This document shows, one piece after another, positions 1 to 64,000 of a DNA stretch of 64,000 nucleotides. This DNA comes from Candidatus Micrarchaeota archaeon (GTDB taxonomy: Archaea > Micrarchaeota > Micrarchaeia > Anstonellales > Bilamarchaeaceae). The notes beneath the pieces are model-generated. The model saw only the letters and a program-made list of their open reading frames with translations. It made no database searches and was not told the DNA's origin. The stretch spans positions 57,025-121,024 of the forward strand of contig JBBSVN010000012.1 in the NCBI GenBank assembly GCA_038046765.1, written 5' to 3'. Both the position numbers and the translations under genes were made by a program. How positions within the stretch are numbered: the stretch's first letter is position 1; each line of letters starts with the position of its first letter.

Positions 1-1659
1 TCCAGTTAAAAGTAGTGATATATCATTTGGCATGCTTACACCAAATAGTCCGACTGCAATAATTATTATCAAAAATATCTGCCCTATTGAAAGCAATACT
101 ATTGTGATTAATTTTCCAAATATTAAACTTCCAAGAGAGCCTGGTGCCATTAACGCTCTGATTATTGTTCCGTTTGTTTTTTCCTTTACTAAGCTAATTG
201 ATGCTAGTAGGAAACAAGAAAGTAGTAGCGAAATTGATATTACCTGCGGCATTAGAAAATCAACAAAACTCGAACGAGTATACTGGTTTTCAAGTTTTAC
301 TGAAAGCGGTTCTGCAATCTGATCTGGATTTTTTCCTGTTTGTGTTGCGACTGTTTTTTGCAGTGATCCTATAAGTTTATCTACTGAACCTGTCTGATCA
401 AGTATCTGGTCAAATACTTCATTTATATCTCCTATTGTGGAATTTATTCTTTCTAATACTGTTCGTAATTTGCTGATTTGAAGTTGTGCGCTTGCAAATG
501 AGCTGTTCAAGTTAGTCAGGCTTTGATCTGCTTTACCCAGCGTAGCTATTAGTTTTGCCTGTTCATTGCCGTTTATTTGTTTTGTTAGGCTAATTTGTGT
601 TGCGTAATTACTTATCTCTAGTTTAATTGATTGTAATGTTACATTTAACTGTTCTAATTGTATTGTTTCGTTTAGTGCATCCTTTCTTTGTTGCTCTGTA
701 CTATTTCTAAGTGCTTCTAATGAAAATATTTGGATGTCAAGTGCGGTCACAGTTATATTTGCCGAACTGCTGTTAGAATTTTGTACTTGCGCCCTTAGGA
801 ACTTAAGCGCACTAATCGATGTATTGAGGTTAGCGATATTCGTGTTTAAGTTTTTAGTTTGTTTTACTAATTTATCGTGACTATCTTCAAGTATTGTTAT
901 TGCCTGATTTACTGCCTTACTGGAATTATCTATAAAATTCTCGCTTTGATTAAATAATTGCTCGTTTTGCATCGATGCATTTTGCAATTCTGCTTTTTGA
1001 CTTGCTAATATCTCCTTAAGGTTAGTTGTCTGGTCTGCTGCACTTGTTATTGAGTTTTCAAGAGATCCGATATCCAGTGAACTGATGTTTTCCTTTATCT
1101 GATTTAAAATCAATTTAGTTTCCCTCATCCTAACCTGGCTTTGTGTTATTTGTGCTCCAAGCGATGCTGCAGTTGCATTAAGAGATTTTAAGTCATTCCA
1201 AGCTGAACTTACATATGTTTTTGTTATGTTGACTGATGATGCTTGTACTACTGATGACATTGCTGAAATTATTGCCTGCTCAAGGGCAAGGTCGGAGTTA
1301 TCAATTATAATTCTTATTTGGGATTTGTTTTCGGTTGATAGAGCATACTCAAAATTTTGAGGTATTACTATTAATGCTCTTAATTGCCCGTTTTTAAGTG
1401 TGTCCCGTGCCTCATCTTCCGTTGGAAATGATTTTACATTAAATGCCTTTGATTCATTTAACTCTTCTAAAAGTGCAGAACTAAATGTCGTATTTTCAGA
1501 TGAAACTAATCCTATTGGCAATCCTTTTATATCGATTGAACGAAAAGAGCTGCCCATAAATAGCATTATAAAAATTGGAAAAATAATTAACGCAGTAAGC
1601 ATAGTCTTGTCGTGCGATATTTCCCGAAATTCCTTTTTTATTGCCGATAAAAGCTTCAT
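1..1659 (-). CDS. ABC-2 type exporter permease with long extracellular coiled-coil insert (3' end outside window)
   Basis: Not in the ORF track; translated by hand. ATG at 1659 overlaps the ATPase TGA (ATGA). Starts MKLLSAIKKEFREISHDKTMLTALIIFPIFIMLFMG, then a roughly 300 aa Q/N/S/L-rich heptad region, then ABC-2 TM motifs (DFLMPQVISISLL...LVKEKTNGTIIRALMAPGS). Confidence 0.85.
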   Translation of the reverse strand, partial: MKLLSAIKKEFREISHDKTMLTALIIFPIFIMLFMGSSFRSIDIKGLPIGLVSSENTTFSSALLEELNESKAFNVKSFPTEDEARDTLKNGQLRALIVIPQNFEYALSTENKSQIRIIIDNSDLALEQAIISAMSSVVQASSVNITKTYVSSAWNDLKSLNATAASLGAQITQSQVRMRETKLILNQIKENISSLDIGSLENSITSAADQTTNLKEILASQKAELQNASMQNEQLFNQSENFIDNSSKAVNQAITILEDSHDKLVKQTKNLNTNIANLNTSISALKFLRAQVQNSNSSSANITVTALDIQIFSLEALRNSTEQQRKDALNETIQLEQLNVTLQSIKLEISNYATQISLTKQINGNEQAKLIATLGKADQSLTNLNSSFASAQLQISKLRTVLERINSTIGDINEVFDQILDQTGSVDKLIGSLQKTVATQTGKNPDQIAEPLSVKLENQYTRSSFVDFLMPQVISISLLLSCFLLASISLVKEKTNGTIIRALMAPGSLGSLIFGKLITIVLLSIGQIFLIIIIAVGLFGVSMPNDISLLLTG

Positions 1660-2396
1660 TTAGTCACCTTTGATACTCCCTCGGGTTTTACTAAATGTGC
1701 AAAAACATCTTCCATTTGTTTTAGTTTGTATTTTGTTTTTAACTCGTTAGGCGTTCCACTTGCAACTATTCTTCCAGCAAACATTATTGCAACTCTGTCG
1801 CAAAGTTCTTCAATTTCTTCCATGTAATGTGATGTAATAACTATTGTTTTTTTCAATTTATGAAGTTCTTTAATAATTAACCAGATCTCCCTTCTTACAA
1901 CTGGGTCAAGTCCAACTGTCGGTTCATCAAGAAATATTATCTTAGGTTCATGTATTAGCGAACAAGCCATATTTAATCTGCGTTTCATTCCACCTGATAG
2001 ATTGCTTGCAATGACATTTTTTTTGTCTGTTAATTTCATATCCTGCAAAAGTTTGCTTATTCTTGTTTTTATGTCTTTACCATTGACACCAAATTGCTCC
2101 GCAAAAAATTCAAGATTTTCCAATACGCTTAAAGTTTCATAAAATGAGTTTTCTTGAGTTACAAATCCGATATCTAGAGATGAAATTTCTCCGATATTTT
2201 TCCCAAGTATTGTAATTGACCCTGACGAGGCTGGAATTAATTTTGATAGCATGTTAAATGTCGTAGTCTTTCCAGAACCATTTGATCCTAGCATTCCAAA
2301 TATTTCTCCTTCTTCAACTGTAAATGAAATATTGTCTACAATTATCTTTTCTTTGATAATTTTGACTAGTTCTGTTACGTGGACTGCAACTACCAT
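1656..2396 (-). CDS. ABC-2 (DrrA/CcmA-like) transporter ATP-binding protein
   Basis: Walker A GSNGSGKT, signature LSGGMKRR, Walker B IFLDEPT, H-loop TSH. Confidence 0.95.
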   Translation of the reverse strand: MVVAVHVTELVKIIKEKIIVDNISFTVEEGEIFGMLGSNGSGKTTTFNMLSKLIPASSGSITILGKNIGEISSLDIGFVTQENSFYETLSVLENLEFFAEQFGVNGKDIKTRISKLLQDMKLTDKKNVIASNLSGGMKRRLNMACSLIHEPKIIFLDEPTVGLDPVVRREIWLIIKELHKLKKTIVITSHYMEEIEELCDRVAIMFAGRIVASGTPNELKTKYKLKQMEDVFAHLVKPEGVSKVTK

Positions 2397-2477
2397 ATAT
2401 CTTATGGTACTTTTAGGGTTTTTAAATACCTCTTTTTTATAATTCTTTTATTAATCTTTGGCATACAAAGTAAATCT

Positions 2478-2921
2478 ATGCAAATCAAAACAGTCAATTC
2501 TACAAAAGAAATTCAAAGAATCGTTCCTGTGTTTATCAAAATATTTGGCTCCACACCATTTAATGAAAAATGGTCGATAGATCAGGCATACAAACGACTT
2601 TTGTTCTTACACTCGCTTGGAAAAAAATTCTGCTTTTATATTGTCGAGTCTAACGAAATTCTTGGTTTTATGTTTTGTCGCGTTATGGTGTGGCCCGAAG
2701 GCTATCGCATTTTTGTTGAGGATATGGGCGTACTTCCAGAACATCAACATAAAGGTTTAGGCAAATTATTAATCGAAGAACTTGAAAAACAGGCTAGTAT
2801 TTTTGGAATTAAAACAATCGAACTAGAAATTCTTGATGAATCAACTGGTGCTTCGTTTTGGCCTAAATTTGGGTACAAATATTCTAAACGAAAGGTATTT
2901 TCTAAAACTATTATCCAATAA
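2478..2921 (+). CDS. GNAT family N-acetyltransferase
   Basis: Motif A VEDMGVLPEHQHKGLGKLL and C-terminal FWPKFGY; start taken at internal ATG 2478 to avoid overlap with the divergent gene. Confidence 0.85.
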   Translation: MQIKTVNSTKEIQRIVPVFIKIFGSTPFNEKWSIDQAYKRLLFLHSLGKKFCFYIVESNEILGFMFCRVMVWPEGYRIFVEDMGVLPEHQHKGLGKLLIEELEKQASIFGIKTIELEILDESTGASFWPKFGYKYSKRKVFSKTIIQ

Positions 2922-2928
2922 GGATTAA

Positions 2929-3906
2929 CTAGCAGTAATCGCTCGTTTTACCTGCTGTACCATCTGCTCCTGGTAAGTTCCTTATAACTTTTTGGTCTTC
3001 AATGGGTAAGTTGTCAAACCAACATATCGCATGAAATGCGAACCATCTAATTGGCCAATGTTTTTGTCTGTAACTTGGATTCTTAGACGCCTGATTTTCT
3101 TTTCTTAGGTCATAAACGCCCCAATCGAAAAATACATTGTTTGGTAAACCCACTTTAATTGCAATAAGATCCCCCTTCTTAATCTGAATTGGAGGGGTGC
3201 TCGTAGTTCTAGAGTCCTGTTCTTTAGCTTCTGGAAAATCATTTGCTAATTTATTAAATTCTGCAGATAGTTCAAGAAGATGTCCTAAACGGTACATTAT
3301 TCCACATGAATTAACTATATCAAAAGCGTATTGGATAGTTCCACCTTCTAAGTATCTAGCACCTCGCCAAACATAACCATCAAAAGGTGCGCGAACCTCA
3401 ATTTCATTATTTTTTTGGTTATCAAATCTAAATCCACCATGAGGTTTGTAATCATCCCCTGTGTTTACATTTTGTCCTCTATACTGACCCGGGTATAACA
3501 TTGATGTTACTTTGCTTAGATCAGTTGGATTTTGAAATAGGACAGGCCCACAATCTGGCGGGTTTCCAGTTGGTATCCAATTATTTCCAGAATAGTTATA
3601 ATCCCATTCTACATTTTGATTCGTTATTTGTCCGATTATATTTTGTAGTTTAGGGATAAATTCTGGAAATATCATTTCTTGTGGCACGTTACTATTGCTT
3701 TGATTAATCTGGGATTTATTATCAGAACCATTTTGTGAGTAATTTTGAAAACTATTTTGCTCAATTGGGGAGCCCGTAATCGCCGATGTATTATTTGGTG
3801 CAATAAATTTGTCATTGTAATTATTTTGTTTAGGTACTGCTGCACAACCCATAAATAAAGTAGCTACAAGAAGCAAAATCAAAGTAACTGTAAAATTTCT
3901 TTTCAT
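2929..3906 (-). CDS. Secreted/lipoprotein-like protein with possible divergent M23 peptidase-like fold
   Basis: Signal peptide ending LFMGC, N/Q-rich linker, then PHGGFRFD..VRAPFDGYV..RLGHLL..IKKGDLIA, reminiscent of M23; the Zn motifs are non-canonical. Confidence 0.4.
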   Translation of the reverse strand: MKRNFTVTLILLLVATLFMGCAAVPKQNNYNDKFIAPNNTSAITGSPIEQNSFQNYSQNGSDNKSQINQSNSNVPQEMIFPEFIPKLQNIIGQITNQNVEWDYNYSGNNWIPTGNPPDCGPVLFQNPTDLSKVTSMLYPGQYRGQNVNTGDDYKPHGGFRFDNQKNNEIEVRAPFDGYVWRGARYLEGGTIQYAFDIVNSCGIMYRLGHLLELSAEFNKLANDFPEAKEQDSRTTSTPPIQIKKGDLIAIKVGLPNNVFFDWGVYDLRKENQASKNPSYRQKHWPIRWFAFHAICWFDNLPIEDQKVIRNLPGADGTAGKTSDYC

Positions 3907-3908
3907 GT

Positions 3909-6425
3909 TTATCCCTGCTTATTTTGACTAGTTTTTTTATTGTATAAAAATAAACCAATACCTAAAAATAAAAATACATAAAGTAACGGACAAATTGTAT
4001 TATTAAAAACTCTTTTAACTGGTGGTTTTGTCTCTGTTGTTTCATTTGTATCTGGATCATTTATTTCATTTGTAGTTCCAGTTTCTTTTTTACCTTCTGT
4101 TTGTAATCCTTTAGCCATAAATTTAACTGTACAAGCATCTCCAACAAAATCCCCATTTGAATCTTTTTGATCACTGTTTGAAATTTTAGGGCAGTTATCT
4201 AGTGTATCAACAATGCCATCTTTGTCAATATCGCTGCATCCTTCATCAATTAATCCATCGCCATCATTATCTTGCCCATCGCAAGCTTCGCCTAAAAATG
4301 GAACTAATGGTGGATATCTTTCATCAGTATCTTCGCTTATTTTTCCTAAATTATTTCTTATTGCGTTTAATTCCGGACAGCTATTTTTAAGACTAGATAA
4401 TCCAATCACATCATTTTCTGTCATAGTTCCGTTAATTCCATAATACGGGCAGCCGATAGGAAGTATGGCGTTTTTCCAGTCATTAGTTCCATTTAATTTA
4501 GTTAATGAACCATTTGCAGTGTCATATTCATTATCTCTATTTCCGTTTACGTTTACAGTCTGGCTTCCTGCAAAATTACTATCGCAATTCCAGTCAACTG
4601 CTGAACCATTTAATCCAAACATAATCATTAAACTGGAATTTGTACGAGTGCGTCCAATTACACCATTTCCAAAAGCTGCGCTTCGTCCGTTGTTTGTACA
4701 AGTATAATAAGAAAGCGCCAGCGGATTAGATGAAATAATTCCATTTGTTTCACTTAAACCTGCATTCTCGTCAAGCGTGCTAAGTTTTTCATCTGAATAA
4801 TCTAAATCATAAATAATTCCTAAAGGCGTATTTCGTGGAATCCCGCTAAATTGGAAATAGTAATTCATGATGCTTCGATAATTTGGTTTAAAGTGCGTGT
4901 TATCAAATGCAAGTTCTTTTTCTAACCTGCCGCCATGACCTAGCATCAATGTGTGCCCAAATTCATGCATTAACGTTCCTGCTACTGCAGTAGTATTTGA
5001 ACCGTTGCGCATTGCAACAAAGAAATTTCCACCTACTGTTGCCTGGCCAGTTGTATTTTCCTTTTCATGCGTAAATATTCCGTAACGAAATATTCCCGCT
5101 CGATTTATATCAAAATTATCTTTTTTTATGTCAAACAAATATTTACTATTATTTGTATAAAATGCGCGCGCTTCGTTACTGTCATTTAAAGAAAACTGGT
5201 CCCATTCTGCCTGCGGTTGTTCTGTGATTGCATTTCCTTCGCCCCATTGTCCAATATCAATATGCAAAGTTATATCTCTATTAGCAAATGCGTTAACTAC
5301 CATCTGTAACGATTCATTTGTTGGTTTATGTGTGTGAGAGCCATCTTCCATCCAATCAAGTTCTAAAAACAAATCCTTCTTTAGTGGGTTAGCCCCCATT
5401 GCGGGTAAATCTACCAGCGTTCGTCCATTTTTAACTAATCCATAAACTTCTAAACCATCGCTTAAGCCATCTGCATCTGTATCTGCGTTCTTCGGGTCTG
5501 TTCCAAAAACGCTTTCATTTATATCGACAATTCCATCTTTATCACTATCAATTTTCATCCATGCGTCGGGGTCAGGAATTTCTATATTCCAGGAAACGCT
5601 CCAGGGTGTGCTGCCGTAAACTGATATTGGGCCTGCATATGTCAGTCCTCCAAAATCTACATTTGAATATCCTGAAATTATACTCGCTTTCATCTGGTTT
5701 CCAGTTGGTTCAAGTGCTTTAAATGATCCGGAATAGGAAAACTGGTTTTCAGGATTTGCGTCAAACAATGTAATTGGGACGGAAAAAGTACCTGCAGTTA
5801 ATCGTGAAAATGTTGTTGTTTGCCTCGCACCACTACAAACTGGATTTATATTTGGGGAAGTTTTAGTTACCTGCGTAATGTCTGTTTTAGTTACTGGAAT
5901 TATTAATTTTCCAGCTAAAGAAAGTTCGGGATTTCCACTTAAGCCTGTTTTTTTGTAAATTAATTTTAAATCATAACCTTTTAGGTGAATCAAATTCCCG
6001 TTTGAGTCTTTGCCGTTACCTGTGCTATATGGGACATTTAAGTTTGAAATTTTGTCGGACCCAGTAGCATTAACTTCTGTTATATATGCGCATTCCTTGC
6101 CCCCCGTATTAGTCTGCTGGTCAATACTCCACTCTACTGCCTCGTTCTGAAATTTAAAAGCCCGATCAGAATATCTAGTAAGGGAGTCAGAGTTCGGATC
6201 AATTTCTAAAAGATACCCAGAAATCTTAAAATTTAATTTTTGCTTTACTGAACCTGTGTTTGTTTGAACATTGTATGGCCCAGTATAATCATAAACAAGC
6301 GTAATCGTGGTTAACTTATCTGAAACAGAATAATTTTTCGATGTATCGTTCTCAATTGCATAAGCAAAGTTCAATATTAATAAAACAAAAACTCCAAAAT
6401 AAGTCAATTTAGTTAAAAATCTCAT
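3909..6425 (-). CDS. Secreted, C-terminally membrane-anchored metzincin-like zinc metalloprotease with TSP3-type Ca-binding repeats
   Basis: Signal peptide; HEFGHTLMLGH Zn motif and SIMNY Met-turn; DSDKDG, DTDADGLSDG, CDGQDNDGDGLIDEGC and DIDKDGIVDTLDNCP repeats; C-terminal hydrophobic helix plus basic tail. Confidence 0.8.
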   Translation of the reverse strand: MRFLTKLTYFGVFVLLILNFAYAIENDTSKNYSVSDKLTTITLVYDYTGPYNVQTNTGSVKQKLNFKISGYLLEIDPNSDSLTRYSDRAFKFQNEAVEWSIDQQTNTGGKECAYITEVNATGSDKISNLNVPYSTGNGKDSNGNLIHLKGYDLKLIYKKTGLSGNPELSLAGKLIIPVTKTDITQVTKTSPNINPVCSGARQTTTFSRLTAGTFSVPITLFDANPENQFSYSGSFKALEPTGNQMKASIISGYSNVDFGGLTYAGPISVYGSTPWSVSWNIEIPDPDAWMKIDSDKDGIVDINESVFGTDPKNADTDADGLSDGLEVYGLVKNGRTLVDLPAMGANPLKKDLFLELDWMEDGSHTHKPTNESLQMVVNAFANRDITLHIDIGQWGEGNAITEQPQAEWDQFSLNDSNEARAFYTNNSKYLFDIKKDNFDINRAGIFRYGIFTHEKENTTGQATVGGNFFVAMRNGSNTTAVAGTLMHEFGHTLMLGHGGRLEKELAFDNTHFKPNYRSIMNYYFQFSGIPRNTPLGIIYDLDYSDEKLSTLDENAGLSETNGIISSNPLALSYYTCTNNGRSAAFGNGVIGRTRTNSSLMIMFGLNGSAVDWNCDSNFAGSQTVNVNGNRDNEYDTANGSLTKLNGTNDWKNAILPIGCPYYGINGTMTENDVIGLSSLKNSCPELNAIRNNLGKISEDTDERYPPLVPFLGEACDGQDNDGDGLIDEGCSDIDKDGIVDTLDNCPKISNSDQKDSNGDFVGDACTVKFMAKGLQTEGKKETGTTNEINDPDTNETTETKPPVKRVFNNTICPLLYVFLFLGIGLFLYNKKTSQNKQG

Positions 6426-6476
6426 AAAAATCTAGGACATCTGTAATTAAAATATCTTACTGCCTCTAGTTGTACT

Positions 6477-7349
6477 ATGGCAAAAAAGAAAAAAGGAATA
6501 ATTTACTATGTTATTGCTTTTCTTGGACTAATTTTTAGTGCAGTCAAATTCCTTCTGACTGGAACTTTTAAAATTATTAAATTTCTTGCTATTGCTACTT
6601 ACAATTTTCTAAATTTTTTATTTAAATTTGCTCAAAATTCAATCCAAAAGTCAAATGAACTAAGAAAAGAAGTCGCAAAAGAAGTTATTCGTCCTATAAT
6701 TACTGCAACATACTCTGCGTTTGTAGAATTAGAGGAAAAAGCAGGAAATTTACAAGATTTTGAAAATCACATCTATTCTGATAAAAGTTCGGTTGGTTTG
6801 ATTCTAGGCGCCCGGGGGTCGGGTAAAAGTGCAATTGGTTTACGCATTCTTGAAAATATTGTCGCAAAATCAAAGCGCAAGGCTTACGCTATGGGCTTTA
6901 ATAAAGAAGATTTGCCAAAGTGGATCGAATCTATTAATTCTATTGAAGAAGTCAAAAATAACTCATTCTTGCTTGTTGATGAAGGTGGGGTAGAATTTTC
7001 TTCTAGGCAAACGATGTCAAATGCGAATAAATTACTAAGCGAATTACTTTTGATTAGCAGACACAAGGATCTAAATGTTCTTTTTATTACTCAAAACTCT
7101 TCAAATATTGAAGTTAACGCAATAAGGCAAAGCGATTATCTTGTTCTTAAACCACCATCACTTTTGCAAATGGATTTTGAAAGAAAGAAAATAAAAGATA
7201 TTTATGAAAGTGTTAAGGAAAAATTTACTTCCTACAAGGATCAGGTTGGTCTAACTTATATCTATTCTGACCGGTACACTGGCTTTGTGAAAAATGATCT
7301 TCCTTCCTTTTGGAGTAAAAAGGTTAGTACAGCTTATAGCGCCAAATAG
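6477..7349 (+). CDS. Membrane-anchored P-loop ATPase, Zot/pI-like (FtsK-HerA superfamily)
   Basis: N-terminal hydrophobic segment; Walker A GARGSGKS; Walker B LLVDEGG; SRHKDLNVLFITQ...IR pattern (Arg, then hhhhTQ). Confidence 0.6.
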   Translation: MAKKKKGIIYYVIAFLGLIFSAVKFLLTGTFKIIKFLAIATYNFLNFLFKFAQNSIQKSNELRKEVAKEVIRPIITATYSAFVELEEKAGNLQDFENHIYSDKSSVGLILGARGSGKSAIGLRILENIVAKSKRKAYAMGFNKEDLPKWIESINSIEEVKNNSFLLVDEGGVEFSSRQTMSNANKLLSELLLISRHKDLNVLFITQNSSNIEVNAIRQSDYLVLKPPSLLQMDFERKKIKDIYESVKEKFTSYKDQVGLTYIYSDRYTGFVKNDLPSFWSKKVSTAYSAK

Positions 7350-7859
7350 TTATTTTTTATAAGTTAATTGAACTAGTCCTGTCTCAAATTTCTCTGCTTT
7401 GATAAGTTTTAATTCCTTTCTTATTGCGCTTTCTTTGAACAAATTAATTCCTCTCCCAAGCAGTATCGGGTGGATTGAAATAATAAATTCATCAATTAAA
7501 TTCTCTTTTAAAAATTCATAAATTAGTTCGCTTCCCCCGACCAACCAAATTTTTTTCTTTCCGTTCTTTTGCATGTCTAAAATAAATTTCCTAACACTAT
7601 TTTTAACAAAAGTTACGTTTTCATCTTTTTCTCTTTTTTCTTTTTTAGAAAATACAAAACATTCTTTGTCTTTGTGTGGAAAAGTATCAAATGTCAAAGT
7701 TGTTTTGTATGTGTTGTTTCCCATAACTAGCACATCAATACTTTCATAAAACTTAGAGTATCCATAGTCCTGGTCTTGAAAAAGCCAGGCTATTTCACCA
7801 TTTAGGTCAGCAATAAAGCCATCTAAGCTACATGCGATAAATAGTGCTATTTTAACCAT
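7350..7859 (-). CDS. Dihydrofolate reductase / RibD C-terminal family protein
   Basis: IACSLDGFIA, LVMGNNTY, IWLVGGSEL, PILLGRG motifs. Confidence 0.9.
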   Translation of the reverse strand: MVKIALFIACSLDGFIADLNGEIAWLFQDQDYGYSKFYESIDVLVMGNNTYKTTLTFDTFPHKDKECFVFSKKEKREKDENVTFVKNSVRKFILDMQKNGKKKIWLVGGSELIYEFLKENLIDEFIISIHPILLGRGINLFKESAIRKELKLIKAEKFETGLVQLTYKK

Positions 7860-7946
7860 AAACGATTGTAAAAGTTAAGAATAAAAATCCAGTGGCTGAT
7901 ACCACTAGTTTTTCATTTGCTGATGAAAATAAAAAAAAGTAAAAAA

Positions 7947-8396
7947 TTATCTGCAAGTTGGAGCCATCGTTAACATTTTCTCTCCTCTCTTTTCCTTTAG
8001 GTGGCTTCCGATTATTTTTACAACTGGTCTTTCATCACTTGCTCGTGTGTAAAGCGTTCCATGCCATTCTTTAATTCCAAATTGATCGTTTAATAATTCT
8101 AAAACTGTATTAACGTCAAAGCATCTACAGGAATACAAGTCAAAGTAAAATTCGTTTGACCCATCCTTGTGAGTAAATAAATGCATCGAACAATGGCTAG
8201 TTGTAATCATCTGTACAAAGCTCTGACCTGGAAAATCCAAATCAACTGCATCGGCCCAGTTTAATGGTCCTAGCGGCTTCATTTCTATTGCTTTTAGCAA
8301 CCTATCCACAAAACGCTGTGCATCTTCCCTAGGCAAAGCCTTAAAAGAGGGCGAGATCTTCGCGTTAACCGTCAAATGTATATGTTCTAACGACAT
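7947..8396 (-). CDS. S-adenosylmethionine decarboxylase (SpeD/SpeH)-like pyruvoyl proenzyme
   Basis: PGQSFVQMITTSHCSMHLF and FYFDLYSC match the G.S....L.ESH.S.H and D.F.C pattern of the family; T replaces the usual E before the cleavage Ser. Confidence 0.7.
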   Translation of the reverse strand: MSLEHIHLTVNAKISPSFKALPREDAQRFVDRLLKAIEMKPLGPLNWADAVDLDFPGQSFVQMITTSHCSMHLFTHKDGSNEFYFDLYSCRCFDVNTVLELLNDQFGIKEWHGTLYTRASDERPVVKIIGSHLKEKRGEKMLTMAPTCR

Positions 8397-8677
8397 TTCA
8401 GATCCTTAATTATTTTTATTAAATTAGTATTTTTAAATATATGCCTAAAATTTTTATATTTTTATTTTTCAGACGTATTTTTCATACCTTTTTAATAATT
8501 TTTTTCTAATTTTATTTTTTTATCCTCGATCATTTTTTGCAATTTTTGCATTTTTACGTGTCAAAAACTGATTTTGAAATCTAAAAATATAATTTGCACG
8601 CTATTTTTGGGTATTTTATTTTTTATAAAAAAATAATTTTCATATATTATTACTGTTATTCTCTTTTTAAATGTTGC

Positions 8678-9568
8678 TTAAAATGTCTGGTCTTGTCTTG
8701 CAAATATTATTCTATTAATTATTTCTGCAATTTCTGGTGCTGCTTCCAGTTCAGGATAAAATGCAGTTGGAGTAGGTTCTAGTTTTAATCGTTCTTTTTT
8801 ATTTGCAAGACATTTTTCAATTAATCTTTTTGCCCTTGGATTATTCAAAATAATATCCAGCTCTCCGTTAATTACGGCAATCTTTCCCGGCAAGTCTATT
8901 TGGGCGCTTTCTAGGGCATGTTCTATTTTTGGGCCCGTCTGATTTAACTGGTTATAAAATAACCTGAGGGCGAGTCTATCTGTTGTCTTAAGCCCATGAA
9001 AAAATTCGCCTAAAAAATCTACTGAGCAGTTCGGCATTGCTCGTACGAATTTTAGTATTGGTGCAGCTAATTCAAAGGAGTGCAGCCTATTTGGTCCTAG
9101 GAATCTTACCAACCTATGCAACTGCGCTGGTAAAACGGATTCTAAACTTCCTATAATCGGGTTGATTAACATAAGGGACGCGAATTTATCTGCTACATTC
9201 GTTCCGTTTTCCATCATTTTTTGTATGTACTCTAAAAATAGAAATGCTCCTGCGTCCCTGGCTATTATATGTGGTCTGCTAATTTCAAATTCCAGGATCA
9301 CTTGCCTAAGCGTGCGTGCGAACTCCTGACTAAAATCATCGGAAGTTTTGCTACTAAGTTTGTTTAATCCGTGACCTGGTAAATCAAAACCAATAAATGC
9401 ACAATCATTTAGCGAAACTTCGGTAGCTAATGCAGCCCAGGTTTCTTTGTTTCCTCCAAATCCATGTATTGCAACAATATTTCTGGAAGTTTTGCTTGAG
9501 GGAATCCCTCTCACTAAATAGTCTCGTTTTGCGTGCCTATGCTGTCTTAATATGTGCATATAGACCAT
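8678..9568 (-). CDS. Alpha/beta hydrolase-fold protein, probably catalytically divergent
   Basis: IHGFGG and FDLPGHG motifs; the nucleophile elbow reads ARDAG instead of GxSxG. Confidence 0.75.
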   Translation of the reverse strand: MVYMHILRQHRHAKRDYLVRGIPSSKTSRNIVAIHGFGGNKETWAALATEVSLNDCAFIGFDLPGHGLNKLSSKTSDDFSQEFARTLRQVILEFEISRPHIIARDAGAFLFLEYIQKMMENGTNVADKFASLMLINPIIGSLESVLPAQLHRLVRFLGPNRLHSFELAAPILKFVRAMPNCSVDFLGEFFHGLKTTDRLALRLFYNQLNQTGPKIEHALESAQIDLPGKIAVINGELDIILNNPRAKRLIEKCLANKKERLKLEPTPTAFYPELEAAPEIAEIINRIIFARQDQTF

Positions 9569-9617
9569 TCTTCCTTACTTCGCGCATAAATATAATCTTT
9601 CCCAATCATAATAACTC

Positions 9618-9685
9618 TGGTAATGATGATGACACTGTCCCAGAGGAGATTTTGTATGACCGGAAGAGTAGCTGCTGAGTTACCA
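9618..9685 (+). ncRNA. Box C/D guide sRNA
   Basis: Terminal stem TGGTAAT (9618-9624) / GTTACCA (9679-9685); perfect box C ATGATGA (9626-9632); box D CTGA (9675-9678); canonical kink-turn geometry; 68 nt; TATA-like ATAAATATA about 25 nt upstream; intergenic. Confidence 0.75.
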
Positions 9686-9846
9686 TTTAAGGAAATTTTA
9701 TCCCAAGTCAACTAAAAAGTCCAGTGAACGACTATTCGTTTACTAGATCGTTCAAAACTTTGTTTTTGAATCTCGACTTGATCTATTCAAAACCAACTAG
9801 AGAAACTTATAAATGTGCGATCGGTATTACTTATTTGGTTTTGAAT

Positions 9847-10365
9847 ATGAACGAGAAATTTAAGGGAATTTTAGAAATCACATTTGCTGTTGTAATCGTT
9901 TTATTAACTTTCTTTTTCAAAGACCAGATTATACAATTAGGCGATTATGGTTACCTTGGTGTTTTCCTAATCTCACTTCTAAGTTCTGCAACAATTCTTT
10001 TGCCAGCACCAGGTTGGGCAGTTGTATTTGCTTTAGGCAGGAGCCTTGACCCATTTTACCTAGCTTTATTCGCTGGTCTTGGTTCTGGTATCGGTGAACT
10101 TACTGCATATTTTGCAGGAAATGGAATTCAAAGTATAATTAAAAATAAACACCTGGAACAAATAAAACAATTTATTAAAAACTACGATATTTACGCAATT
10201 CTGATTCTTAGTTTTATTCCAAATCCTTTTTTTGATATTGCTGGTATTTTGGCAGGCAGTATGCGTATTAATCCATTAAAATTTGTTCTTGTTTGTATTG
10301 TCGGCAGGATTCTTCGCTTTTTACTGCTAGCCTACTTCGGATTCCTAACCATTCGTTTTTTATAA
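9847..10365 (+). CDS. DedA/VTT (SNARE-associated) family membrane protein
   Basis: GYLGVFLISLL..LPAPG, GELTAYFAG, FIPNPFFDIAGILAG, GRILRF motifs. Confidence 0.85.
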   Translation: MNEKFKGILEITFAVVIVLLTFFFKDQIIQLGDYGYLGVFLISLLSSATILLPAPGWAVVFALGRSLDPFYLALFAGLGSGIGELTAYFAGNGIQSIIKNKHLEQIKQFIKNYDIYAILILSFIPNPFFDIAGILAGSMRINPLKFVLVCIVGRILRFLLLAYFGFLTIRFL

Positions 10366-10386
10366 CTTTTTGGTATAATCAAAGCT

Positions 10387-11103
10387 ATGAAAACATTTTA
10401 TTTCGCTTTACTCGTGTTAGTAATTTTTGCAATGTTCGGTTGCATCCGTAATAATGATCAAATTAAGATCGAGCAAGTAGTTGTTGCATCAAATAATTCT
10501 TCTCTTGAGGCTCTTAATGACACTCAAAACGATTCTACTACGAATACTCCTCTTTATCAGGTGAATGTTGGTCTTCCGATACCTCCAAATGTATCTGGTA
10601 ATACAACTATAAATACAAATGAAACTACCAATAACAAGACTAACAATCTTACTAATACGACTACTTATCCAAATCTACCTTCTCCACCTTGCGTAGATAG
10701 CGATGGTGCTAATATTTCTAGTTCTGGATCTGTTACTTTCCAGGGAAAAACATTTTATGATTTATGCACGGGTCAGGAAAATGTGAAGGAGTATACCTGC
10801 ACTAATAATACGCTCGATAATTACATTACTCAGTGTCCATTCAATTACGAATGCAACCTTGGCGCATGTTCGCTCGTAAAACAAACCTGCACAGATAGCG
10901 ATGGCGGGAAAGACGATCGCATAAGCGGTACGATAACAATAAAAGACTCATCTGGCAGGTTGCTTAAAACTACAGATAAATGTAGCGGCATATACGATGT
11001 TCAGGAGTTTTATTGTAATGGTAATCAACTAGCTTATATAGTTACTCCTTGTACTGGAAACTATACGTGCAATGTTGATTCTGGCGCTTGTGATTTTAAG
11101 TAA
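10387..11103 (+). CDS. Secreted/lipid-anchored surface protein with two Cys-rich CxDSDG repeats
   Basis: Signal peptide ending MFGC; N/T-rich linker with many NxS/T sequons; repeats CVDSDG..EYTC..C..C..GAC and CTDSDG..EFYC..C..C..GAC. Confidence 0.75.
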   Translation: MKTFYFALLVLVIFAMFGCIRNNDQIKIEQVVVASNNSSLEALNDTQNDSTTNTPLYQVNVGLPIPPNVSGNTTINTNETTNNKTNNLTNTTTYPNLPSPPCVDSDGANISSSGSVTFQGKTFYDLCTGQENVKEYTCTNNTLDNYITQCPFNYECNLGACSLVKQTCTDSDGGKDDRISGTITIKDSSGRLLKTTDKCSGIYDVQEFYCNGNQLAYIVTPCTGNYTCNVDSGACDFK

Positions 11104-11126
11104 TTGTTTATTGTTCTTATCGTTAA

Positions 11127-12038
11127 ATGGTTACTCTTATGCCAAAATTCGATTTTATTGATGTAGTTACAAAAGATAAACTACTTCTACCCGCATTAGT
11201 CTTTGAGCCAACAAGTTCTACTAAACGGACTGCGTTAATTTATGTTCATGGCTTGGGGGGAGATTTTTACAGCAACAGCGAAAAAGCAAATGCGTTTGCA
11301 GAAGAATGCAATAAATATGGATTTGCTTTCCTTACCTTTAATAATCGCGGTTCGGGATACGATGCTGCAGTTAAAAAATTAGATTCTAAAACAGATAAAG
11401 GTTTTGTTAGGGTAGCTGCCGGAAGAACTTACGAAAAATTCTCTGATTGCGTTTATGACATTGGTGCGGTTATTAGTCAGGCAAAGAAACGTGGATACAA
11501 TAAAATAATTCTAATTGGCCACAGTACGGGGGCGAATAAAGTCATTTATTATTTATACAAAAATCAAAATCAAAAAAATATTGTGGCATCAGTCCTTACC
11601 GGAGCTTTAAGCGATGTCCCAATACAAAGGAAACTTTCTGGAAAAAGCTATCCAAAAATTCTGGCTCTTGCAAAAATGCTTTATAAAAAAGGCAAAGGAA
11701 GCGTACTTCTGCCAGAAGGCAGTAGTGATTCTCCAATTACTGCACAGCGTTTTCTAAGCCTATGTGTTGAAAAAAGCGAAGAGGATGTTTTCCAGTATTA
11801 TTTACAAAACCCAGCATTTACCCAGTTAAAAAGTCTCAAAATTCCTGCTCTTTTTATAATTGGAGAAAAGGACGAGTATGCAACAACCAAACCGAATCAA
11901 ATATTGAAAACTTATTCTAAACTAAAGAGTAATTTCGAAACTGTCCTGATTAAAGGATCATTACATTCTTTTAATAAAATGGAGAAAAAACTCGCAAAAA
12001 TTGTATGTACTTGGATCAATAAAAAAGTTACACTCTAA
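11127..12038 (+). CDS. Alpha/beta hydrolase (DUF1749-like)
   Basis: VHGLGG, nucleophile elbow GHSTG, GEKDE (Asp), GSLHSF (His). Confidence 0.85.
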   Translation: MVTLMPKFDFIDVVTKDKLLLPALVFEPTSSTKRTALIYVHGLGGDFYSNSEKANAFAEECNKYGFAFLTFNNRGSGYDAAVKKLDSKTDKGFVRVAAGRTYEKFSDCVYDIGAVISQAKKRGYNKIILIGHSTGANKVIYYLYKNQNQKNIVASVLTGALSDVPIQRKLSGKSYPKILALAKMLYKKGKGSVLLPEGSSDSPITAQRFLSLCVEKSEEDVFQYYLQNPAFTQLKSLKIPALFIIGEKDEYATTKPNQILKTYSKLKSNFETVLIKGSLHSFNKMEKKLAKIVCTWINKKVTL

Positions 12039-12039
12039 G

Positions 12040-13398
12040 TTAAATCAGCCTTATTTCTTTATTTTCCTTATCAAGTTGCATTAAACTAACTGTTGCACCA
12101 TTTTTAGTTGCTTTTTTTATTGCAGGGTTTTGACACAGAACTTGCTTTAAGAAATTTAAAACTTCTGGATCAGAATGTACAATCACAATATGTCCCGTAC
12201 TTTTAACACAATTAACAGAAGCAAGTGCATATTCAATGCTTCCAAGTGCTTCTTCGCTTAATTCTGCGTTTTTCAAACTAACCGCGAATAACTCGTTTAA
12301 ATCTGCACCAAAGAACGTGCGGCCATTTGTTACATTGCCTAAATCTTTTGGATCGCTTAAAATTATCGCGTGAGCATACTGTTCTGCAAAAGTTTTTCCT
12401 GCAATTTTAGCGTGCATGATCGCGATTCGCACTTCGGATGTGGTTTCTGAAACAAAATCAGATAATTCTCTTGTTTTAGAATAAGTAAGTCCTAAATCAG
12501 TTGTATTAAATCCGATTACTCCCGCATATACTTTTATTTTTCTTTCTCTTACAATATCTAAATTAGCTAATACTTCTCTTTGATATTCTGTGTTATTGAT
12601 AAATATGTTGGGGTGACCAGAGCCTTTTATGTGGATTCGATCTAATAACCTATCAATGCTTTGGCTTTTTCCGCGGTGTTTATGTTCGTCTTTTTTAACT
12701 AAGCATGCTCCGCAACCAATGTGGCCAATAACAAAAATTTCGCCATTTTCCTTAAGTTTGTCTATTACTGCACGTACTTCATCAGTTACTGCATTTCCCG
12801 CAATCTGTACAGTTGCTATGTGTTTACCCTCATAATGCCTAAGAGACGTAGCCTCACACCTGGAATCAGAACACATTAATACAACTGCGTCATACTCTTT
12901 AGGTGTTTTTACTAAAGTACGTTCAAGTGCTCCTTTAGCTCCTGCAATTAAAATTTCTCTTGACGCTTTGATGTCAAGGAGTCCTTGTTTTGCTATTATT
13001 CTTTTTAAGTCATCTATATAAAACGGATTTTTTCTGCTTTCTCTTACTGAATCTGGAATAAGTAATCTTTCACTTCGAGTAAAACTTCTTGGTCGTGCTA
13101 CTTCTTTATCTGTTTTTCTTGGGTCTTCTCTATGCTCTACTCCTCTTAATTTTTGTAACGAAAGAATAATATTTTCTGCATCTTTTAATCTTTTTTTAGC
13201 CGTTTTGTCCTTTTTGTTTTGAATCAGTTTTTCCTTAATCTTTTCTATATTGGCAACATTGAATTTCCGATCTCCAAGAATTAGCGTAGCTTCAGGAAAA
13301 TTCTGCTTATTTAAGTCTAAGCAAAAATCAATTAATTCCTGGTGAAGCATAGGATCGGTAATCTGAATATTTTTTAACTTCAAGTCCGGACACTTCAA
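12040..13398 (-). CDS. Tandem-domain beta-carbonic anhydrase-like protein (domain 1 intact, domain 2 degenerate)
   Basis: Domain 1 has CSDSR, IAGN and GHIGCGA (all three Zn ligands plus the Asp-Arg dyad). Domain 2 has HAIILSDP..ELFAV..ALGSIEYAL..HIVIVH without Cys ligands. About 150 aa N-terminal extension; TTG start after GGCGA. Confidence 0.8.
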   Translation of the reverse strand: MKCPDLKLKNIQITDPMLHQELIDFCLDLNKQNFPEATLILGDRKFNVANIEKIKEKLIQNKKDKTAKKRLKDAENIILSLQKLRGVEHREDPRKTDKEVARPRSFTRSERLLIPDSVRESRKNPFYIDDLKRIIAKQGLLDIKASREILIAGAKGALERTLVKTPKEYDAVVLMCSDSRCEATSLRHYEGKHIATVQIAGNAVTDEVRAVIDKLKENGEIFVIGHIGCGACLVKKDEHKHRGKSQSIDRLLDRIHIKGSGHPNIFINNTEYQREVLANLDIVRERKIKVYAGVIGFNTTDLGLTYSKTRELSDFVSETTSEVRIAIMHAKIAGKTFAEQYAHAIILSDPKDLGNVTNGRTFFGADLNELFAVSLKNAELSEEALGSIEYALASVNCVKSTGHIVIVHSDPEVLNFLKQVLCQNPAIKKATKNGATVSLMQLDKENKEIRLI

Positions 13399-13447
13399 TA
13401 CATCGCCTAATTCTATGTCTTTTTTTATGTTTTAAAAACTTATAAAA

Positions 13448-14458
13448 CTATGCTAGAATAAAAGTTTGGCCATTCATCTTGTTGAACTTCATCAGGGTAA
13501 TTAGTTTTCCATTTTGGCTCTTTTCTTTTATTATTTTACTTTCAAGAATCTGTTTTTTTAATTCCTTAACTGTATCACTATCTGTATGAAGTATCATTAT
13601 ATGTGGTGAGTCCTTAACTCCATGAACCTTTAATAGTGCATCTTCTATTGCTGCAATTGATACTGTAGCTATTTTCTTACCAAAGTTACTCACGCATATA
13701 ATTTCGTTTAAATTTCCGTCAAAGATTATTCTGGGGTTGTTTACTAAACCTAGGTCTAGTGGGTCGCTTAAAATAATTGTATGTGCATATGCTGCATTCA
13801 AATTTACTCCCTGGTTTTTAGCCTTTGTTAATCTGCTGCTTAAACTTCTTTTTAATCCGTTTATACTGTTGCTTGGTTTACCATCTTTTAGAAATCGTAT
13901 TGGTTCAAGACTATTTGTAAAATCTGCAAGTACTGGTATTATTGCTGCTTTTTTAGATATTAAAATTTCGTTGTGTTTTAATTTTTCTACCTGGTTTATT
14001 GCATTTGCAGAGTATATATCTTTTGCAAAACTATCCTTTTTACCAATTTCCACGTGACTAATTAAATTATCTATGCTGTTACTAATTCCTCGGTTATTGC
14101 TTTCCTGTGCTTTTAAATCACATTCATAGCACATTAGCGATCCGCAGACAATTACTTCTCCATCTTGTTTTATTCTGATAAATCCGTTATCCAAATCATC
14201 TGTTACTATCTGCCCTGCAGTTTGTATGTTTAAAATTTTTTGTTCTAGGTAATCTGTTAGAATTGTTGGATCAGTGCGTGGTCCAGTTGATGAAACTAAA
14301 ACTAAATCATATTCCGCCGGTTTAGCCAAGTTCGCTTTCTTTTGGGTTATTTGCCTTACAAATGCTGCGTTTCCTGCAATTAACAAATCAAGCGATTCTT
14401 TTACTAAAATTGGTTGCTGCGTTTGTACTTTCTTCATTACGACATCGAGTAATACCAT
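13448..14458 (-). CDS. Tandem-domain beta-carbonic anhydrase paralog with degenerate Zn site
   Basis: Collinear with 12040-13398 (LIAGNAAF; TAGQ; AYAHTIILSDPLDLG). CSDSR is replaced by STGPR and GHIGCGAC by GSLMCYEC. ATG 14458 follows GAGGTG. Confidence 0.7.
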   Translation of the reverse strand: MVLLDVVMKKVQTQQPILVKESLDLLIAGNAAFVRQITQKKANLAKPAEYDLVLVSSTGPRTDPTILTDYLEQKILNIQTAGQIVTDDLDNGFIRIKQDGEVIVCGSLMCYECDLKAQESNNRGISNSIDNLISHVEIGKKDSFAKDIYSANAINQVEKLKHNEILISKKAAIIPVLADFTNSLEPIRFLKDGKPSNSINGLKRSLSSRLTKAKNQGVNLNAAYAHTIILSDPLDLGLVNNPRIIFDGNLNEIICVSNFGKKIATVSIAAIEDALLKVHGVKDSPHIMILHTDSDTVKELKKQILESKIIKEKSQNGKLITLMKFNKMNGQTFILA

Positions 14459-14559
14459 CGAACGCACCTCTGGTGGATAATTAGTACTTTATAGTAATAG
14501 CTTATGCTAGTAAAGAATTAAAAAAAGGAAAGATTAAATTATTTGAAAAATATTTAAAA

Positions 14560-15102
14560 TTATTTTCTCATTTTCTTGGATTTTTCCTCTAAGATCATTC
14601 CCGCTTTAAGAAGTCCTGCCAGAAGTTGATACGGGTTAGGTGGGTTTCCAGGTACATTTACATCAACTGGTACAGTATCTTCAACTTTTCCGCTTCCAGC
14701 TAATGCATAACTACCTTGATATGGAAAACCCGTAACTGCACCATCTCCTGCTGCGACAACTACGCGCGGGTCTGCCATCGCATCATAACTTTTCTCAAGT
14801 GCAAGTTTCATATTCATTGTAACTGGACCTGTAACAATAATTACATCTGCATGCCTTGGCGAGGCTACATAGTGGATTCCAAATCTTTCTGCATCTACAC
14901 GCGGGTTCATCATCATCTGTTCTTCAAGTTCGACATCGTTTGGCGAACCAGCGTCAACCATTCTAACGTGTATTGACTGCGCAAAAGGGTTAAGACTGCG
15001 TTTTTTAAGTAGTTCTGCAACCTCTCTAATATCTGGGTCATCTGAATTAGGATCTATACGGTCCGGATATTTTTCAAAAAGGAATTTGAATATTTCAAAC
15101 AT
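14560..15102 (-). CDS. NuoB/HycG/HyfI-like small subunit of an Ehr-type complex, lacking all Fe-S cysteines
   Basis: ERFGIHYVASPRHADVIIVTGPVT and VPVDVNVPG are diagnostic; ligand positions read GSPNDV, GDGA and PGNPP; there is no Cys in the protein. Confidence 0.9.
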   Translation of the reverse strand: MFEIFKFLFEKYPDRIDPNSDDPDIREVAELLKKRSLNPFAQSIHVRMVDAGSPNDVELEEQMMMNPRVDAERFGIHYVASPRHADVIIVTGPVTMNMKLALEKSYDAMADPRVVVAAGDGAVTGFPYQGSYALAGSGKVEDTVPVDVNVPGNPPNPYQLLAGLLKAGMILEEKSKKMRK

Positions 15103-15111
15103 ATTTACACC

Positions 15112-16668
15112 TCACAAATCAGTACCTGCGTAAGACATATTAAAGCTTTTATTTATAAGCGGGAAATCTGGCACAATATTTCCAGGAACTAAATTTTCCG
15201 CGCCACGCCAGTTACGAAAAGATGCTGTCCTGCATCTAAAACTTTTTATTGTTCCATTATCCATTAGTTCAATCATGAATGTACAAGAACCTCTTGGTGC
15301 CTCTGCCCATCCTAAGCTCCATACACTTTTACGCGATTTTGAAACTGGTACTGGTGCAAGAATCTCGCCATTAGGCATCTTGGCAATTACTGTCTTTATG
15401 ATTTCAACTGCTTGTTTTACTTCTGCAATTTTTACTAGGAACCTGCATAATACGTCTCCTCCCTCTTCCTTCTGTTCGCTAAACTTGACCTTATCATAAA
15501 ATTCGTAAGGGAAGTATTTTCTTACATCGCAGCTATATCCTGCTGCACGAGCGACAGGTCCAACTAAAGATAATTTTTGCGCAACCTCTGTTGTAACTAT
15601 TCCTGTTGAATAAACCCGATCAAGATATGTTGAGTTTGTCAATGTAACTGTTTCAAGTGTGTTTAATCTATTGACAAAGTTGTCAAGTTCGCTAACTAAA
15701 ACACTAATTTTAGTCTCATCTAAGTCTGCTTTTACCCCTCCTGGTGTACAAACTCCCCCTAAGAACCTATGGCCAGTTATTTTATTATTAAGGCGCATCA
15801 TATCCTCGCGCAAAACGGCGAATCTAGATGCTGCGAAATAAAATCCGACATCTGTTGGCATTCCGCCTAAATCCGATAAATGACTGTATATTCTTTCAAG
15901 TTCAGCTAAGATCACTCTTATTGCCTGCGCTCGTTCTGGAACTTTTATATCTAGCGCTTTTTCTACCGCTGTACAATAGCCGATCATATTCGCAATTCGT
16001 TCATCTCCTGAAATCGATTCTATAAGTGGTATTGCTTCGGTTATATTTTTTCCTTCAACTAGTTTCTCAACCCCCCGATGAAGGTAGAACATTCTTGTTT
16101 CAAGTTTGTTTATTGATTCCCCGACCACGCTGAATCTAAAATGTCCTGGTTCGATTATACCTGCGTGAACTGGGCCAACTGGAATCTGGAATTCACCTTC
16201 GGCACCCGTCATCGGCATTTCGTAAACGTAATCTGCATTTTTACCCAATCTTTTCTTCTGACCTTCTATATTTTCTAATCCGCCATCAGGATGGAAAAGT
16301 ATTGGACGTGAATCTGGAATGTTATCAAATCTAAGTCCGCTTAAATCCTGCATTTTCCTCTCATCCCATACTGCTGCGTTAACAACTGCAGAAACTGCAT
16401 AAAATTCCTTGCCTTCTGCATATAATACTGCGAATGTTTCAAGAGCTGGCACACGAAAAACATATGATGCCTGAAAGTTTCCTTTTTCTAAATCACTTAT
16501 AAATGAGCTATCGAATAATGCATTCTCTTTAATCATTTTTTCACTTAAACCTGGCAAATCTTTGGAATTACATTTTATCCAGACTATTCCTGATTGTTCA
16601 ACAGAAGAAATTTTTGCATTAGCAGATGACTCAAGCTGTTTTAAGAATTTTTCTAATTTAGAATCCAT
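15112..16668 (-). CDS. NuoCD/HycE/HyfG-like large subunit without NiFe ligands (EhrL type)
   Basis: WDERKMQDL, GPVHAGIIEPGHFRF, HRGVEK, ELERIYSH, EAPRG; L1 position reads ESISGDE (no CxxC) and L2 position reads SFNMSYAGTDL (no DPCxxC). Confidence 0.92.
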   Translation of the reverse strand: MDSKLEKFLKQLESSANAKISSVEQSGIVWIKCNSKDLPGLSEKMIKENALFDSSFISDLEKGNFQASYVFRVPALETFAVLYAEGKEFYAVSAVVNAAVWDERKMQDLSGLRFDNIPDSRPILFHPDGGLENIEGQKKRLGKNADYVYEMPMTGAEGEFQIPVGPVHAGIIEPGHFRFSVVGESINKLETRMFYLHRGVEKLVEGKNITEAIPLIESISGDERIANMIGYCTAVEKALDIKVPERAQAIRVILAELERIYSHLSDLGGMPTDVGFYFAASRFAVLREDMMRLNNKITGHRFLGGVCTPGGVKADLDETKISVLVSELDNFVNRLNTLETVTLTNSTYLDRVYSTGIVTTEVAQKLSLVGPVARAAGYSCDVRKYFPYEFYDKVKFSEQKEEGGDVLCRFLVKIAEVKQAVEIIKTVIAKMPNGEILAPVPVSKSRKSVWSLGWAEAPRGSCTFMIELMDNGTIKSFRCRTASFRNWRGAENLVPGNIVPDFPLINKSFNMSYAGTDL

Positions 16669-16670
16669 AT

Positions 16671-18143
16671 TTAAACACCCCCGATTAAACTACCTGCATC
16701 TTTTATTAAATTAAGAACTGGTGCTGGAGGGAACAATGCTAATGCTATTGCAAGAAGCAAAAGCGCAATCACTGAAAATGACATGTAAGGACTTACTTCT
16801 ATATGTTTTGGCATTTTTTCCGGCTTATTACCAAAGACCATATCTGAAGCTTTGTAGAGGAAACTTGCAAATGCAATTACTGTAAATACGATTACAAAAA
16901 GAGCAACTAGGTATTGTCCCTTTGATAATGCGCCTCCTAGAAGTGCAATTTCAGAAAAGAACGTACCAAATGGGATACTTCCAGCCACTCCTAAAACAGC
17001 TAGTAAAAATAAAAGTCCAAAAACAGGTACTGCGCTTGCAGCTCCCTTTATATCTGGCATATTTTTAGTGCCATATGCATTTGTTATAATTCCACCTAAA
17101 AGAAATGCTAATGGTTTAGCTAAAGAATGAGCAAGCATATGGAATAATGCTGCAAAAATTGCTATTGGTCCACCAATTCCAGTAGCTAGTACAATAATTC
17201 CCATATTCTCTACGCTTGAATATGCTAAAAGTCGCTTAAGGTTATCTTGTGCAAAAAGACGAAGCGCGCCTACAACTAGGGAAAGCACGCCAAATAGTAT
17301 AAATAATCCTGACGCAAAACCTGCAATTTCTGGTGACAAGATTACAATTCCATATACTCTTAATATTCCATAAAGGGCTATATTTAATATAAGTCCGGAT
17401 AGTAAAGCACTAACTGGAGTTGGTGCCTGACTGTGCGCATCTGGAAGCCACACATGCAACGGTACAAGACCAACCTTTGTCCCGTATCCAACTAAAACGA
17501 ATACGAATGCAAGTTTAAGGTATAGTGGGTTTATTTTGGTAATATCAAACGGTGTTCCGTAAACTGGGGTTTCTAAACCTCCCTGTGCAAATGCATAAAA
17601 TAAAACAAGAATTCCAATAAATGCCAGTGTAAATCCAACAGAATTTATTGTAAAGTATTTCCATGCTGCTTCTATTGAAGCTTTGGTGTTGTAAAAACTT
17701 ATCAAAAACACTGATGAGAGTGTTGTAAGTTCAACTGCTGCCCAAACGTGAATTGGGTTTGATGCTAAAAGTCCAGTTAGCATTGCAGCTAAAAACAGGG
17801 AAAGCTGTGCATAAAATCTTGCGAGCCTGTCTTCTTTAATTATTCCTTCTTCTACTTCATGGCGCATATATCCTACAGAGTAAATAAATACCAGTAGTGA
17901 AACAACTGATGTAATTCCTATTAAAAATGCTGATAATGCATCCATTCTAAGTAGTTCTGAGAAATCTGAAATCGGTGCCCCGCTACTTATGAAAATTGAT
18001 ATTGAAAATAGTGCTGCACCAACTGCTCCAAGAGCGCCTAAACATGCAACTAATTCTGCAAGTCGCGGGTGTTTACCTAAAAATACAGCAATTATTCCTG
18101 CAATTACCGGGAAAAGAATAATTAATTCAAGCATAAATATCAC
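16671..18143 (-). CDS. hyfF: Proton-translocating antiporter-like subunit (HyfF/NuoN-like)
   Basis: WAAVELTT, EAAWKY, GTKVGLVPLHVWLPDAHSQAP, KRLLAYSSVEN, PFGTFFSE. Confidence 0.88.
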   Translation of the reverse strand: MIFMLELIILFPVIAGIIAVFLGKHPRLAELVACLGALGAVGAALFSISIFISSGAPISDFSELLRMDALSAFLIGITSVVSLLVFIYSVGYMRHEVEEGIIKEDRLARFYAQLSLFLAAMLTGLLASNPIHVWAAVELTTLSSVFLISFYNTKASIEAAWKYFTINSVGFTLAFIGILVLFYAFAQGGLETPVYGTPFDITKINPLYLKLAFVFVLVGYGTKVGLVPLHVWLPDAHSQAPTPVSALLSGLILNIALYGILRVYGIVILSPEIAGFASGLFILFGVLSLVVGALRLFAQDNLKRLLAYSSVENMGIIVLATGIGGPIAIFAALFHMLAHSLAKPLAFLLGGIITNAYGTKNMPDIKGAASAVPVFGLLFLLAVLGVAGSIPFGTFFSEIALLGGALSKGQYLVALFVIVFTVIAFASFLYKASDMVFGNKPEKMPKHIEVSPYMSFSVIALLLLAIALALFPPAPVLNLIKDAGSLIGGV

Positions 18144-19816
18144 CTTTTTTCATTAAGTTCAGCAAGTTCTCCAGTGTCAACGGTTTTCGCAATACTCTGG
18201 ATTTTAAGCGCTAAAACTACTGATACAACTACCAATACCAATATATCAAAAAGCGTAATTGCTTCGGATATAAGCGGGATGTCCACACCAAGCGCAACTG
18301 GTAAAAGTACAATTCCGTTTTCCATTATCAAAAATCCTAACATCTGTAAAAGAATGTGCGTTTTTGTTGAAATAATTAAAAGACCTATTAAAATTATTGA
18401 AAGTGCAATTGGTAAAACTATTCCTGCAGTCAGGCTTGAACCCACTAAAAATGATACGGAAATAAGTAACACTGAAATTACTAATGCTGTCGTAGTTGTA
18501 ACTGGCGCATCGATAAATAATGGGTCGATATCGATTAAGCTTCTTAATTTCACATTCGTGTGCTTTAGTACATCGGTTATTCCCTCTGGTGTGAGGTTCG
18601 TTTTATCAAGTAAATTCTCTCCTTTTGCCATCTGGTTAAAAATTCGATATATCAAAAGCGGTAAAATTATTACCTTTAAAATTACTGTAATGCCTAGTCT
18701 TAAATAGCTGTCAACTGAACCTGTTTTAACTGCTATAAGTGCAAAAATTATTCCAAGTGCAACGTTTTGCAATAAATATATCTCTATTCTTCTTTTGAAC
18801 GTCGCTCCAAAAAGGAAATATAAATTGCTTATTAGCATTACGCAAAGTAATATTGGGACTGTACCGTTTGCGTTTGGGTCTGGATTAATATGTATTAAAA
18901 ATGCGAATACTGCCAAATTCAAGGCAAAGACAAGAAGCTCGGCAACTTTAAATAATCTGACCTTGACGCTAAATGATTCAACTATTGCTGTAATTACTCC
19001 CAAAACTAGTACTGTTGCTAAAATTGCGGCTGTTCGGGATATCGGGTCGCTAAATAATGCAAGCGGAAAAAATAAATTTGCAAAAAGCGTGAAAAATAAA
19101 AACATTTTTGAAGCTTGCGCCCATTCTATAAGTCCAAGGCTTGGGCCAGAATTTTCAAGAATCATTGCCTCGTGGACCATTGTTAGTTCTAGGTGTGTAG
19201 CTGGGTTATCAAAAGGAAGTCTGCCCATTTCAGCTAGCATCAATATAAATAATGCGGCAGCTGCTAAATAAAATGTTGGCGAACTAAGAATTCCGAACCA
19301 GTTGTTTGGTCCATTTGCAGTGAATATCATTAAGTTGGTACTTCCTGAAAATAATACTAAAAATAAAATTGCTGCAAAAAGGACTGGTTCAATTAAAACA
19401 GAATATAATGATTCCCTGCTTGAGCCTAATCCTCCAAATGCGCTAGCTGCATCCAGGCCAGATAAGATTACTACAAATCTGCCTATTGCAAAAAGATAAA
19501 CGAATATTATTATGTCTGCTACAAATGGCGGAACTGCGGTAAATATTGGTAAAAGTAATGTTGCAGCTACTGTTGAAACAAAAATAAAAATCGGTGTCGC
19601 TAAAAAGATCCATGAACTAATATCGCTTCTAACTGTTCCTTTACTAAATAATTTTACAAGGTCGAAATATGGTTGTATTATTGAAGATCCGCTCCTACCC
19701 TGACAATATGCTTTGACTTTTCTTATGACTCCAACTAGGAGCGGTGAAAGCGCAAAAACAAATAAAATCTGTACAATCATTCCTAAAACTGAAGATATCA
19801 TTGTCATAAATATCAC
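18140..19816 (-). CDS. Fused HyfC (NuoH-like) and HyfE-like membrane subunit
   Basis: N-half: RKVKAYCQGRSG, QPYFDL, FGGLGSSRE, EMGRLPFDNPATHLELTMVHEAMILE (HyfC). C-half: LKVIILP, QMLGFLIMENGI, EAITLFDI (HyfE). One uninterrupted ORF. Confidence 0.85.
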   Translation of the reverse strand: MIFMTMISSVLGMIVQILFVFALSPLLVGVIRKVKAYCQGRSGSSIIQPYFDLVKLFSKGTVRSDISSWIFLATPIFIFVSTVAATLLLPIFTAVPPFVADIIIFVYLFAIGRFVVILSGLDAASAFGGLGSSRESLYSVLIEPVLFAAILFLVLFSGSTNLMIFTANGPNNWFGILSSPTFYLAAAALFILMLAEMGRLPFDNPATHLELTMVHEAMILENSGPSLGLIEWAQASKMFLFFTLFANLFFPLALFSDPISRTAAILATVLVLGVITAIVESFSVKVRLFKVAELLVFALNLAVFAFLIHINPDPNANGTVPILLCVMLISNLYFLFGATFKRRIEIYLLQNVALGIIFALIAVKTGSVDSYLRLGITVILKVIILPLLIYRIFNQMAKGENLLDKTNLTPEGITDVLKHTNVKLRSLIDIDPLFIDAPVTTTTALVISVLLISVSFLVGSSLTAGIVLPIALSIILIGLLIISTKTHILLQMLGFLIMENGIVLLPVALGVDIPLISEAITLFDILVLVVVSVVLALKIQSIAKTVDTGELAELNEKR

Positions 19817-21792
19817 ACCATAACTGCGTAAATAAGAATTGCAACCATGACAAATAGCATGTACATCAAGTAATGTAATAATTTTCCTGTCTGGAATATT
19901 GAAGACCTGGACGAAATTGCTCTAAATCCATTTTCTATTGGCTTATAAATAACTGCCTCGAAAAATGCAGGCCCATACGCATTCTTTTCTGTATTAAGCG
20001 GATTAAGCCATCTGTTTAATGCCCTTTGAATTGGCATTGAAATTCCTATTGGGGTATATTCCATTTTTGATTCTACTTTATGTATTCCGCAATCCCATGT
20101 AACCCTAGTAACATCATTTGCTTTTGTAAATGCTCGAATAATCCAGAGGAATGCAAAAACTGCAATTGTCGCCCCTAATAAAACCAATACGATTCCAAAT
20201 GAAGGAAGGGTAAATACAACTTTTGATGTTGCGCTCATATCGCTAATATTTAACTTTGCAAACATCGGGCTAATTATCGAAAATATTATTGTTGGGAAAA
20301 CTCCCGCTATAATACACGCAATTACTAGTATGATCATTCCTATGTGCATTAACGAACCTACTTCTTTAGCGTGTTCAACATGTTCGCTTCTAGGTAATCC
20401 TAAAAATACCATTCCAAATGCCTTAACAAAAGCTGCTAATGCCAGTGCACTTGTAAATGCGAGGACTAAAACAACTGCACCAAATAAGAATGCAATTAAT
20501 TTAGGAAGTGCTAATCCTGACAAAAGTGCCTGGAACATAGTCCATTCGCTTGCAAAACCATTTAATGGTGGCAAAGCAGAAATTGCTGCTACGCCGACAA
20601 AGAACAAAATTGCAACTACTGGTAGTTTCTTTATCAACCCACCCATTGCGTTCATGTCTTTAGTGTGTGTTGCGTAAGCAACTGCTCCTGCTCCTGTAAA
20701 TAAAAGACTTTTGAAAAGCGCGTGATTTAATGAATGGTAAAGTGCTGCAAATAATGCTAATGCTGCTAATGCGTCCATGTTTAAACTATGAAATAATACT
20801 GCAGCTCCAATTCCTAAGAAGATAATTCCTATGTTTTCTACACTTGAATAAGCGAGAAGTCGTTTTAAATCTTTTTGAATTATCGCATATAATACTCCGA
20901 ATACGCAGGACACTGCTGCTAATAATAATAATAAAATTCCCCACCAGAAATGGAATGGAGTTGCACCTAAAAAGTCAAATAATACCCGAATTATTCCGTA
21001 AATTGCTACTTTTAACATTACTGCGCTCATTAAAGCGGATATATTACTTGGTGCCTGGGGGTGTGCTTCTGGTAACCATGTATGAAATGGCATTAAACCA
21101 GCTTTTGATGTAAACGCGATTACTGCCAACACAAAAATGATACTTGCTAACATGGGTGTTAAACTAATTGTTCTAAATCCGGCAAAGTCCATGTTTCCTG
21201 AAAATCCAGTGAAAACCAGGAACATTAAAATTAATGCAACTGCACCGATATGCGTTATTAGTAAGTATATAAAACCAGCATCTTTTGTTTTTGCTTCCTT
21301 GCTTTCATATGTTACAAGGAAAAATGAGCTAAGTGCCATTAGTTCCCAAAAAATTAAAAAAAGAAGACCGTTTTGAGAAGTTACAACTGCAATCATAGAC
21401 AAAATAAAAATATTATAAAGAAAACCAAATAACGCGTTACTATATCCTTTTTCCTGGTACTCTTTCATGTAATCTATTGAATATATCGAAACTGCTAGTC
21501 CAACTAAAGAAATTAATAATATGAAAAATCCAGAAAGCGCGTCAATACTAAAAGTTAAATTTCCAATCGGGGCAAAATTTCCCAAGTTTAATGGTGCAAT
21601 ATTTGTGCCCATCATTACCATAAGCCCAGCTATTACTCCAATAATGCAACCTAAGATTGCAAATAAAAATGAAAGTTGCCTGCATAAATTTTTCCATTTG
21701 GATAAAACAAGCGACACTAAAGAACCAAATAAAAATAAAACAAAAAGGCCTAATAAACTCTGAGCGGTAAAAAGTTCAATCAAATTAACCAT
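19813..21792 (-). CDS. hyfB: Proton-translocating antiporter-like subunit (HyfB-like)
   Basis: FWELMALSS, SKAGLMPFHTWLPEAHPQAP, MLKVAIYG, KRLLAYSSVEN, NHALFKSLLF, LPPLNGFASEW, TWDCG. Confidence 0.9.
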   Translation of the reverse strand: MVNLIELFTAQSLLGLFVLFLFGSLVSLVLSKWKNLCRQLSFLFAILGCIIGVIAGLMVMMGTNIAPLNLGNFAPIGNLTFSIDALSGFFILLISLVGLAVSIYSIDYMKEYQEKGYSNALFGFLYNIFILSMIAVVTSQNGLLFLIFWELMALSSFFLVTYESKEAKTKDAGFIYLLITHIGAVALILMFLVFTGFSGNMDFAGFRTISLTPMLASIIFVLAVIAFTSKAGLMPFHTWLPEAHPQAPSNISALMSAVMLKVAIYGIIRVLFDFLGATPFHFWWGILLLLLAAVSCVFGVLYAIIQKDLKRLLAYSSVENIGIIFLGIGAAVLFHSLNMDALAALALFAALYHSLNHALFKSLLFTGAGAVAYATHTKDMNAMGGLIKKLPVVAILFFVGVAAISALPPLNGFASEWTMFQALLSGLALPKLIAFLFGAVVLVLAFTSALALAAFVKAFGMVFLGLPRSEHVEHAKEVGSLMHIGMIILVIACIIAGVFPTIIFSIISPMFAKLNISDMSATSKVVFTLPSFGIVLVLLGATIAVFAFLWIIRAFTKANDVTRVTWDCGIHKVESKMEYTPIGISMPIQRALNRWLNPLNTEKNAYGPAFFEAVIYKPIENGFRAISSRSSIFQTGKLLHYLMYMLFVMVAILIYAVMV

Positions 21793-22160
21793 ATTCTAAC
21801 CTACAGTTGGATTTTTTTGAATAATACCTAATACTTAGAAAGGTAAGTTTTTAAATTAAACACTTGGGCGTTTCGAGCTAAAAATTAGATTTTTTATATC
21901 TCGTTTATTCTAAAATCAATCAAAATCAAGATACGGTATCCAAACTAAATATATTTGGAACTGCTTATAAATACTTCGCTGATAAATCGCCACTAACTAC
22001 AATTAAAAAGACAATGCATCAAAGTTTTATAAAATCGATAAACGAATTGAAAATAAAAATTAAAATTTGTGTATCATCAATTTAACATAGGTTTATAAAC
22101 ACTTTTAGACAGAAATTATCATATATCTTTCAAACAAGTAAAATAAAACAAGGCAAGAAA

Positions 22161-23396
22161 ATGTCTGTAGATTTAAGAAGAATTAGTCACAAACTTAAAT
22201 TAAGCGAAATGGATATAAGTGCAATCCCAAGTCTGCGTAGATCTACTACCCCGTTATCTATTCCTCAGTCTGCTTTTGAAATATTTCGTGGCTTTAGCCT
22301 ATTTAATGAAAGGATTAGGCCAACTAAACTTCTAGGTGTACGTTTTGAACGAGTTGCTGGTCAGGCCTTTGACAAAAAGGATTTGCATTCCAGGGAAGCT
22401 ATAAGAAGAAATTTATTAAGCATAAAACAAAAAGGTGCATTTTTAATTTTAGGTCATGGTGGGGAAATTGGTTGTGGTGCAATTAAGGGAAAGCAAAATC
22501 CAAATCCATCCCAACCTCAATTAGTAAAAGATTTAGTTGAGCATATATCCGAAAGAGTCATAGGATTAGATGATTTGCAGTATGCTGCTTCTATAGAAAA
22601 TGCTTTATTTCAAGGCATAAAAATTTTACACGATCCTGAATTTGCAGCAATAATTAAAGAAAAAGATATTACTGTTGTTTATGCTGTTTGCAATGGTGAT
22701 GCCAACTATTCCTATAATGCCTTAAATAAAGGGCTTAATGAAAATGCACTTCTATTTAAGCACCCAAAGTTACAGCAATTAAGAGAACAGTTCCAGCATG
22801 GGTTAGCTAAAGTTTCAGAATTTGGCATAGATCTTAAGAAACAGTATGCTTATGCTGCATTTGGTTATGATCCAGCTGAACTTGCATCTGTAATAGATAA
22901 ATATAGCACTGAAATCGAACTAGGGGGGGTATGCTGTGTTGATTCAAGACTTCCACCACATACTGGTGTTTACTATTTACTTCGAATTGAACCAAATGAA
23001 GCCTTTTCAGGAACATTTCATCATTCAATTAGGCCTGATGGTGTTTATCAACCAATAATTTCTAAATTAGCGGCTGGGAGTATAGAATTTGGTCTTCAAA
23101 ATGTTTGTGGAATAAATAGTCTAAATCCCGATAATCCTGGAAATGGGCATTTAGTTATGCTTGCAACTAGTCTAGCTAATGCAAGAAAAATGAAAGAAAC
23201 TGTACTTCAATTCTCTGGTACTGCTCGCGCAACAAAAGATGGAAAAACAATTTCACTACTTAGTTTTGATGGAAAAGAGTTAGTAATGCAAAATGATTCT
23301 CTTGGTTTTGATTTGGTTGCATCTTATGATTCTCCCGCTCAAATACTTACGCGACCTCCATCTGAATTTGCAGAACTTATGGATCAACGAGCCTAG
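22161..23396 (+). CDS. Third tandem-domain beta-carbonic anhydrase paralog with split Zn-ligand motifs
   Basis: N-domain VAGQ and LGHGGEIGCGAI; C-domain QYAYAAFGYDP, CCVDSRLP, GSIEFGL, GHLVML, ATKDGKTISLL, aligning with the two paralogs at 12-14.5 kb. Confidence 0.7.
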   Translation: MSVDLRRISHKLKLSEMDISAIPSLRRSTTPLSIPQSAFEIFRGFSLFNERIRPTKLLGVRFERVAGQAFDKKDLHSREAIRRNLLSIKQKGAFLILGHGGEIGCGAIKGKQNPNPSQPQLVKDLVEHISERVIGLDDLQYAASIENALFQGIKILHDPEFAAIIKEKDITVVYAVCNGDANYSYNALNKGLNENALLFKHPKLQQLREQFQHGLAKVSEFGIDLKKQYAYAAFGYDPAELASVIDKYSTEIELGGVCCVDSRLPPHTGVYYLLRIEPNEAFSGTFHHSIRPDGVYQPIISKLAAGSIEFGLQNVCGINSLNPDNPGNGHLVMLATSLANARKMKETVLQFSGTARATKDGKTISLLSFDGKELVMQNDSLGFDLVASYDSPAQILTRPPSEFAELMDQRA

Positions 23397-23405
23397 AATA
23401 AGTAA

Positions 23406-24593
23406 TTATAATCCAAAATTCTTCTTCATAATCTGCGAAACGATTTTTGGTTCTAAGCCTAATCTGATTAAAGTCGTATGTCCTCTTTGACCTTTTGTAC
23501 TAGGTGTTGTCATAATTAAACCTAAGGTTTCTAAATCTTTTAAGTATTCATGATACCATCTAACGCTTCTAGCTCTCTTCTTTAATTTCTTACAAATTAG
23601 TTCGTATTCTTCGTAAACTTCGCCAGACATTAAGAAGTTTTCTTCTCCAACATCAAGCCTAGAATACTTTGTACCATTTAAAATTAAATCTGAAATTGCC
23701 AGTAAAAGCATCTGGTGGTTTTCTGGTAAAGTTGCAAGTGTTTCCTGTGCAATATCTAATTCTACCTTTCGTCTTGCTGATTCAACTTCCTCATCAGTTA
23801 CTTTTGTTTTATTATTTTGTTCAGCAGATTCTCCTGCTTTAAGGAGTATTTTTAACGCATATCTAGCATCCCCGCTTTCTTGCGCTGTTATTGCTGCTGC
23901 CAGATTTATTGCAGATTGCTGTACTACATTATCCTTAAATGCTTTTTCAGCGCGCTGTGCTAAAATCTTTTTTAATTGCTCGCTAGTATAAGGAGGAAAA
24001 ACTATTTCAGTTTCGTTTAAACTGCTTTTACTTCTTTGGTCTAAACCCTGCTTAAACGTAAGTTTGTTTGAAATTCCGATTAGCGATACGCCTCCTTTAC
24101 GAAGTTCGTCATTTACCCTAGTTAATGTGTAAACCATGTCGTCAAGATCTTTTATTATATCAATTTCATCAAGTACAACTATCATTACGATTCCTTTATC
24201 GCAAATCTCAATAAGTTTCTCGTATAAAAAGGTTAATCCAAATCCTGCTTTTTCAAGTTCTGGTACAAACTGCTTTAGGATTTTTTGCATTACCCTATAT
24301 CTTGAATTATATATTCTGCAATTGACATAACTAATATACGCGTTATTTCTTGAAGAGCCAAATTTTTCCATCACATGTTTTACTGTTGCTGTTTTTCCGC
24401 AACCTGTTTTGCCGTATATAAAAATGTTTTTTGATCTTTGGCCTTTAATCGCGGGACTAACTAGGGACATTATTTCCTTTATTTCTTTTCCACGAAACGG
24501 CAGTGCTTTTGGTACGAAGTGTGGTGAAAGTATCGATGCATCCTTAAATACTTTACTCTCTGTTAAAAATTCGTCAAAGGAGTCTTCGGTCAT
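23406..24593 (-). CDS. cdc6: Cdc6/Orc1 replication initiator
   Basis: LPFRGKEI, GKTGCGKT, YVNC, VLDEID, FPPYT, GDARYAL; C-terminal wHTH. Confidence 0.95.
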   Translation of the reverse strand: MTEDSFDEFLTESKVFKDASILSPHFVPKALPFRGKEIKEIMSLVSPAIKGQRSKNIFIYGKTGCGKTATVKHVMEKFGSSRNNAYISYVNCRIYNSRYRVMQKILKQFVPELEKAGFGLTFLYEKLIEICDKGIVMIVVLDEIDIIKDLDDMVYTLTRVNDELRKGGVSLIGISNKLTFKQGLDQRSKSSLNETEIVFPPYTSEQLKKILAQRAEKAFKDNVVQQSAINLAAAITAQESGDARYALKILLKAGESAEQNNKTKVTDEEVESARRKVELDIAQETLATLPENHQMLLLAISDLILNGTKYSRLDVGEENFLMSGEVYEEYELICKKLKKRARSVRWYHEYLKDLETLGLIMTTPSTKGQRGHTTLIRLGLEPKIVSQIMKKNFGL

Positions 24594-24666
24594 ATTTTTC
24601 ACTGTTATTTTTGTATAATCCCTTTAGCTAGTAAGAAATATAAACTACTTTATCAAAGAATTTAAT

Positions 24667-24828
24667 TTAATCAAGCATCTTTTTCTGCTGTTTTGACCAT
24701 ACTTGGTTGGGTGTTCTCTTAAGCCATGCAACGTATGCATCTATGAATCGTAATCTCTCTTCAAAATTTTTCTTTTGATCATTTCTTAGTTCATTGAGGT
24801 CTATATTAATGTTAAGATTTTTTTTCAT
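24667..24828 (-). CDS. Small 53-aa protein overlapping the upstream nucleotidyltransferase gene
   Basis: Below the ORF-track cutoff; hand translation MKKNLNINIDLNELRNDQKKNFEERLRFIDAYVAWLKRTPNQVWSKQQKKMLD; preceded by GGTGA; overlaps the upstream gene's end. Confidence 0.6.
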   Translation of the reverse strand: MKKNLNINIDLNELRNDQKKNFEERLRFIDAYVAWLKRTPNQVWSKQQKKMLD

Positions 24829-25435
24829 AATCATCACCTAAATAACTTAACATCTGACTGGGAATTTTTAACACGAATAGTGCTCCTTCAAATATTCTTC
24901 TATCAAGTTCCTTATTAAAAAGTTTATATAAAAATCTGGCATCTTCAATGTCTTTCTGAGCTCCTAAAAATAATTTGTATGCAATCTGAAGTTCAAAGGA
25001 TGAAAAAAACATTCGATATTTGTTATTTAAGTTTATTTGATTTTTTGTTTTAAGTGTTAGCTTGTCAAAATCATTTTTTACAAACTTAAGTTCCATGTTT
25101 GGGATAAAGTTATTCTTTTCATAGAATCTTAATGAAGAATCATTGGATAAATACTCCTTGTAGGCATCCTCCTGATTCTTAGCGTTCATACATTCAAATT
25201 TTTGCATTGTCAAACTCCAGAATTCCTGGAATTTTTTTGAGTCACAACGCTCTATTAAAATGTCAACGTCTTCTGTGTTCCTACTTCTACCAAAAAATAT
25301 TCCGACATATCCTGATACTATTACGTAATCTATGCTTGATTTATCTAACAATTCTATAAACGCTAATACAAAGTTGTCCAAACTAAGAAGCTCTTTTCTA
25401 ATACTTATGTTACCTTTTACGTATTCAATTTCCAT
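24812..25435 (-). CDS. Pol-beta-superfamily nucleotidyltransferase-like protein
   Basis: YVIVSGYVGIFFGRSRNTEDVDIL and YKLFLGAQKDIEDA motifs. Confidence 0.7.
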   Translation of the reverse strand: MEIEYVKGNISIRKELLSLDNFVLAFIELLDKSSIDYVIVSGYVGIFFGRSRNTEDVDILIERCDSKKFQEFWSLTMQKFECMNAKNQEDAYKEYLSNDSSLRFYEKNNFIPNMELKFVKNDFDKLTLKTKNQINLNNKYRMFFSSFELQIAYKLFLGAQKDIEDARFLYKLFNKELDRRIFEGALFVLKIPSQMLSYLGDDYEKKS

Positions 25436-25509
25436 AATCTAATTGTTCCTTCTATGCTTATATTTTATTCGGTTAGCAGGTCAAAATTACAAATCTAAAT
25501 AATCCGTAA

Positions 25510-26256
25510 TTATACTCTTTCTCCTGCCAAAAATCCAACTAAAAATCCTATAAACGCGGCAGCCAGTCCAATAACCATCATTTCTAAGCCCGTTTTCCAC
25601 CACGTTCCTAATGTAGTTTTACCTTTGTATGCGCCTATTGCAAATAGGCTAATTGCAGATACAAAAAGCGATACATAAGACGCGCTAACAACATTCATAA
25701 AGAAAAATGGCGTAAGCGGAATTAATGAACCGACAAATGCCGAGATACCAACAACAATTCCTTCTTTTGTCGGGTTAATATCTGCGCTTTCGGATAATCC
25801 TAATTCTTCGGTCATCATTGTTTCTAACCAAAGTTTTTCATCGCTTATTATGTGCTTTACAATTCCTTCAAGGTCTTTTCCTTTAAATCCCTTTTTCATA
25901 TAAATTAGTTTTATTTCCTCTTTTTCAACATCAGGGAATTCTTTTATTTCTTGTCTTTCGCGCTCTAGTTCTTTATAGTAAAAATCCCTTTGAGCTTTTC
26001 CAGAGGTATATGCCACTGCGGCCATACTTATTGATTCGGCAAAAGTAGCAGCTAATCCACCTACAATTACTGCGCCCGCAGCAATGTTCGTGTTAACAAT
26101 CGCAGCTGCGGCTAGTCCTAAAACAATTCCTAAAACATTTACTAAGCCGTCTTGTCCGCCTAGTATTACCTGACGTAGTAAAGAACCCTTGTCATTTTGA
26201 GGGTGTTCTTCTTTGTGAATAATATTTTTGTATGCCTGTTCTAAGGATTTTGCCAT
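25510..26256 (-). CDS. VIT1/CCC1 family Fe/Mn transporter
   Basis: LRQVILGGQDGLV, AESISMA, ERERQEI..P..EKEE, EELGL, GSLIPL; start taken at ATG 26256. Confidence 0.92.
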   Translation of the reverse strand: MAKSLEQAYKNIIHKEEHPQNDKGSLLRQVILGGQDGLVNVLGIVLGLAAAAIVNTNIAAGAVIVGGLAATFAESISMAAVAYTSGKAQRDFYYKELERERQEIKEFPDVEKEEIKLIYMKKGFKGKDLEGIVKHIISDEKLWLETMMTEELGLSESADINPTKEGIVVGISAFVGSLIPLTPFFFMNVVSASYVSLFVSAISLFAIGAYKGKTTLGTWWKTGLEMMVIGLAAAFIGFLVGFLAGERV

Positions 26257-26410
26257 AATTAGTTTTTTGCAGTCCTCTTTTTTAAACATCTGGGTTTTTG
26301 CAGTCTTACTATAATATTTAAAAGCATACATGAGATATTATTTGTAAGGTTATTTGGGTGTGTTTCCTAAAATAACTAGTATGATCATAAAAATTTAAGG
26401 TGATTTTAAT

Positions 26411-26692
26411 ATGGCAGATGATAGTAAAACAATGGCAGCAGTAGCATATGTATTAACCTCGCTTACAGGCATATTGGTATTCTTCATGAAGAAGGATGAT
26501 GCTTTTGCAAGATTCCACGCAGTTCAAAGTATTTTGCTTAGTGTCGTTATGATTGTTGTGTCAATGCTTACATTTGGTATTGGCGGTTTGATTCTATACG
26601 TATATGGATTATTCTGTGCATACAAGGCATACCAAGGAGAAAAGTATATGATTCCAGTAATTGGAAAATATGCTGAACAATACGCTAAATAA
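26411..26692 (+). CDS. DUF4870-like small membrane protein
   Basis: AAVAY, FARFHAVQS, KAYQGEKYMIPVIG. Confidence 0.8.
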   Translation: MADDSKTMAAVAYVLTSLTGILVFFMKKDDAFARFHAVQSILLSVVMIVVSMLTFGIGGLILYVYGLFCAYKAYQGEKYMIPVIGKYAEQYAK

Positions 26693-26716
26693 ATTTTAAT
26701 TTTCTTTTTAATTTTT

Positions 26717-27352
26717 TTATTCTTTTATTTTTCTAATTTTTGAATTCTGAAGTATGGGGACATCTAAATTATAAGTTTTGCTAAATGTTTCTAGCCTTCT
26801 TATAAATAACTGCTTCAGTTCCTCTGAAAGTTTTTGTGAATTTAATTCTTCTAAGATATTATTCCAGTTAAGATTTGAATATAAAACCTCCATGTCGGGT
26901 AAATCTCTTTGTCTGCCTTCACTAGCTAGCCCTTTAAAGAGAAAAATATCTTCTTTTGAAAGCAAATAAACAGATAATTTCGAATATGTTTTATATAATT
27001 CTGACCTACCTATCATCGATTCAGATATTGTGAGTTTTCCAACTACCTGGCGTATAAATAAGTCGAGATGAAACCCATCTTTATTTTCGTACATTTTTAC
27101 AGTATTGAGTTTTTCATGTTCGCTTTTTATTGTTCTTGGCTCGTAGTATTGCGCACCAAATAAAGCCCAGCAAAATGCGTCATAATCTGTTTCATCCTTA
27201 AATACAATATCGATGTCCTTAGTAGTTTCTTTTAAATTCCTAAAGGACATTGCACATCCCCCTATAAGGTATATTGAAACCTGTCTTTGAATTCTTGAAC
27301 CAATATTGTTTAGTTCATGGTCAATATAAGACGCATCGAATTGTCTATCCAT
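26717..27352 (-). CDS. Nucleotidyltransferase-like protein (DUF6036/AbiEii-like)
   Basis: YLIGGCAM, TTKDIDIV, LFKGL..RQRDLPD. Confidence 0.7.
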   Translation of the reverse strand: MDRQFDASYIDHELNNIGSRIQRQVSIYLIGGCAMSFRNLKETTKDIDIVFKDETDYDAFCWALFGAQYYEPRTIKSEHEKLNTVKMYENKDGFHLDLFIRQVVGKLTISESMIGRSELYKTYSKLSVYLLSKEDIFLFKGLASEGRQRDLPDMEVLYSNLNWNNILEELNSQKLSEELKQLFIRRLETFSKTYNLDVPILQNSKIRKIKE

Positions 27353-28325
27353 AGACTATCGCCTCAATTTCTTCCCAGGACGGGAACCCTATAAATGTTT
27401 TCGCTCCTTTAGATTCAATAAAGTCCATCAGATTCTTCAGACTTTGGTCGGTTATCCCAAACCGATACCTTACTTTTAAGAGTTGTTCATATTGGACTTT
27501 GTTTTTTAATATCAAACCGCATACATATGCTAAGCTCCTAACATCAAGCCATTTTTGAGGAATGTTGCCTACAGATAAAGTTAGTATATGAATTATTACA
27601 TTCTCTATCTTAGGTTTAATGTTCGTATAATAATTATTTTTTGTTCTTATCAAGTTTACACCATATTTAGATAATAAATTGTATGCAGTCAAATAGTAAT
27701 TTTGGGGATGAATTTCCTCTTTGGTTACAAGGAGAATTTCCCATTTTGTTGGCCCCTTACATATATTGAAGGAGTTTGTAAAACCCATTTCTTTTTTTGC
27801 ATATTCTAAATGTATTATATATAATAAAGAGGTGCAAAAAAGCGAGAGAGGTTCAATCTCATTACGCAGCTGGTAGATCCCTTTTCTTTTCATAAATACA
27901 ATTCCCAAACCCCTTAATCTTTTAATAATTCTTTTTGCACTGGCAGGAGCTAGCTCAGTATCCTTGATTTTAAATTCGACCATATTTCCGTTTTGCTTTA
28001 GATTAAAGTAGCTGATTATATATGGCATTTTTCCAATTAGAGAAGAATAGATTACCTCATCAATATTCGAGTTATTTAAAGTAGTGTCCTGAAGCAGCGG
28101 ATTTCTTATTTTGTTATATTCAGAAAAAAAATATTGAGATATTGAAACCTTATTTTCTTTGCCTATTTTTTTTATTGCTATCAAGCCAAAAGAGTATAAA
28201 TCTCTAATATATTTACTTAAATTGGTTTTCTTTAGATTTAACTCTAAACCTAGCTCAGATTGACCAAGCTCCTGCTTTTGCATAATTTTTTTAAGTAATT
28301 TAACATGTGTTGGTTTTAGAAACAT
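27345..28325 (-). CDS. Winged-HTH protein, partner of the downstream nucleotidyltransferase
   Basis: N-terminal QSELGLELNLKKTNLSKYIRDL wHTH and a second HTH-like segment; overlaps the NTase gene by 8 nt. Confidence 0.65.
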   Translation of the reverse strand: MFLKPTHVKLLKKIMQKQELGQSELGLELNLKKTNLSKYIRDLYSFGLIAIKKIGKENKVSISQYFFSEYNKIRNPLLQDTTLNNSNIDEVIYSSLIGKMPYIISYFNLKQNGNMVEFKIKDTELAPASAKRIIKRLRGLGIVFMKRKGIYQLRNEIEPLSLFCTSLLYIIHLEYAKKEMGFTNSFNICKGPTKWEILLVTKEEIHPQNYYLTAYNLLSKYGVNLIRTKNNYYTNIKPKIENVIIHILTLSVGNIPQKWLDVRSLAYVCGLILKNKVQYEQLLKVRYRFGITDQSLKNLMDFIESKGAKTFIGFPSWEEIEAIVYG

Positions 28326-28444
28326 AGTATCAATTAATATAACTATATTAATATAAAGTTATGTTTTTTGATACTATAAATTTTCTTCTTCTTTAGATGC
28401 TCAACTGTTTTTATTTGCCTATTTCATGAGTCTAGGGTATCTTC

Positions 28445-29992
28445 TTATTCGATCAATTCTACAATCGCTTTTTGCTGTCGTTCGCTTGCTGTAACGCGGA
28501 ATCGTATATGCTTAAAAGTTGTATTATTTCCTATTCCAGCCCTTGCCTTTATTTTAGCTAGAGTTTCAAGATCAAATTCTCTTTGTACAATAAGCAATTT
28601 TCCAGTCTCTGCTAGAAGTCCTTTCCAATGCTCTGCTGCATCATCATCGTGCTTTTCTCCACCTACTTCAGATAATACTCTTGCATTGTTGATATAAGGA
28701 TAAATAATCGATCGTCTGCCTTCTGAAACAAAATCTGAAGGATAAAAAACAATATAATTACTGTGTGTTTCATTAAATCTTATTAATTCTTCAACCTCGA
28801 ATCGATGTATCAGTACAACTATCCCTCCACACTCAAAAATTCCGCTCTTTCCTTTAACATATTCTGCACGAAATAACAGATCTTTAGGGTTCGAAAAATC
28901 GTAAAAATCTGTATTGATGTTTACATCTGCAATCTGCAGAATTGTAACTTGCGGTTCGCCGTTTTCTTCAATTATCGCAAATTCAATATACTGTGGTTTT
29001 CCAATCAAATTTTCCAGTTTTTTTAGTTTTTCAAATAACCAGACTAAATTTTTTTCCTGTATTGCATTGTCTGGTACATCTATCTCTGATACTCCCCCAT
29101 ATTTTAAATTAATCGCCTCTCCTTTTTTATCATCCCTAGTTTTCAGGATTATTCTTTTAAGTTTTCGTAATTCATCTTCCTCAATTTTTTTCATTGATTT
29201 ACTAACTGTTTTTAGTCCTAAACCCGGGCATATTTTTACGTAACCTTTACCTTGCGAAGTTGAAGTGTATGCTAATCCACCATATGCTGGTGCAAAATAA
29301 TTTTTTTCAAAATCCCCTGGTTTTGTTTCTGGTCTTTCTGAATAATCCTTCCAGAAATCATCTTCTCTTGCTTGACCATAAACTGGTTCAATAATTATTG
29401 CCATTCCTTCTGCTAAACCCTTATCTTTTCTAAAAGTAATCGCATCTAAAGAAAATTCGCTTTCTAAAACGTTCTTAATTGAATCAACTAGGCTCTTTAT
29501 TTCCCATCTCTCAAACTCGTCGTTATATTTCTTTAATAAAGGTATGCAAAATTCGCTTTGATATGTTCCGGTTCCTCGTGAATCCCCGTAAGCAGATGAT
29601 CTGACTGCAACAGGTGTTCCTTTGAATTTCTCATCTAAAGAATTTATTATCGCCAATTCTTGTTCGTTAAAAGTTCCGTTTCTAATCAGTTGCTGAATTT
29701 CATTCGGACTAGCGCCTTGAGCTACTGCTGCGTTTATTCCATTTCGTTCTTTAAATCCTTCAAAAAACCCCATTGCTAGAACAGTTCTTGGATTCGCTAC
29801 AAAACCCGCTTGAATTATTGCCCAGGTTTTTCTCATTAGTTCTTCTGCCTTATCTCCGATTGAACCCGAACCAATAATTGTCCAATATTTTTCATTAAGC
29901 TTGGCTACTTGCGTTTGCCTGGCTACTAAAAGGTTTCTAAAATTTGAGCGATCTGTTGCTACTATTTGTTGTACTAATCTAGAATTAGACAT
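28445..29992 (-). CDS. PEP synthase/PPDK N-terminal (ATP-grasp) domain protein
   Basis: GSIGDKA, PVAVRSSAYGD..GTYQS, MAIIIEP, QYIEFAI..ILQI; no phospho-His (TSHAA) motif. Confidence 0.7.
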   Translation of the reverse strand: MSNSRLVQQIVATDRSNFRNLLVARQTQVAKLNEKYWTIIGSGSIGDKAEELMRKTWAIIQAGFVANPRTVLAMGFFEGFKERNGINAAVAQGASPNEIQQLIRNGTFNEQELAIINSLDEKFKGTPVAVRSSAYGDSRGTGTYQSEFCIPLLKKYNDEFERWEIKSLVDSIKNVLESEFSLDAITFRKDKGLAEGMAIIIEPVYGQAREDDFWKDYSERPETKPGDFEKNYFAPAYGGLAYTSTSQGKGYVKICPGLGLKTVSKSMKKIEEDELRKLKRIILKTRDDKKGEAINLKYGGVSEIDVPDNAIQEKNLVWLFEKLKKLENLIGKPQYIEFAIIEENGEPQVTILQIADVNINTDFYDFSNPKDLLFRAEYVKGKSGIFECGGIVVLIHRFEVEELIRFNETHSNYIVFYPSDFVSEGRRSIIYPYINNARVLSEVGGEKHDDDAAEHWKGLLAETGKLLIVQREFDLETLAKIKARAGIGNNTTFKHIRFRVTASERQQKAIVELIE

Positions 29993-30113
29993 GTAATTAA
30001 TTTTCTTAGGAATAATTTATAAAGTTGTATGGAAGTGCATCTTATGTAAATTAATCTCCAAAACATAGTTTTAAATACACGTTTGTGCACATTTGTTATA
30101 CAATGGTGAAACT

Positions 30114-30407
30114 ATGGAATTTGTAAGTTTTAGAGCAGAAAAAGAACTAAAAATGCAACTAGAATTACTTGCTACTATGGAAAATAAAAATAAATCTGAT
30201 GAATATAGAGAAATTTTTCTCTTAGGTATGCAGGAAAAAAAGAAAGAAGTGTCCGTTAGAAAATACCGGTTGGGGGAGCTTAGCTTAGGTAAAGCATCTG
30301 AACTATCTGGTTTAACAAACTGGGAATTTCTACAGCTTTTAAGAGAGAAAAAAGTTCCTTTAAATCTTACAAAAGAAGAAGTTTTGGAAGGTGTTGAAAA
30401 TTTATGA
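30114..30407 (+). CDS. UPF0175 family putative antitoxin
   Basis: YRLGELSLGKASELSGLTNWEFLQLL; overlaps the PIN gene (ATGA). Confidence 0.85.
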   Translation: MEFVSFRAEKELKMQLELLATMENKNKSDEYREIFLLGMQEKKKEVSVRKYRLGELSLGKASELSGLTNWEFLQLLREKKVPLNLTKEEVLEGVENL

Positions 30408-30877
30408 AAGCAGTGATCGATTCAGTGTCATTAATTTTTCTTCTTAAAATTCCGAAGCTTGAGGAATTGCTTAATACTTATGTGAACGAATTATTTGTTA
30501 CCGATGAAGTCTGGCACGAAGTCTTTGAAAGCAAAATTTCTCATGAACTTAACCCAATATCCCAATTAAATTTAAAAGTTAAAAGAAAAAATCCACGGCA
30601 AAAAATCAAAACGAATCTTGGCGCCGGCGAATTATCTTCAATTTCCCTTGCCCTAGAAGAAAGAATATTTTTTTTATCTGATGATCGAAAAGCAATTTTA
30701 TTTGCCAAAAGTCTAAATTTAAATACAGCTACGACCTTATCTGTCCTAATCAGATCTAAGAAAGATAAACTAATTGATGGGGGGGAAGCTAAAAAAATCC
30801 TTTTCGAACTTGTAGAAAAAGGTTTTTACATTAGTTCGGAACTCTTTGTCGAAGTTCTCAAAATTTTAGAAAGTTAA
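30404..30877 (+). CDS. PIN-domain (VapC/DUF3368-like) toxin
   Basis: VIDSVSLI, VWHE, LGAGELSSISLA, LSDDRKA, GFYIS. Confidence 0.85.
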   Translation: MKAVIDSVSLIFLLKIPKLEELLNTYVNELFVTDEVWHEVFESKISHELNPISQLNLKVKRKNPRQKIKTNLGAGELSSISLALEERIFFLSDDRKAILFAKSLNLNTATTLSVLIRSKKDKLIDGGEAKKILFELVEKGFYISSELFVEVLKILES

Positions 30878-30881
30878 TCTT

Positions 30882-33800
30882 TTAAACAAAATCCGCAAGT
30901 CCAAGTTGTCTGCTTTTTTCATCTTCGAAAATACTTCGTATTTCCTTTTTAACTAGAAGTAGTCTTTGCTTTAAATAATCCGGTAATTCGTAATCTGCAA
31001 TAATCTTTTCTGAAATTTCTAAGTATTTTTCAATTCCTCCCTTATTTATTGTTAAAATAAGATTTCCTCCACAGAAATTGCATTTGCCCGATAACGGGAC
31101 GCGTCTTAAACTTTCATTACAACTAGTGCATCTAAATGTTTGCCTTGAAAATGATCTTAAATTACCATATAAATCTGGTATAAAATGGCTAAGGATTAAT
31201 CTTTCAGCAGCATTCTTCGCATCTACTGCCCTTATTTTTCCCTGTAATTTAAATTGCGTGGTTATCTTATCAGCCATATTATCAAATGTTACATAAGCCG
31301 TTCGTAAATTTCCTTTATCTATATATCCGCCCGTATGCGTAAGCTGAATTTCAAATTGCTCGGGGGTTCCAAGTAAGTCCTTTACTGTTTTTAATTTTAC
31401 TTCTGTTGGAGGTGTATACTTTAGTGTTGCCTCATAAAATTCTTTTGGATAAGAATTCACTACTTCAATACAGTGCGCTTCATCATCAACTTCTTTTGGG
31501 TCTAACTGAGGTGTTAAAACTAATGGCGCGTCCATTGTCCCCCCTCTTCGCTCAGTTAAATAATGCCTTGAAAAATTAATCAGGGTGTCCATAAGAAGCA
31601 TGACTGAGTCTTCATCACCATCACATTGATAAGTAGTTATTCCAGAACAAATAAGACTGTGGTACTTTTCTACCGTTACATTGTAAACAAATTTATCTTG
31701 GTTTTTGATCGTTTTTCTCTCAATAACCTGATCAATAAAAGTGTCTCCTAAATATTCTGTCCTAGATCCTTTTCTTTTTGTTTCCCACTTCTCCAAAAGT
31801 TTTTGCGCTTTTTCTTGCTTTAAACCAGAAAATCCTATGTTATCAATAAATTTTTTAGCTTCACTAGAATAAATTCTTATCTTATATGAATGAATATATT
31901 TGGGTCTGCCATAAAACTTTATAATCAGAGAACTTTTTACGTATCTATCTTCTTCATAAATCGAATGCTTAATTCCAAAGAAATTTAGCAAAATGGAAAC
32001 TCCATCTATCAGTTCCTTATTTATAGAAGTTACATTCACCTCCAGGGTATTGCCTAAAGAACAAGAACCATCTCCCGTGAAGTAACCTTTTAGCAGTGCA
32101 ATCACTTTTTTATTTGGCAAAGAATAGACAAAATCAGGTATTTTTTTAGTTTTTGCATTTCTACCTATTTTTAACTTTTCAAAGAGTTCGTAAATATATC
32201 TTGAACAAATTGTTATATGTGTTTTATTTACATGAGGTTTAATTCCAAAAACTTTCTCAATTTTTTCTTTTATTATATCTACTGCCCATTCTTTGGTAGC
32301 TGTCAAAGAAACCTGATAACAATCTATCTGCTTATTTTTAGTAAACCCCTCCGCTAAATAAAATCCGATTAAATAGAAGAAATCCTCATCAAGCTTTATT
32401 GTTGGCTTTAACAGAACCTTATCCCTCTTACTACCTAATATATATTTTTTACTCGCCAGTATGTCTGCTCTAAATTCTTTTACCAATTCCAACGGATAAG
32501 ATTTTCTATATATATAATTAGTGAAAGTTTTGTAATTTAATCCAAAACTTCTACTTATTTGAGATAATTCTCCCTCTTCATTGAATAATTTCTCATCTGT
32601 TCTTATCATTGCATCTGTAATATTCAAACTAGAAATAAGTTCCATGTCTTCCCTATCTATAATTTCCCTTTGCAAATTCCAAGGAATTATTAGTTCTTCA
32701 ACTTCATTCGCGCTTACTTTTTCTCCTTTTGAATTCGGAAATTTATGGTCTGGCGTTACCGTTATTCTTCTGCCAGATTTTGTTTTTAACTTTACTAAAT
32801 TTTCTGGTGCAATATGTTTTGAAACATGCGTAATATTACATAATTCAAATTTTTTCATTTTCTTGTTCCAAGCATATGTCTTTACTCCTTCTACTAGTTT
32901 ATATTGAGTCCCAAAATCATCTATTTCTGTTTTTCCGACTAAATTACTTTCTACAAAATCCATTATTTTCGTAAGTTCTAGTGATCCGTTTCGCTCGACC
33001 AAAATTTTTTCTTTTCCATCAAAACAATTTCTCCTTCGCGCTGATATCAAATAAGGATGAGCATAAGATAAATTTGCCTTTGTAAAACCTACAATTCTGC
33101 AAAGAACTGCCGCGCTAGTGTGTGGCGAAAGACAAGCAGTTAGTTGTCCTATTAAGTCCTGTTTTGTTAATGCATTATAAAACGGCGCAAGCCCGTAAAC
33201 GTTTACTAATAAATCATCGATAAATTTTGCAGCCTGTAAGAAATATTCTCCATTCGCTTCTGGTATTACAATGTCCTGTATTTTAAGTGAAACAAGTTGG
33301 TTTTCGTTAGTTAATTCATTTCCATAATAATCTTTCAAATAGCCTAAACTTCTTAGTTTTGCAATACTAACCTGTGCTTCACTTGGTTTAAAATGAGTTA
33401 AAGGGACGTTACTGGCATCAAAGCGCATTGTTCCATCACGAAATACATAAACCCCATATTTCGCCCTTAAAAATCCTTTTTCTAAAAGTTCGGGCGTACG
33501 CTCTAAATTAGATAACCCCTTTATTCCCTTTACATCCTCAACGCTTATGTCTAGTTTTTTCTTTATTGAATCATAAAGTTCGATCATATCTATGGGTTTT
33601 TTTTCAAAGCATACTGTTTCCTTATCACAGTGTATTTTCATGTTAACTGGGTTGCCGCATACAACGCATTTTTTTTCAATAATTGTTTCGCCCTTACAAA
33701 TTTCGCATGTAGATAAAAATGTAAGTTTTTTACAACTCGTACATCTTCTGTTTACAAGTTCAAGGTTAACTGTTCGTTCATCCCTACCACGAAGAGTTTT

Positions 33801-35642
33801 GTATATTTTTGTTATGCTTCTGTTTTTTTGTGATCCTGTCGGGAATAGAACGTTTGGTGAGCCATCCATCTTTCTTTCTTTTCCCTTTTCAGGCCTTCCC
33901 ATTCTTGCGCCAATATAAGATGGTGATTTAATTCTCATCGTTATACCGCTGGTTTTAGATAAAATTTCCATAACGAGGCCGCTTGGGCTAATCGTAATTG
34001 CATCATCAAATGTTATCTGATTTTCACTAGTTTTTATTATTCCAAGACTAGCGAGTATCGCATATCCATATTCTTTCTCAACTATTATTTTGTTATCCAC
34101 TACACGGTGTTCTATAAGCAAGTCTTCTAATATTGGCTTTGCGTCAAGGTTTTCAAAAACTATTTGTGTTATATTTTCATTGTCTTTATCTACTCTTGCC
34201 TTTTTACATTCTAGATAAAACATTTGTAATTGTTCTATGGTAATTTCATTCCACTCGTAAGTATAATCTGGGTGAAGGGGTAATTTATGTGCTAGACAAA
34301 ATTCAAAAGCAGACTTGGCATCAAATATGCTTGGCATATTAATCCCTATTGCTTCGCATTCTTTTAGGAACCATTCTACGCACCAGCTCGAGGGCATAAG
34401 TGGCATATTCGCCTTAAGAAAATCACCATAAGGAACTAACATGTCCCCAAGAGAAAGAATCTCTGCAACATCTTTGTTTATTGCATATGCCATTTCAACT
34501 GTTTTTACTTTTACCACATCTCCATTTTTCATTTTTACTATTGGCGGTTCCATTTCTTCATACCCAGTTACTACACATCCTTTTCCTGGATATTCTATTT
34601 TCATGTGTGTCCCATATGCTAAAAAATTATCCAGGATAATCATTGTTGCTGGATGGACATTTTTTGCCATTAAGCTGTTTGTTTTGCTTTTTCCATAGCG
34701 CAACTTGAATCCGCCTTTTCTAGAAGGATAAGAAAATACTGGTCTGCCGGCAACTAAACCATCAAGATAAGTTTCATCCTTTTTAAGGTTCTTTTCTTCT
34801 TTATTGTCCTTTTTGAGTTTGATTAGTTTTTCTAAAAAATCCCATCCAAGTTTTAGTTTTTTTGTATACTTGAAAACTTTTGCTGCTTTTTGCGCAATTC
34901 CCTCGCATATAACTAACGGAGTTCCTCCTCGAATTCTGTTTGTTTCAACTCCTGGGACATTTCTAAATGCGCTAACTTCTATTTCTTCAGTAGGATCGCC
35001 ATCTATGCAAACCGGGCAGTTTTTAAGTATGTGTCTTATATCTTCTTCGCTTGGTTTATACTGCAAGTGTGCAACTCGTGATTCGTACATATTTATTTCT
35101 TCAAGATATCTTTCAATCTGAGTATCTGTTGCCCTATAATCCGCAAGCTTTAATACTCGCCTTGCAATATCTGCTAAAACAACGCTTAATGCAACTGCTG
35201 TGCCTCCTGCGCTTCTAATTGGTCCGGAGTAATAAACTGCGACAAAGTCGCTTCCGTCTGGATTACTTTTTATGCGAACTTTCGCAATTCCTTCGGTAGG
35301 CGCAACCAAAACCCCTTCAGTTAATATTCCTAGACCTGTTCGTACTGCCTGCTCGATTAATTCTTCAGGTGTTCCGCGGATTATTTCTCCAGCAGCTATT
35401 TTTCTAGCTATCTCAAAAGAAATATCCTCTCTTGCCATTCCGTTTTTTTCCATATTTCGGATTGTTTCGGCAACTCCCTTTGGTCCGACAATATTTTCTA
35501 CTCTTGCTGCTACGTCCTTAGCAATTTTTACTTCAACTTCACGTTCAGGATCAAAACCTTTCTTACGGGCTTCGCTGGCGTAAGCGTAAGAACGTTGAAG
35601 TTCGTTTTTTAACATTTCAAAATAAGCTTCTATTTCGGACAT
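30882..35642 (-). CDS. polC: DNA polymerase D large subunit DP2, intein-containing
   Basis: ILTEGVLVAP, GPIRSAGGT, RMGRPEK, FRDGTMRFD, catalytic RRRN/CDGDED, Zn fingers, FIPDLYGNLRSF. Confidence 0.97.
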   Translation of the reverse strand: MSEIEAYFEMLKNELQRSYAYASEARKKGFDPEREVEVKIAKDVAARVENIVGPKGVAETIRNMEKNGMAREDISFEIARKIAAGEIIRGTPEELIEQAVRTGLGILTEGVLVAPTEGIAKVRIKSNPDGSDFVAVYYSGPIRSAGGTAVALSVVLADIARRVLKLADYRATDTQIERYLEEINMYESRVAHLQYKPSEEDIRHILKNCPVCIDGDPTEEIEVSAFRNVPGVETNRIRGGTPLVICEGIAQKAAKVFKYTKKLKLGWDFLEKLIKLKKDNKEEKNLKKDETYLDGLVAGRPVFSYPSRKGGFKLRYGKSKTNSLMAKNVHPATMIILDNFLAYGTHMKIEYPGKGCVVTGYEEMEPPIVKMKNGDVVKVKTVEMAYAINKDVAEILSLGDMLVPYGDFLKANMPLMPSSWCVEWFLKECEAIGINMPSIFDAKSAFEFCLAHKLPLHPDYTYEWNEITIEQLQMFYLECKKARVDKDNENITQIVFENLDAKPILEDLLIEHRVVDNKIIVEKEYGYAILASLGIIKTSENQITFDDAITISPSGLVMEILSKTSGITMRIKSPSYIGARMGRPEKGKERKMDGSPNVLFPTGSQKNRSITKIYKTLRGRDERTVNLELVNRRCTSCKKLTFLSTCEICKGETIIEKKCVVCGNPVNMKIHCDKETVCFEKKPIDMIELYDSIKKKLDISVEDVKGIKGLSNLERTPELLEKGFLRAKYGVYVFRDGTMRFDASNVPLTHFKPSEAQVSIAKLRSLGYLKDYYGNELTNENQLVSLKIQDIVIPEANGEYFLQAAKFIDDLLVNVYGLAPFYNALTKQDLIGQLTACLSPHTSAAVLCRIVGFTKANLSYAHPYLISARRRNCFDGKEKILVERNGSLELTKIMDFVESNLVGKTEIDDFGTQYKLVEGVKTYAWNKKMKKFELCNITHVSKHIAPENLVKLKTKSGRRITVTPDHKFPNSKGEKVSANEVEELIIPWNLQREIIDREDMELISSLNITDAMIRTDEKLFNEEGELSQISRSFGLNYKTFTNYIYRKSYPLELVKEFRADILASKKYILGSKRDKVLLKPTIKLDEDFFYLIGFYLAEGFTKNKQIDCYQVSLTATKEWAVDIIKEKIEKVFGIKPHVNKTHITICSRYIYELFEKLKIGRNAKTKKIPDFVYSLPNKKVIALLKGYFTGDGSCSLGNTLEVNVTSINKELIDGVSILLNFFGIKHSIYEEDRYVKSSLIIKFYGRPKYIHSYKIRIYSSEAKKFIDNIGFSGLKQEKAQKLLEKWETKRKGSRTEYLGDTFIDQVIERKTIKNQDKFVYNVTVEKYHSLICSGITTYQCDGDEDSVMLLMDTLINFSRHYLTERRGGTMDAPLVLTPQLDPKEVDDEAHCIEVVNSYPKEFYEATLKYTPPTEVKLKTVKDLLGTPEQFEIQLTHTGGYIDKGNLRTAYVTFDNMADKITTQFKLQGKIRAVDAKNAAERLILSHFIPDLYGNLRSFSRQTFRCTSCNESLRRVPLSGKCNFCGGNLILTINKGGIEKYLEISEKIIADYELPDYLKQRLLLVKKEIRSIFEDEKSRQLGLADFV
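31626..33026 (-). mobile_element. Intein (467 aa) with LAGLIDADG homing endonuclease in the DP2 active-site motif
   Basis: Inserted in RRRN|CDGDED; starts CFDGKEKI; block B ITVTPDHKF; LAGLIDADG motifs LIGFYLAEG and LKGYFTGDG; block F FVYNVTV; ends TTYQ before Cys+1. Confidence 0.93.
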
Positions 35643-35748
35643 AAAATTCGTATTAACTATTATACTTAAAAATTAATAAAAAACAAACTGATTTAGCAAA
35701 AAGCTAAGGTCGTCAAGCTTTTTAAGTATTGCTTGTTCAAATAAAAAA

Positions 35749-37371
35749 ATGACCTCATTTCTCAAACAAATTGGATTTCCAATAGTTGCATTTATGGTCG
35801 TCATCGCCGCTTTATACATTGGTGTTTCAACTTTTACTACTCCTTCTGTTAATGAAGCTTTGAAAAATAATTCTAATCTTACAGTAGTAAAACCCTTAGA
35901 TCCACTACAAAAAAGCACTAACAATCAGGTAGATGAAAAAGTAGTTCAAAAACTAATTGGTGCAAATGCAATTACTGTTGATACTTCAAAGCAGTACCAA
36001 AAAATGCTTGGATTTGGTGGTTTTATTTCTAGGTTTGATGAACCACATATGCTTTATGGACAAGGACAAGGAAATCCAAAAGATATTGTTCCAGAACAAG
36101 AAAAAGAAAAAATACTAGATGATGTTTATTCTGACCTATATCTAAACTCGATTACGCTTGGCATTGGACCAAGGGCAAGTCCCAGTTACAACTGGCTTAG
36201 TTCCTGGGAGTTACAAAATGACAATAACGATCCACAAACTATAAATTGGAATGCTCTTAGATTCAATCGTAACTATTATGATAACTTATTCAAAACCATA
36301 CAAAATGCAGAAAAAAAGATAACTGGTCGGGGCGATAAGTTAACCTTAATTTTTAAGCATTCCTGGGGCGTTGAGAACTGGCTTTCAAATGAAGGTGGAA
36401 ATACGGTAATAAAGCCAGCATTAGAAGAGGAATATGCGGAAAATCTGGTAATATTTATTTTGTGGATAAAAAATACCTATGGTCTTGAAGCTGATTATAT
36501 CGTACCAATGAACGAACCAGATGGAGCTGGCGGTATGGGTTATGAGCAATATGCAAGGATAATTAAATACCTTGGTCCGATGCTTGAAAAATATAATCTT
36601 TCAACTAAAATTTCCGGTCCTGAAACATATCTGCCAAGTACAGCACCTAGGTATCTTAAAGCAATTGCTGCTGATCCGCAGGCAGCAAAATACCTAAAAC
36701 TGATAAGTTTCCATGGCTATGATCGAGATTTATCTGTAAATATTCATGGGGACGCTAATGCAAGAAAGGAAATTGCGAACTATGCCAAAATACTTGGAGC
36801 TGATGTAATCCAAGGAGAATTAAGCGCGTGCTGCAAAGAAAATCAAAAAACTTTTTGGAATAACAAATATACTCAGGCGATGGCATGGGCAAATGATTTT
36901 TACTTTGATATTACAAATGCAAACGCCGGCGCAGTTGATATGCAGTTATCATTTTGGCAGATTGATGACCCAAGTGCTTATGTTTTAATAAAATATGATC
37001 AAAACAAAAATTACCTTGGATATGAAAAGGCTAAATTCTATTATGTTCTTGGACAATTTATAAATTACATAAAGCCAGGTATGGTAAGGATAGATGCAAA
37101 ATCAGGCGATGAAAAAGTTTTGGTTAGTGCATACCAAGATAGGCAAACTAAGCAAGTTGTAATCGTTGCAATAAATAATGCAAAAGAAACAAAGAACTTT
37201 AAAATTGGTTTTGTGCAAAGTGCTAACTCCCCAAATCAAATTAGCGTAATTCGTTCATCAGAAACTGAAAATTGGATTGATCTTGGTTTAGTCTCTAAGA
37301 ATAAAGATGGAATCTTTGAAGTTACGCTTGCGCCATCAAGTGTGACGACTTATAGTGGAATTGGGAAGTAG
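35749..37371 (+). CDS. Membrane-anchored glycoside hydrolase, GH30-like (clan GH-A)
   Basis: N-terminal TM; YQKMLGFGG, PMNEPD (acid/base), ISFHGY, IQGELS (nucleophile), GQFINYIKPGMVR; C-terminal beta-sandwich ending APSSVTT. Confidence 0.85.
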   Translation: MTSFLKQIGFPIVAFMVVIAALYIGVSTFTTPSVNEALKNNSNLTVVKPLDPLQKSTNNQVDEKVVQKLIGANAITVDTSKQYQKMLGFGGFISRFDEPHMLYGQGQGNPKDIVPEQEKEKILDDVYSDLYLNSITLGIGPRASPSYNWLSSWELQNDNNDPQTINWNALRFNRNYYDNLFKTIQNAEKKITGRGDKLTLIFKHSWGVENWLSNEGGNTVIKPALEEEYAENLVIFILWIKNTYGLEADYIVPMNEPDGAGGMGYEQYARIIKYLGPMLEKYNLSTKISGPETYLPSTAPRYLKAIAADPQAAKYLKLISFHGYDRDLSVNIHGDANARKEIANYAKILGADVIQGELSACCKENQKTFWNNKYTQAMAWANDFYFDITNANAGAVDMQLSFWQIDDPSAYVLIKYDQNKNYLGYEKAKFYYVLGQFINYIKPGMVRIDAKSGDEKVLVSAYQDRQTKQVVIVAINNAKETKNFKIGFVQSANSPNQISVIRSSETENWIDLGLVSKNKDGIFEVTLAPSSVTTYSGIGK

Positions 37372-37440
37372 CTCAATGCAATTATTACTATTTTTACTCT
37401 TTCTATAACATTTATAAACTGTTCCAAACAGATTAATTAT

Positions 37441-38520
37441 ATGGCGATTCACAGAAGCGATAAAGATAACGGATCCGTTCCATCAGCTTTAGCTAAGGGA
37501 CAAATTGAAAAAGGAGGAAAATCAGCAATAGTTCGATTAAGAAATGAACTAAGTGCTAGCAGGGATTTACTTATTGAAGAAAGTGCTAATCTATCCGGAA
37601 GGATAAATGAATCTAGAAAAGCATTAAATGAATCCCAAGAAAGGCTTGATTTAATTAAATCCAAAAAGGACATGGAAGCAAAACTTGCAACACTAAAGGA
37701 AAAACAAAGACAACTAAGCGAAAGAATTAACGAAATTTATAGTGGAATTGCAGAAGCTTTTGGGATTATTAATATCTTTAAATGCGTCGCAGACGGAAGA
37801 GTTGATCTAATTATTCAAAGCGGAAAAGAAGACATTATAAAAGCAATTCAGATGATTAATTCTGCACTTGCAGGACATATGTATGCTGGTGGGGATTATG
37901 AAATTAAAAATTTAAATGGTGACATAAGATTCATACGGGGGGGTATTTTAACTAATTATTGCACCCTACTTCAAAATGCATTATCACAAGCATCGAATTC
38001 AGAGTCTAAGCAAGCTGCTCTTCAAAGAAAATTACGGGAACATTCTACTTATCTAAGCCTTTTCGCAGAATTTGAATCAGTTAAAAGAGAAGGTCTTGAA
38101 ATAGAATCCAAACTTGCAGCCTTTACTACTTATGCTTTAGAATGGCAAAGAATAACGGGAGTAGATAAAACAGAAAAAACATTTTCTTTAATTGAAAGAA
38201 TCACTAAAGCAGGAGGTATTGTCGCTGCATTTGCTGCAATTCCAGCTGCTTTTCTTGGGAGTATCGAACTTGGTGCAACTATTGCAGCTGCTGCCGGGCT
38301 AGTACCTTTAGCTACAAAACTATCTATTAAATCTCTTCGTCCAAATCCAAATCTCTTACTTGAAGAAACAGAACTTGCGCTTAGAAGTATTTCTGAAAAG
38401 CAGGTTAAAGAACTAAGAGAAGCAATCAAAGATTTAAGTGAACAAAAACGAGCACAAGTTGAAGCACTAATTTCTGAAGAAAGGTCATTACGAGAATTAA
38501 GCGATGGAAAAGCGGAATAA
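37441..38520 (+). CDS. Hypothetical coiled-coil protein with C-terminal hydrophobic hairpin
   Basis: Long ORF; heptad-rich; A/G-rich hydrophobic segment at about residues 255-290. Confidence 0.55.
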   Translation: MAIHRSDKDNGSVPSALAKGQIEKGGKSAIVRLRNELSASRDLLIEESANLSGRINESRKALNESQERLDLIKSKKDMEAKLATLKEKQRQLSERINEIYSGIAEAFGIINIFKCVADGRVDLIIQSGKEDIIKAIQMINSALAGHMYAGGDYEIKNLNGDIRFIRGGILTNYCTLLQNALSQASNSESKQAALQRKLREHSTYLSLFAEFESVKREGLEIESKLAAFTTYALEWQRITGVDKTEKTFSLIERITKAGGIVAAFAAIPAAFLGSIELGATIAAAAGLVPLATKLSIKSLRPNPNLLLEETELALRSISEKQVKELREAIKDLSEQKRAQVEALISEERSLRELSDGKAE

Positions 38521-38567
38521 ACGAAAACCTTAAATAACACGTAATACACATATATTATGTGATAAAT

Positions 38568-38786
38568 ATGGTAAACCTAACATTAACCGTACCCTCTGAC
38601 TTAAAAAATCAGATGAACGAGTTTCCGGAAATAAACTGGAGCGAAGTAGCAAGACAATCAATTAGTTTAAAAATACAAGAGCTTTTACTCGTCCGTTCAA
38701 TACTAGCTAAAAGCCAGTTGACAGAAGATGATGCAATAAAAATAGGAGAAAAAATAAAGACTGCAATTGCAGAGAAACACAAGTAG
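38568..38786 (+). CDS. Putative RHH-type antitoxin
   Basis: MVNLTLTVPSDLK..FPEINWSEVARQSI; directly upstream of a PIN gene; paralog at 57808. Confidence 0.8.
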   Translation: MVNLTLTVPSDLKNQMNEFPEINWSEVARQSISLKIQELLLVRSILAKSQLTEDDAIKIGEKIKTAIAEKHK

Positions 38787-38795
38787 GCGAACATT

Positions 38796-39227
38796 GTGCA
38801 CCTTATCGTTGATACGAATATAATAATTTCTGCATTAATAAGAAGGGCAATAACCTATGAAATAATTAAAATAGGAAATTTACACATTTATGTTCCCGAG
38901 CATTCAATACAAGAAATCGAAAGAAACAAACAAGAAATAATCGATAAGATGAAAGTATCTGCTGACGAATTTCAAATTGTTCTTATTAGCCTTCTTTCTC
39001 ATGTTGAAATTATTCCTAGGGGGCAGTATTGTGAATTTGAAGAACAAGCAAAACAAGTTTGTCCACATTACAAGGATTTTACTTTTTTTGCGCTTGCCTT
39101 AGCTAAAGATTTGCCGCTTTGGACTAATGAAAAGAGACTTGCGCAACAGAGTCGTGTAACTGTTTATAATACTGGTCAAATAATTGAAAAGATTGGAAGA
39201 AATTTGTTTGTTAGACTTAATTTATGA
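38796..39227 (+). CDS. PIN-domain toxin
   Basis: LIVDTNIIISAL, PHYKDFTFFALAL, LWTNEK. Confidence 0.88.
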   Translation: MHLIVDTNIIISALIRRAITYEIIKIGNLHIYVPEHSIQEIERNKQEIIDKMKVSADEFQIVLISLLSHVEIIPRGQYCEFEEQAKQVCPHYKDFTFFALALAKDLPLWTNEKRLAQQSRVTVYNTGQIIEKIGRNLFVRLNL

Positions 39228-39231
39228 TTTG

Positions 39232-40737
39232 TCAGCTTTTAAAATCCAAAGTCCTTAATTTCCCGTATTTAGTTTCATAAACAGGAACCATTGCAGGCGT
39301 TGGTATATGTCCCTGCTTTACCTGATACTCTGTCTGGTCCTGAAATGTCCCGGAATTAATTACCAAAGTTCCACGATACGCAGTATAGCCATTCTTGTGC
39401 ACGTGTCCTGAGTGAAAAACATCCGGTTCATCTTCAATAACAAAGTAATCAATTTTTTCAGGTATGATCAGATTACCTGGGTAAATAGGAGATAAATGCC
39501 TTCTTTTTAAGTACTCTACCATAACTTTTTCAGGATGGGCATAACTTGCATTTGGTAAACATGCAATTAATGAATCCATACTTGTCCCATGGTAAATCAA
39601 ATGTTTTAATCCTTCGATATTTACTGTACTAGGATTTCCGATTCGGACAATTCGGTCATTTTTAATTAGGTCTTTTGGTATTGCTGGCATTGGTTCGCCA
39701 CGTCTTACTGCATCGTGATTTCCTGGTCCTACAATTACTTCGATATAATCAGGGACGCGCTCTAAAAAATCATCGAACATTTCATACTGTTTATAAATAT
39801 CTTTGATCGTAAGTTCTTTTTCCTGATTCGGATAAACACCTATCCCATCAACAATATCTCCTGCAACAACAACATATTTTACTTTGGACGCAATATCCTT
39901 TGCTTCGCCCTTTCCTTGGAGCCATTCAGTAAAATAGTCAAAATATTTACTAAGAAAGTATCTTGACCCATAATGAATATCACTTATATAAACAATTCCA
40001 AGGTCGTTTTCCGTGGTTTTGCGTTCGCGCATTACAGGTAAATCTGGCCACTCAACTTCTTCAGCTATTAAGAACGCCTCCATTGCCTTTCCAGTTATTG
40101 CAATAACATCATCTTTTAGGATGTATCCCACTTTATCCCATACCTTTTCTTTTGAATTATTATCTTTTCCGTGTTCTACATGGCTAGAATTTTTTGAAAT
40201 AATAACTTTAAATGTGCCAGTTAAATCTTCTACTTCAAGCATTACATTTCCTTTTTTTGTTTCACGTTTATCAAATACGCTAACAATGACCTTTACTTTC
40301 TGGTCTTTGTAATGCTTCAAATCTTTTAAGTCAACAATTGTTGTATGCCTGATACCGCCCCGAAGCATTTTCGCTAATTTTTCGTAGCGATCCCGAAAAT
40401 AAGATATAAAATCGCCAACTTCTCCTTTACTTCTTGATTTTCCTGTAACATCCCTAGTATGTGTTACCTGAATGTTTGAAGAATATTCCTTTGCAATTGG
40501 CTTAAAGAGCGGCTCTCTTAATATTTCCACTTTTACAGAATCAGCAGATAAATCAGAAGGTGCCTCCTTTGATATTTCAAGTTTATTTGTTTTATTTCTT
40601 ATCTCGTCTAAATCTTCTTTAGTAATAAATGATTTATTTAGTGCGACAACTTGTTCGATAAGTTTTTCGTCTTTTTTTATTTCTTCTTGAGCCTCCAGTG
40701 TAAATCTCACACCTTTCTCCAGAAGCTTCTGCATCAT
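39232..40737 (-). CDS. polB: DNA polymerase D small subunit DP1 (proofreading exonuclease)
   Basis: YFRDRY, OB fold, ISDIHYGS, GDIVDGIGVYP, PGNHD, YHGTS, GHVH, NSGTFQ. Confidence 0.96.
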   Translation of the reverse strand: MMQKLLEKGVRFTLEAQEEIKKDEKLIEQVVALNKSFITKEDLDEIRNKTNKLEISKEAPSDLSADSVKVEILREPLFKPIAKEYSSNIQVTHTRDVTGKSRSKGEVGDFISYFRDRYEKLAKMLRGGIRHTTIVDLKDLKHYKDQKVKVIVSVFDKRETKKGNVMLEVEDLTGTFKVIISKNSSHVEHGKDNNSKEKVWDKVGYILKDDVIAITGKAMEAFLIAEEVEWPDLPVMRERKTTENDLGIVYISDIHYGSRYFLSKYFDYFTEWLQGKGEAKDIASKVKYVVVAGDIVDGIGVYPNQEKELTIKDIYKQYEMFDDFLERVPDYIEVIVGPGNHDAVRRGEPMPAIPKDLIKNDRIVRIGNPSTVNIEGLKHLIYHGTSMDSLIACLPNASYAHPEKVMVEYLKRRHLSPIYPGNLIIPEKIDYFVIEDEPDVFHSGHVHKNGYTAYRGTLVINSGTFQDQTEYQVKQGHIPTPAMVPVYETKYGKLRTLDFKS

Positions 40738-40746
40738 AAATAAGAC

Positions 40747-40998
40747 CTACTTAACCTTGAGTGATTCAAGTGCGCTTATTACTCCCCAAATTTGCGTTCG
40801 TGCATGGGCAGGCATGTTTATATCTTCGCTTATTGACTCAATCAAGTATACTGCTGCGCTTGCCTTGACAATTTGTTCCTCATTGCTCTTAAGTCTTGTG
40901 CAAGCATCGTTTAATGCTTTTCTTATATTCTTTGGGATGCTATTATCTTCAGTAAGATTTTCGAGCATAGTTATAATTTCATTGACTTTTGGATCCAT
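40747..40998 (-). CDS. UPF0147 family protein
   Basis: DNSIPKNIR, EDINMPAHARTQIW. Confidence 0.9.
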   Translation of the reverse strand: MDPKVNEIITMLENLTEDNSIPKNIRKALNDACTRLKSNEEQIVKASAAVYLIESISEDINMPAHARTQIWGVISALESLKVK

Positions 40999-41314
40999 AC
41001 GAGCCACCTCTTTATTTGCAAAAGTAAATCCTGTTGAATTTTTTTATTTTTTAAATAATCAGTTTGTTATTAATTAGTCTGCTTTTTTTTAAATAGGTAT
41101 CTGTTAAGCAATGACAAGCTAATATATGCGCTTAAGAATTTCTGTTAGTCGATATAACTGCGTTGCGTTTTTCCATATGACGAATACTTTAAACGAGTCA
41201 CGCTAAAATAAAAAGTAAGTTTGTTGCTTGTAGCGGAAAGTTTTTTTAAGCGCTTAAGTTAACCCTGATAGAATAATCACTAGTATTTAGAACCTAACTA
41301 GCTATTCTTTATTT

Positions 41315-42763
41315 ATGTTAAAATTCTACGATTCCTACTCTAAAACATTAATCGAATTTAATTACACTGGCCAAATAAATATGTATGTTTGCGGTTTGAC
41401 TCCTTACGATAAAGCACATGTTGGCCACTTAAGAACCTGTCTTGCTTTTGACTCAATCAAGCGTTTACTAATTAAAAGCGGGCTTGAAGTTCAACATATT
41501 CAAAATATCACTGATGTTGATGATAAGATAATCAAGCGTTGCAAAGAAACTGGTACAGACCCAAAAGTACTCACAGAAACTAATCACAATGAAGCTTTAG
41601 AAATGTTTGACAAAGTTGGAATTATTCGGGCAGATGTTTATCCTAAAGTTACTCTTCATATAAAAGAAATTATCGAAATAATTCAAAAACTCATAAAAAA
41701 TGGTTATGCATACCAAACAAAATCCGGAGTATACTATATTGTTGGCAAATTCTTAAAATATGGCAAATTAAGCGGTCAAAATCTAGATGAGGTAAAGGAT
41801 GGCTCTAGGTTAGAAGTGGATGAAACAAAGTACAATCCTGAAGATTTTGCCTTATGGAAAAATACATCCGGCGAAATAATCGAGTTTGATTCTCCGTGGG
41901 GTACTGGCAGGCCTGGGTGGCATATTGAATGCAGTGCAATGGCAGGTAAATATGCAAAAAAACTTCACATTCATGGTGGGGCTAGGGATTTAATTTTTCC
42001 GCATCATGAAAACGAGATTGCACAAAGCGAAGGCGCAACAAATGAAAAATTTGCAGAATTATGGCTTCACACTGGTTTTCTTACTGTTGATGGGGAGAAA
42101 ATGAGTAAAAGCCTTGGAAATTTTATTACTATTGATAAAATTGTAAATAAATTTAGTAAAAATGCAATTCGGTTTTTTATGTTAAATTCTCATTATCGGA
42201 GCCCTGTTGATTATAACGAAGCACAACTTGAAGCTGCGAGTGAAAGTGTTGAGCGCATACTAAACTCTATCGGACTTTTAAGAGAAGAACTTAAAGTTAA
42301 ACTAAATGGGCCAGATGCAAATTTTAAACAAGAAACAAACGATCTAGTAAAAGAAATCTGGAGCTATCTTCGAAATGATTTTGATACTCCTAATGCATTA
42401 GCTAAACTATTTGACCTTGTGCGCGTTATAAATAAGCATGTTTCGAAAGAAAAAATTGATCACGCACAGCTTCTTCTTCTTGATAGCGGACTACAAAATA
42501 TTTTGTGGGTATTTGGTTTTGAAGAGGAGAATAAACTATCGGGTTTAGACTCTAAAAAATCAGAACTGGAAGAAATAATTAAGGAGTTTGGTCTAAAAAC
42601 AAAATCAAAACCAGACGAAATGATCGAAAGTTTAATTGAACTTCGGATCGATGCTCGAGCTAAAAAGGATTATAAAAAGAGTGACCTGATTCGCTCTAAA
42701 TTAAAGGAAATTGGAATTATTATAGAAGATTCTAGCTCTGGGCAAAGATGGAAGGTTGAATGA
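41315..42763 (+). CDS. cysS: Cysteine-tRNA ligase
   Basis: CGLTPYDKAHVGH, NITDVDDKII, GRPGWHIECS, FPHHENE, KMSKS. Confidence 0.97.
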   Translation: MLKFYDSYSKTLIEFNYTGQINMYVCGLTPYDKAHVGHLRTCLAFDSIKRLLIKSGLEVQHIQNITDVDDKIIKRCKETGTDPKVLTETNHNEALEMFDKVGIIRADVYPKVTLHIKEIIEIIQKLIKNGYAYQTKSGVYYIVGKFLKYGKLSGQNLDEVKDGSRLEVDETKYNPEDFALWKNTSGEIIEFDSPWGTGRPGWHIECSAMAGKYAKKLHIHGGARDLIFPHHENEIAQSEGATNEKFAELWLHTGFLTVDGEKMSKSLGNFITIDKIVNKFSKNAIRFFMLNSHYRSPVDYNEAQLEAASESVERILNSIGLLREELKVKLNGPDANFKQETNDLVKEIWSYLRNDFDTPNALAKLFDLVRVINKHVSKEKIDHAQLLLLDSGLQNILWVFGFEEENKLSGLDSKKSELEEIIKEFGLKTKSKPDEMIESLIELRIDARAKKDYKKSDLIRSKLKEIGIIIEDSSSGQRWKVE

Positions 42764-42765
42764 GA

Positions 42766-43686
42766 TTATTCCAATACACTTATTGTAAACTTTCCCCCTT
42801 TTAATATTCTAAGTGCATAAATAAATTCTTCCTTTATTTGGGGGTCACTTTCTTCTCTTATTGCCTTCCCTAAAGCTTCTAAAATCTCATTCGTTCTCTT
42901 ATTTATTATAATTAATGCTCTTGCAGAAGTTTCTCTTACTCTATCAGAAGATTCTAGTTTAGGGTCTAGTTTTTCCAGTAATTTTGGAATAGCTATCTCT
43001 GCTCTTAGTGTCCCCAATGCTACGACTGCATTTAGTCTAACTTGGATTCTTTCATTTTGTAACTCTCCTATGATCAAAGGCACTGCTTTTTTGTCGTCTA
43101 ATTTTGCGAAGTAGCCAATAATACTCTGCTTGATACTATCTGGTAACGTTCCGAATAAATTTCTAAGGACTTCGCAAGCTTGAGATCGAAGTTCTTGATC
43201 TTTATAACTGATATTCCCAAGAATCTCTGCTCCAAGGTCATCAAAATTTCTACTTTCTTTTAGTAATTTTAAAATATTTGGAACTGCTTTTTCATCCTTT
43301 AAAGATTTCAAAATTATCAAAGCAAATTGTTTTGCTTCAATTGTACATTCTTGCGAATCAATAACTCTGCAAAGAATCGGGATTGTTGTTTCTTTTGGTT
43401 GATCTAATATATATTTTCTTCTATGCTCGAAATTATAATTTTGAAAACCCAACATAATAAACTGGTATATATCTTGCGCAGTTTCAAAATCTTTAGCAGC
43501 ATTAATCGATATGCCTGCTGATAATAAACCTCTCATTTGTACCATGGCAAAAGGATCATAAATATCCATTGCATTTTTTGCTCTTGTCAGGATAAGTCTC
43601 AAATAACGTGAAACTAATAGTTGATCTCTACCTTCGCCTAGTTTTTGTTCTACTCGACTTACTGTTGCTCTTGTAACCGTAACCAT
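42766..43686 (-). CDS. HEAT/PBS-lyase repeat protein
   Basis: Repeats such as KAVPNILKLL, KAVPLIIGEL..VRLNAVVALG, AIPKLLEKL..VRETSARAL. Confidence 0.8.
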   Translation of the reverse strand: MVTVTRATVSRVEQKLGEGRDQLLVSRYLRLILTRAKNAMDIYDPFAMVQMRGLLSAGISINAAKDFETAQDIYQFIMLGFQNYNFEHRRKYILDQPKETTIPILCRVIDSQECTIEAKQFALIILKSLKDEKAVPNILKLLKESRNFDDLGAEILGNISYKDQELRSQACEVLRNLFGTLPDSIKQSIIGYFAKLDDKKAVPLIIGELQNERIQVRLNAVVALGTLRAEIAIPKLLEKLDPKLESSDRVRETSARALIIINKRTNEILEALGKAIREESDPQIKEEFIYALRILKGGKFTISVLE

Positions 43687-43767
43687 TTTTTCACCATTAT
43701 AAATTATACACATAACTATAGTAAAACTAACATTTTAAAAATAGTAACGCTACGCTAGATTCCTAAA

Positions 43768-44478
43768 TCATTTCCTATAATTAACTGCTCTATCCGTCCT
43801 TCTTATATTAAGCGTTGCCTCGGCATTTGAAATTGCCCATAAAACAAGTGTTCTAAAAAATCCCTTTTCTTTAAATCTTCTATCGCTAAATCTTACCTTT
43901 AATATAAAATCGTAAACTGCTTTTTTTGGTCTAAGTCTTAATGCCATATCGCCATCTTCTGCAATTAAGTTCCTATAACCGCCCGCGTTTAGAAATACTC
44001 TTTTTAAGAATGCAGAATTATTACTTGGAACCCAGCAGTTTCCAATTGTCTTATATATGAAAAGTCCCCATAAATGAATTATCCACGTGTACGAATTATA
44101 CATGATATTCTCGATTAAATTATCATATTTGTATGTGTCAAGTCCTCCAACTACTTCGACATTCGGGTCGTTAAAATGCGTTTTAATCCTAGAAACCCAG
44201 AAATCCGGCGGTTCAGTATCCGCATCTAAAAATGCTACAACAGGGTTACTTGCGCTTTTAGCTCCGAGCGTTCTTGCTGGTCCAATTCCAAGTTTTGCCA
44301 TTGAAATAATTCGGGCTCCGTTTTTAGCTGATATTCTTGCAGTATCATCAGTACTCTGGCTATCTACTATAATAATTTCGTCATCCTTAGCAATTTGCTT
44401 AGCTAGTACTGGCAGTAGTCGTGAAAGATTTTTTTCTTCATTATATGCTGGGATTATGATGCTGATCGAAGTCATCAA
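43768..44478 (-). CDS. Glycosyltransferase family 2
   Basis: IIIPAYNEE, IVDSQSTD, FLDAD, AEDGD. Confidence 0.92.
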   Translation of the reverse strand: MMTSISIIIPAYNEEKNLSRLLPVLAKQIAKDDEIIIVDSQSTDDTARISAKNGARIISMAKLGIGPARTLGAKSASNPVVAFLDADTEPPDFWVSRIKTHFNDPNVEVVGGLDTYKYDNLIENIMYNSYTWIIHLWGLFIYKTIGNCWVPSNNSAFLKRVFLNAGGYRNLIAEDGDMALRLRPKKAVYDFILKVRFSDRRFKEKGFFRTLVLWAISNAEATLNIRRTDRAVNYRK

Positions 44479-44495
44479 ATACTAACCATGCTTAC

Positions 44496-45467
44496 TTAGT
44501 TTATTAAGTTTTCTATTTGGATTTTTAAAACATCTATGTAATTATTCTTACTTGCTGTCTTCTTATAAAGTTCAAGTTTTCGTTTGTCTGAGAGCTTTAC
44601 GTATTTTATTGCCAAATCAATCGTTGTACGATTTAACTCCTTCGGATTCAAAATTACTCCTAGGGATTTGTTTTCAAGCATTTTTGCATTGTTATATCTT
44701 TCAGGATAGCTCTCATCTGTTATACATACGACTGGTTTACCATAAGAGAGTGCTTCCATAATTGTCGTGTGCCCTCCGTGACAGATTACTGCATCGCAAT
44801 TCTCATAATACGGTTTTATATTGAAATTATTTTTTCCATAAATTGCATCATCGTCAAGAATCTCGCTTATTGGTTTTTCTATTCCGCCACCAGCTACGAG
44901 ATAATTTTTATCGTGCTCTTTTTGTTTTGTTTTTTCTATAAATGGTCCTGCATAAACTAAATCTAACCTTTGATCTAAATTAATCGATGTAATCGTAAGC
45001 GGTGGCGGGAAATCTGGGACAATTATCTTACTTGGAATCGAAAGAATATTGCTAAGCATCGATCGTGCAATTGTCTTTTGTATGCTTCCGTTTACCCCAA
45101 CCAAAGATGAGGTATCATTAGTTATAAATAAACATTTTTTGTTTAACATTTTGCATAAAGCTAAACCGATTGGAGATCCATCTACAATTACAAAATCTAC
45201 TTTTGTAAAATTTTCTTTAATCATATTTAATGTTTCTGTGTCTAGCAACTTTATCAGTTGTGTGTAGTTTGTTACGATTTTCGTTTTTCTCTCATTTACT
45301 TGTATAGAATATAAATTAGGAAGTTCAACATACTTTACTGCATTATTTTTACAAAATTCTGCACCTTTGCCAAAAGTCATTATTGGTATGTCAAAATACT
45401 CTGAAACTGCCTTTTCCCTTGAAGCATGCCCGTAACCATTGCCTTCTGCAAAAATAATCCCTTTCAT
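44496..45467 (-). CDS. GT-B glycosyltransferase (GT28 C-terminal/MJ1255-like)
   Basis: GNGYGHASR, VPDFPPP, ICHGGHTTIMEALSYGKP, ERYNNA. Confidence 0.8.
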   Translation of the reverse strand: MKGIIFAEGNGYGHASREKAVSEYFDIPIMTFGKGAEFCKNNAVKYVELPNLYSIQVNERKTKIVTNYTQLIKLLDTETLNMIKENFTKVDFVIVDGSPIGLALCKMLNKKCLFITNDTSSLVGVNGSIQKTIARSMLSNILSIPSKIIVPDFPPPLTITSINLDQRLDLVYAGPFIEKTKQKEHDKNYLVAGGGIEKPISEILDDDAIYGKNNFNIKPYYENCDAVICHGGHTTIMEALSYGKPVVCITDESYPERYNNAKMLENKSLGVILNPKELNRTTIDLAIKYVKLSDKRKLELYKKTASKNNYIDVLKIQIENLIN

Positions 45468-46088
45468 TTAATCCCTTCTAAGAGAACTTACCTTACCGTT
45501 AATAATTTTGTATTCTCCTTTAGAAAAATTATCAATAATCTTCTTGTACTGCTTATGTTCTTCGTTTAGTATTTTTTGTGTAACTTCATCTGCGTTTTTG
45601 CAATCGCTTATATCCACTTCTTTTTGCAAGATTATTGGACCACTATCTAAACCCGCATCAACAAAATGAATCGTTAAACCTGAAATCTTTTCCCCCGCTT
45701 TAAATGCCTGTTCTTGTGCATCTTCTCCAGGGTATTTTGGGAGTAAAGATGGATGGATATTAATTATTCTATTTTTGTATTTTTCAAGAAGTTCCTTTGA
45801 TTTTATTAGTAGCATGTAACCGGCTAAAACTACTAAGTCGACCTTGTACGAATCAAGAATTTCTTTAAGTTTTAAATCAAATTGCGTTCGTTTAGCAAAG
45901 TTTTTTCTTTCAATAATTTCACATGGAATCTTGTATTCTTTAGCAATGCTTACTGCCCCCGCTTCGGGTCTATTCGTAATCATTACCTTTATTTCTGCGT
46001 TTATTTCGCCATTTTTTACAGCCTTAGCTATCTCTTCAAAATTACTTCCTCTTCCGCTTGCTAGAATTGCGATTTTTAGTTTTGGCAT
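45468..46088 (-). CDS. purN: Phosphoribosylglycinamide formyltransferase
   Basis: ASGRGSN, LAGYM, NIHPSLLP, HFVDAGLDSGPI. Confidence 0.95.
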   Translation of the reverse strand: MPKLKIAILASGRGSNFEEIAKAVKNGEINAEIKVMITNRPEAGAVSIAKEYKIPCEIIERKNFAKRTQFDLKLKEILDSYKVDLVVLAGYMLLIKSKELLEKYKNRIINIHPSLLPKYPGEDAQEQAFKAGEKISGLTIHFVDAGLDSGPIILQKEVDISDCKNADEVTQKILNEEHKQYKKIIDNFSKGEYKIINGKVSSLRRD

Positions 46089-46212
46089 AATTATGACCTT
46101 TTAACTAAATTATTAAAGTCCGTTGAACTTATTAATATTTACGTGACTAAATGATGATACACATACAAATCAATATCTGGTGATATTTCTGTCTGAGCCT
46201 AAAAACGTATTT

Positions 46213-46566
46213 ATGAACATCAAGGATATTCGCACTAAGATCTATACTTTTACCCAAGAGGATTATATTCAATTTGAGAAAAATTTAATTGGCACTGAAT
46301 TTAAACCAGGTCCTTATAAAAAAGTTACTGAAGTTAGTGGTGTTTCTTTATTTCAAGATCGAAAAACTGGTAAAATTAGCGTAACTGTTGAAGCTCCTTT
46401 AATGAATCCAATTGATCGTGAACATAGAATTCCTGTCATGTTTAAGTTCAATCAGTCTCCTTCAAAGAAAGATTTGTTAGAAATTGATAAATTAGTTGGC
46501 GAAACAGGTAACTCCTCTAAAATAAAACCAGCTGGAGCTGTAATCCTTAAGCCTCAAACAATTTAA
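46213..46566 (+). CDS. Hypothetical protein
   Basis: Fills an intergenic gap with plausible coding composition; no motif recognised. Confidence 0.45.
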   Translation: MNIKDIRTKIYTFTQEDYIQFEKNLIGTEFKPGPYKKVTEVSGVSLFQDRKTGKISVTVEAPLMNPIDREHRIPVMFKFNQSPSKKDLLEIDKLVGETGNSSKIKPAGAVILKPQTI

Positions 46567-46607
46567 TTTTATAAAAGCATTAAAATTTTTCCTACTATAA
46601 TTTGTGC

Positions 46608-47174
46608 ATGCCAAAATCAGTTTCTATAAACGGTGAAGAATTTTCCGTTGAATACCTATACACTCATAACAAAAATGCAATTGCCAGTGTCAAAGAAAAA
46701 ACTATTTTTATAAAACTTCCAATAAGATGGCCTGAAAAACAAAGATGGGAAGCCGCAGAGACTTTAGAGCGTCGAATAACAAAGAAACTTGCAAAAAGAA
46801 AAATCAAATCTACTTTGAAGGCAGTGCCAGAAATTAATGATGAAGATAAGTTTAGGCTTAAGTGCGAATTTCTTAATGTTGTTGATGTAAGGCTTGGTGA
46901 ATTAAATAACCTTTATTTTCAGTCTCAACTAGGGCGAATTTCAGTAAGACACAACACCAGCAAATGGGGGAGTTGTTCTAAGGAGAACAATATTTCGATA
47001 AATTTTGCATTACACTTTCTACCCAAGGAACTATTAGATTATGTATTAGTTCATGAACTAGCTCATACAAAACAAAGAAATCACAGCTCTCGTTTTTGGG
47101 ATATTGTGGCTAGGATAATTCCGGATTATAAAATTAAACGAAAAGAACTAAGGAAATATAGTTTGGGAAACTAG
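46608..47174 (+). CDS. YgjP/DUF45-like metallopeptidase
   Basis: SKWGSCS, DYVLVHELAH, NHSSRFW. Confidence 0.9.
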   Translation: MPKSVSINGEEFSVEYLYTHNKNAIASVKEKTIFIKLPIRWPEKQRWEAAETLERRITKKLAKRKIKSTLKAVPEINDEDKFRLKCEFLNVVDVRLGELNNLYFQSQLGRISVRHNTSKWGSCSKENNISINFALHFLPKELLDYVLVHELAHTKQRNHSSRFWDIVARIIPDYKIKRKELRKYSLGN

Positions 47175-48316
47175 TTGATTTCGAGTTTTTTTTGTAGCCA
47201 GTAACCGAATAATGGGTCAACAAGATAATAAATTCCTCTTGACTCTTTAGATACCGTATCTTGTTCTAATAAAATGGAAATATACCTTCCAATCGTAGTA
47301 GTTGGTTCATTAAGTTCATTTGAAATCTCCGTTAAGGATTTGTTTTTTTTACATAATGCCAAAACGATTGCCTTTTCTGTCTCGTTAAGTTTCTCAAACT
47401 CCTCTTTAAAATAAAGATCCCCTTCCTGATTTATAAAATTTTTTATTGCTTCATCGAGGCTGCTCGAATAATATGTAGCTCTTCCAATAAATTGCAGGTA
47501 GAATGGAATTCCACCCGTTAGCATGTACAGTTTGTTCGTATCACTATCGTTTAGTTTTATTTTATACTCACTTAAAAAATCATAAGTCTCTTCTTTTGTA
47601 AATGGCAGTATATGCATCGGAACTAATTGCTTATAAAAAGGTGAGTTTTCAAGAAGGGCTACTGCTTCAAGTGTTTTTCGTATTGAGCCTGAAATGATTA
47701 AAGAAGTTTTTTTTTGTAATTCATACTGCGTTCTTAACATCTTTACAATCTGCAGTCCGTTTTCTATTTTTAAGATCTCCGGAAATTCATCTAGCATTAA
47801 AATGCATTTTGTTGAAGTTGCCTTTGCCATAACTTCAGCTAGGTTAAAGGCATCTCTGACCCGTTCTGAATCTGTTTTTTCTTTTTCTTTATTTTCTAGT
47901 AATATTTTTATATGTTCCAGAACGGTTGCTTCAATTTTCGTGTTTTTTAATAATTCTGAAATTATTTCAATTGGTGTTTCTAATAATTTTTTTATTTGTG
48001 CTTTTAATGGCAAGATGCCTTTTTTCTGGTATGCCTCAAGGATAGAAGAAACTAACTCTTCTGTGAGCGTTTTGCTAGATAGGTCAATAAGATCGTAAAA
48101 AGACAGATAAACTACTACTAGTTCTTTTTTTTGTTCTAAGAGTTGTTTTATTTCCATTAATATTGATGTTTTACCTACTCTTCTTCTACCATAGATACAA
48201 AAACCTACATGAGAGTTAGTATTGCTTAGCTCGTTCTTTAGTTGATTTAAAAAAGGTTTTCTTCCGATAAACAAATCTCCTACAACCGGAGTAAGGGTAA
48301 ATTTAGTGTTTGCCAT
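47171..48316 (-). CDS. Archaeal ATPase (STAND-like) with C-terminal wHTH
   Basis: FIGRK, YGRRRVGKTS, LDEFP, ISGS, TGGIPFYL, DPLFGYWL; start taken at ATG 48316. Confidence 0.88.
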   Translation of the reverse strand: MANTKFTLTPVVGDLFIGRKPFLNQLKNELSNTNSHVGFCIYGRRRVGKTSILMEIKQLLEQKKELVVVYLSFYDLIDLSSKTLTEELVSSILEAYQKKGILPLKAQIKKLLETPIEIISELLKNTKIEATVLEHIKILLENKEKEKTDSERVRDAFNLAEVMAKATSTKCILMLDEFPEILKIENGLQIVKMLRTQYELQKKTSLIISGSIRKTLEAVALLENSPFYKQLVPMHILPFTKEETYDFLSEYKIKLNDSDTNKLYMLTGGIPFYLQFIGRATYYSSSLDEAIKNFINQEGDLYFKEEFEKLNETEKAIVLALCKKNKSLTEISNELNEPTTTIGRYISILLEQDTVSKESRGIYYLVDPLFGYWLQKKLEIN

Positions 48317-48395
48317 AAAAAGATTATAACAAAAGTTATTATAAACTTTTGTATAATAAAAACTATAATTTATTTTATAATAATTTTTTGTATAA

Positions 48396-49200
48396 TTACT
48401 CCAAAACAACTTTTAGGAAATCTCTTGGGAAATAAGAGTCACAATGATCAGCACATAACACGTTCCATAATTCATGGTCGCTATGGCCTCCATCGGTAAG
48501 ATACCTTACTATTGGACGAATCAGGTTGTGTTTTGGTACTCCATTTTCAAGATCCCCCGAGTCTAAATCTAATCTTCTTTGTTCTAATTTGTTATCTGTT
48601 AATTTCGATGTAGGTAAACGCGTTTTAGGGTGTAATTTTCCAAAGCGGTTTAACATAAGATCTGTTGAAATCATTACGGATTTAGGTTGAATAACTACTG
48701 CGTCTTCTTTGCGGTATCCTTCATACCATATGTTTTCTGGATCAATTAATAAACCTAAATTTGGTACTCATATTGCTTCCTTTGGGATATCACTAGCTGG
48801 AATCACTATAATTCCATCTTTGTGCATAGGTCTACGAGGTTTTGTTTCTCCTGCTTTTCTTAAATTCTCATTATCATAAAACGCCGGATCAGTTACTCTT
48901 CTACATTCTTCGTGCCTGTCGACAAAATCTACTCCTTTAACAAATTTTCCACCTGCGGGTAAAACTAATAATTCTCTTTGTACTGTTGGGTAAAGTCTTT
49001 GGCAATATCGTTCATCTTCTCTAGTTTTTTTTACTTCTGTTTCGTACGTAATCCCTTAAAAAATCGTCATGCAAAACCATGCCTGCAAGTTTCTTTCCTA
49101 TTTGTTTTGAAATTTCATAAGCTTGTAAATAAGTTTGAACTCTAACTAGGTGACGTTCTTCTGTTTGATATCTTAATGCGATTGGTTTTCTAGTTTCCAT
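48396..49200 (-). pseudogene. Degraded hypothetical gene (two apparent frameshifts plus an in-frame TGA)
   Basis: ATG 49200 after GGTGG reads METRKPIALRYQ to TAG at codon 34; a second frame gives LAGMVLHDDFL; a third frame gives YPTVQRELLVLPAGGKF...IPKEAI*VPNLGLLIDP (TGA 48768-48770) and continues into ORF 48396-48674. Confidence 0.65.
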
Positions 49201-49300
49201 TTAACCACCAGTAATTATTTAGGGCAACAACAATTTTAAAATTAACACACAAACTCTTATCTGTTATATTTAAAATAACAATCGTTATATAATATTTAAC

Positions 49301-49879
49301 ATGTTAGAACGACTCTTTAAATCAAAAGCCGAAGTTGCCGTGCTAAATATAATTTTATTTTTCTAAGGATTACATTTAAGAGAAATTGCAAGGCGTGCCA
49401 ATACCTCTTCTTACGAGGCTAAACGTGAACTTGATAATCTTGTTTTTATGGGAATTTTAACTAAAGAAAAAAAAGGCAATCTTATCCTTTTTAATACCAA
49501 TAAAAATTGCAGTTTTCTCCAGGATCTAAAGAGTTTATTTGAAAAAATCGAGGGAATTATTACAAAAATCACGGATAAAATAAGAAAAACACATGGGATC
49601 ACGTATGCTTTAATTTTTGGAAGTGCTGCTTTAGGTAGGGCATCAGAAAAAAGTGATATAGATATTCTGGTCATTGGTTCAATCGAAGAAAATAATTTTT
49701 CAAAATCTATCTTTAAAGTCCAAAAAAAGGTAAAAAGGGAAATAAATTTCATTCTTTGGACTGAGCCTGATCTAAAAAAGAAAATCAAAGAACAAAGTAC
49801 CTTCTTAAAAAACATTGCAACGAATAAATATATCTGGATAAAAGGAGATATGGATGAATTTATCAGAATTACTAAATAA
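49301..49879 (+). pseudogene. wHTH-minimal nucleotidyltransferase (MNT antitoxin-like) gene interrupted by an in-frame TAA
   Basis: ATG 49301 reads MLERLFKSKAEVAVLNIILFF*GLHLREIARR, in frame with ORF 49448 (LIFGSAA..SDIDILVIG); TAA at 49364-49366. Confidence 0.8.
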
Positions 49880-49909
49880 TTGCCTAATTAAAAAATAAGT
49901 TCGATATTT

Positions 49910-50989
49910 ATGGGTCTACAAGAAAAACTAGCCGAACTTGAAAAAGAGCTTGGCCGAACGCAAAAAAATAAAGCAACCGAATTTCACATCGGAATCCTTA
50001 AATCGAAAATCGCACAGATACGAAAGGAACTTTTGATGCCTAAAAAAGGCGGTGCATCAGGCGGAGGATTCGATGTTAAAAAAAGCGGGGATGCAACAGT
50101 TGCAATAATCGGTTTGCCTAGCGTTGGTAAATCCACTCTTCTAACTAAGATTACAAAAGCAGAATCAAAAGTCGCTGCTTATGATTTTACTACTCTTACA
50201 TGTATTCCTGGAATTATGGAATATAAAAATGCAAAAATCCAGGTTTTAGATTTACCTGGAATTATCGAAGGGGCTAAGGAAGGAAAAGGAAGGGGTCGGG
50301 AAATTATCGCAGTTGCAAGGAGCGCAGACTTAATTTTAATCTTATTAGATGCTCAGCATCCTCATCAGTACCATATGATCGTAAACGAGCTTGAAGGATT
50401 CGGAATAAGGTTAAACAAATCGAAACCGAACATCGTAATTGGTAAAGGTGCTAAGGGCGGGATCAATATTGAAAAAACCGTAAAACTCACCAAAATAACT
50501 GAACGCGGGATTGTAGCCGTACTTAATGAATATGGAATTTATACTGCTGATATTGTTTTTAGAGTTGATGCTGGGGTCGATGAATTAATCGATGTATTAG
50601 ACGCTAATCGTGCCTATATTCCATCGATTGTTGCAGTTAATAAAATAGACTTAGTCAAAAATAAAAAAATCGATTTAGCCGTTCCCTACTTGGGTATATC
50701 TGCTGAAAAGGATGTTGGTATAGACGATTTAAAAGAGAAAATTTTCCAGGCATTAAAACTAATTAAAATATTCACAAAAAGACGGGGAGAAGATGCCGAT
50801 CTAAACGAACCGCTAATTGTTAAAAATGGAATAACTATTGCAGGAGTTTGTGATTCGCTTCACCGAGACTTAAAACGCGATTTCAAATTCGCTTTAGTTT
50901 GGGGTAAAAGTGCAAAACATCCTGGTCAAAGAGTTGGCTTAGAACATATTCTAAAAGACGGGGATATCGTACAGATTGTAAAAAAATAG
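49910..50989 (+). CDS. DRG-family (OBG superfamily) GTPase with TGS domain
   Basis: TQKNKATEFH, GLPSVGKST, YDFTTL, DLPGIIEGA, NKID, GDIVQI. Confidence 0.95.
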   Translation: MGLQEKLAELEKELGRTQKNKATEFHIGILKSKIAQIRKELLMPKKGGASGGGFDVKKSGDATVAIIGLPSVGKSTLLTKITKAESKVAAYDFTTLTCIPGIMEYKNAKIQVLDLPGIIEGAKEGKGRGREIIAVARSADLILILLDAQHPHQYHMIVNELEGFGIRLNKSKPNIVIGKGAKGGINIEKTVKLTKITERGIVAVLNEYGIYTADIVFRVDAGVDELIDVLDANRAYIPSIVAVNKIDLVKNKKIDLAVPYLGISAEKDVGIDDLKEKIFQALKLIKIFTKRRGEDADLNEPLIVKNGITIAGVCDSLHRDLKRDFKFALVWGKSAKHPGQRVGLEHILKDGDIVQIVKK

Positions 50990-50991
50990 TG

Positions 50992-51939
50992 CTATTCTGT
51001 ATCTTTATTAGTTGTTGTAGCGGTAGTAGTTATATCGACTTTTGCTACCTTACCAAATGGCTTGATAGCTCGATATTCTTCTTCTGAAATTAGCCTAATT
51101 TCTGGTGCGCATTGTCCTTGGTTAAGATTTTCTCCTCCACCCATTTTCGCACTACAATCTGGTCTTCTATTTGTTTCATAAACAAGTGCGTGCATTTGCG
51201 GGTTTAATTTTGCAAGAACCCCATCAATAAATTCTCCTATTTTTTTCTTCCTTTTTCCCATCCAGGTTTCTATTTCTGGTTTTTTCCTTTTTTTATCTCC
51301 TGGTTCTGGTATGTCACCCAAAATTTCCTGATTTGGCAGGCGTATTGATGCGGAGAAAAATTTTTCTTCATATGAAAATTTCACTACTGTATATATTCGG
51401 GGTGTAGTATATTTGCCATCTCTTTCACTATAAGGACTGCCAATTTTTACTTTAAATTCTATTCCATTCCTTTTGATTTTCCCTCCATCTTTAACTAATC
51501 TGACATGCCCGCCTATTAATTGCATAAATTCTGCTTGAACTTCTTGTAATATTTCGCGCACATCTGTATCATTTTCCCCAGCAGTTTTTTGCAATTTTTC
51601 AACTAGTTTCTGCTTATTATCTGGGGTTAGTTTAGACCAATCAATAATTTCAAGAAGTCGGTTTAAATATTCTTGGTTTGTTTCTTCTTTTTTTGCATCA
51701 CATTTACAATTCGTTTCCCTGATTCTTATTGTATCAAAATTTCTACAAATCGTTTCTGCCATAAGTTCTGTTGCAGCGCTGCTAATTAGAGTTCTTTTTT
51801 CTTCGGGTATATCTACTGATCTTATTGTTGTAACTGCACCAGCTGTAAAACTTGCACCAAGCATAGCTAATCCAAGAGTAGTATTTCTAAAAAAATTTGT
51901 TTGTCCTTGTGTGCTTCTTTTTCTTGTCATCGTTATCAC
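50992..51939 (-). CDS. Hypothetical protein with N-terminal hydrophobic segment
   Basis: Long ORF; LGLAMLGASFTAGAV segment; no family recognised. Confidence 0.55.
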   Translation of the reverse strand: MITMTRKRSTQGQTNFFRNTTLGLAMLGASFTAGAVTTIRSVDIPEEKRTLISSAATELMAETICRNFDTIRIRETNCKCDAKKEETNQEYLNRLLEIIDWSKLTPDNKQKLVEKLQKTAGENDTDVREILQEVQAEFMQLIGGHVRLVKDGGKIKRNGIEFKVKIGSPYSERDGKYTTPRIYTVVKFSYEEKFFSASIRLPNQEILGDIPEPGDKKRKKPEIETWMGKRKKKIGEFIDGVLAKLNPQMHALVYETNRRPDCSAKMGGGENLNQGQCAPEIRLISEEEYRAIKPFGKVAKVDITTTATTTNKDTE

Positions 51940-52046
51940 TAATTTATAGTTATATAATATGCACGTTCAAGTTTTTAAAGGTATTGCTTTCGATGTAAGG
52001 AAGTGGGGTTTATCAAAATCTGATTACAAGAGTAAAATTATATACT

Positions 52047-52065
52047 TTAGGTGTGCCTAACTTAG
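52047..52065 (+). promoter_or_regulatory. DtxR/IdeR/MntR-like metal-responsive operator upstream of sod
   Basis: TTAGGTGTGCCTAACTTAG contains the palindrome TTAGG-N4-CCTAA and matches 15/19 positions of TWAGGTWAGSCTWACCTWA; it lies just 3' of the BRE/TATA-like GTAAAA-TTATATA (52032-52044). Confidence 0.6.
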
Positions 52066-52153
52066 CAGTGAGCAATGGGCTTTGAGCCATGAGCCACCAA
52101 GCGAATAGAATTGCGTAGCTCAATGCACAAGGCACAATAGCCCAAAGCTAATC
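52061..52153. repeat. Inverted arrays of degenerate heptamers forming a long hairpin in the sod leader
   Basis: Left arm CTTAGC-AGTGAGC-AATGGGC-TTTGAGC-CATGAGC; right arm GCTCAAT-GCACAAG-GCACAAT-A-GCCCAAA-GCTAATC. Confidence 0.65.
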
Positions 52154-52167
52154 AAAGAGGGATATCT

Positions 52168-52785
52168 ATGTCATTTGAAAAACACATCGCAGTAGATTAT
52201 GCAAAAGTAAAACCAAGTGTAATGAAAATGCAGGGAATTAGCGAGTTAACTATGCTTGAGCATTTCAAACTTTACAATGGTTATGTAAACAAATACAATG
52301 AAATTATGGAAGAAACAGCCAAATTAACTAACGATGAAGTTAAAGCTGGTCAGATAACTTTTAGTAAAATCCGTTCGCTTAAAACTGCACTCGCATTTGC
52401 AATTGGAGGCGTATTAAATCACGAAGTTTACTTTAGTAATCTTGGGGGAAATGGAGGCAAGCCAAGCGGAACGTTATTAACCCATATCGAAAAAGATTTC
52501 GGGTCTTTTGAACGATTCGAAGCTGAAATTCGTGGTACTGCAATGGGTGCTAGAGGCTGGGCATTTTTAATTTATCAGCACGATCTAAAACGACTTATTG
52601 TTATGATCGGAGATGATCAGTCAACTTTCCCAGTTCATAATTCAAATTTGCTTTTAGCATGTGATGTTTATGAACATGCATACTATCTAGATCATAAAAC
52701 TGCACGTGCAGCATATCTGGATGCATTTTTCAAGAATGTCGATTGGAAAGATGTTGAAGCAAGGTTTGAGAAAGCAGTCAAGTAG
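52168..52785 (+). CDS. sod: Fe/Mn superoxide dismutase
   Basis: EHFKLY, LNHEVYF, IEKDFGSFE, CDVYEHAYY. Confidence 0.92.
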   Translation: MSFEKHIAVDYAKVKPSVMKMQGISELTMLEHFKLYNGYVNKYNEIMEETAKLTNDEVKAGQITFSKIRSLKTALAFAIGGVLNHEVYFSNLGGNGGKPSGTLLTHIEKDFGSFERFEAEIRGTAMGARGWAFLIYQHDLKRLIVMIGDDQSTFPVHNSNLLLACDVYEHAYYLDHKTARAAYLDAFFKNVDWKDVEARFEKAVK

Positions 52786-52845
52786 TATTGACTCTTTTTT
52801 ACTTTTTCTAAAACTATTAAAAATTCTTCTGTTCAATCTTTATTT

Positions 52846-53379
52846 ATGGCAATACTTAAAAGACGGTCTATTGATTCTTTTCAAACTAAAAGTATTACTG
52901 CATTTAGAGGCGAACCTATTGCGACAGAACCACTAGTTCGGGATGAAAAAAGCGAAAAACGCGCTGCACTCCATAAGAAACTTGAAGAAGTAAAATCTGA
53001 TGAAAGACGAATTTTTAGACAAATGTCTGCTCAAAGAGAAATTTTAGGTGGGATGTCCGGATTTGACGAAGAGTTCGATCGAGAACGAATTAAAAAAATA
53101 AAAAACTCATTTCCACTTTATGAAAAATTATTTAATCATCTGCCACAGTTTGTTGGTGCCACAGTTGTCACAAGTCTTATTTTTCTATTTGAATCAAATC
53201 TTAGTGTTGCTATTCAATTAAGTGGGATTTCCCTGATTAGTTTATGTGTTTATCCCTGGTTACTAAAATCATTGGTTCTAGAAAAAATTGCAGCAGATAA
53301 TTTTCCTTATGCTTATAAAAATTGGTTAATCTTAGTTCGTGAAAGAGAAGAAATCAAAGAACAATTAATGGAAGACTAG
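52846..53379 (+). CDS. Hypothetical membrane protein
   Basis: Charged N-terminal half plus two hydrophobic helices. Confidence 0.5.
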   Translation: MAILKRRSIDSFQTKSITAFRGEPIATEPLVRDEKSEKRAALHKKLEEVKSDERRIFRQMSAQREILGGMSGFDEEFDRERIKKIKNSFPLYEKLFNHLPQFVGATVVTSLIFLFESNLSVAIQLSGISLISLCVYPWLLKSLVLEKIAADNFPYAYKNWLILVREREEIKEQLMED

Positions 53380-53380
53380 C

Positions 53381-54232
53381 TTACTTTTTGTTTTGCATTC
53401 GTCCTGCTTTCACTGTATTGGCAATCAACATCGCAACAGTCATTGGTCCAACTCCACCAGGAACTGGTGAACAGTTTGCTTTTTTTATTACATTGACAAA
53501 ATCAACGTCTCCAGTCAATTTTTCTTCTATACGTGTTGTTCCAACATCGATTATGTACGTTCCCTCCTTTACCATATCTGCCTTTACCAATTTAGGAACC
53601 CCTGTAGCTGCAATAATTAAATCTGCACTTTTAGTAAAATCCTTCAAGTTTTTAGTCGCGCTGTGGCAAATCGTAACTGTCGCGTTTCTATGTAACAAAA
53701 GCATTGCAATCGGTTTACCTACAATATTACTTCTTCCAATAACAACTGCATTTTTACCAGATAATTCTATCTTATAATAATCTAGCATCGCCATAATTCC
53801 GCTTGGAGTCGCGCAAGCAAGCATCGAATCATCTAAAATATTTATCATTAATTTTCCCATGTTTTGCGGGCTAAATCCATCGACATCTTTTTTTGATGAA
53901 ATAGCTTCCAGGACCTTTTGCGTATTCATATGTTTTGGAAGAGGTGTCTGAACTATAAAACCTGTGACCTTTTTGTCATTATTTAATCGTTCAATTAGTT
54001 CAAGCAGTTCGTTTTCCTTTGCAGTTTCTGGTAATCTATAAACTTCTGCATCTATTCCGATCTCTTTCGCAGTTTTTTCCTTTTTACTAACATATACCTC
54101 GCTAGGCGGGTTGGAACCAACTAATACAATTCCTAGTTTGGGTTTAGTTGGTAACTGCGAAACTTCCGTCTTTGCGTTTTCCAATATTGCTTTAGCTGGT
54201 TCCTTACCAGAAAGGATTTGAAAATTAGTCAT
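53381..54232 (-). CDS. folD: Methylenetetrahydrofolate dehydrogenase/cyclohydrolase
   Basis: YVSKK, KDVDGF, IGRSNIVGKP, IDVG, SPVPGGVGPMT. Confidence 0.97.
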   Translation of the reverse strand: MTNFQILSGKEPAKAILENAKTEVSQLPTKPKLGIVLVGSNPPSEVYVSKKEKTAKEIGIDAEVYRLPETAKENELLELIERLNNDKKVTGFIVQTPLPKHMNTQKVLEAISSKKDVDGFSPQNMGKLMINILDDSMLACATPSGIMAMLDYYKIELSGKNAVVIGRSNIVGKPIAMLLLHRNATVTICHSATKNLKDFTKSADLIIAATGVPKLVKADMVKEGTYIIDVGTTRIEEKLTGDVDFVNVIKKANCSPVPGGVGPMTVAMLIANTVKAGRMQNKK

Positions 54233-54283
54233 AAAATATATTGAACCAATTAGTATTTAATTTATACATTCTTATCTTATCTT

Positions 54284-57040
54284 ATGCCATCCTTAGTACA
54301 AAAGTCAAAATCATTATCTGGTCAAAAATTAGCTACTTATCTGCACCTGGCACAAGACAGTGAAACATTCTGGGCAGCTATAATTGTTTTTCTTGGTGCT
54401 CTATTTCTTATAAGTAGTTTTCCCTTTTATCCTATCTATATTACTATAATACTTGCATTAATTTGCGGTTTTATTGCGTCAAAAGATCCTAAATTCGGAA
54501 CGCTTTTAAGTATGCTTTTTGCATTTCCAGCAGTTGCTTACCAATCGCCGCTATTAACCTGGGTTTTTGTCTTAGCAATCGCGCTTACTCTTTTTGAAAT
54601 GTTTCAAAATTGGGTTTTGGTGTCGCTACTTCAAATATTTATTCTTGCGCCATTTGCTTTTGGTGCTTCGCCAATTATTGGCTGGATTTCGATTTTAGGT
54701 ATTGTTTTTTGTAGTATGCATTTTGGGTCTAGAAAAAGTGTATTTATTTCCCTTCCTGCAATTTATATGATTTTATTTTTATCCGCAGCCTGGTTAATTC
54801 CAAACGGATTATTTTTACCTATAAAATCAACATTATATTCTCCTGCATTTTCCGGATTTTTACTAAGTAAGGGCGAAGTTGGAATAATGGAAATTCCATC
54901 AGAAATCGCACGTTCACTTTCAAATGTTTTTAGTGTGCAGGTTCTTTTAACTGTAAACGATGCTCTTTCTCAGACATTAGATAATACTGTAAAATTATTA
55001 TTTAGTGATTCAGCTCTGCTTCAGTTATCTGCATGGGGTATAGTAATTTATCTTATAAGTTATCTATCAGGAGAAATCAAAGGTAAAAGAAAAGAAACAA
55101 TTGCAAGCCTCACACTCTTACTTTTGATTCCAATATACTATGCAATTTCAAAAATCTATCTATTTGAATTTAACCTGGGTTTTGTTGCTGGTATCATTCT
55201 GACTATTTTCGTAGTTGCATTATCAGAACAATTAGGTTTGCAGTTAAGCAGAGAAGCACAAATTCGCAGGAGCGATAAAACAAAGCAGTTTGGAAAATTT
55301 GGTATTTCTGATGTTGCTGCAAGTGATAGTGAAAAATCACTTGATGATGTTGGGGGTTATGAAGATGTAAAACAAGAATTACGCGATTCTATTTTGCTTC
55401 CACTCGAAAAGAAAGAAGTCTCCTATGCATACAACATTAAACCTCCTTCTGGTATTTTGTTATTTGGTCCTCCTGGTACTGGTAAAACAATGCTTATGCG
55501 TGCTCTAGCTAAAGAAATAAAATATGGATTTTATTATATTAAAAGTAGTGATATTTTGAGTCAATGGTTCGGTGAAAGTGAAAAAAACGTTAGTGAACTC
55601 TTTTCAATAGCAAGAAAGCAGGCTCCATGTATTTTGTTTTTTGATGAAATCGATGCATTAGGTAAGAAAAGAACCGGATACTCAACTGACGAAGTAACTC
55701 CCCGTGTTCTTACAACTCTCTTGCAGGAAATGGATGGCCTAAAAAACAATAAAAAACCTATTTTAGTAATGGGAGCTACAAATATCCCGCAACAATTAGA
55801 TCCTGCGCTTTTACGGCCTGGACGATTTGATAAAATTATTTACATGCATTTACCTGATTTAGCTGCACGGTTTGCAATAATTAAAGTACACACAAATAAA
55901 GTTCCATTAAGTCCAGATATTGATTTTAATGTTATCGCTAAAAAAACCGAGAGATTTTCAGGAGCTGATTTAAAGAATTTATGCGATGAATCAATAAAAA
56001 TCGCAGCTAAAGAAGCTTCTAAAGTTGATAAAATCGTTCCAATAAATATGGCGCACTTCTTATCTGTACTTAGTTACACCAAACCAAGTACTGGTCTTGC
56101 GACTATTGATGAGTACGATCAGTTCAAACTTGATTTCGAGCGAAGTTCAACTGGACAAACCAAATCCAAGGAAGATGTTGATACAATTAAATGGGCTGAT
56201 GTTGCTGGTTTAAACGCAGTTAAAAAAGCATTGCTTGAAACTATCGAACTTCCTTTACTATACGAAAAAGAAATGAAAGAACTAAAGATAAAACCAAGTA
56301 AGGGTGTCCTTCTTTTTGGTCCACCTGGTACTGGTAAAACTTTAATTGTTCGAGCTGCAAGCAGCGAACTAAAAGCCAGTTTCCAATTAATAACTCCAGC
56401 CGAATTAATGAAACAAGGTTATACTCAGGCGGTTAACGTTTTAAAGGAAATTTTTAATCGGGCTAAGGAGAACACTCCTGCAATTATCTTTGTTGATGAA
56501 ATTGAAACATTCGCTCCAGCTAGGGGTATGGGAAGTAACGAAGTTTTAGGTCAATTCTTAACTGAATTAGACGGGATAAAAGAACTTCGGGGGGTTGTAG
56601 TAATTGCTGCGACAAATCGTCCTGCTGCATTAGATCCCGCGGTGTTACGGCCTGGGAGGTTTGATAAATTATTTTATATCTCTGCTCCAAATCAAAAAGA
56701 TCGGGAAGATATATTTGCAATTCATTTGGGTACTTTTGCCGGACAGGTTGATCTAAGTGAACTTGCAAGCGCAACTCCTGGATTTAGCGGCGCTGACATT
56801 GCAAGCATAGCTCAGGAAATTAAAATGCAGGCACTACGATCTAAAATAAGTAAAAAGGAATTTGAAATTGATACGGGCTATATATTGAAGTTGATTCGAA
56901 CTCGGCGTCCATCAATTACAAAACCAATGCTTGAAGAATACGAAAAATTCTTGGAAGTTTATGGGGAACGCTCTGGTTTATCCGAAGATTCGGATGATAA
57001 TTCTAAGGGCGATTCTAAAGAGGATACACATTACAGATAG
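54284..57040 (+). CDS. Polytopic membrane protein fused to two Cdc48-like AAA+ ATPase domains
   Basis: About 320 aa multi-TM N-terminus; two GPPGTGKT Walker A motifs; Walker B FFDEID and FVDEIE; SRH LDPALLRPGRFDK and LDPAVLRPGRFDK. Confidence 0.88.
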   Translation: MPSLVQKSKSLSGQKLATYLHLAQDSETFWAAIIVFLGALFLISSFPFYPIYITIILALICGFIASKDPKFGTLLSMLFAFPAVAYQSPLLTWVFVLAIALTLFEMFQNWVLVSLLQIFILAPFAFGASPIIGWISILGIVFCSMHFGSRKSVFISLPAIYMILFLSAAWLIPNGLFLPIKSTLYSPAFSGFLLSKGEVGIMEIPSEIARSLSNVFSVQVLLTVNDALSQTLDNTVKLLFSDSALLQLSAWGIVIYLISYLSGEIKGKRKETIASLTLLLLIPIYYAISKIYLFEFNLGFVAGIILTIFVVALSEQLGLQLSREAQIRRSDKTKQFGKFGISDVAASDSEKSLDDVGGYEDVKQELRDSILLPLEKKEVSYAYNIKPPSGILLFGPPGTGKTMLMRALAKEIKYGFYYIKSSDILSQWFGESEKNVSELFSIARKQAPCILFFDEIDALGKKRTGYSTDEVTPRVLTTLLQEMDGLKNNKKPILVMGATNIPQQLDPALLRPGRFDKIIYMHLPDLAARFAIIKVHTNKVPLSPDIDFNVIAKKTERFSGADLKNLCDESIKIAAKEASKVDKIVPINMAHFLSVLSYTKPSTGLATIDEYDQFKLDFERSSTGQTKSKEDVDTIKWADVAGLNAVKKALLETIELPLLYEKEMKELKIKPSKGVLLFGPPGTGKTLIVRAASSELKASFQLITPAELMKQGYTQAVNVLKEIFNRAKENTPAIIFVDEIETFAPARGMGSNEVLGQFLTELDGIKELRGVVVIAATNRPAALDPAVLRPGRFDKLFYISAPNQKDREDIFAIHLGTFAGQVDLSELASATPGFSGADIASIAQEIKMQALRSKISKKEFEIDTGYILKLIRTRRPSITKPMLEEYEKFLEVYGERSGLSEDSDDNSKGDSKEDTHYR

Positions 57041-57046
57041 ATTCTT

Positions 57047-57748
57047 ATGTCATTTAAATTTACAGAAAGCCGACTTTATTATACAGTTCTGGTTATATTA
57101 CTCTTACTTAATGTAACTATCTTCTTACCCCCATTTCTAATCTTTGCTGGCTACGAACAAGCTGGTGCTGCACTTTATAATTTACATAACTATGATCATC
57201 AGTGGATATATCGATCGGAATGTTTGATGAAAGACGCACAAGGAGCATATTCTTATGAAGACTGTATACTTCAAGGTAAAGAAAGCGAAGCAAAGATCTT
57301 TACGCTGTACACGACAAATGGAGACTCAAAATATACGAATGTTAGTTTTTCGCAATATAAACAGAGCCAGATCGGCATAAACAAGGCCGAAAAAGTCGAG
57401 CGAAACGGAAAAGTTGGTTACAAATTTGCGAATGATACTCGTGATTATGCTATTTATTTACCCTGGTTTTTAGTAATGCTAATCTATCCATTTGTGATAA
57501 AGAAAGCAGATATCAATGTACCAGATGGATTATGGTTTATTATCGCATTAATTCCGATTGGGATTGATGGCACAACTCAGTTACTAGCTGGTATTTTTAA
57601 CAACACGAGTTATTACTGGTTATATTCATTTGGGTTAGCTGAAAGCACAAACCTTATCAGGTGGATTACTGGAGCCATTGCGGGAATTGCTGCTGGATAT
57701 TATACGGTTCCATTGTTAAACAGGATAGGATTTAAGAAAAAAGATTAA
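57047..57748 (+). CDS. Membrane protein, DUF2085-like
   Basis: LIPIGIDGTTQL and TNLIRWITGAIAG motifs; the usual Cys positions appear replaced (YDHQ, NDTRD). Confidence 0.55.
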   Translation: MSFKFTESRLYYTVLVILLLLNVTIFLPPFLIFAGYEQAGAALYNLHNYDHQWIYRSECLMKDAQGAYSYEDCILQGKESEAKIFTLYTTNGDSKYTNVSFSQYKQSQIGINKAEKVERNGKVGYKFANDTRDYAIYLPWFLVMLIYPFVIKKADINVPDGLWFIIALIPIGIDGTTQLLAGIFNNTSYYWLYSFGLAESTNLIRWITGAIAGIAAGYYTVPLLNRIGFKKKD

Positions 57749-57807
57749 TTCATGCATAGTAAACGTTTTAAACATATTGCACGTAATATACTTATTGGTG
57801 ATTTTCC

Positions 57808-58035
57808 ATGGTAAGTATAACATTAGCCGTTCCAAGTGAGTTAAAAAAAGATATGGATGAGTTTCCGGATATTAACTGGTCAGCTGTAGCTAGATCTGCA
57901 ATAAAACAGAAAGTAATTCTACTTAAAAAATTCAGGGAATTTACTAAGGATAGCACAATGACGCAAGAAGATGCTTTAAGACTTGGGAAATTAGTTAACG
58001 AAGGCTTAGCCAAAAGATACAAGAAGGATGCTTAA
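57808..58035 (+). CDS. Putative RHH-type antitoxin
   Basis: MVSITLAVPSELK..FPDINWSAVARSAI; paralog of 38568. Confidence 0.8.
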   Translation: MVSITLAVPSELKKDMDEFPDINWSAVARSAIKQKVILLKKFREFTKDSTMTQEDALRLGKLVNEGLAKRYKKDA

Positions 58036-58443
58036 ATGGAATTAATTGTAGATGCGAATATTGTATTTGCTGCTCTAGTAAAGGAAGGATTGACGATTGA
58101 ACTACTTCTTGAACCAGAGTTACATTTATCTGCTCCAGAATTTCTTTTTGAAGAAATTGAAAAACACAAAGAAGAGATATTTAAGAAAACACATCGAACT
58201 AAAGAGGAAGTAGAAGAACTGCTAGAAATCCTGAAAATAAAAATTGACATTATACCTAAAGAAAGTTTTGAAGTCTTTTTGGAACATTCAGAAAAAATTT
58301 CTCCAGATCCAAATGATTGTGCTTATTTTGCACTTGCATTAAAACTTCGGATTCCAATCTGGACTAACGAACGCGATCTAAAAGAAAAACAATCTACTGT
58401 TAAAGTTTACAATACTAAGGATTTATTTGAGATGTTGATATGA
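58036..58443 (+). CDS. PIN-domain toxin
   Basis: LIVDANIVFAAL, PDPNDCAYFALAL, IWTNERDL. Confidence 0.88.
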   Translation: MELIVDANIVFAALVKEGLTIELLLEPELHLSAPEFLFEEIEKHKEEIFKKTHRTKEEVEELLEILKIKIDIIPKESFEVFLEHSEKISPDPNDCAYFALALKLRIPIWTNERDLKEKQSTVKVYNTKDLFEMLI

Positions 58444-58519
58444 TATCTTGTATTTAGTATATTTAACTATTTTTACATAAATAACAACATTTAAAAAGAC
58501 GTTTAAACATCAGTACTAT

Positions 58520-59221
58520 ATGTCCAGATTACGATTCTTCAAAGAAAGAAAACCAACAGAACAAAAACCAAAGGAACCGCGTTCAAAGTATCATCCCGCA
58601 GAAGTAGCATGGAAAGCGTACTTTTTGGCTGATGATTTGGTTTATACTGGAATTAACAAAGCTAAAAGTCAAATCCAAACAAAGACAGGATGGAGCGAAA
58701 TTGCTGCTGGAGGTATACTAACCACTGTATCTTCACTTATTTTAATTAAATTAAAAATGCTCGTTGTAGAAATTTATCACACGCAACTTATACAAAAAGA
58801 CTCGAACATAAGTTTGTCCAAATACTTATTTTTTGTTTCAGCAAGTACTATTGGTGCACTTGCTCAACTAAACAAAATTCAAAATTCCGATGCAATTGCT
58901 GAATCTTTATGGCAACGTCTTGCTAGAATCATTCGTTTTCCTGTGCTGTTTGGTTGCTCCTCTTTATACGCCCTTTCAATGTATGAAATGACTCAAACCA
59001 AATCCCACACAATTTTTGATCTTTTTTATAGTTTAGCTGATTTTAGTGACTTTAATATTATGGCAGGAATTTTCTTGTATCTTAACAGTTCAAGTAACGG
59101 TATGTTCGATCGAACCAAGCAATGGTTAAAATCATTAAAAGAACGCGCAAGTTCTGCAATAAAACCCGTATCCGAACCTGCTTTAGTTCCAGTAAGCGTA
59201 AAATTCGAAACAAAAAGCTAA
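58520..59221 (+). CDS. Hypothetical membrane protein
   Basis: Several hydrophobic segments; no family recognised. Confidence 0.5.
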   Translation: MSRLRFFKERKPTEQKPKEPRSKYHPAEVAWKAYFLADDLVYTGINKAKSQIQTKTGWSEIAAGGILTTVSSLILIKLKMLVVEIYHTQLIQKDSNISLSKYLFFVSASTIGALAQLNKIQNSDAIAESLWQRLARIIRFPVLFGCSSLYALSMYEMTQTKSHTIFDLFYSLADFSDFNIMAGIFLYLNSSSNGMFDRTKQWLKSLKERASSAIKPVSEPALVPVSVKFETKS

Positions 59222-59324
59222 GTTGGGTATTTATACCTTCGCACACCTAGACTATTCGCACTTGAATAACAAATAAAAATATAAAAAATAAAGCGAAAGA
59301 TCCAATCAATCGTGGCGCGTGATC

Positions 59325-60947
59325 ATGAAAAAACAAGAGTACCTACTGTTTGTACTAATAATCGCTATTGCAGCAATCTACCTGCTTGGACAAAGTGCGA
59401 TAGTTCTACCTGTTCTTGTTATAAAAAGTTTTGTTCGTATGTTTTTTGCCTACGCAGCATCTTTAGTATTCTCACTGTTCGTTGGAATTTTTATTGCACA
59501 TAATAAAAAAGCATTTAATATTATTTTTCCCATTTTGGATATTTTACAGTCAGTACCTATCTTGGGGTTTTTACCATTCGCAGTACTCTTCATAATTCAT
59601 ACAATACCAATTTTAGGAAGCGAAGTCTCTACAGTATTTTTAATTTTTACAAGCATGACCTGGGCCATTATATTTAATATCATAGAAGGTGCACGTTCAA
59701 TTCCATATGATATAAAAGATGCATCAAAATTAAATGGTCTTACTGGCATTAAATATATATTTCATGTTATTTTTCCAGCGCTTTATCCAGCAATAATTTC
59801 TGGAAGCATAACTGGCTGGGGCGGGGCGTGGTATTTCCTATTTGCTGGAGAATATGTTACATTTGGTAAGGAACCTCCGTATATACTTGAAGGTGTAGGT
59901 TCTTTTATAGCTAAATCTGCATACTCTGGAAATCTGTTTCTATCTCTTTTAGGCATGGGCATACTTGCTGCAATGGTTCTGTTTATGAATACATTTGTAT
60001 GGTATCCACTAAGTTCAAGAATTTCAAGATACAGTTACAGTTTCTATAGTCAAAATACGGGGCCCGTAACAAGCAATTCAATAACCGACCAGTTAGATAA
60101 AATCTATCTCTCTTTTCGTTCATTTTGTCTTAGTTTTTTCCAAGTTAAATCAACCAAAATAATCGAATTTCTAGGAATTAGTCCAAATTCAAATATCGAA
60201 CAAAAAAGCACTAATATTAGCATATACGATTATGCGATAGTTTCATTTATTCTGGTTTGTTTTATCGTTTTGTTTGTAATATCGAATAAACCTCTTCTGG
60301 AGATATTTACCATTCTAGAATATACTATGTATACTATGTTTCGGCTCGGTATTGCTTACATAATCGCAGCAACATGGACCGTTTTAGCTTCGATCTATTT
60401 AGTTAAAAATAAAAAATTACTCAAACTATTACTTCCAGTTTTTGATGTCGCACAGTCTATTCCTGCTATTGCAATATTTCCTATATTAGTCGTATTTCTG
60501 ATTTCATCTATTGGCGGAAATTATGGTCTTGAAATCGGCTCAATAATCCTTCTATTAACTGGTATGCAATGGTATCTTTTATTTAACGTAATACGCGCGC
60601 TTCAAGCGATTCCTGGTGAAATTATCGAACTATCCGAGGTTCTTAATCTTAAAACTGTTGATAAACTAAAAAATATTCTACTACCGGCAATTTTTCCAAC
60701 ATTTATAATTGGAAGTATTCAGGCGGTTGGCGGAGGTTGGAATGCTTCAATTATTAGTGAATATATCCCATACAAAGATCAAATCTTCTTTGTTAAAGGA
60801 CTTGGTTACTTGCTCGATGTATCTGCCGCAAAAGGCGATTTTTTTGGTATTTTATTAAGTGTATCCGTAATGATCATGGTAATAATATTTCTAAATAAAT
60901 TTTTATGGGGCAAAGCATTAAAACGTGCAGACTTGTATAAGTTCTAA
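59325..60947 (+). CDS. NitT/TauT-family ABC importer permease with two fused BPD_transp_1 domains
   Basis: Internal duplication: LDILQSVPILGF..WAIIFN..GWGGAWY..GE and FDVAQSIPAIAI..WYLLFN..AVGGGWNASIISE. Confidence 0.88.
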   Translation: MKKQEYLLFVLIIAIAAIYLLGQSAIVLPVLVIKSFVRMFFAYAASLVFSLFVGIFIAHNKKAFNIIFPILDILQSVPILGFLPFAVLFIIHTIPILGSEVSTVFLIFTSMTWAIIFNIIEGARSIPYDIKDASKLNGLTGIKYIFHVIFPALYPAIISGSITGWGGAWYFLFAGEYVTFGKEPPYILEGVGSFIAKSAYSGNLFLSLLGMGILAAMVLFMNTFVWYPLSSRISRYSYSFYSQNTGPVTSNSITDQLDKIYLSFRSFCLSFFQVKSTKIIEFLGISPNSNIEQKSTNISIYDYAIVSFILVCFIVLFVISNKPLLEIFTILEYTMYTMFRLGIAYIIAATWTVLASIYLVKNKKLLKLLLPVFDVAQSIPAIAIFPILVVFLISSIGGNYGLEIGSIILLLTGMQWYLLFNVIRALQAIPGEIIELSEVLNLKTVDKLKNILLPAIFPTFIIGSIQAVGGGWNASIISEYIPYKDQIFFVKGLGYLLDVSAAKGDFFGILLSVSVMIMVIIFLNKFLWGKALKRADLYKF

Positions 60948-60973
60948 AAATAATTATTTTAAAGGTTTAGAAT

Positions 60974-61717
60974 ATGAACGAATTAATCGTCCGAAATGTT
61001 TCAAAGAAATACGATGTCGATGGAAACGAAGTCATAGCCCTGGAAAATATTTCTTTTACTGTTAAGAAAAGAGAATCGATATCTATAGTTGGACCTTCTG
61101 GTTGCGGCAAAACAACTCTTATTCGTATGATTTGTGGTCTGGAAGAGCCTAATTTTGGGAATATTGTTTTTGAGGGCAAACCCGTTAAAGGTCCAAATGC
61201 AGATATTATGTTAATTTTCCAGTCATTTGCGCTTCTACCTTGGAAAACCGTTAGTGAAAATGTTGAACTCGCTTTGCTTGATAAACCTGAAAAAGAGCGA
61301 AAAGAAATTGCAGAAAAATTTATCGATCTAGTCGGTTTAGATGGGTTTGAATCAAGTTATCCAAAGGAGTTAAGCGGAGGAATGAAACAGCGTGTTGGTA
61401 TTGCGCGTGCAATTTGTCGTGAACCAGAAATTCTTCTTTTAGATGAACCTTTTAGTGCTTTAGACGCTTTAACAGCTAACAATCTAAGGAACGAAACTTT
61501 GAAATTTTATTTAAGTAAGCAACATAAGCCAAATGTTTTAATCATGGTAACTCATTCTATTGAAGAAGCAGTTTATATGTCGAATCGGGTTATTGTTTTA
61601 TCTAAAAGACCTGGTTCAATTGTTGCGGATATTAAGATTGATTTACCTTTTCCACGTGATAAACGAAATCCCAAGTTTTATGAATATGTAGATAAGATTA
61701 CGGCGTTGATAACTTAA
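60974..61717 (+). CDS. NitT/TauT (SsuB/TauB-like) ABC ATP-binding protein
   Basis: GPSGCGKT, FQSFALLPW, LSGGMKQRV, LLDEPFSALD, VTHSIEEA. Confidence 0.95.
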   Translation: MNELIVRNVSKKYDVDGNEVIALENISFTVKKRESISIVGPSGCGKTTLIRMICGLEEPNFGNIVFEGKPVKGPNADIMLIFQSFALLPWKTVSENVELALLDKPEKERKEIAEKFIDLVGLDGFESSYPKELSGGMKQRVGIARAICREPEILLLDEPFSALDALTANNLRNETLKFYLSKQHKPNVLIMVTHSIEEAVYMSNRVIVLSKRPGSIVADIKIDLPFPRDKRNPKFYEYVDKITALIT

Positions 61718-61738
61718 ATTAGAAAACATAATAAATTA

Positions 61739-62242
61739 TTAATCCTCCAAACTCTTTGGGGTTAAAGCAGCAGTATATATCTGTTTTGACCCATCGTATT
61801 CGAATATTTCGGTATATCCGCCCCATGTTAACATTAGTTTATGGAATCTTTGTGTATCTTCTATAACCATTCCATGCGATTTTAAGTGTGCGATTATCTC
61901 TTTTTCATAAACCTGTCCTTCTTTTTTAATTAGTTGTAGAATTGTTTTAAATGGTTCAAGCTTAATTAACTGTTTTCTTAGGACTTTTTTCTTATCGTCA
62001 ATTGTTCCTAAGTTTACTGCTTCACCAAAAAGTGTAAGCTGGACTACTCCTTCTTTTACTTTTACCAAATGGAGAAGTTCCGACATATCAATTACATCTC
62101 CTAAGTCATCTAGTTGCATGCGTAATTCTTCAGCTAAAAATGAAATTTTAGTTTTGCCTCCGTAAGCATATATTATTTCAACTAACCCTAGGACTTCTCC
62201 TACGTTAGCATCTGGAAACGGAAGCATCTTATGTTTAACCAT
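61739..62242 (-). CDS. Stand-alone C-terminal AAA-associated domain protein (PF09821-like)
   Basis: PDANVGEVLGLVE, LAEELRMQLDDL, LTLFG, WGGYTEIFEYD resemble the domain normally fused to NitT/TauT ATPases. Confidence 0.75.
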   Translation of the reverse strand: MVKHKMLPFPDANVGEVLGLVEIIYAYGGKTKISFLAEELRMQLDDLGDVIDMSELLHLVKVKEGVVQLTLFGEAVNLGTIDDKKKVLRKQLIKLEPFKTILQLIKKEGQVYEKEIIAHLKSHGMVIEDTQRFHKLMLTWGGYTEIFEYDGSKQIYTAALTPKSLED

Positions 62243-62332
62243 ATTACATACACATATTTCTTTGAGTAGTTTATTATTGTGCTTTTATTATATAGAAAAG
62301 AAGGAAAAGGATAATAAACGTATGTCCATCGT

Positions 62333-63895
62333 TTATAAGAGTGTTTTCTTTACTTTTTCAACTCCAATTGCATGAATTAGTTTTCCTAATTTGGGCCCAG
62401 ACTCCTGATTGATGAGAGTTAAGTAAAATGCTTTGAACAAATCTTTCATTTCAAGTTTGTTTGCCTTAGAATATTCGTAAACAGCATTTTGCATTTCTTC
62501 TGCACTCATATTATCTTGCAAATTTTGCAGTGCACCAATCACACCTGCATTTTCTGTCTTTTTCATTTTAACTTCAAACAAATATTTGCTAGAAATCAGT
62601 TTTCTCTCTATCCAAACTTGCATATATTGCTTTAGATTTTCTACTCCTTGCTTGTCTTCAACCAATTCTGCAACTTTATCCCAATTCTTGTAAATGCTAT
62701 AATACAATACTGCATCTCCAACGTCAAAATTCCAGGTTTTTTTAGCATCGCATAATTCATATGCAATTATTTTCTTATTATCTGCCCTGTGTAGTTCATC
62801 TGCTTTGTCTGTTTGTCCAATTTTTCTAAATTCATCTAAAATTGGCATCAATGTTTCTACATCTATTACTAATTCTTTATCCTGTTCAACATCTGACTTA
62901 AGAAGAATGTATTTTATTATTTCTTCTGGAAGTAGTTCAAGCATTTCATTTATTGTGTGTCCAATTCCCTTACTTTTACTGTACTTTTTACCTTTGTACT
63001 TTAACAAACCAAATTTGTACATATAAGGTGGTTCTTCTTTGTAAAATTCACTGTGAATTTTTTTAAGTGTTGCAATAGTTCCTCCTGGCGAGTGATGATC
63101 GACGCTTCCGCCTTCTACGATTACGTTTAGGAATTTTTGCCTTGTTGGCCAATCAAGCCTAAAAAGTAGTTTGTAGTTGTGGTTTTCGATTTTATCTTCG
63201 CTTTCATTGTTACATTTTGAGCATTTATACTTGTAAGTGCCTTCATTGTAGGATAATACAATGTTCCGATATACATTATTGCATTTAGTACATATTGGCA
63301 TTATTGGAAACCATTCATCAGGCATTTTATCTCTGTTTGAACTCTTTCCAACGATTTCTTTTACCTGATCTTTATTTTCGCACATCATCTTTGCGAATTG
63401 ATCATATTTTCCCTGTTTGTATAAATCGCTAGCCCTAAGGAATTCAACATTTACTCCAAATGCTTTCATTATTTTTTGTGTTTCAGCAACAAAGTGGTCT
63501 GCAAAACTATTATGGCATTTCATCGGATCCTTTGCATAAACTAGTGCCATTCCCATTTGAGGGGTTATTTCTTGTTCGTATTGTTTTAGTGGTTCAGGGA
63601 TTGAATCTAAATCATCTAAATCATCAGAGACAAATCGGAATTCAGTTTTCCCGTATTTTTCTAGTTTCTTTGAAACTGCGTAAGCGTACATGAATTCGCA
63701 TAGCGTTCCAGGGTGAACAGGTCCACTTGGGGTAATCCCAGCTAAGACTACGTAAGGTGGTTGTTTTTCTTTTGATATTTTTTGTGCAACTATTTCTGTC
63801 CAGTGCATTGACTTTATAGATTCCTGTTGTGAGTCTTGTGTTTGGTGTTCTGCCTGATTTTCGTTCGCAGCATTATTGCTAGGTTTAGAGTTCAT
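62333..63895 (-). CDS. lysS: Lysine-tRNA ligase, class I
   Basis: HWTE, GITPSGPVHPG, PICTKC, RLDWP, KYSKSKG, SGPKLG; start taken at ATG 63895. Confidence 0.95.
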   Translation of the reverse strand: MNSKPSNNAANENQAEHQTQDSQQESIKSMHWTEIVAQKISKEKQPPYVVLAGITPSGPVHPGTLCEFMYAYAVSKKLEKYGKTEFRFVSDDLDDLDSIPEPLKQYEQEITPQMGMALVYAKDPMKCHNSFADHFVAETQKIMKAFGVNVEFLRASDLYKQGKYDQFAKMMCENKDQVKEIVGKSSNRDKMPDEWFPIMPICTKCNNVYRNIVLSYNEGTYKYKCSKCNNESEDKIENHNYKLLFRLDWPTRQKFLNVIVEGGSVDHHSPGGTIATLKKIHSEFYKEEPPYMYKFGLLKYKGKKYSKSKGIGHTINEMLELLPEEIIKYILLKSDVEQDKELVIDVETLMPILDEFRKIGQTDKADELHRADNKKIIAYELCDAKKTWNFDVGDAVLYYSIYKNWDKVAELVEDKQGVENLKQYMQVWIERKLISSKYLFEVKMKKTENAGVIGALQNLQDNMSAEEMQNAVYEYSKANKLEMKDLFKAFYLTLINQESGPKLGKLIHAIGVEKVKKTLL

Positions 63896-64000
63896 AAATA
63901 ATTTTATGCTATGAATAATTTTAAATCCTGTCGAACGGCAGGTTAAACAGTAGTTCCGAACTTCTTTTAACACATTAAAAATAGCCACTGTTTATTCTGA

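Follow-up and report, generated by a model that had tools for sequence, protein, structure and literature searches.

An Ehr complex without redox cofactor sites beside carbonic anhydrase-like genes in a Micrarchaeota-type archaeon: a possible inorganic-carbon supply system

Ehr complexes are widespread, and in the available parts of two studies their function is described as not established (PMC7894505, PMC6349859). A window of 64,000 nucleotides, the whole stretch of DNA that was analysed, from a Micrarchaeota-type archaeon contains a five-gene operon for such a complex, bracketed by genes for three proteins resembling beta-carbonic anhydrases (CAs). This raises the question of what an Ehr complex could do once its redox cofactor sites are gone, and whether its work involves CO2 and bicarbonate.

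The Ehr operon and the loss of its redox cofactor sites

The operon that a sequence-only reading had placed at 21792-14560 was recovered as five minus-strand genes that overlap or lie 2-9 bases apart (Table 1), with GGTG/GAGG-type sequences preceding the gene starts. The encoded antiporter-like, NuoH-like, HyfE-like, large and small subunits form the set that defines Ehr complexes, and their gene order is that of the control operons. HyfB matches NCBIfam hydrogenase 4 subunit B with an E-value of 7e-193 and 643 bits (cut-off 667), and the fusion protein HyfC::HyfE, for which an ATG at 19807 is a likelier start than the annotated GTG, contains a Pfam NADHdh domain (residues 15-308) followed by an NCBIfam HyfE domain (439-555). 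The fusion is found in most loci of the clade; in L007 the two parts are separate ORFs. The transmembrane Glu and Lys motifs that had been reported as retained are present in the translations (FWE, SKAG, MLKV and ASEW in HyfB; AVE, TKVG and FSE in HyfF), and residues E150, K230, K261 and E416 of HyfB and E138, K223 and E398 of HyfF recur in 90% or more of 19 clade members. The complex hence keeps the charged residues of both antiporter-like subunits, plus its NuoH-like subunit.

Table 1. Genes and intergenic regions of the Ehr locus, with positions in the window
Feature	Position	Strand	Basis
CA1: N-terminal helical domain and tandem beta-CA fold	12040..13398	-	Pfam Pro_CA
CA2: pseudo-enzyme of tandem beta-CA-like type, 31% identity to CA1	13448..14458	-	Alignment to CA1
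Intergenic region small subunit/CA2: T-run, TATA-like word, GAGGTG ahead of the CA2 ATG	14459..14559	-	Pattern only
Small subunit (NuoB-like), zero cysteine	14560..15102	-	Alignment of ligand positions
Large subunit (NuoC+NuoD-like), without NiFe cysteines	15112..16668	-	Profile matches and motif alignment
hyfF: HyfF antiporter-like subunit, 490 aa	16671..18143	-	NCBIfam hydrogenase 4 subunit F, E 5e-110
hyfC::hyfE: HyfC (NuoH-like) fused to HyfE, 558 aa from GTG	18140..19816	-	Pfam and NCBIfam
hyfB: HyfB/EhrA-type antiporter-like subunit (NuoL-like), 659 aa	19813..21792	-	NCBIfam hydrogenase 4 subunit B
Divergent AT-rich intergenic region hyfB/CA3, TATA-like words on either side	21793..22160	.	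Pattern only
CA3: tandem beta-CA fold, putative rearranged site	22161..23396	+	AF2 model, structural and profile match

The earlier statement that neither NiFe nor Fe-S ligands are present is borne out at every motif position. At the places of the Group 4 NiFe hydrogenase motifs RxCGxC and DPCxxC, both of which are present in the true hydrogenases of relatives, the large subunit has ESISGDE and SYAGTDL. The Arg of RxCG is also gone (the position is S218 in this protein and Q or S across the clade, against R in the six controls). The protein thus lacks the Ni/Fe-coordinating residues whose absence defines Ehr in the available part of PMC6349859. In the small subunit the Fe-S ligand positions are occupied by P54, V57, G121 and N153, and the whole protein contains 0 Cys. 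All four Cys are lost in 111/111 of the best homologs (about 54-82% identity to the query; two are fragments spanning three of the four positions) and kept in 6/6 bacterial Ehr controls, and in the large-subunit tree the Cys-less group forms one clade (SH-aLRT 100). Their loss marks a variant and not exclusion from Ehr, as the same part of PMC6349859 does not give these cysteines as defining. Sequencing error or decay can be rejected, the loss being common to 111 homologs with open frames, and so can a general loss of Fe-S assembly, because the host carries SufB/D. No substitute cluster of conserved Cys was found in the clade, which has one conserved Cys in the large subunit and two in HyfB, and the large and small subunits remain 50-64% identical, with clade-specific invariant residues. 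With neither a NiFe site nor its one Fe-S cluster left, the complex is predicted to be unable to carry electrons. The missing NuoI/HyfH subunit, which had been stressed as well, is indeed absent but not special: 6/6 four-Cys bacterial Ehr operons also lack it, and it was discarded as the sign of a new type.

In subunits, gene order and the absence of NiFe cysteines and HyfH, the complex is the same as the Ehr complexes of Geobacter sulfurreducens (GSU0739-45) and of Rhizobiales (hyfB-C-E-F-large-small). Unlike in those, the four Fe-S Cys are lost, hyfC and hyfE are fused, CA-like genes are neighbours and the canonical CA is probably replaced. A CPR clade of Ehr, with reduced-genome hosts and a large subunit without metal cysteines, is described in the accessible part of PMC7304191, which contains nothing on the small subunit or CA. 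Eleven metagenome loci with an Ehr whose small subunit is Cys-poor, probably from CPR, differ from the present clade by a separate large-subunit branch, a small subunit that comes first and other residues at the ligand positions; CA-like genes stand directly upstream in 4/11 of these, by weak matches. A second Cys-less small-subunit type (S,S,E,N; P0114, P0119) was also seen, its context being one 1-kb contig.

The flanking carbonic anhydrase-like proteins

The sequence-only reading described three related tandem beta-CA-like genes. The fold holds for all three and the site of CA1 is intact, but CA2 is degenerate and the motif of CA3 is displaced. CA1 matches Pfam Pro_CA at 32.4 bits (cut-off 25.7), the only Pfam match among the three proteins. 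Its first domain has intact C176-x-D178-x-R180 and H226-xx-C229, that is, the Cys-x-Asp-x-Arg and His-xx-Cys of beta-CAs on a beta-CA fold, and its second domain is without such a site. The AF2 model (pLDDT 85) matches the Porphyridium tandem beta-CA 1ddz (Z 22.1, rmsd 3.7, 285 aligned) and CsoSCA 8thm (Z 16.6, rmsd 4.3, 278 aligned). CA2 aligns to CA1 at E 1e-45 and has S, G, R, S and C at the five site positions, so that three of the four metal-site residues are missing (S, G and S in place of C176, D178 and H226); among 44 aligned members it alone has all three replaced. CA3 aligns to CA1 at E 5e-9, and the two families are linked by profile at E 2e-41. Here, the first motif is missing at its usual place and C259-x-D261-x-R263 sits within an insert in the second domain; H99, C105, C259, D261 and R263, which may come together in one zinc site, are invariant in 12/12 proteins of this type. 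The AF2 model of CA3 (pLDDT 80) also matches 1ddz (Z 17.9, rmsd 3.6, 284 aligned); in the ESM Atlas, where the model of CA3 is poor, its best feature scores 0.76, under the threshold.

CA1, CA2 and CA3 are the only family members found in the genome. The best structural matches, CsoSCA/CsoSCA2 and 1ddz, likewise have two beta-CA domains per chain, and CsoSCA2 combines an active with a defunct domain, according to the available part of PMC9164163. In contrast to CsoSCA and 1ddz, identity is 9-15% (9-10% for the CsoSCA matches, at Z 16.6 and 11.5 in the CA1 and CA3 searches), no CsoSCA Pfam match is present and the CA3 type carries its motif in the second-domain insertion. The T-run and TATA-like element that had been noted as a caveat between the small subunit and CA2 are both there, and suggest that CA2 is transcribed apart from the Ehr operon. 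A sigma-70 promoter scan, a model unsuited to archaea, gave chance-level results (40 found vs 43.3 expected).

Gene neighbourhood and near mutual exclusion with canonical beta-CA

CA-like genes flank 16/22 related operons, as against 0/6 bacterial four-Cys Ehr operons; 15 of the 16 were recognised from a profile or Pfam match, and the remaining one from its motif alone. In L019 and L027 both flanks were read and contain no CA-like gene. Some assignments are distant: the c4 family is joined to the CA1 family by profile comparison (probability 95.3, E 2e-8), its profile finding no match among solved sequences, and the c19 family and a 257-aa gene of L020 combine a weak CA match (E about 1e-3) with motifs. 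Ehr loci often hold two to three long CA-like genes with intact sites, and the CA3 type adjoins Ehr in five loci, counting the present one. The idea that tandem CA-like genes are Ehr-specific was rejected, as long tandem forms are commoner in genomes without Ehr, often beside a short CA, and the copies linked to Ehr fall into at least five subfamilies, none of them Ehr-exclusive. CA1 gave 63 matches in a 50%-representative library. The nearest relatives of CA1 and CA2 are in Ehr-less genomes. The Ehr-CA neighbourhood is partly inherited gene order.

A stronger signal is the near mutual exclusion between Ehr and canonical short beta-CA, defined as a PF00484 match with E <= 1e-20. In families f1 and f6 this enzyme was found in 0/11 Ehr genomes vs 83/95 others, and in genus g19 in 0/3 vs 24/25; Fisher P values overstate the exclusion because the compared genomes are related and 75-100% complete. 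Nine further Ehr genomes contain it in one case, and a canonical-type CA is missing from 22/24 Ehr genomes overall, the two with both being G176 and G417. Both states occur within five genera. In relatives, the short CA occupies the eRF1-adjacent slot where Ehr otherwise stands, and the state switches eight times, at least seven of them forced, on a 35-row eRF1 tree. The present operon lies outside this slot (eRF1 is on contig C3) and still keeps its CA neighbours. The canonical CA is retained in each of three f1 genomes that encode true NiFe hydrogenases. That relatives tend to keep either Ehr or ordinary CA at one chromosomal position suggests that Ehr supplies bicarbonate. The CO2/bicarbonate link proposed from the sequence thus gains support from both the flanking genes and the exclusion, and has outgrown the accompanying caveat that it was neighbourhood only.

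Some genomes complicate this pattern. In G001, G023, G009, G013 and G018, which have long CA-like genes, neither the small subunit of the clade nor a canonical CA was found, so the long forms could function by themselves. G123 (91% complete) retains Ehr, and searches of it for the tested CA types, carbamoyl-phosphate synthetase and PurE found none of them.

Possible functions of the complex

Building on the directly observed ligand loss, conservation, neighbourhood, mutual exclusion and common chromosomal slot, we consider it somewhat probable (about 55%) that the Ehr complex uses an ion gradient to supply the cell with inorganic carbon, in place of the ordinary soluble beta-CA. The gradient would be provided by an A-type ATPase or membrane pyrophosphatase, and ions would flow inwards via HyfB and HyfF, opposite to complex I. 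Subsequently, the movement would be relayed via HyfC to the large and small subunits, which lack cofactors, and the outcome would be cytoplasmic bicarbonate for carbamoyl-phosphate synthetase and purine synthesis. The host genome encodes carbamoyl-phosphate synthetase, PurE, a RuBisCO-family gene, an A-type ATPase and an H-PPase. The term proton pump used in the sequence-only reading becomes doubtful, as without redox input the gradient is likelier consumed than built. Tentatively, a gated tandem CA-like protein close to the complex, exchangeable and of the CA1 or CA3 type, would carry out the chemistry; more doubtfully, the complex would work alone, for instance as a bicarbonate transporter. 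A freely active CA1 would short-circuit a bicarbonate pump, which counts against the supply reading. In a speculative extension, a redox-stripped complex I/hydrogenase scaffold would run in reverse, with ion influx cycling the former catalytic arm and gating tandem beta-CAs for one-way bicarbonate formation. This would be a third energy-coupled CO2-capture architecture beside DAB/MpsAB and NDH-1/Cup, with more than one origin of cofactor loss and CA pairing, in archaea and small bacteria. The gated, exchangeable CAs of this scheme would include a type whose zinc motif has changed place.

If the supply reading is true, part of the Ehr family gains a job, archaea have an inorganic-carbon pump of new architecture, and a natural complex I relative moves ions without a redox centre, which bears on two-arm coupling in complex I. 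The mutual exclusion also yields a specific testable prediction, namely that CA-free E. coli is rescued in air.

Two known systems are comparable. In DAB/MpsAB, as described in the available parts of two reports, an antiporter-like subunit and a two-domain, one-zinc beta-CA-like partner are powered by an ion gradient and have no redox centres (10.1101/476713; 10.64898/2026.03.13.711513). In the accessible text of PMC8552792, MpsAB and CA can stand in for one another and "rarely coexist". The present Ehr is similar in being seldom found with a canonical-type CA (2/24 Ehr genomes). However, DAB has two subunits with a DabA finger inserted in the membrane, whereas here five or six subunits are present, together with soluble and mutually replaceable CA-like proteins, whose docking to the complex is hypothetical. 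No hydrophobic segment in CA1-3 resembles the DabA2 membrane finger, and DabA (PF10070) was found in 0/5 Ehr genomes including the present one, the positive control matching in 2/14; DabA was not seen among the structural matches of CA1 and CA3, which may nonetheless resemble it. In cyanobacterial NDH-1(3)/(4) with CupA/CupB, a complex I scaffold is tied to CO2 hydration, according to part of 10.1101/476713. That system is driven by electron flow, and Cup proteins belong to another family than CA1-3, for which Pro_CA is the only Pfam match.

The exclusion could also arise if the eRF1 slot had two versions swapped by recombination, the long CAs of the Ehr version making the short CA dispensable and Ehr hitch-hiking in an unrelated role. 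The common slot with its repeated swaps, the multiple intact-site long CA genes of Ehr loci and the five genomes apparently subsisting on long forms fit this idea. We regard it as unlikely: many Ehr-less genomes contain a short CA together with long forms (two in L052 and L053), which therefore normally do not displace it, the present locus retains its CA neighbours away from the slot, and the separate Cys-poor Ehr clade is also preceded by CA-like genes. Equally unlikely is the idea that Ehr balances pH or salt as a redox-free, Mrp-like cation/proton antiporter or gradient converter, whose CA neighbours would share pH physiology. Two antiporter-like subunits with intact charged residues, the absent redox site and the retention of Ehr in G123 agree with it, but it leaves the missing canonical CA and the conservation of the large and small subunits unexplained, and the operon has no small Mrp subunits.

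NuoI binds a face of complex I, and this face would be free in Ehr. The sequence-only reading proposed a scaffold docking a hetero-oligomeric CA; in its strict form, CA1, CA2 and CA3 would be dedicated and sit stoichiometrically on the cofactor-free arm. The three paralogs bracket the operon, the pseudo-enzyme CA2 could be structural, and the recurrence of the CA3 type next to Ehr is in line with this. Comparative data do not support such docking, and it appears improbable: partners vary by locus, each subfamily also occurs without Ehr, as do the nearest relatives of CA1 and CA2, L019, L027 and G123 have Ehr without such genes, the degeneration of CA2 is unique, and the transcription signals are separate. 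Two further readings are very improbable. One is other beta-CA-fold chemistry on COS, CS2 or similar substrates with Ehr handling ions or product; in its favour, COS and CS2 hydrolases share the fold (CA1 vs 3vrk Z 9.9, vs 3ten Z 11.0). The other is a complex redox-active via a non-cysteine cofactor, in favour of which quinone or formate dehydrogenase partners have been proposed for other Ehr complexes in the available parts of PMC6349859 and PMC7894505. The latter is opposed by the lack of an alternative conserved Cys cluster, and the former by the higher scores of true CAs in the CA1 structural search and by an exclusion that involves canonical CA.

Ehr operon and loss of the Fe–S site

Comparative sequence evidence indicates that the operon is a real, Fe–S-free variant of the Ehr complex (related to complex I and group 4 hydrogenases) and links it strongly to inorganic-carbon supply. 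As the sequence-only reading had described, five minus-strand genes code for HyfB, a fused HyfC::HyfE, HyfF and the large (NuoC+NuoD-like) and small (NuoB-like) subunits; the transmembrane Glu/Lys motifs of the antiporter-like subunits are found in the translations and conserved across the clade, both NiFe motifs are absent from the large subunit, and the small subunit contains no Cys. HyfH is also missing, but this is ordinary for Ehr, since six bacterial control operons with all four Fe–S Cys (hand-picked from the first 60 of 217 plasmid records) likewise lack it; hence, the absent Fe–S site is the distinctive part. PolD and Cdc6 genes within the window mark the host as archaeal, named homologs are mostly labelled Micrarchaeota, and the genome encodes SufB/D.

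Loss of the Cys is ancient and conserved. The cluster Cys are missing in the first 111 of the best 120 of 6417 small-subunit homologs (two of the 111 are fragments covering three ligand positions), and the ligand positions are mostly occupied by P/S, V, G and N; among the last nine, seven have all four Cys and two have a different, Cys-less set of residues. In a quick tree, 23 large subunits of the window's type form one branch (SH-aLRT 100), apart from seven bacterial four-Cys Ehr proteins and three of another Cys-poor type. The large subunit has likewise lost the RxCG Arg, a residue that contacts the cluster and is present in 6/6 controls. A second Cys-less small-subunit type (S,S,E,N; proteins P0114 and P0119 and one locus in the table) is very near ordinary alphaproteobacterial Ehr, which suggests an independent loss.

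In the accessible parts of the literature, absence of the Ni/Fe ligands is what defines Ehr, and no tested function is given for it (PMC6349859, PMC7894505, PMC4758237), and a CPR clade without large-subunit Cys is already described (PMC7304191). We found no report of an Fe–S-free small subunit in Micrarchaeota, although supplements of PMC7304191 and PMC6349859 may cover small-subunit Cys. No published link between Ehr and carbonic anhydrase (CA) was found in the same search, which was thin on subscription literature, and the available parts of PMC11540253 and PMC8407392 contained nothing relevant.

Ehr and canonical carbonic anhydrase

The Cys-less small subunit occurs in 14 of 401 genomes of the phylum. 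Canonical (short, soluble) beta-CA was scored in the same genomes as a PF00484 match at E ≤ 1e-20, a cut-off chosen after long forms were seen to score 1e-5 to 1e-16; it excludes G008, G001, G023 and G342, which the 1e-11 list includes; genome G003 was scored as Ehr on HyfF, the large subunit and a small-subunit fragment stopping short of the ligand positions. Canonical CA is present in 0/6 Ehr genomes versus 61/70 others in family f1 and in 0/5 versus 22/25 in family f6, or 0/11 versus 83/95 combined, for which the Fisher P of 5e-9 is too strong because related genomes are counted as independent. Both states occur within five genera (g4, g19, g35, g42 and g47), with the same direction in all five (g19: 0/3 versus 24/25). 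The 12 of 95 genomes (13%) with neither Ehr nor canonical CA are roughly as many as expected from genome incompleteness, and nine CA-less or weak-scoring genomes searched with one Ehr subunit gave no match. True NiFe hydrogenase genomes of f1 keep canonical CA (3/3). Elsewhere canonical CA is rare (f13, 19/94; f14, 4/83; f17, 5/21), so the four Ehr genomes there say little; one of these four, G176, carries a canonical-type CA of 307 aa. Nine more Ehr genomes lay outside the list of Cys-less small-subunit matches, and one of these (G417) has canonical CA, giving 2/24 Ehr genomes in total.

Ehr and canonical CA, nearly exclusive of each other in f1 and f6, also share a chromosomal position. In Ehr-less relatives, a short CA adjoins or is near the eRF1 gene, usually with a long CA-like gene and sometimes purE, and at 12 loci Ehr stands at this position. 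An eRF1 tree built on these 12 Ehr loci plus 23 with short CA, chosen by hand among 40 regions (L015 and L023 rows partial), shows eight changes of state, at least seven forced by starred branches, with gain and loss indistinguishable; starred Ehr/CA sister pairs are L013/L073, L024/L077, L008/L060 and L007/L067. The window's Ehr lies outside this slot (eRF1 is on contig C3) and still keeps CA-like neighbours.

A proposed gradient-driven supply of inorganic carbon

Without a cofactor, redox pumping would be impossible, and the complex would have to couple ion movement to another ion movement or to chemistry. The host could build a gradient with its A-type ATPase and a gene of the H-PPase family, and its genes for using inorganic carbon are those of carbamoyl-phosphate synthetase and PurE plus one of the RuBisCO family; DabA was looked for in the host and not found. 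According to the accessible portions of the sources, MpsAB and CA seldom occur together in staphylococci and relatives, and a CA counteracts a bicarbonate pump (PMC8552792), DAB is gradient-driven and redox-free (10.1101/476713), and DabA2, which combines two beta-CA-like domains with a single zinc, shows no free activity (10.64898/2026.03.13.711513). We therefore favor, at a probability of about 55%, that the cofactor-free Ehr complex is a gradient-driven inorganic-carbon supply system, in which an ion gradient would drive the complex and inorganic carbon would be supplied to the cell. The tandem CA-like proteins may supply the chemistry, or may merely accompany either system. Counting against carbon supply are genome G123, which keeps Ehr and in which CA, carbamoyl-phosphate synthetase and PurE were not found, the two genomes with both Ehr and canonical-type CA, and five genomes with long CA-like forms only.

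Carbonic anhydrase-like neighbours

Species-representative genomes yielded 23 loci, of which 22 belong to the window's clade (L029, of another type, was dropped), and the gene order is kept in 22/22 as far as contigs reach. CA-like genes flank 16 of the 22 operons; for 15 of these the evidence is a match to a profile or to Pfam (CA1/CA3 families, the CA-like family c4, and L022), and for L020 a motif only. No CA motif or annotation was found within 12 kb of any of the six four-Cys controls. The neighbour is absent at L019 and L027, where both flanks are covered. At L012, L021, L025 and L028 the contig ends on at least one side of the operon. Among 15 loci from a metagenome scan, 11 have another Cys-poor small subunit, encoded by the first gene of the operon. 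A CA-like gene lies immediately upstream in four of these 11 (L096, L097, L101 and L103), with three weak Pfam matches below the cut-off and one recognised by motif only; most of the remaining seven are cut short by the contig. The neighbourhood is partly inherited gene order.

A dedicated CA docking on Ehr, as earlier proposed, is unsupported so far. When 65 long CA-like proteins of the examined loci are placed on a tree, the 28 Ehr-linked ones are scattered (at least 10 changes forced by starred branches), the closest relatives of CA1 and CA2 are in Ehr-less genomes, and the family is commoner than Ehr: the CA1-family profile matches in 180/401 genomes, short CAs included, with about 44 full-length long forms among the matches listed, and the c4 profile in 22/401, seven being Ehr genomes.

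The beta-CA site of CA1 is intact, and the CA1 model shows a helical N-terminus followed by two beta-CA domains (1ddz, Z 22.1, rmsd 3.7, 285 aligned; CsoSCA, Z 16.6). CA2 has lost the Cys, Asp and His of the site, the sole such case among 44 aligned members. The CA3 model shows this tandem fold too (1ddz, Z 17.9); its first motif is missing from the usual position, and H99, C105 and a C259-x-D261-x-R263 motif in a second-domain insertion, invariant in 12/12, would form one zinc site. No membrane-like segment was found in CA1, CA2 or CA3.

Coordinates of features in the window and at compared loci
Location	Feature	Observation
Window 12040–13398 (−)	CA1	
Window 13448–14458 (−)	CA2	
Window 22161–23396 (+)	CA3	Relocated Cys-x-Asp-x-Arg beta-CA subfamily (with loci of alignment A6); occurs with and without Ehr
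Window 24812–25435, 26717–28325	Winged-helix gene and its nucleotidyltransferase-like partner (weak DUF6036 match); also an unassigned gene of similar size	Putative toxin–antitoxin-like pair
Window 30882–35642	PolD large subunit	Intein and LAGLIDADG domain inside
L007:10688–12053	c4-type CA-like gene	Two ORFs; undivided in L010
L013:10589–12811, L024:10543–12591, L073, L075, L076, L081, L083	c19 family, CA-like, 650–740 aa	C-x-D-x-R and H-x-x-CG motifs; adjoins Ehr or short CA; weak profile match to CA1 family
L050:8265–11062, L051:7644–10485	CA1-like and CA3-like genes, divergent, adjacent	No Ehr in between; window's layout minus operon and CA2
L050–L091	Large unannotated Micrarchaeota family, 330–460 aa tandem beta-CA-like proteins	Several subfamilies, mostly Pfam-invisible; genes often cluster with short CA, eRF1, purE
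L080:8955–9878	307-aa canonical-type beta-CA in Ehr genome	N-terminal hydrophobic stretch; could be exported
L072, L077, L023, L028	eRF1-matching ORFs, 800–930 aa	>2x usual length; probably carry inteins
L092:278–898	Small subunit (S,S,E,N)	
L095–L105	Ehr type with small subunit leading operon	Zero or one Cys at first motif
L046:1–4737	Methylovirgula plasmid, four-Cys Ehr operon	Divergent from F-type ATP synthase operon

Follow-up and report, generated by a model that had tools for sequence, protein, structure and literature searches.

Ehr complexes are widespread, and it has been proposed that they stand between hydrogenases and complex I as an intermediate, their function being unsettled to date. 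The accessible text of the published work assumes that they couple redox reactions to ion translocation (PMC6349859), and mentions missing metal-binding cysteines for large-subunit sequences only (PMC7304191). The small subunits of the Hyq complexes, according to the accessible part of their description, contain four cysteines for an N2-type [4Fe-4S] cluster, which are conserved in all orthologs (PMC3357923). In the field of inorganic carbon supply, the accessible portions of the respective papers propose for DAB that an influx of ions drives CO2 hydration or bicarbonate uptake (bioRxiv 10.1101/476713), and report that MpsAB and carbonic anhydrase (CA) can substitute for one another in experiments and tend to be distributed in an either-or fashion (PMC6689103).

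The published description of Ehr, as far as it is accessible (PMC6349859, PMC7894505), fits a five-gene operon in the genome of a Candidatus Micrarchaeota archaeon. This operon lies within the window, by which we mean the whole analyzed stretch of DNA of 64,000 nucleotides (Table 1). Elsewhere the window codes for: 1) a P-loop NTPase at 6477-7349 (+), which has a hydrophobic segment at its N-terminus and weakly matches nSTAND and Zot-type NTPase profiles; 2) an S-adenosylmethionine decarboxylase-like protein of 149 aa at 7947-8396 (-; PF02675); 3) a protein of 838 aa at 3909-6425 (-), with a likely signal peptide, Asp-rich repeats, a C-terminal hydrophobic anchor and a HEFGH motif, which we take to be zinc-metalloprotease-like.

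Table 1. Genes of the Ehr-type operon and its CA-like neighbours in the window
Feature	Position	Strand	Length	Remarks
Divergent beta-CA-like protein	12040..13398	-	452 aa	Full zinc motif C176-x-D-x-R, H226-x-x-C229; PF00484 E 1.3e-7
Degenerate beta-CA-like protein	13448..14467	-	339 aa	STGPR replaces CxDxR; 92 bp downstream of small subunit
Small subunit (NuoB/HycG/EhrS-like)	14560..15102	-	180 aa	N2 sites P54, V57, G121, N153; clade-specific D56
Large subunit, fused NuoC+NuoD-like (EhrL/HyfG type)	15112..16668	-	518 aa	
HyfF-like antiporter-type subunit	16671..18143	-	490 aa	E138, K223, H339, K343, E398 conserved
NuoH/HyfC-like + HyfE-like membrane fusion (HyfC+E)	18140..19816	-	558 aa	E135, E196, D203, E210 conserved
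HyfB/NuoL-like antiporter-type subunit	19813..21792	-	659 aa	E150, K230, K261, H353, H357, K361, E416 conserved
Two-domain beta-CA-fold protein (A2 family)	22161..23396	+ (divergent)	411 aa	H99...C105 in domain 1; C259-x-D-x-R in domain 2

The small subunit and its former N2 ligand sites

The small subunit matches the Oxidored_q6 family (PF01058) with an E-value of 1.7e-20, and its best solved relatives are MbhJ (6cfw_J) and HycG (7z0s_G). An alignment with these solved relatives places GSPNDV (P54, V57) opposite GSCNGC, GDG (G121) opposite GAC and PGNPP (N153) opposite PGCPP, and the ERFG, SPRHAD, TGPVT and PVDV motifs are retained around the former N2 sites. The original prediction for this gene had claimed that all four N2 ligand cysteines are substituted in a protein that has no cysteine at all, and that the surrounding motifs are conserved in an intact ORF; the aligned ORF, which is uninterrupted and codes for zero cysteines, agrees with it on each count. 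Absence of cysteine from the whole protein is by itself unremarkable: 57 of the 273 ORFs of 150-210 aa in the host genome are free of it, and 107/110 close relatives of the small subunit possess cysteines at non-ligand positions. What counts is the loss at the ligand sites, and this is not due to chance, because the ligand cysteines are absent in all 110 close relatives recovered among the best 120 of 6417 matches to the small subunit (108 at all four sites; two partial sequences at the three sites covered) and kept by seven of the nine remaining sequences among those 120 matches. These seven display the full CCCC pattern, and the other two represent a second Cys-less type. The 110 relatives constitute the Cys-less clade among Oxidored_q6 homologs whose existence the original prediction had left to be established.

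Synonymous sites of the small subunit are mostly saturated, and the sole unsaturated pair yields a dN/dS of 0.13, i.e. purifying selection, the outcome that the original prediction had anticipated. Across 13 loci, the mean identity of the small subunit is 64%, vs 52-54% for the large, HyfF and HyfC+E subunits, making it the best conserved of the four subunits measured. Several simple accounts of the substitutions were considered and ruled out. A pseudogene or relaxed selection is ruled out by the intact ORF, the 110 relatives and a pS that is far above pN. A cluster site moved elsewhere in the protein is ruled out for the window copy by its lack of any cysteine, and the extra cysteines of relatives at positions 51 and 123 are variable. 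Finally, a loss forced by missing Fe-S assembly is ruled out by SufBD, which is present in 5/5 carriers tested, and by radical-SAM-type motifs in the genome; hence, the loss of the N2 ligands was not forced.

The genes for the partner subunits share the strand of the small subunit and lie upstream of it, the gaps being 9, 2, -4 and -4 bp as one moves from the small subunit through the large, HyfF and HyfC+E subunits to HyfB. Judged by this spacing, the operon is a candidate for co-transcription; a sigma-70 promoter scan remained at chance level, the sigma-70 consensus being unsuited to an archaeon. Both NiFe CxxC motifs of the large subunit are replaced (SISGD at 218 and NMSYAG at 510), and in the five carriers tested the operon's own large subunit is the sole PF00374 match. 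No ferredoxin-like gene was found in the five-gene operon. To judge from the encoded proteins, the operon retains none of the canonical redox cofactor sites. The charged residues of the antiporter-type and NuoH-like subunits do not vary across the 14-15 Micrarchaeal rows in which they are covered, the exception among these ion-path residues being H335 of HyfF (13/15 rows); we take these residues of HyfB, HyfF and HyfC+E to have the functional roles usually attached to them.

As to function, the original prediction had offered either a non-redox role or a new site built from Asn/Asp substitutes. The first of these is favoured by the clade-wide loss of ligands, the purifying selection, the absence of NiFe ligands and of a ferredoxin-like subunit, and the intact Suf system. 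The second fares poorly: Pro, Val and Gly take up three of the four positions, and the substitutes found in other Cys-less lineages are not the same. Site 4 is Asn in 13/15 Micrarchaeal sequences and Asp or Asn in 16/16 other Cys-less sequences, and a cation pocket would be conceivable there, as it is the only site at which an Asx recurs. D56 is invariant in 15/15 Micrarchaeal sequences, the equivalent position being Gly or Ala in the Cys-keeping ones. The invariant D56 and the recurrent Asx are also what could be cited for a complex that is still a redox enzyme, in which N2 would be replaced by a metal site without cysteine (D56, D120, N153, E58) or by a partner that dissociates; the accessible portions of the published Ehr/Hyq models likewise assume electron transfer (PMC6349859, PMC3357923). 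We regard such residual redox activity as very improbable, given the Pro, Val and Gly at three sites, the variation of the substitutes between lineages, and the absence from the window genome (G000) of both a PF12838 match and a 2[4Fe-4S] motif among its 1575 ORFs of >=70 aa, a search that shorter ferredoxins would escape.

The Cys-less small subunit is patchily distributed in the phylum: 14/401 genomes, including the window genome, contain a match at E<1e-60. The weaker matches, which come from other genomes of the phylum, lie mostly beside group 4-type large subunits that keep DPCxxC (14/18 loci). A further set of 148 representatives of 50%-clusters includes 14 with no ligand cysteine and six with one or two, and the named members of two Cys-poor clusters are Chloroflexota (10 proteins looked up). 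Among the 101 small genomes around G410, nine match the small subunit; eight of these matches are Ehr-type with most or all ligands lost where readable, and one is a complex I gene. In a tree of the large subunit, the 15 Micrarchaeal rows group together as one branch of their own. The 24 Cys-less rows require three changes on this tree, and a single origin is not rejected by the AU test (single clade, p 0.267). Family f6 is found in both Micrarchaeal sub-branches, which suggests horizontal transfer. Four further small subunits (P0211, P0251, P0165, P0258) have lost most or all N2 ligands and have an N-terminal ferredoxin-like domain that keeps some cysteines; based on these sequences, they are possible intermediate stages of cofactor loss.

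Divergent carbonic-anhydrase-like neighbours

The three CA-like genes flanking the operon are the only matches to our CA-like profiles at E<1e-12 among the 1575 ORFs of the host genome, and the gene for the 452-aa protein, which starts 49 bp further downstream of that for the 339-aa protein on the same strand, is also the genome's sole PF00484 match. A structural model of the two-domain A2 protein (pLDDT 80) has the two-domain beta-CA 1ddz as its best structural match (Z 17.9, rmsd 3.6, 284 aligned). With the motif split between the two domains, a zinc site formed across them is possible in this family. Strong A2 matches were detected in 15/401 genomes, all of which belong to family f1. Another family found near these operons, A4, is present in 22/401 genomes (e.g. 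L120:14852-15985 and L001:1976-3196, where a long insert separates the His from the second Cys) and has no CA match in Pfam. A profile comparison of A4 with canonical CA was weak (probability 24%), and it was the fold search that settled the assignment to the beta-CAs, the best match of the model being again 1ddz (Z 16.3, rmsd 3.6, 263 aligned). Additionally, proteins of 675-740 aa with a CxDxR-like motif and no informative Pfam match are encoded near the operon in L120:5256-7304, L126:12563-14785 and L129:2400-4427.

After leaving out L001 as a duplicate of L124, a CA-like gene was found within 3 kb of the operon in 13/15 Micrarchaeal Cys-less loci. Ten of these were recognized by profile, a count that is circular to the extent that genes from these very loci built the profiles, L119 by a sub-threshold PF00484 match, L125 by motif only and L128 via its continuation L129; no CA-like neighbour was present within 3 kb at L121 and L127. 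By profile, the Cys-keeping operons have such a neighbour in 2/150 loci, or 2/68 whole operons, a control that may be undercounted because the profiles missed all bacterial CA-likes. An independent Pfam scan (102/242 flanking ORFs, 28/65 control loci, E<=1e-5) places a CA-like neighbour beside 1/28 Cys-keeping operons. In two loci (L047:10476-11135 and L235:10633-11301), the first gene after a Cys-keeping Ehr operon, in the same orientation, codes for an ordinary beta-CA. In four Methylococcales loci (L050:1784-2833, L052:1824-2873, L058:1906-2955 and L065:1861-2910), a gene for a SulP-family transporter immediately precedes the Cys-keeping Ehr operon in the same orientation, which hints that Ehr complexes with the cluster may likewise be tied to inorganic carbon.

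The bacterial Cys-less operons present a comparable picture with other families. Among the seven whole operons, two from a small-genome lineage (L163, L168) follow CsoSCA-like genes that score above the Pfam cut-off, the neighbour of another is nearest to clusters in which Pro_CA_2 makes up 15% of the members, and near two more only a similar motif is seen. The neighbour gene at L036 (G410) has Patescibacterial sequences as its nearest Atlas clusters. Furthermore, the Cys-less operons L161, L167 and L188 of small-genome bacteria adjoin genes for the F-type ATP synthase, which in L167 follow on the same strand; L162 and L211 show this adjacency by sequence appearance.

The neighbours come from several barely related families and every orientation is represented among them, a variety that speaks against a fixed subunit of the complex. 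A4 occurs without the operon in 15/22 genomes and A2 in 10/15 of the strong-match genomes. A complex prediction for HyfB with the 452-aa protein (single run, one pairing) scored 0.00, which speaks neither for nor against binding. The main alternative, in which the CA-likes are functionally related pH genes rather than partners, is an Mrp-like exchanger of cations and H+, free of redox chemistry, that would serve pH or Na+ homeostasis or turn one ion gradient into another, with the hydrophilic arm of the complex acting as a regulatory or structural cap. The intact antiporter-type subunits, the Na+/H+ exchanger or related transporter genes near L117, L161 and L036, the ATP synthase genes adjoining L161, L167 and L188, and the two loci without a CA-like neighbour (L121, L127) would all be compatible with this proposal. 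However, the separate small Mrp-type subunit genes are absent from the operon, and the soluble small subunit has diverged less than either of the two membrane subunits measured. Moreover, such an exchanger would leave unexplained why ordinary CA is absent in 10/10 carriers and why it occupies the same site in non-carriers (see below); we therefore consider the exchanger rather unlikely, although it is the strongest of the alternatives.

Exchange with ordinary carbonic anhydrase

Ordinary CA was scored as a best PF00484 match of E<=1e-20 over the 401 phylum genomes. In f1 and f6, the two best-sampled families, the best PF00484 scores leave the range from 1e-16 to 1e-25 empty, and ordinary beta-CA is present in 0/10 operon carriers vs 83/95 non-carriers. 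The difference recurs by genus, with 0/3 carriers vs 24/25 non-carriers, 0/2 vs 12/13, 0/2 vs 1/2 and 0/1 vs 1/1. The Fisher p of 2e-8 for this comparison, made on genomes that are about 70-100% complete, overstates its significance because the genomes are related. One further genome (G003), whose operon is known from contig-end fragments only, was dropped from the carrier count; it is also without ordinary CA. Ordinary CA is likewise absent in 12/95 non-carriers of f1 and f6. Outside these families, G176 (L121) combines the operon with a PF00484 match at E 1.1e-23, the carrier G340 has a weak PF00484 match, and G123 and G165 have none. No strong PF00484 match was detected in the 101 genomes of the small-genome bacterial lineage, the best E-value being 3.8e-6. 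Strong gamma-CA-like matches are seen in 5/11 f1/f6 carriers vs 3/24 non-carriers (p 0.08), with none in the window genome; going by these matches, gamma-CA-likes could partially compensate in some carriers.

Since genes of the divergent CA-like families are also seen where the operon is missing, we inspected 20 such sites. Nine of these contain an ordinary CA of about 190-220 aa, which in eight cases is next to, or within three genes of, eRF1. In seven carrier loci the operon itself occupies the eRF1-adjacent site. Genus g35 illustrates the arrangement: L145 has eRF1, CA and A4, and L122 and L124 have eRF1, A4, the operon and A4. The same island also includes purE in L123 and L132, and purK in L136. 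By analogy, this either-or pattern of operon and ordinary CA resembles that of MpsAB/DAB and CA.

The pattern could in principle be produced by the divergent CA-likes alone, as a soluble replacement of CA, with the operon performing an unrelated non-redox job and merely sharing a variable eRF1/cdc6 gene island. The full zinc motif of the 452-aa protein is in line with this, as is the operon tree, in which host families are intermingled as they would be for a mobile cassette. Genomes G001 and G023 contain CA-likes, namely an A3+A2 pair at the window's site, with neither the operon nor an ordinary CA, an arrangement which implies that the 452-aa protein could be a plain soluble CA. Yet, among the non-carriers with the same CA-like families, ordinary CA is kept by 13/15 of those with A4 and 7/10 of those with A2, so that the operon is a better predictor of CA absence than the divergent CA-likes. 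This, together with the recurrence of the CA link in bacteria with unrelated CA types, makes a stand-alone role of the CA-likes unlikely.

A possible bicarbonate supply system and its known counterparts

The loss of the N2 ligands and the carriers' want of an ordinary CA suggest that an ion gradient, rather than electrons, is likely to supply bicarbonate. Hence, we propose, with a probability of roughly 45%, that the cluster-free Ehr-type complex is an ion-gradient-coupled bicarbonate supply system standing in for ordinary CA. CarB, PurE, H+-PPase, A/V-ATPase subunit I and SufBD are each encoded in 5/5 carriers tested. In the proposed mechanism, an H+ or Na+ gradient from the H+-pyrophosphatase or the A/V-ATPase would run inward through HyfB/HyfF, and this influx would drive one-way CO2 hydration or HCO3- uptake. 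The reaction might take place in a divergent CA-like partner or at the conserved interface of the NuoH-like, large and small subunits, and the small subunit would be retained as a scaffold and coupling element. The bicarbonate produced would feed carbamoyl-phosphate synthase and purine carboxylation. In cyanobacteria, free cytoplasmic CA short-circuits a bicarbonate pump; in the carriers it would be either redundant or harmful in this manner, and would consequently be lost. The varied identity and orientation of the neighbours, the loci L121 and L127, the co-occurrence in G176 and the 12 CA-less non-carriers speak against the bicarbonate reading. As for other routes of bicarbonate supply, 27 genomes, 15 of them carriers, yielded no DabA (PF10070) in a search whose control was positive in 2/14 reference genomes, SbtA was not found in 15 genomes, and the SulP-family match in the window genome is weak (E 1.3e-5).

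The coupling might also be imagined in reverse, with the outflow of fermentative CO2/HCO3-, or of CA-made protons, building up an ion gradient for the ATP synthase. An operon with neither a ferredoxin-like subunit nor an electron-input module, and the three bacterial loci that adjoin F-type ATP synthase genes, could be accommodated by such a scheme. But CO2 crosses membranes freely, so that little energy could be stored in this way, and the hosts own an H+-PPase and need bicarbonate for CarB; accordingly, we hold reverse coupling to be quite unlikely.

Returning to bicarbonate supply, the dropping of N2, the cluster by which electrons pass in published models, from a conserved subunit indicates that the Ehr scaffold can be useful without that redox centre, and the exchange with ordinary CA makes the function of Ehr directly and cheaply testable. 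If the proposal is true, the complex would be a new carbon-concentrating machine that explains the bicarbonate supply of some DPANN archaea and Patescibacteria, and it would furnish a naturally occurring form of the coupling interface of complex I that is free of cofactors. More tentatively still, it might join DAB/MpsAB and Cup as a third class of energised pump for CO2 or bicarbonate, namely a redox-stripped complex-I-like scaffold that is run by an ion gradient and swapped with ordinary CA at one site. Should this be so, inorganic carbon supply would be the job of Ehr complexes generally, and the N2 cluster a dispensable relic. Our literature search, which covered few subscription papers, turned up no paper describing a small subunit of Ehr that is Cys-less, or a link between Ehr and CA.

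Among the known systems, Ehr has the same gene set as the window operon (antiporter-like, NuoH-like, HyfE-like, large and small subunits), and the invariant residue set of the large subunit is common to the Cys-less copies and 104 Cys-keeping loci. Ehr is defined, in the accessible text, by a large subunit without Ni/Fe-coordinating cysteines (PMC6349859, PMC7304191), and SISGD and NMSYAG take their place here. The Geobacter sulfurreducens operon GSU0739-45 and the rhizobial Hyq (HyqBCEFGI) comprise the same subunit types, and the BCEFGI order is as in Hyq. In contrast to Hyq, whose small subunit has four cysteines, the window complex has none of the four, and in contrast to both Hyq and Ehr, HyfC and HyfE are fused in the window and the operon is situated among CA-like genes. 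The group 4 [NiFe] hydrogenases (Hyf/Hyc/Mbh) provide the closest profiles and solved relatives for each subunit; however, they possess two CxxC motifs, the N2 cysteines and a ferredoxin subunit, none of which is found in the window complex.

The Mrp antiporter consists of the MrpA-G set, with small MrpE/F/G subunits and no hydrophilic arm, whereas the window operon comprises five genes including those for NuoH-like, large and small subunits. The likeness to DAB/MpsAB lies in an antiporter-type subunit (PF00361), a beta-CA-like protein nearby and the absence of redox subunits, as in the accessible parts of 10.1101/476713, and in the either-or distribution with ordinary CA, as in those of PMC6689103. 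Unlike DAB, which is a two-protein unit, the window complex has two antiporter subunits (HyfB, HyfF) in addition to NuoH-like, large and small subunits, no DabA is present in the 27 genomes, and the CA-like neighbours vary. NDH-1MS/Cup is similar in that a complex-I scaffold is tied to vectorial CO2 hydration (10.1101/476713, accessible text); it is thought to be driven by electron flow via the N2 cluster of NdhK/NuoB, whereas the window complex has no N2 site, and the Pfam scans of the window's flanking genes returned no CupA/CupB match. Taken together, on the evidence of its gene sequences, the window complex is an Ehr by the published definition, yet one without the four cysteines of Hyq, and is distinct from DAB, Cup, Mrp and the hydrogenases.
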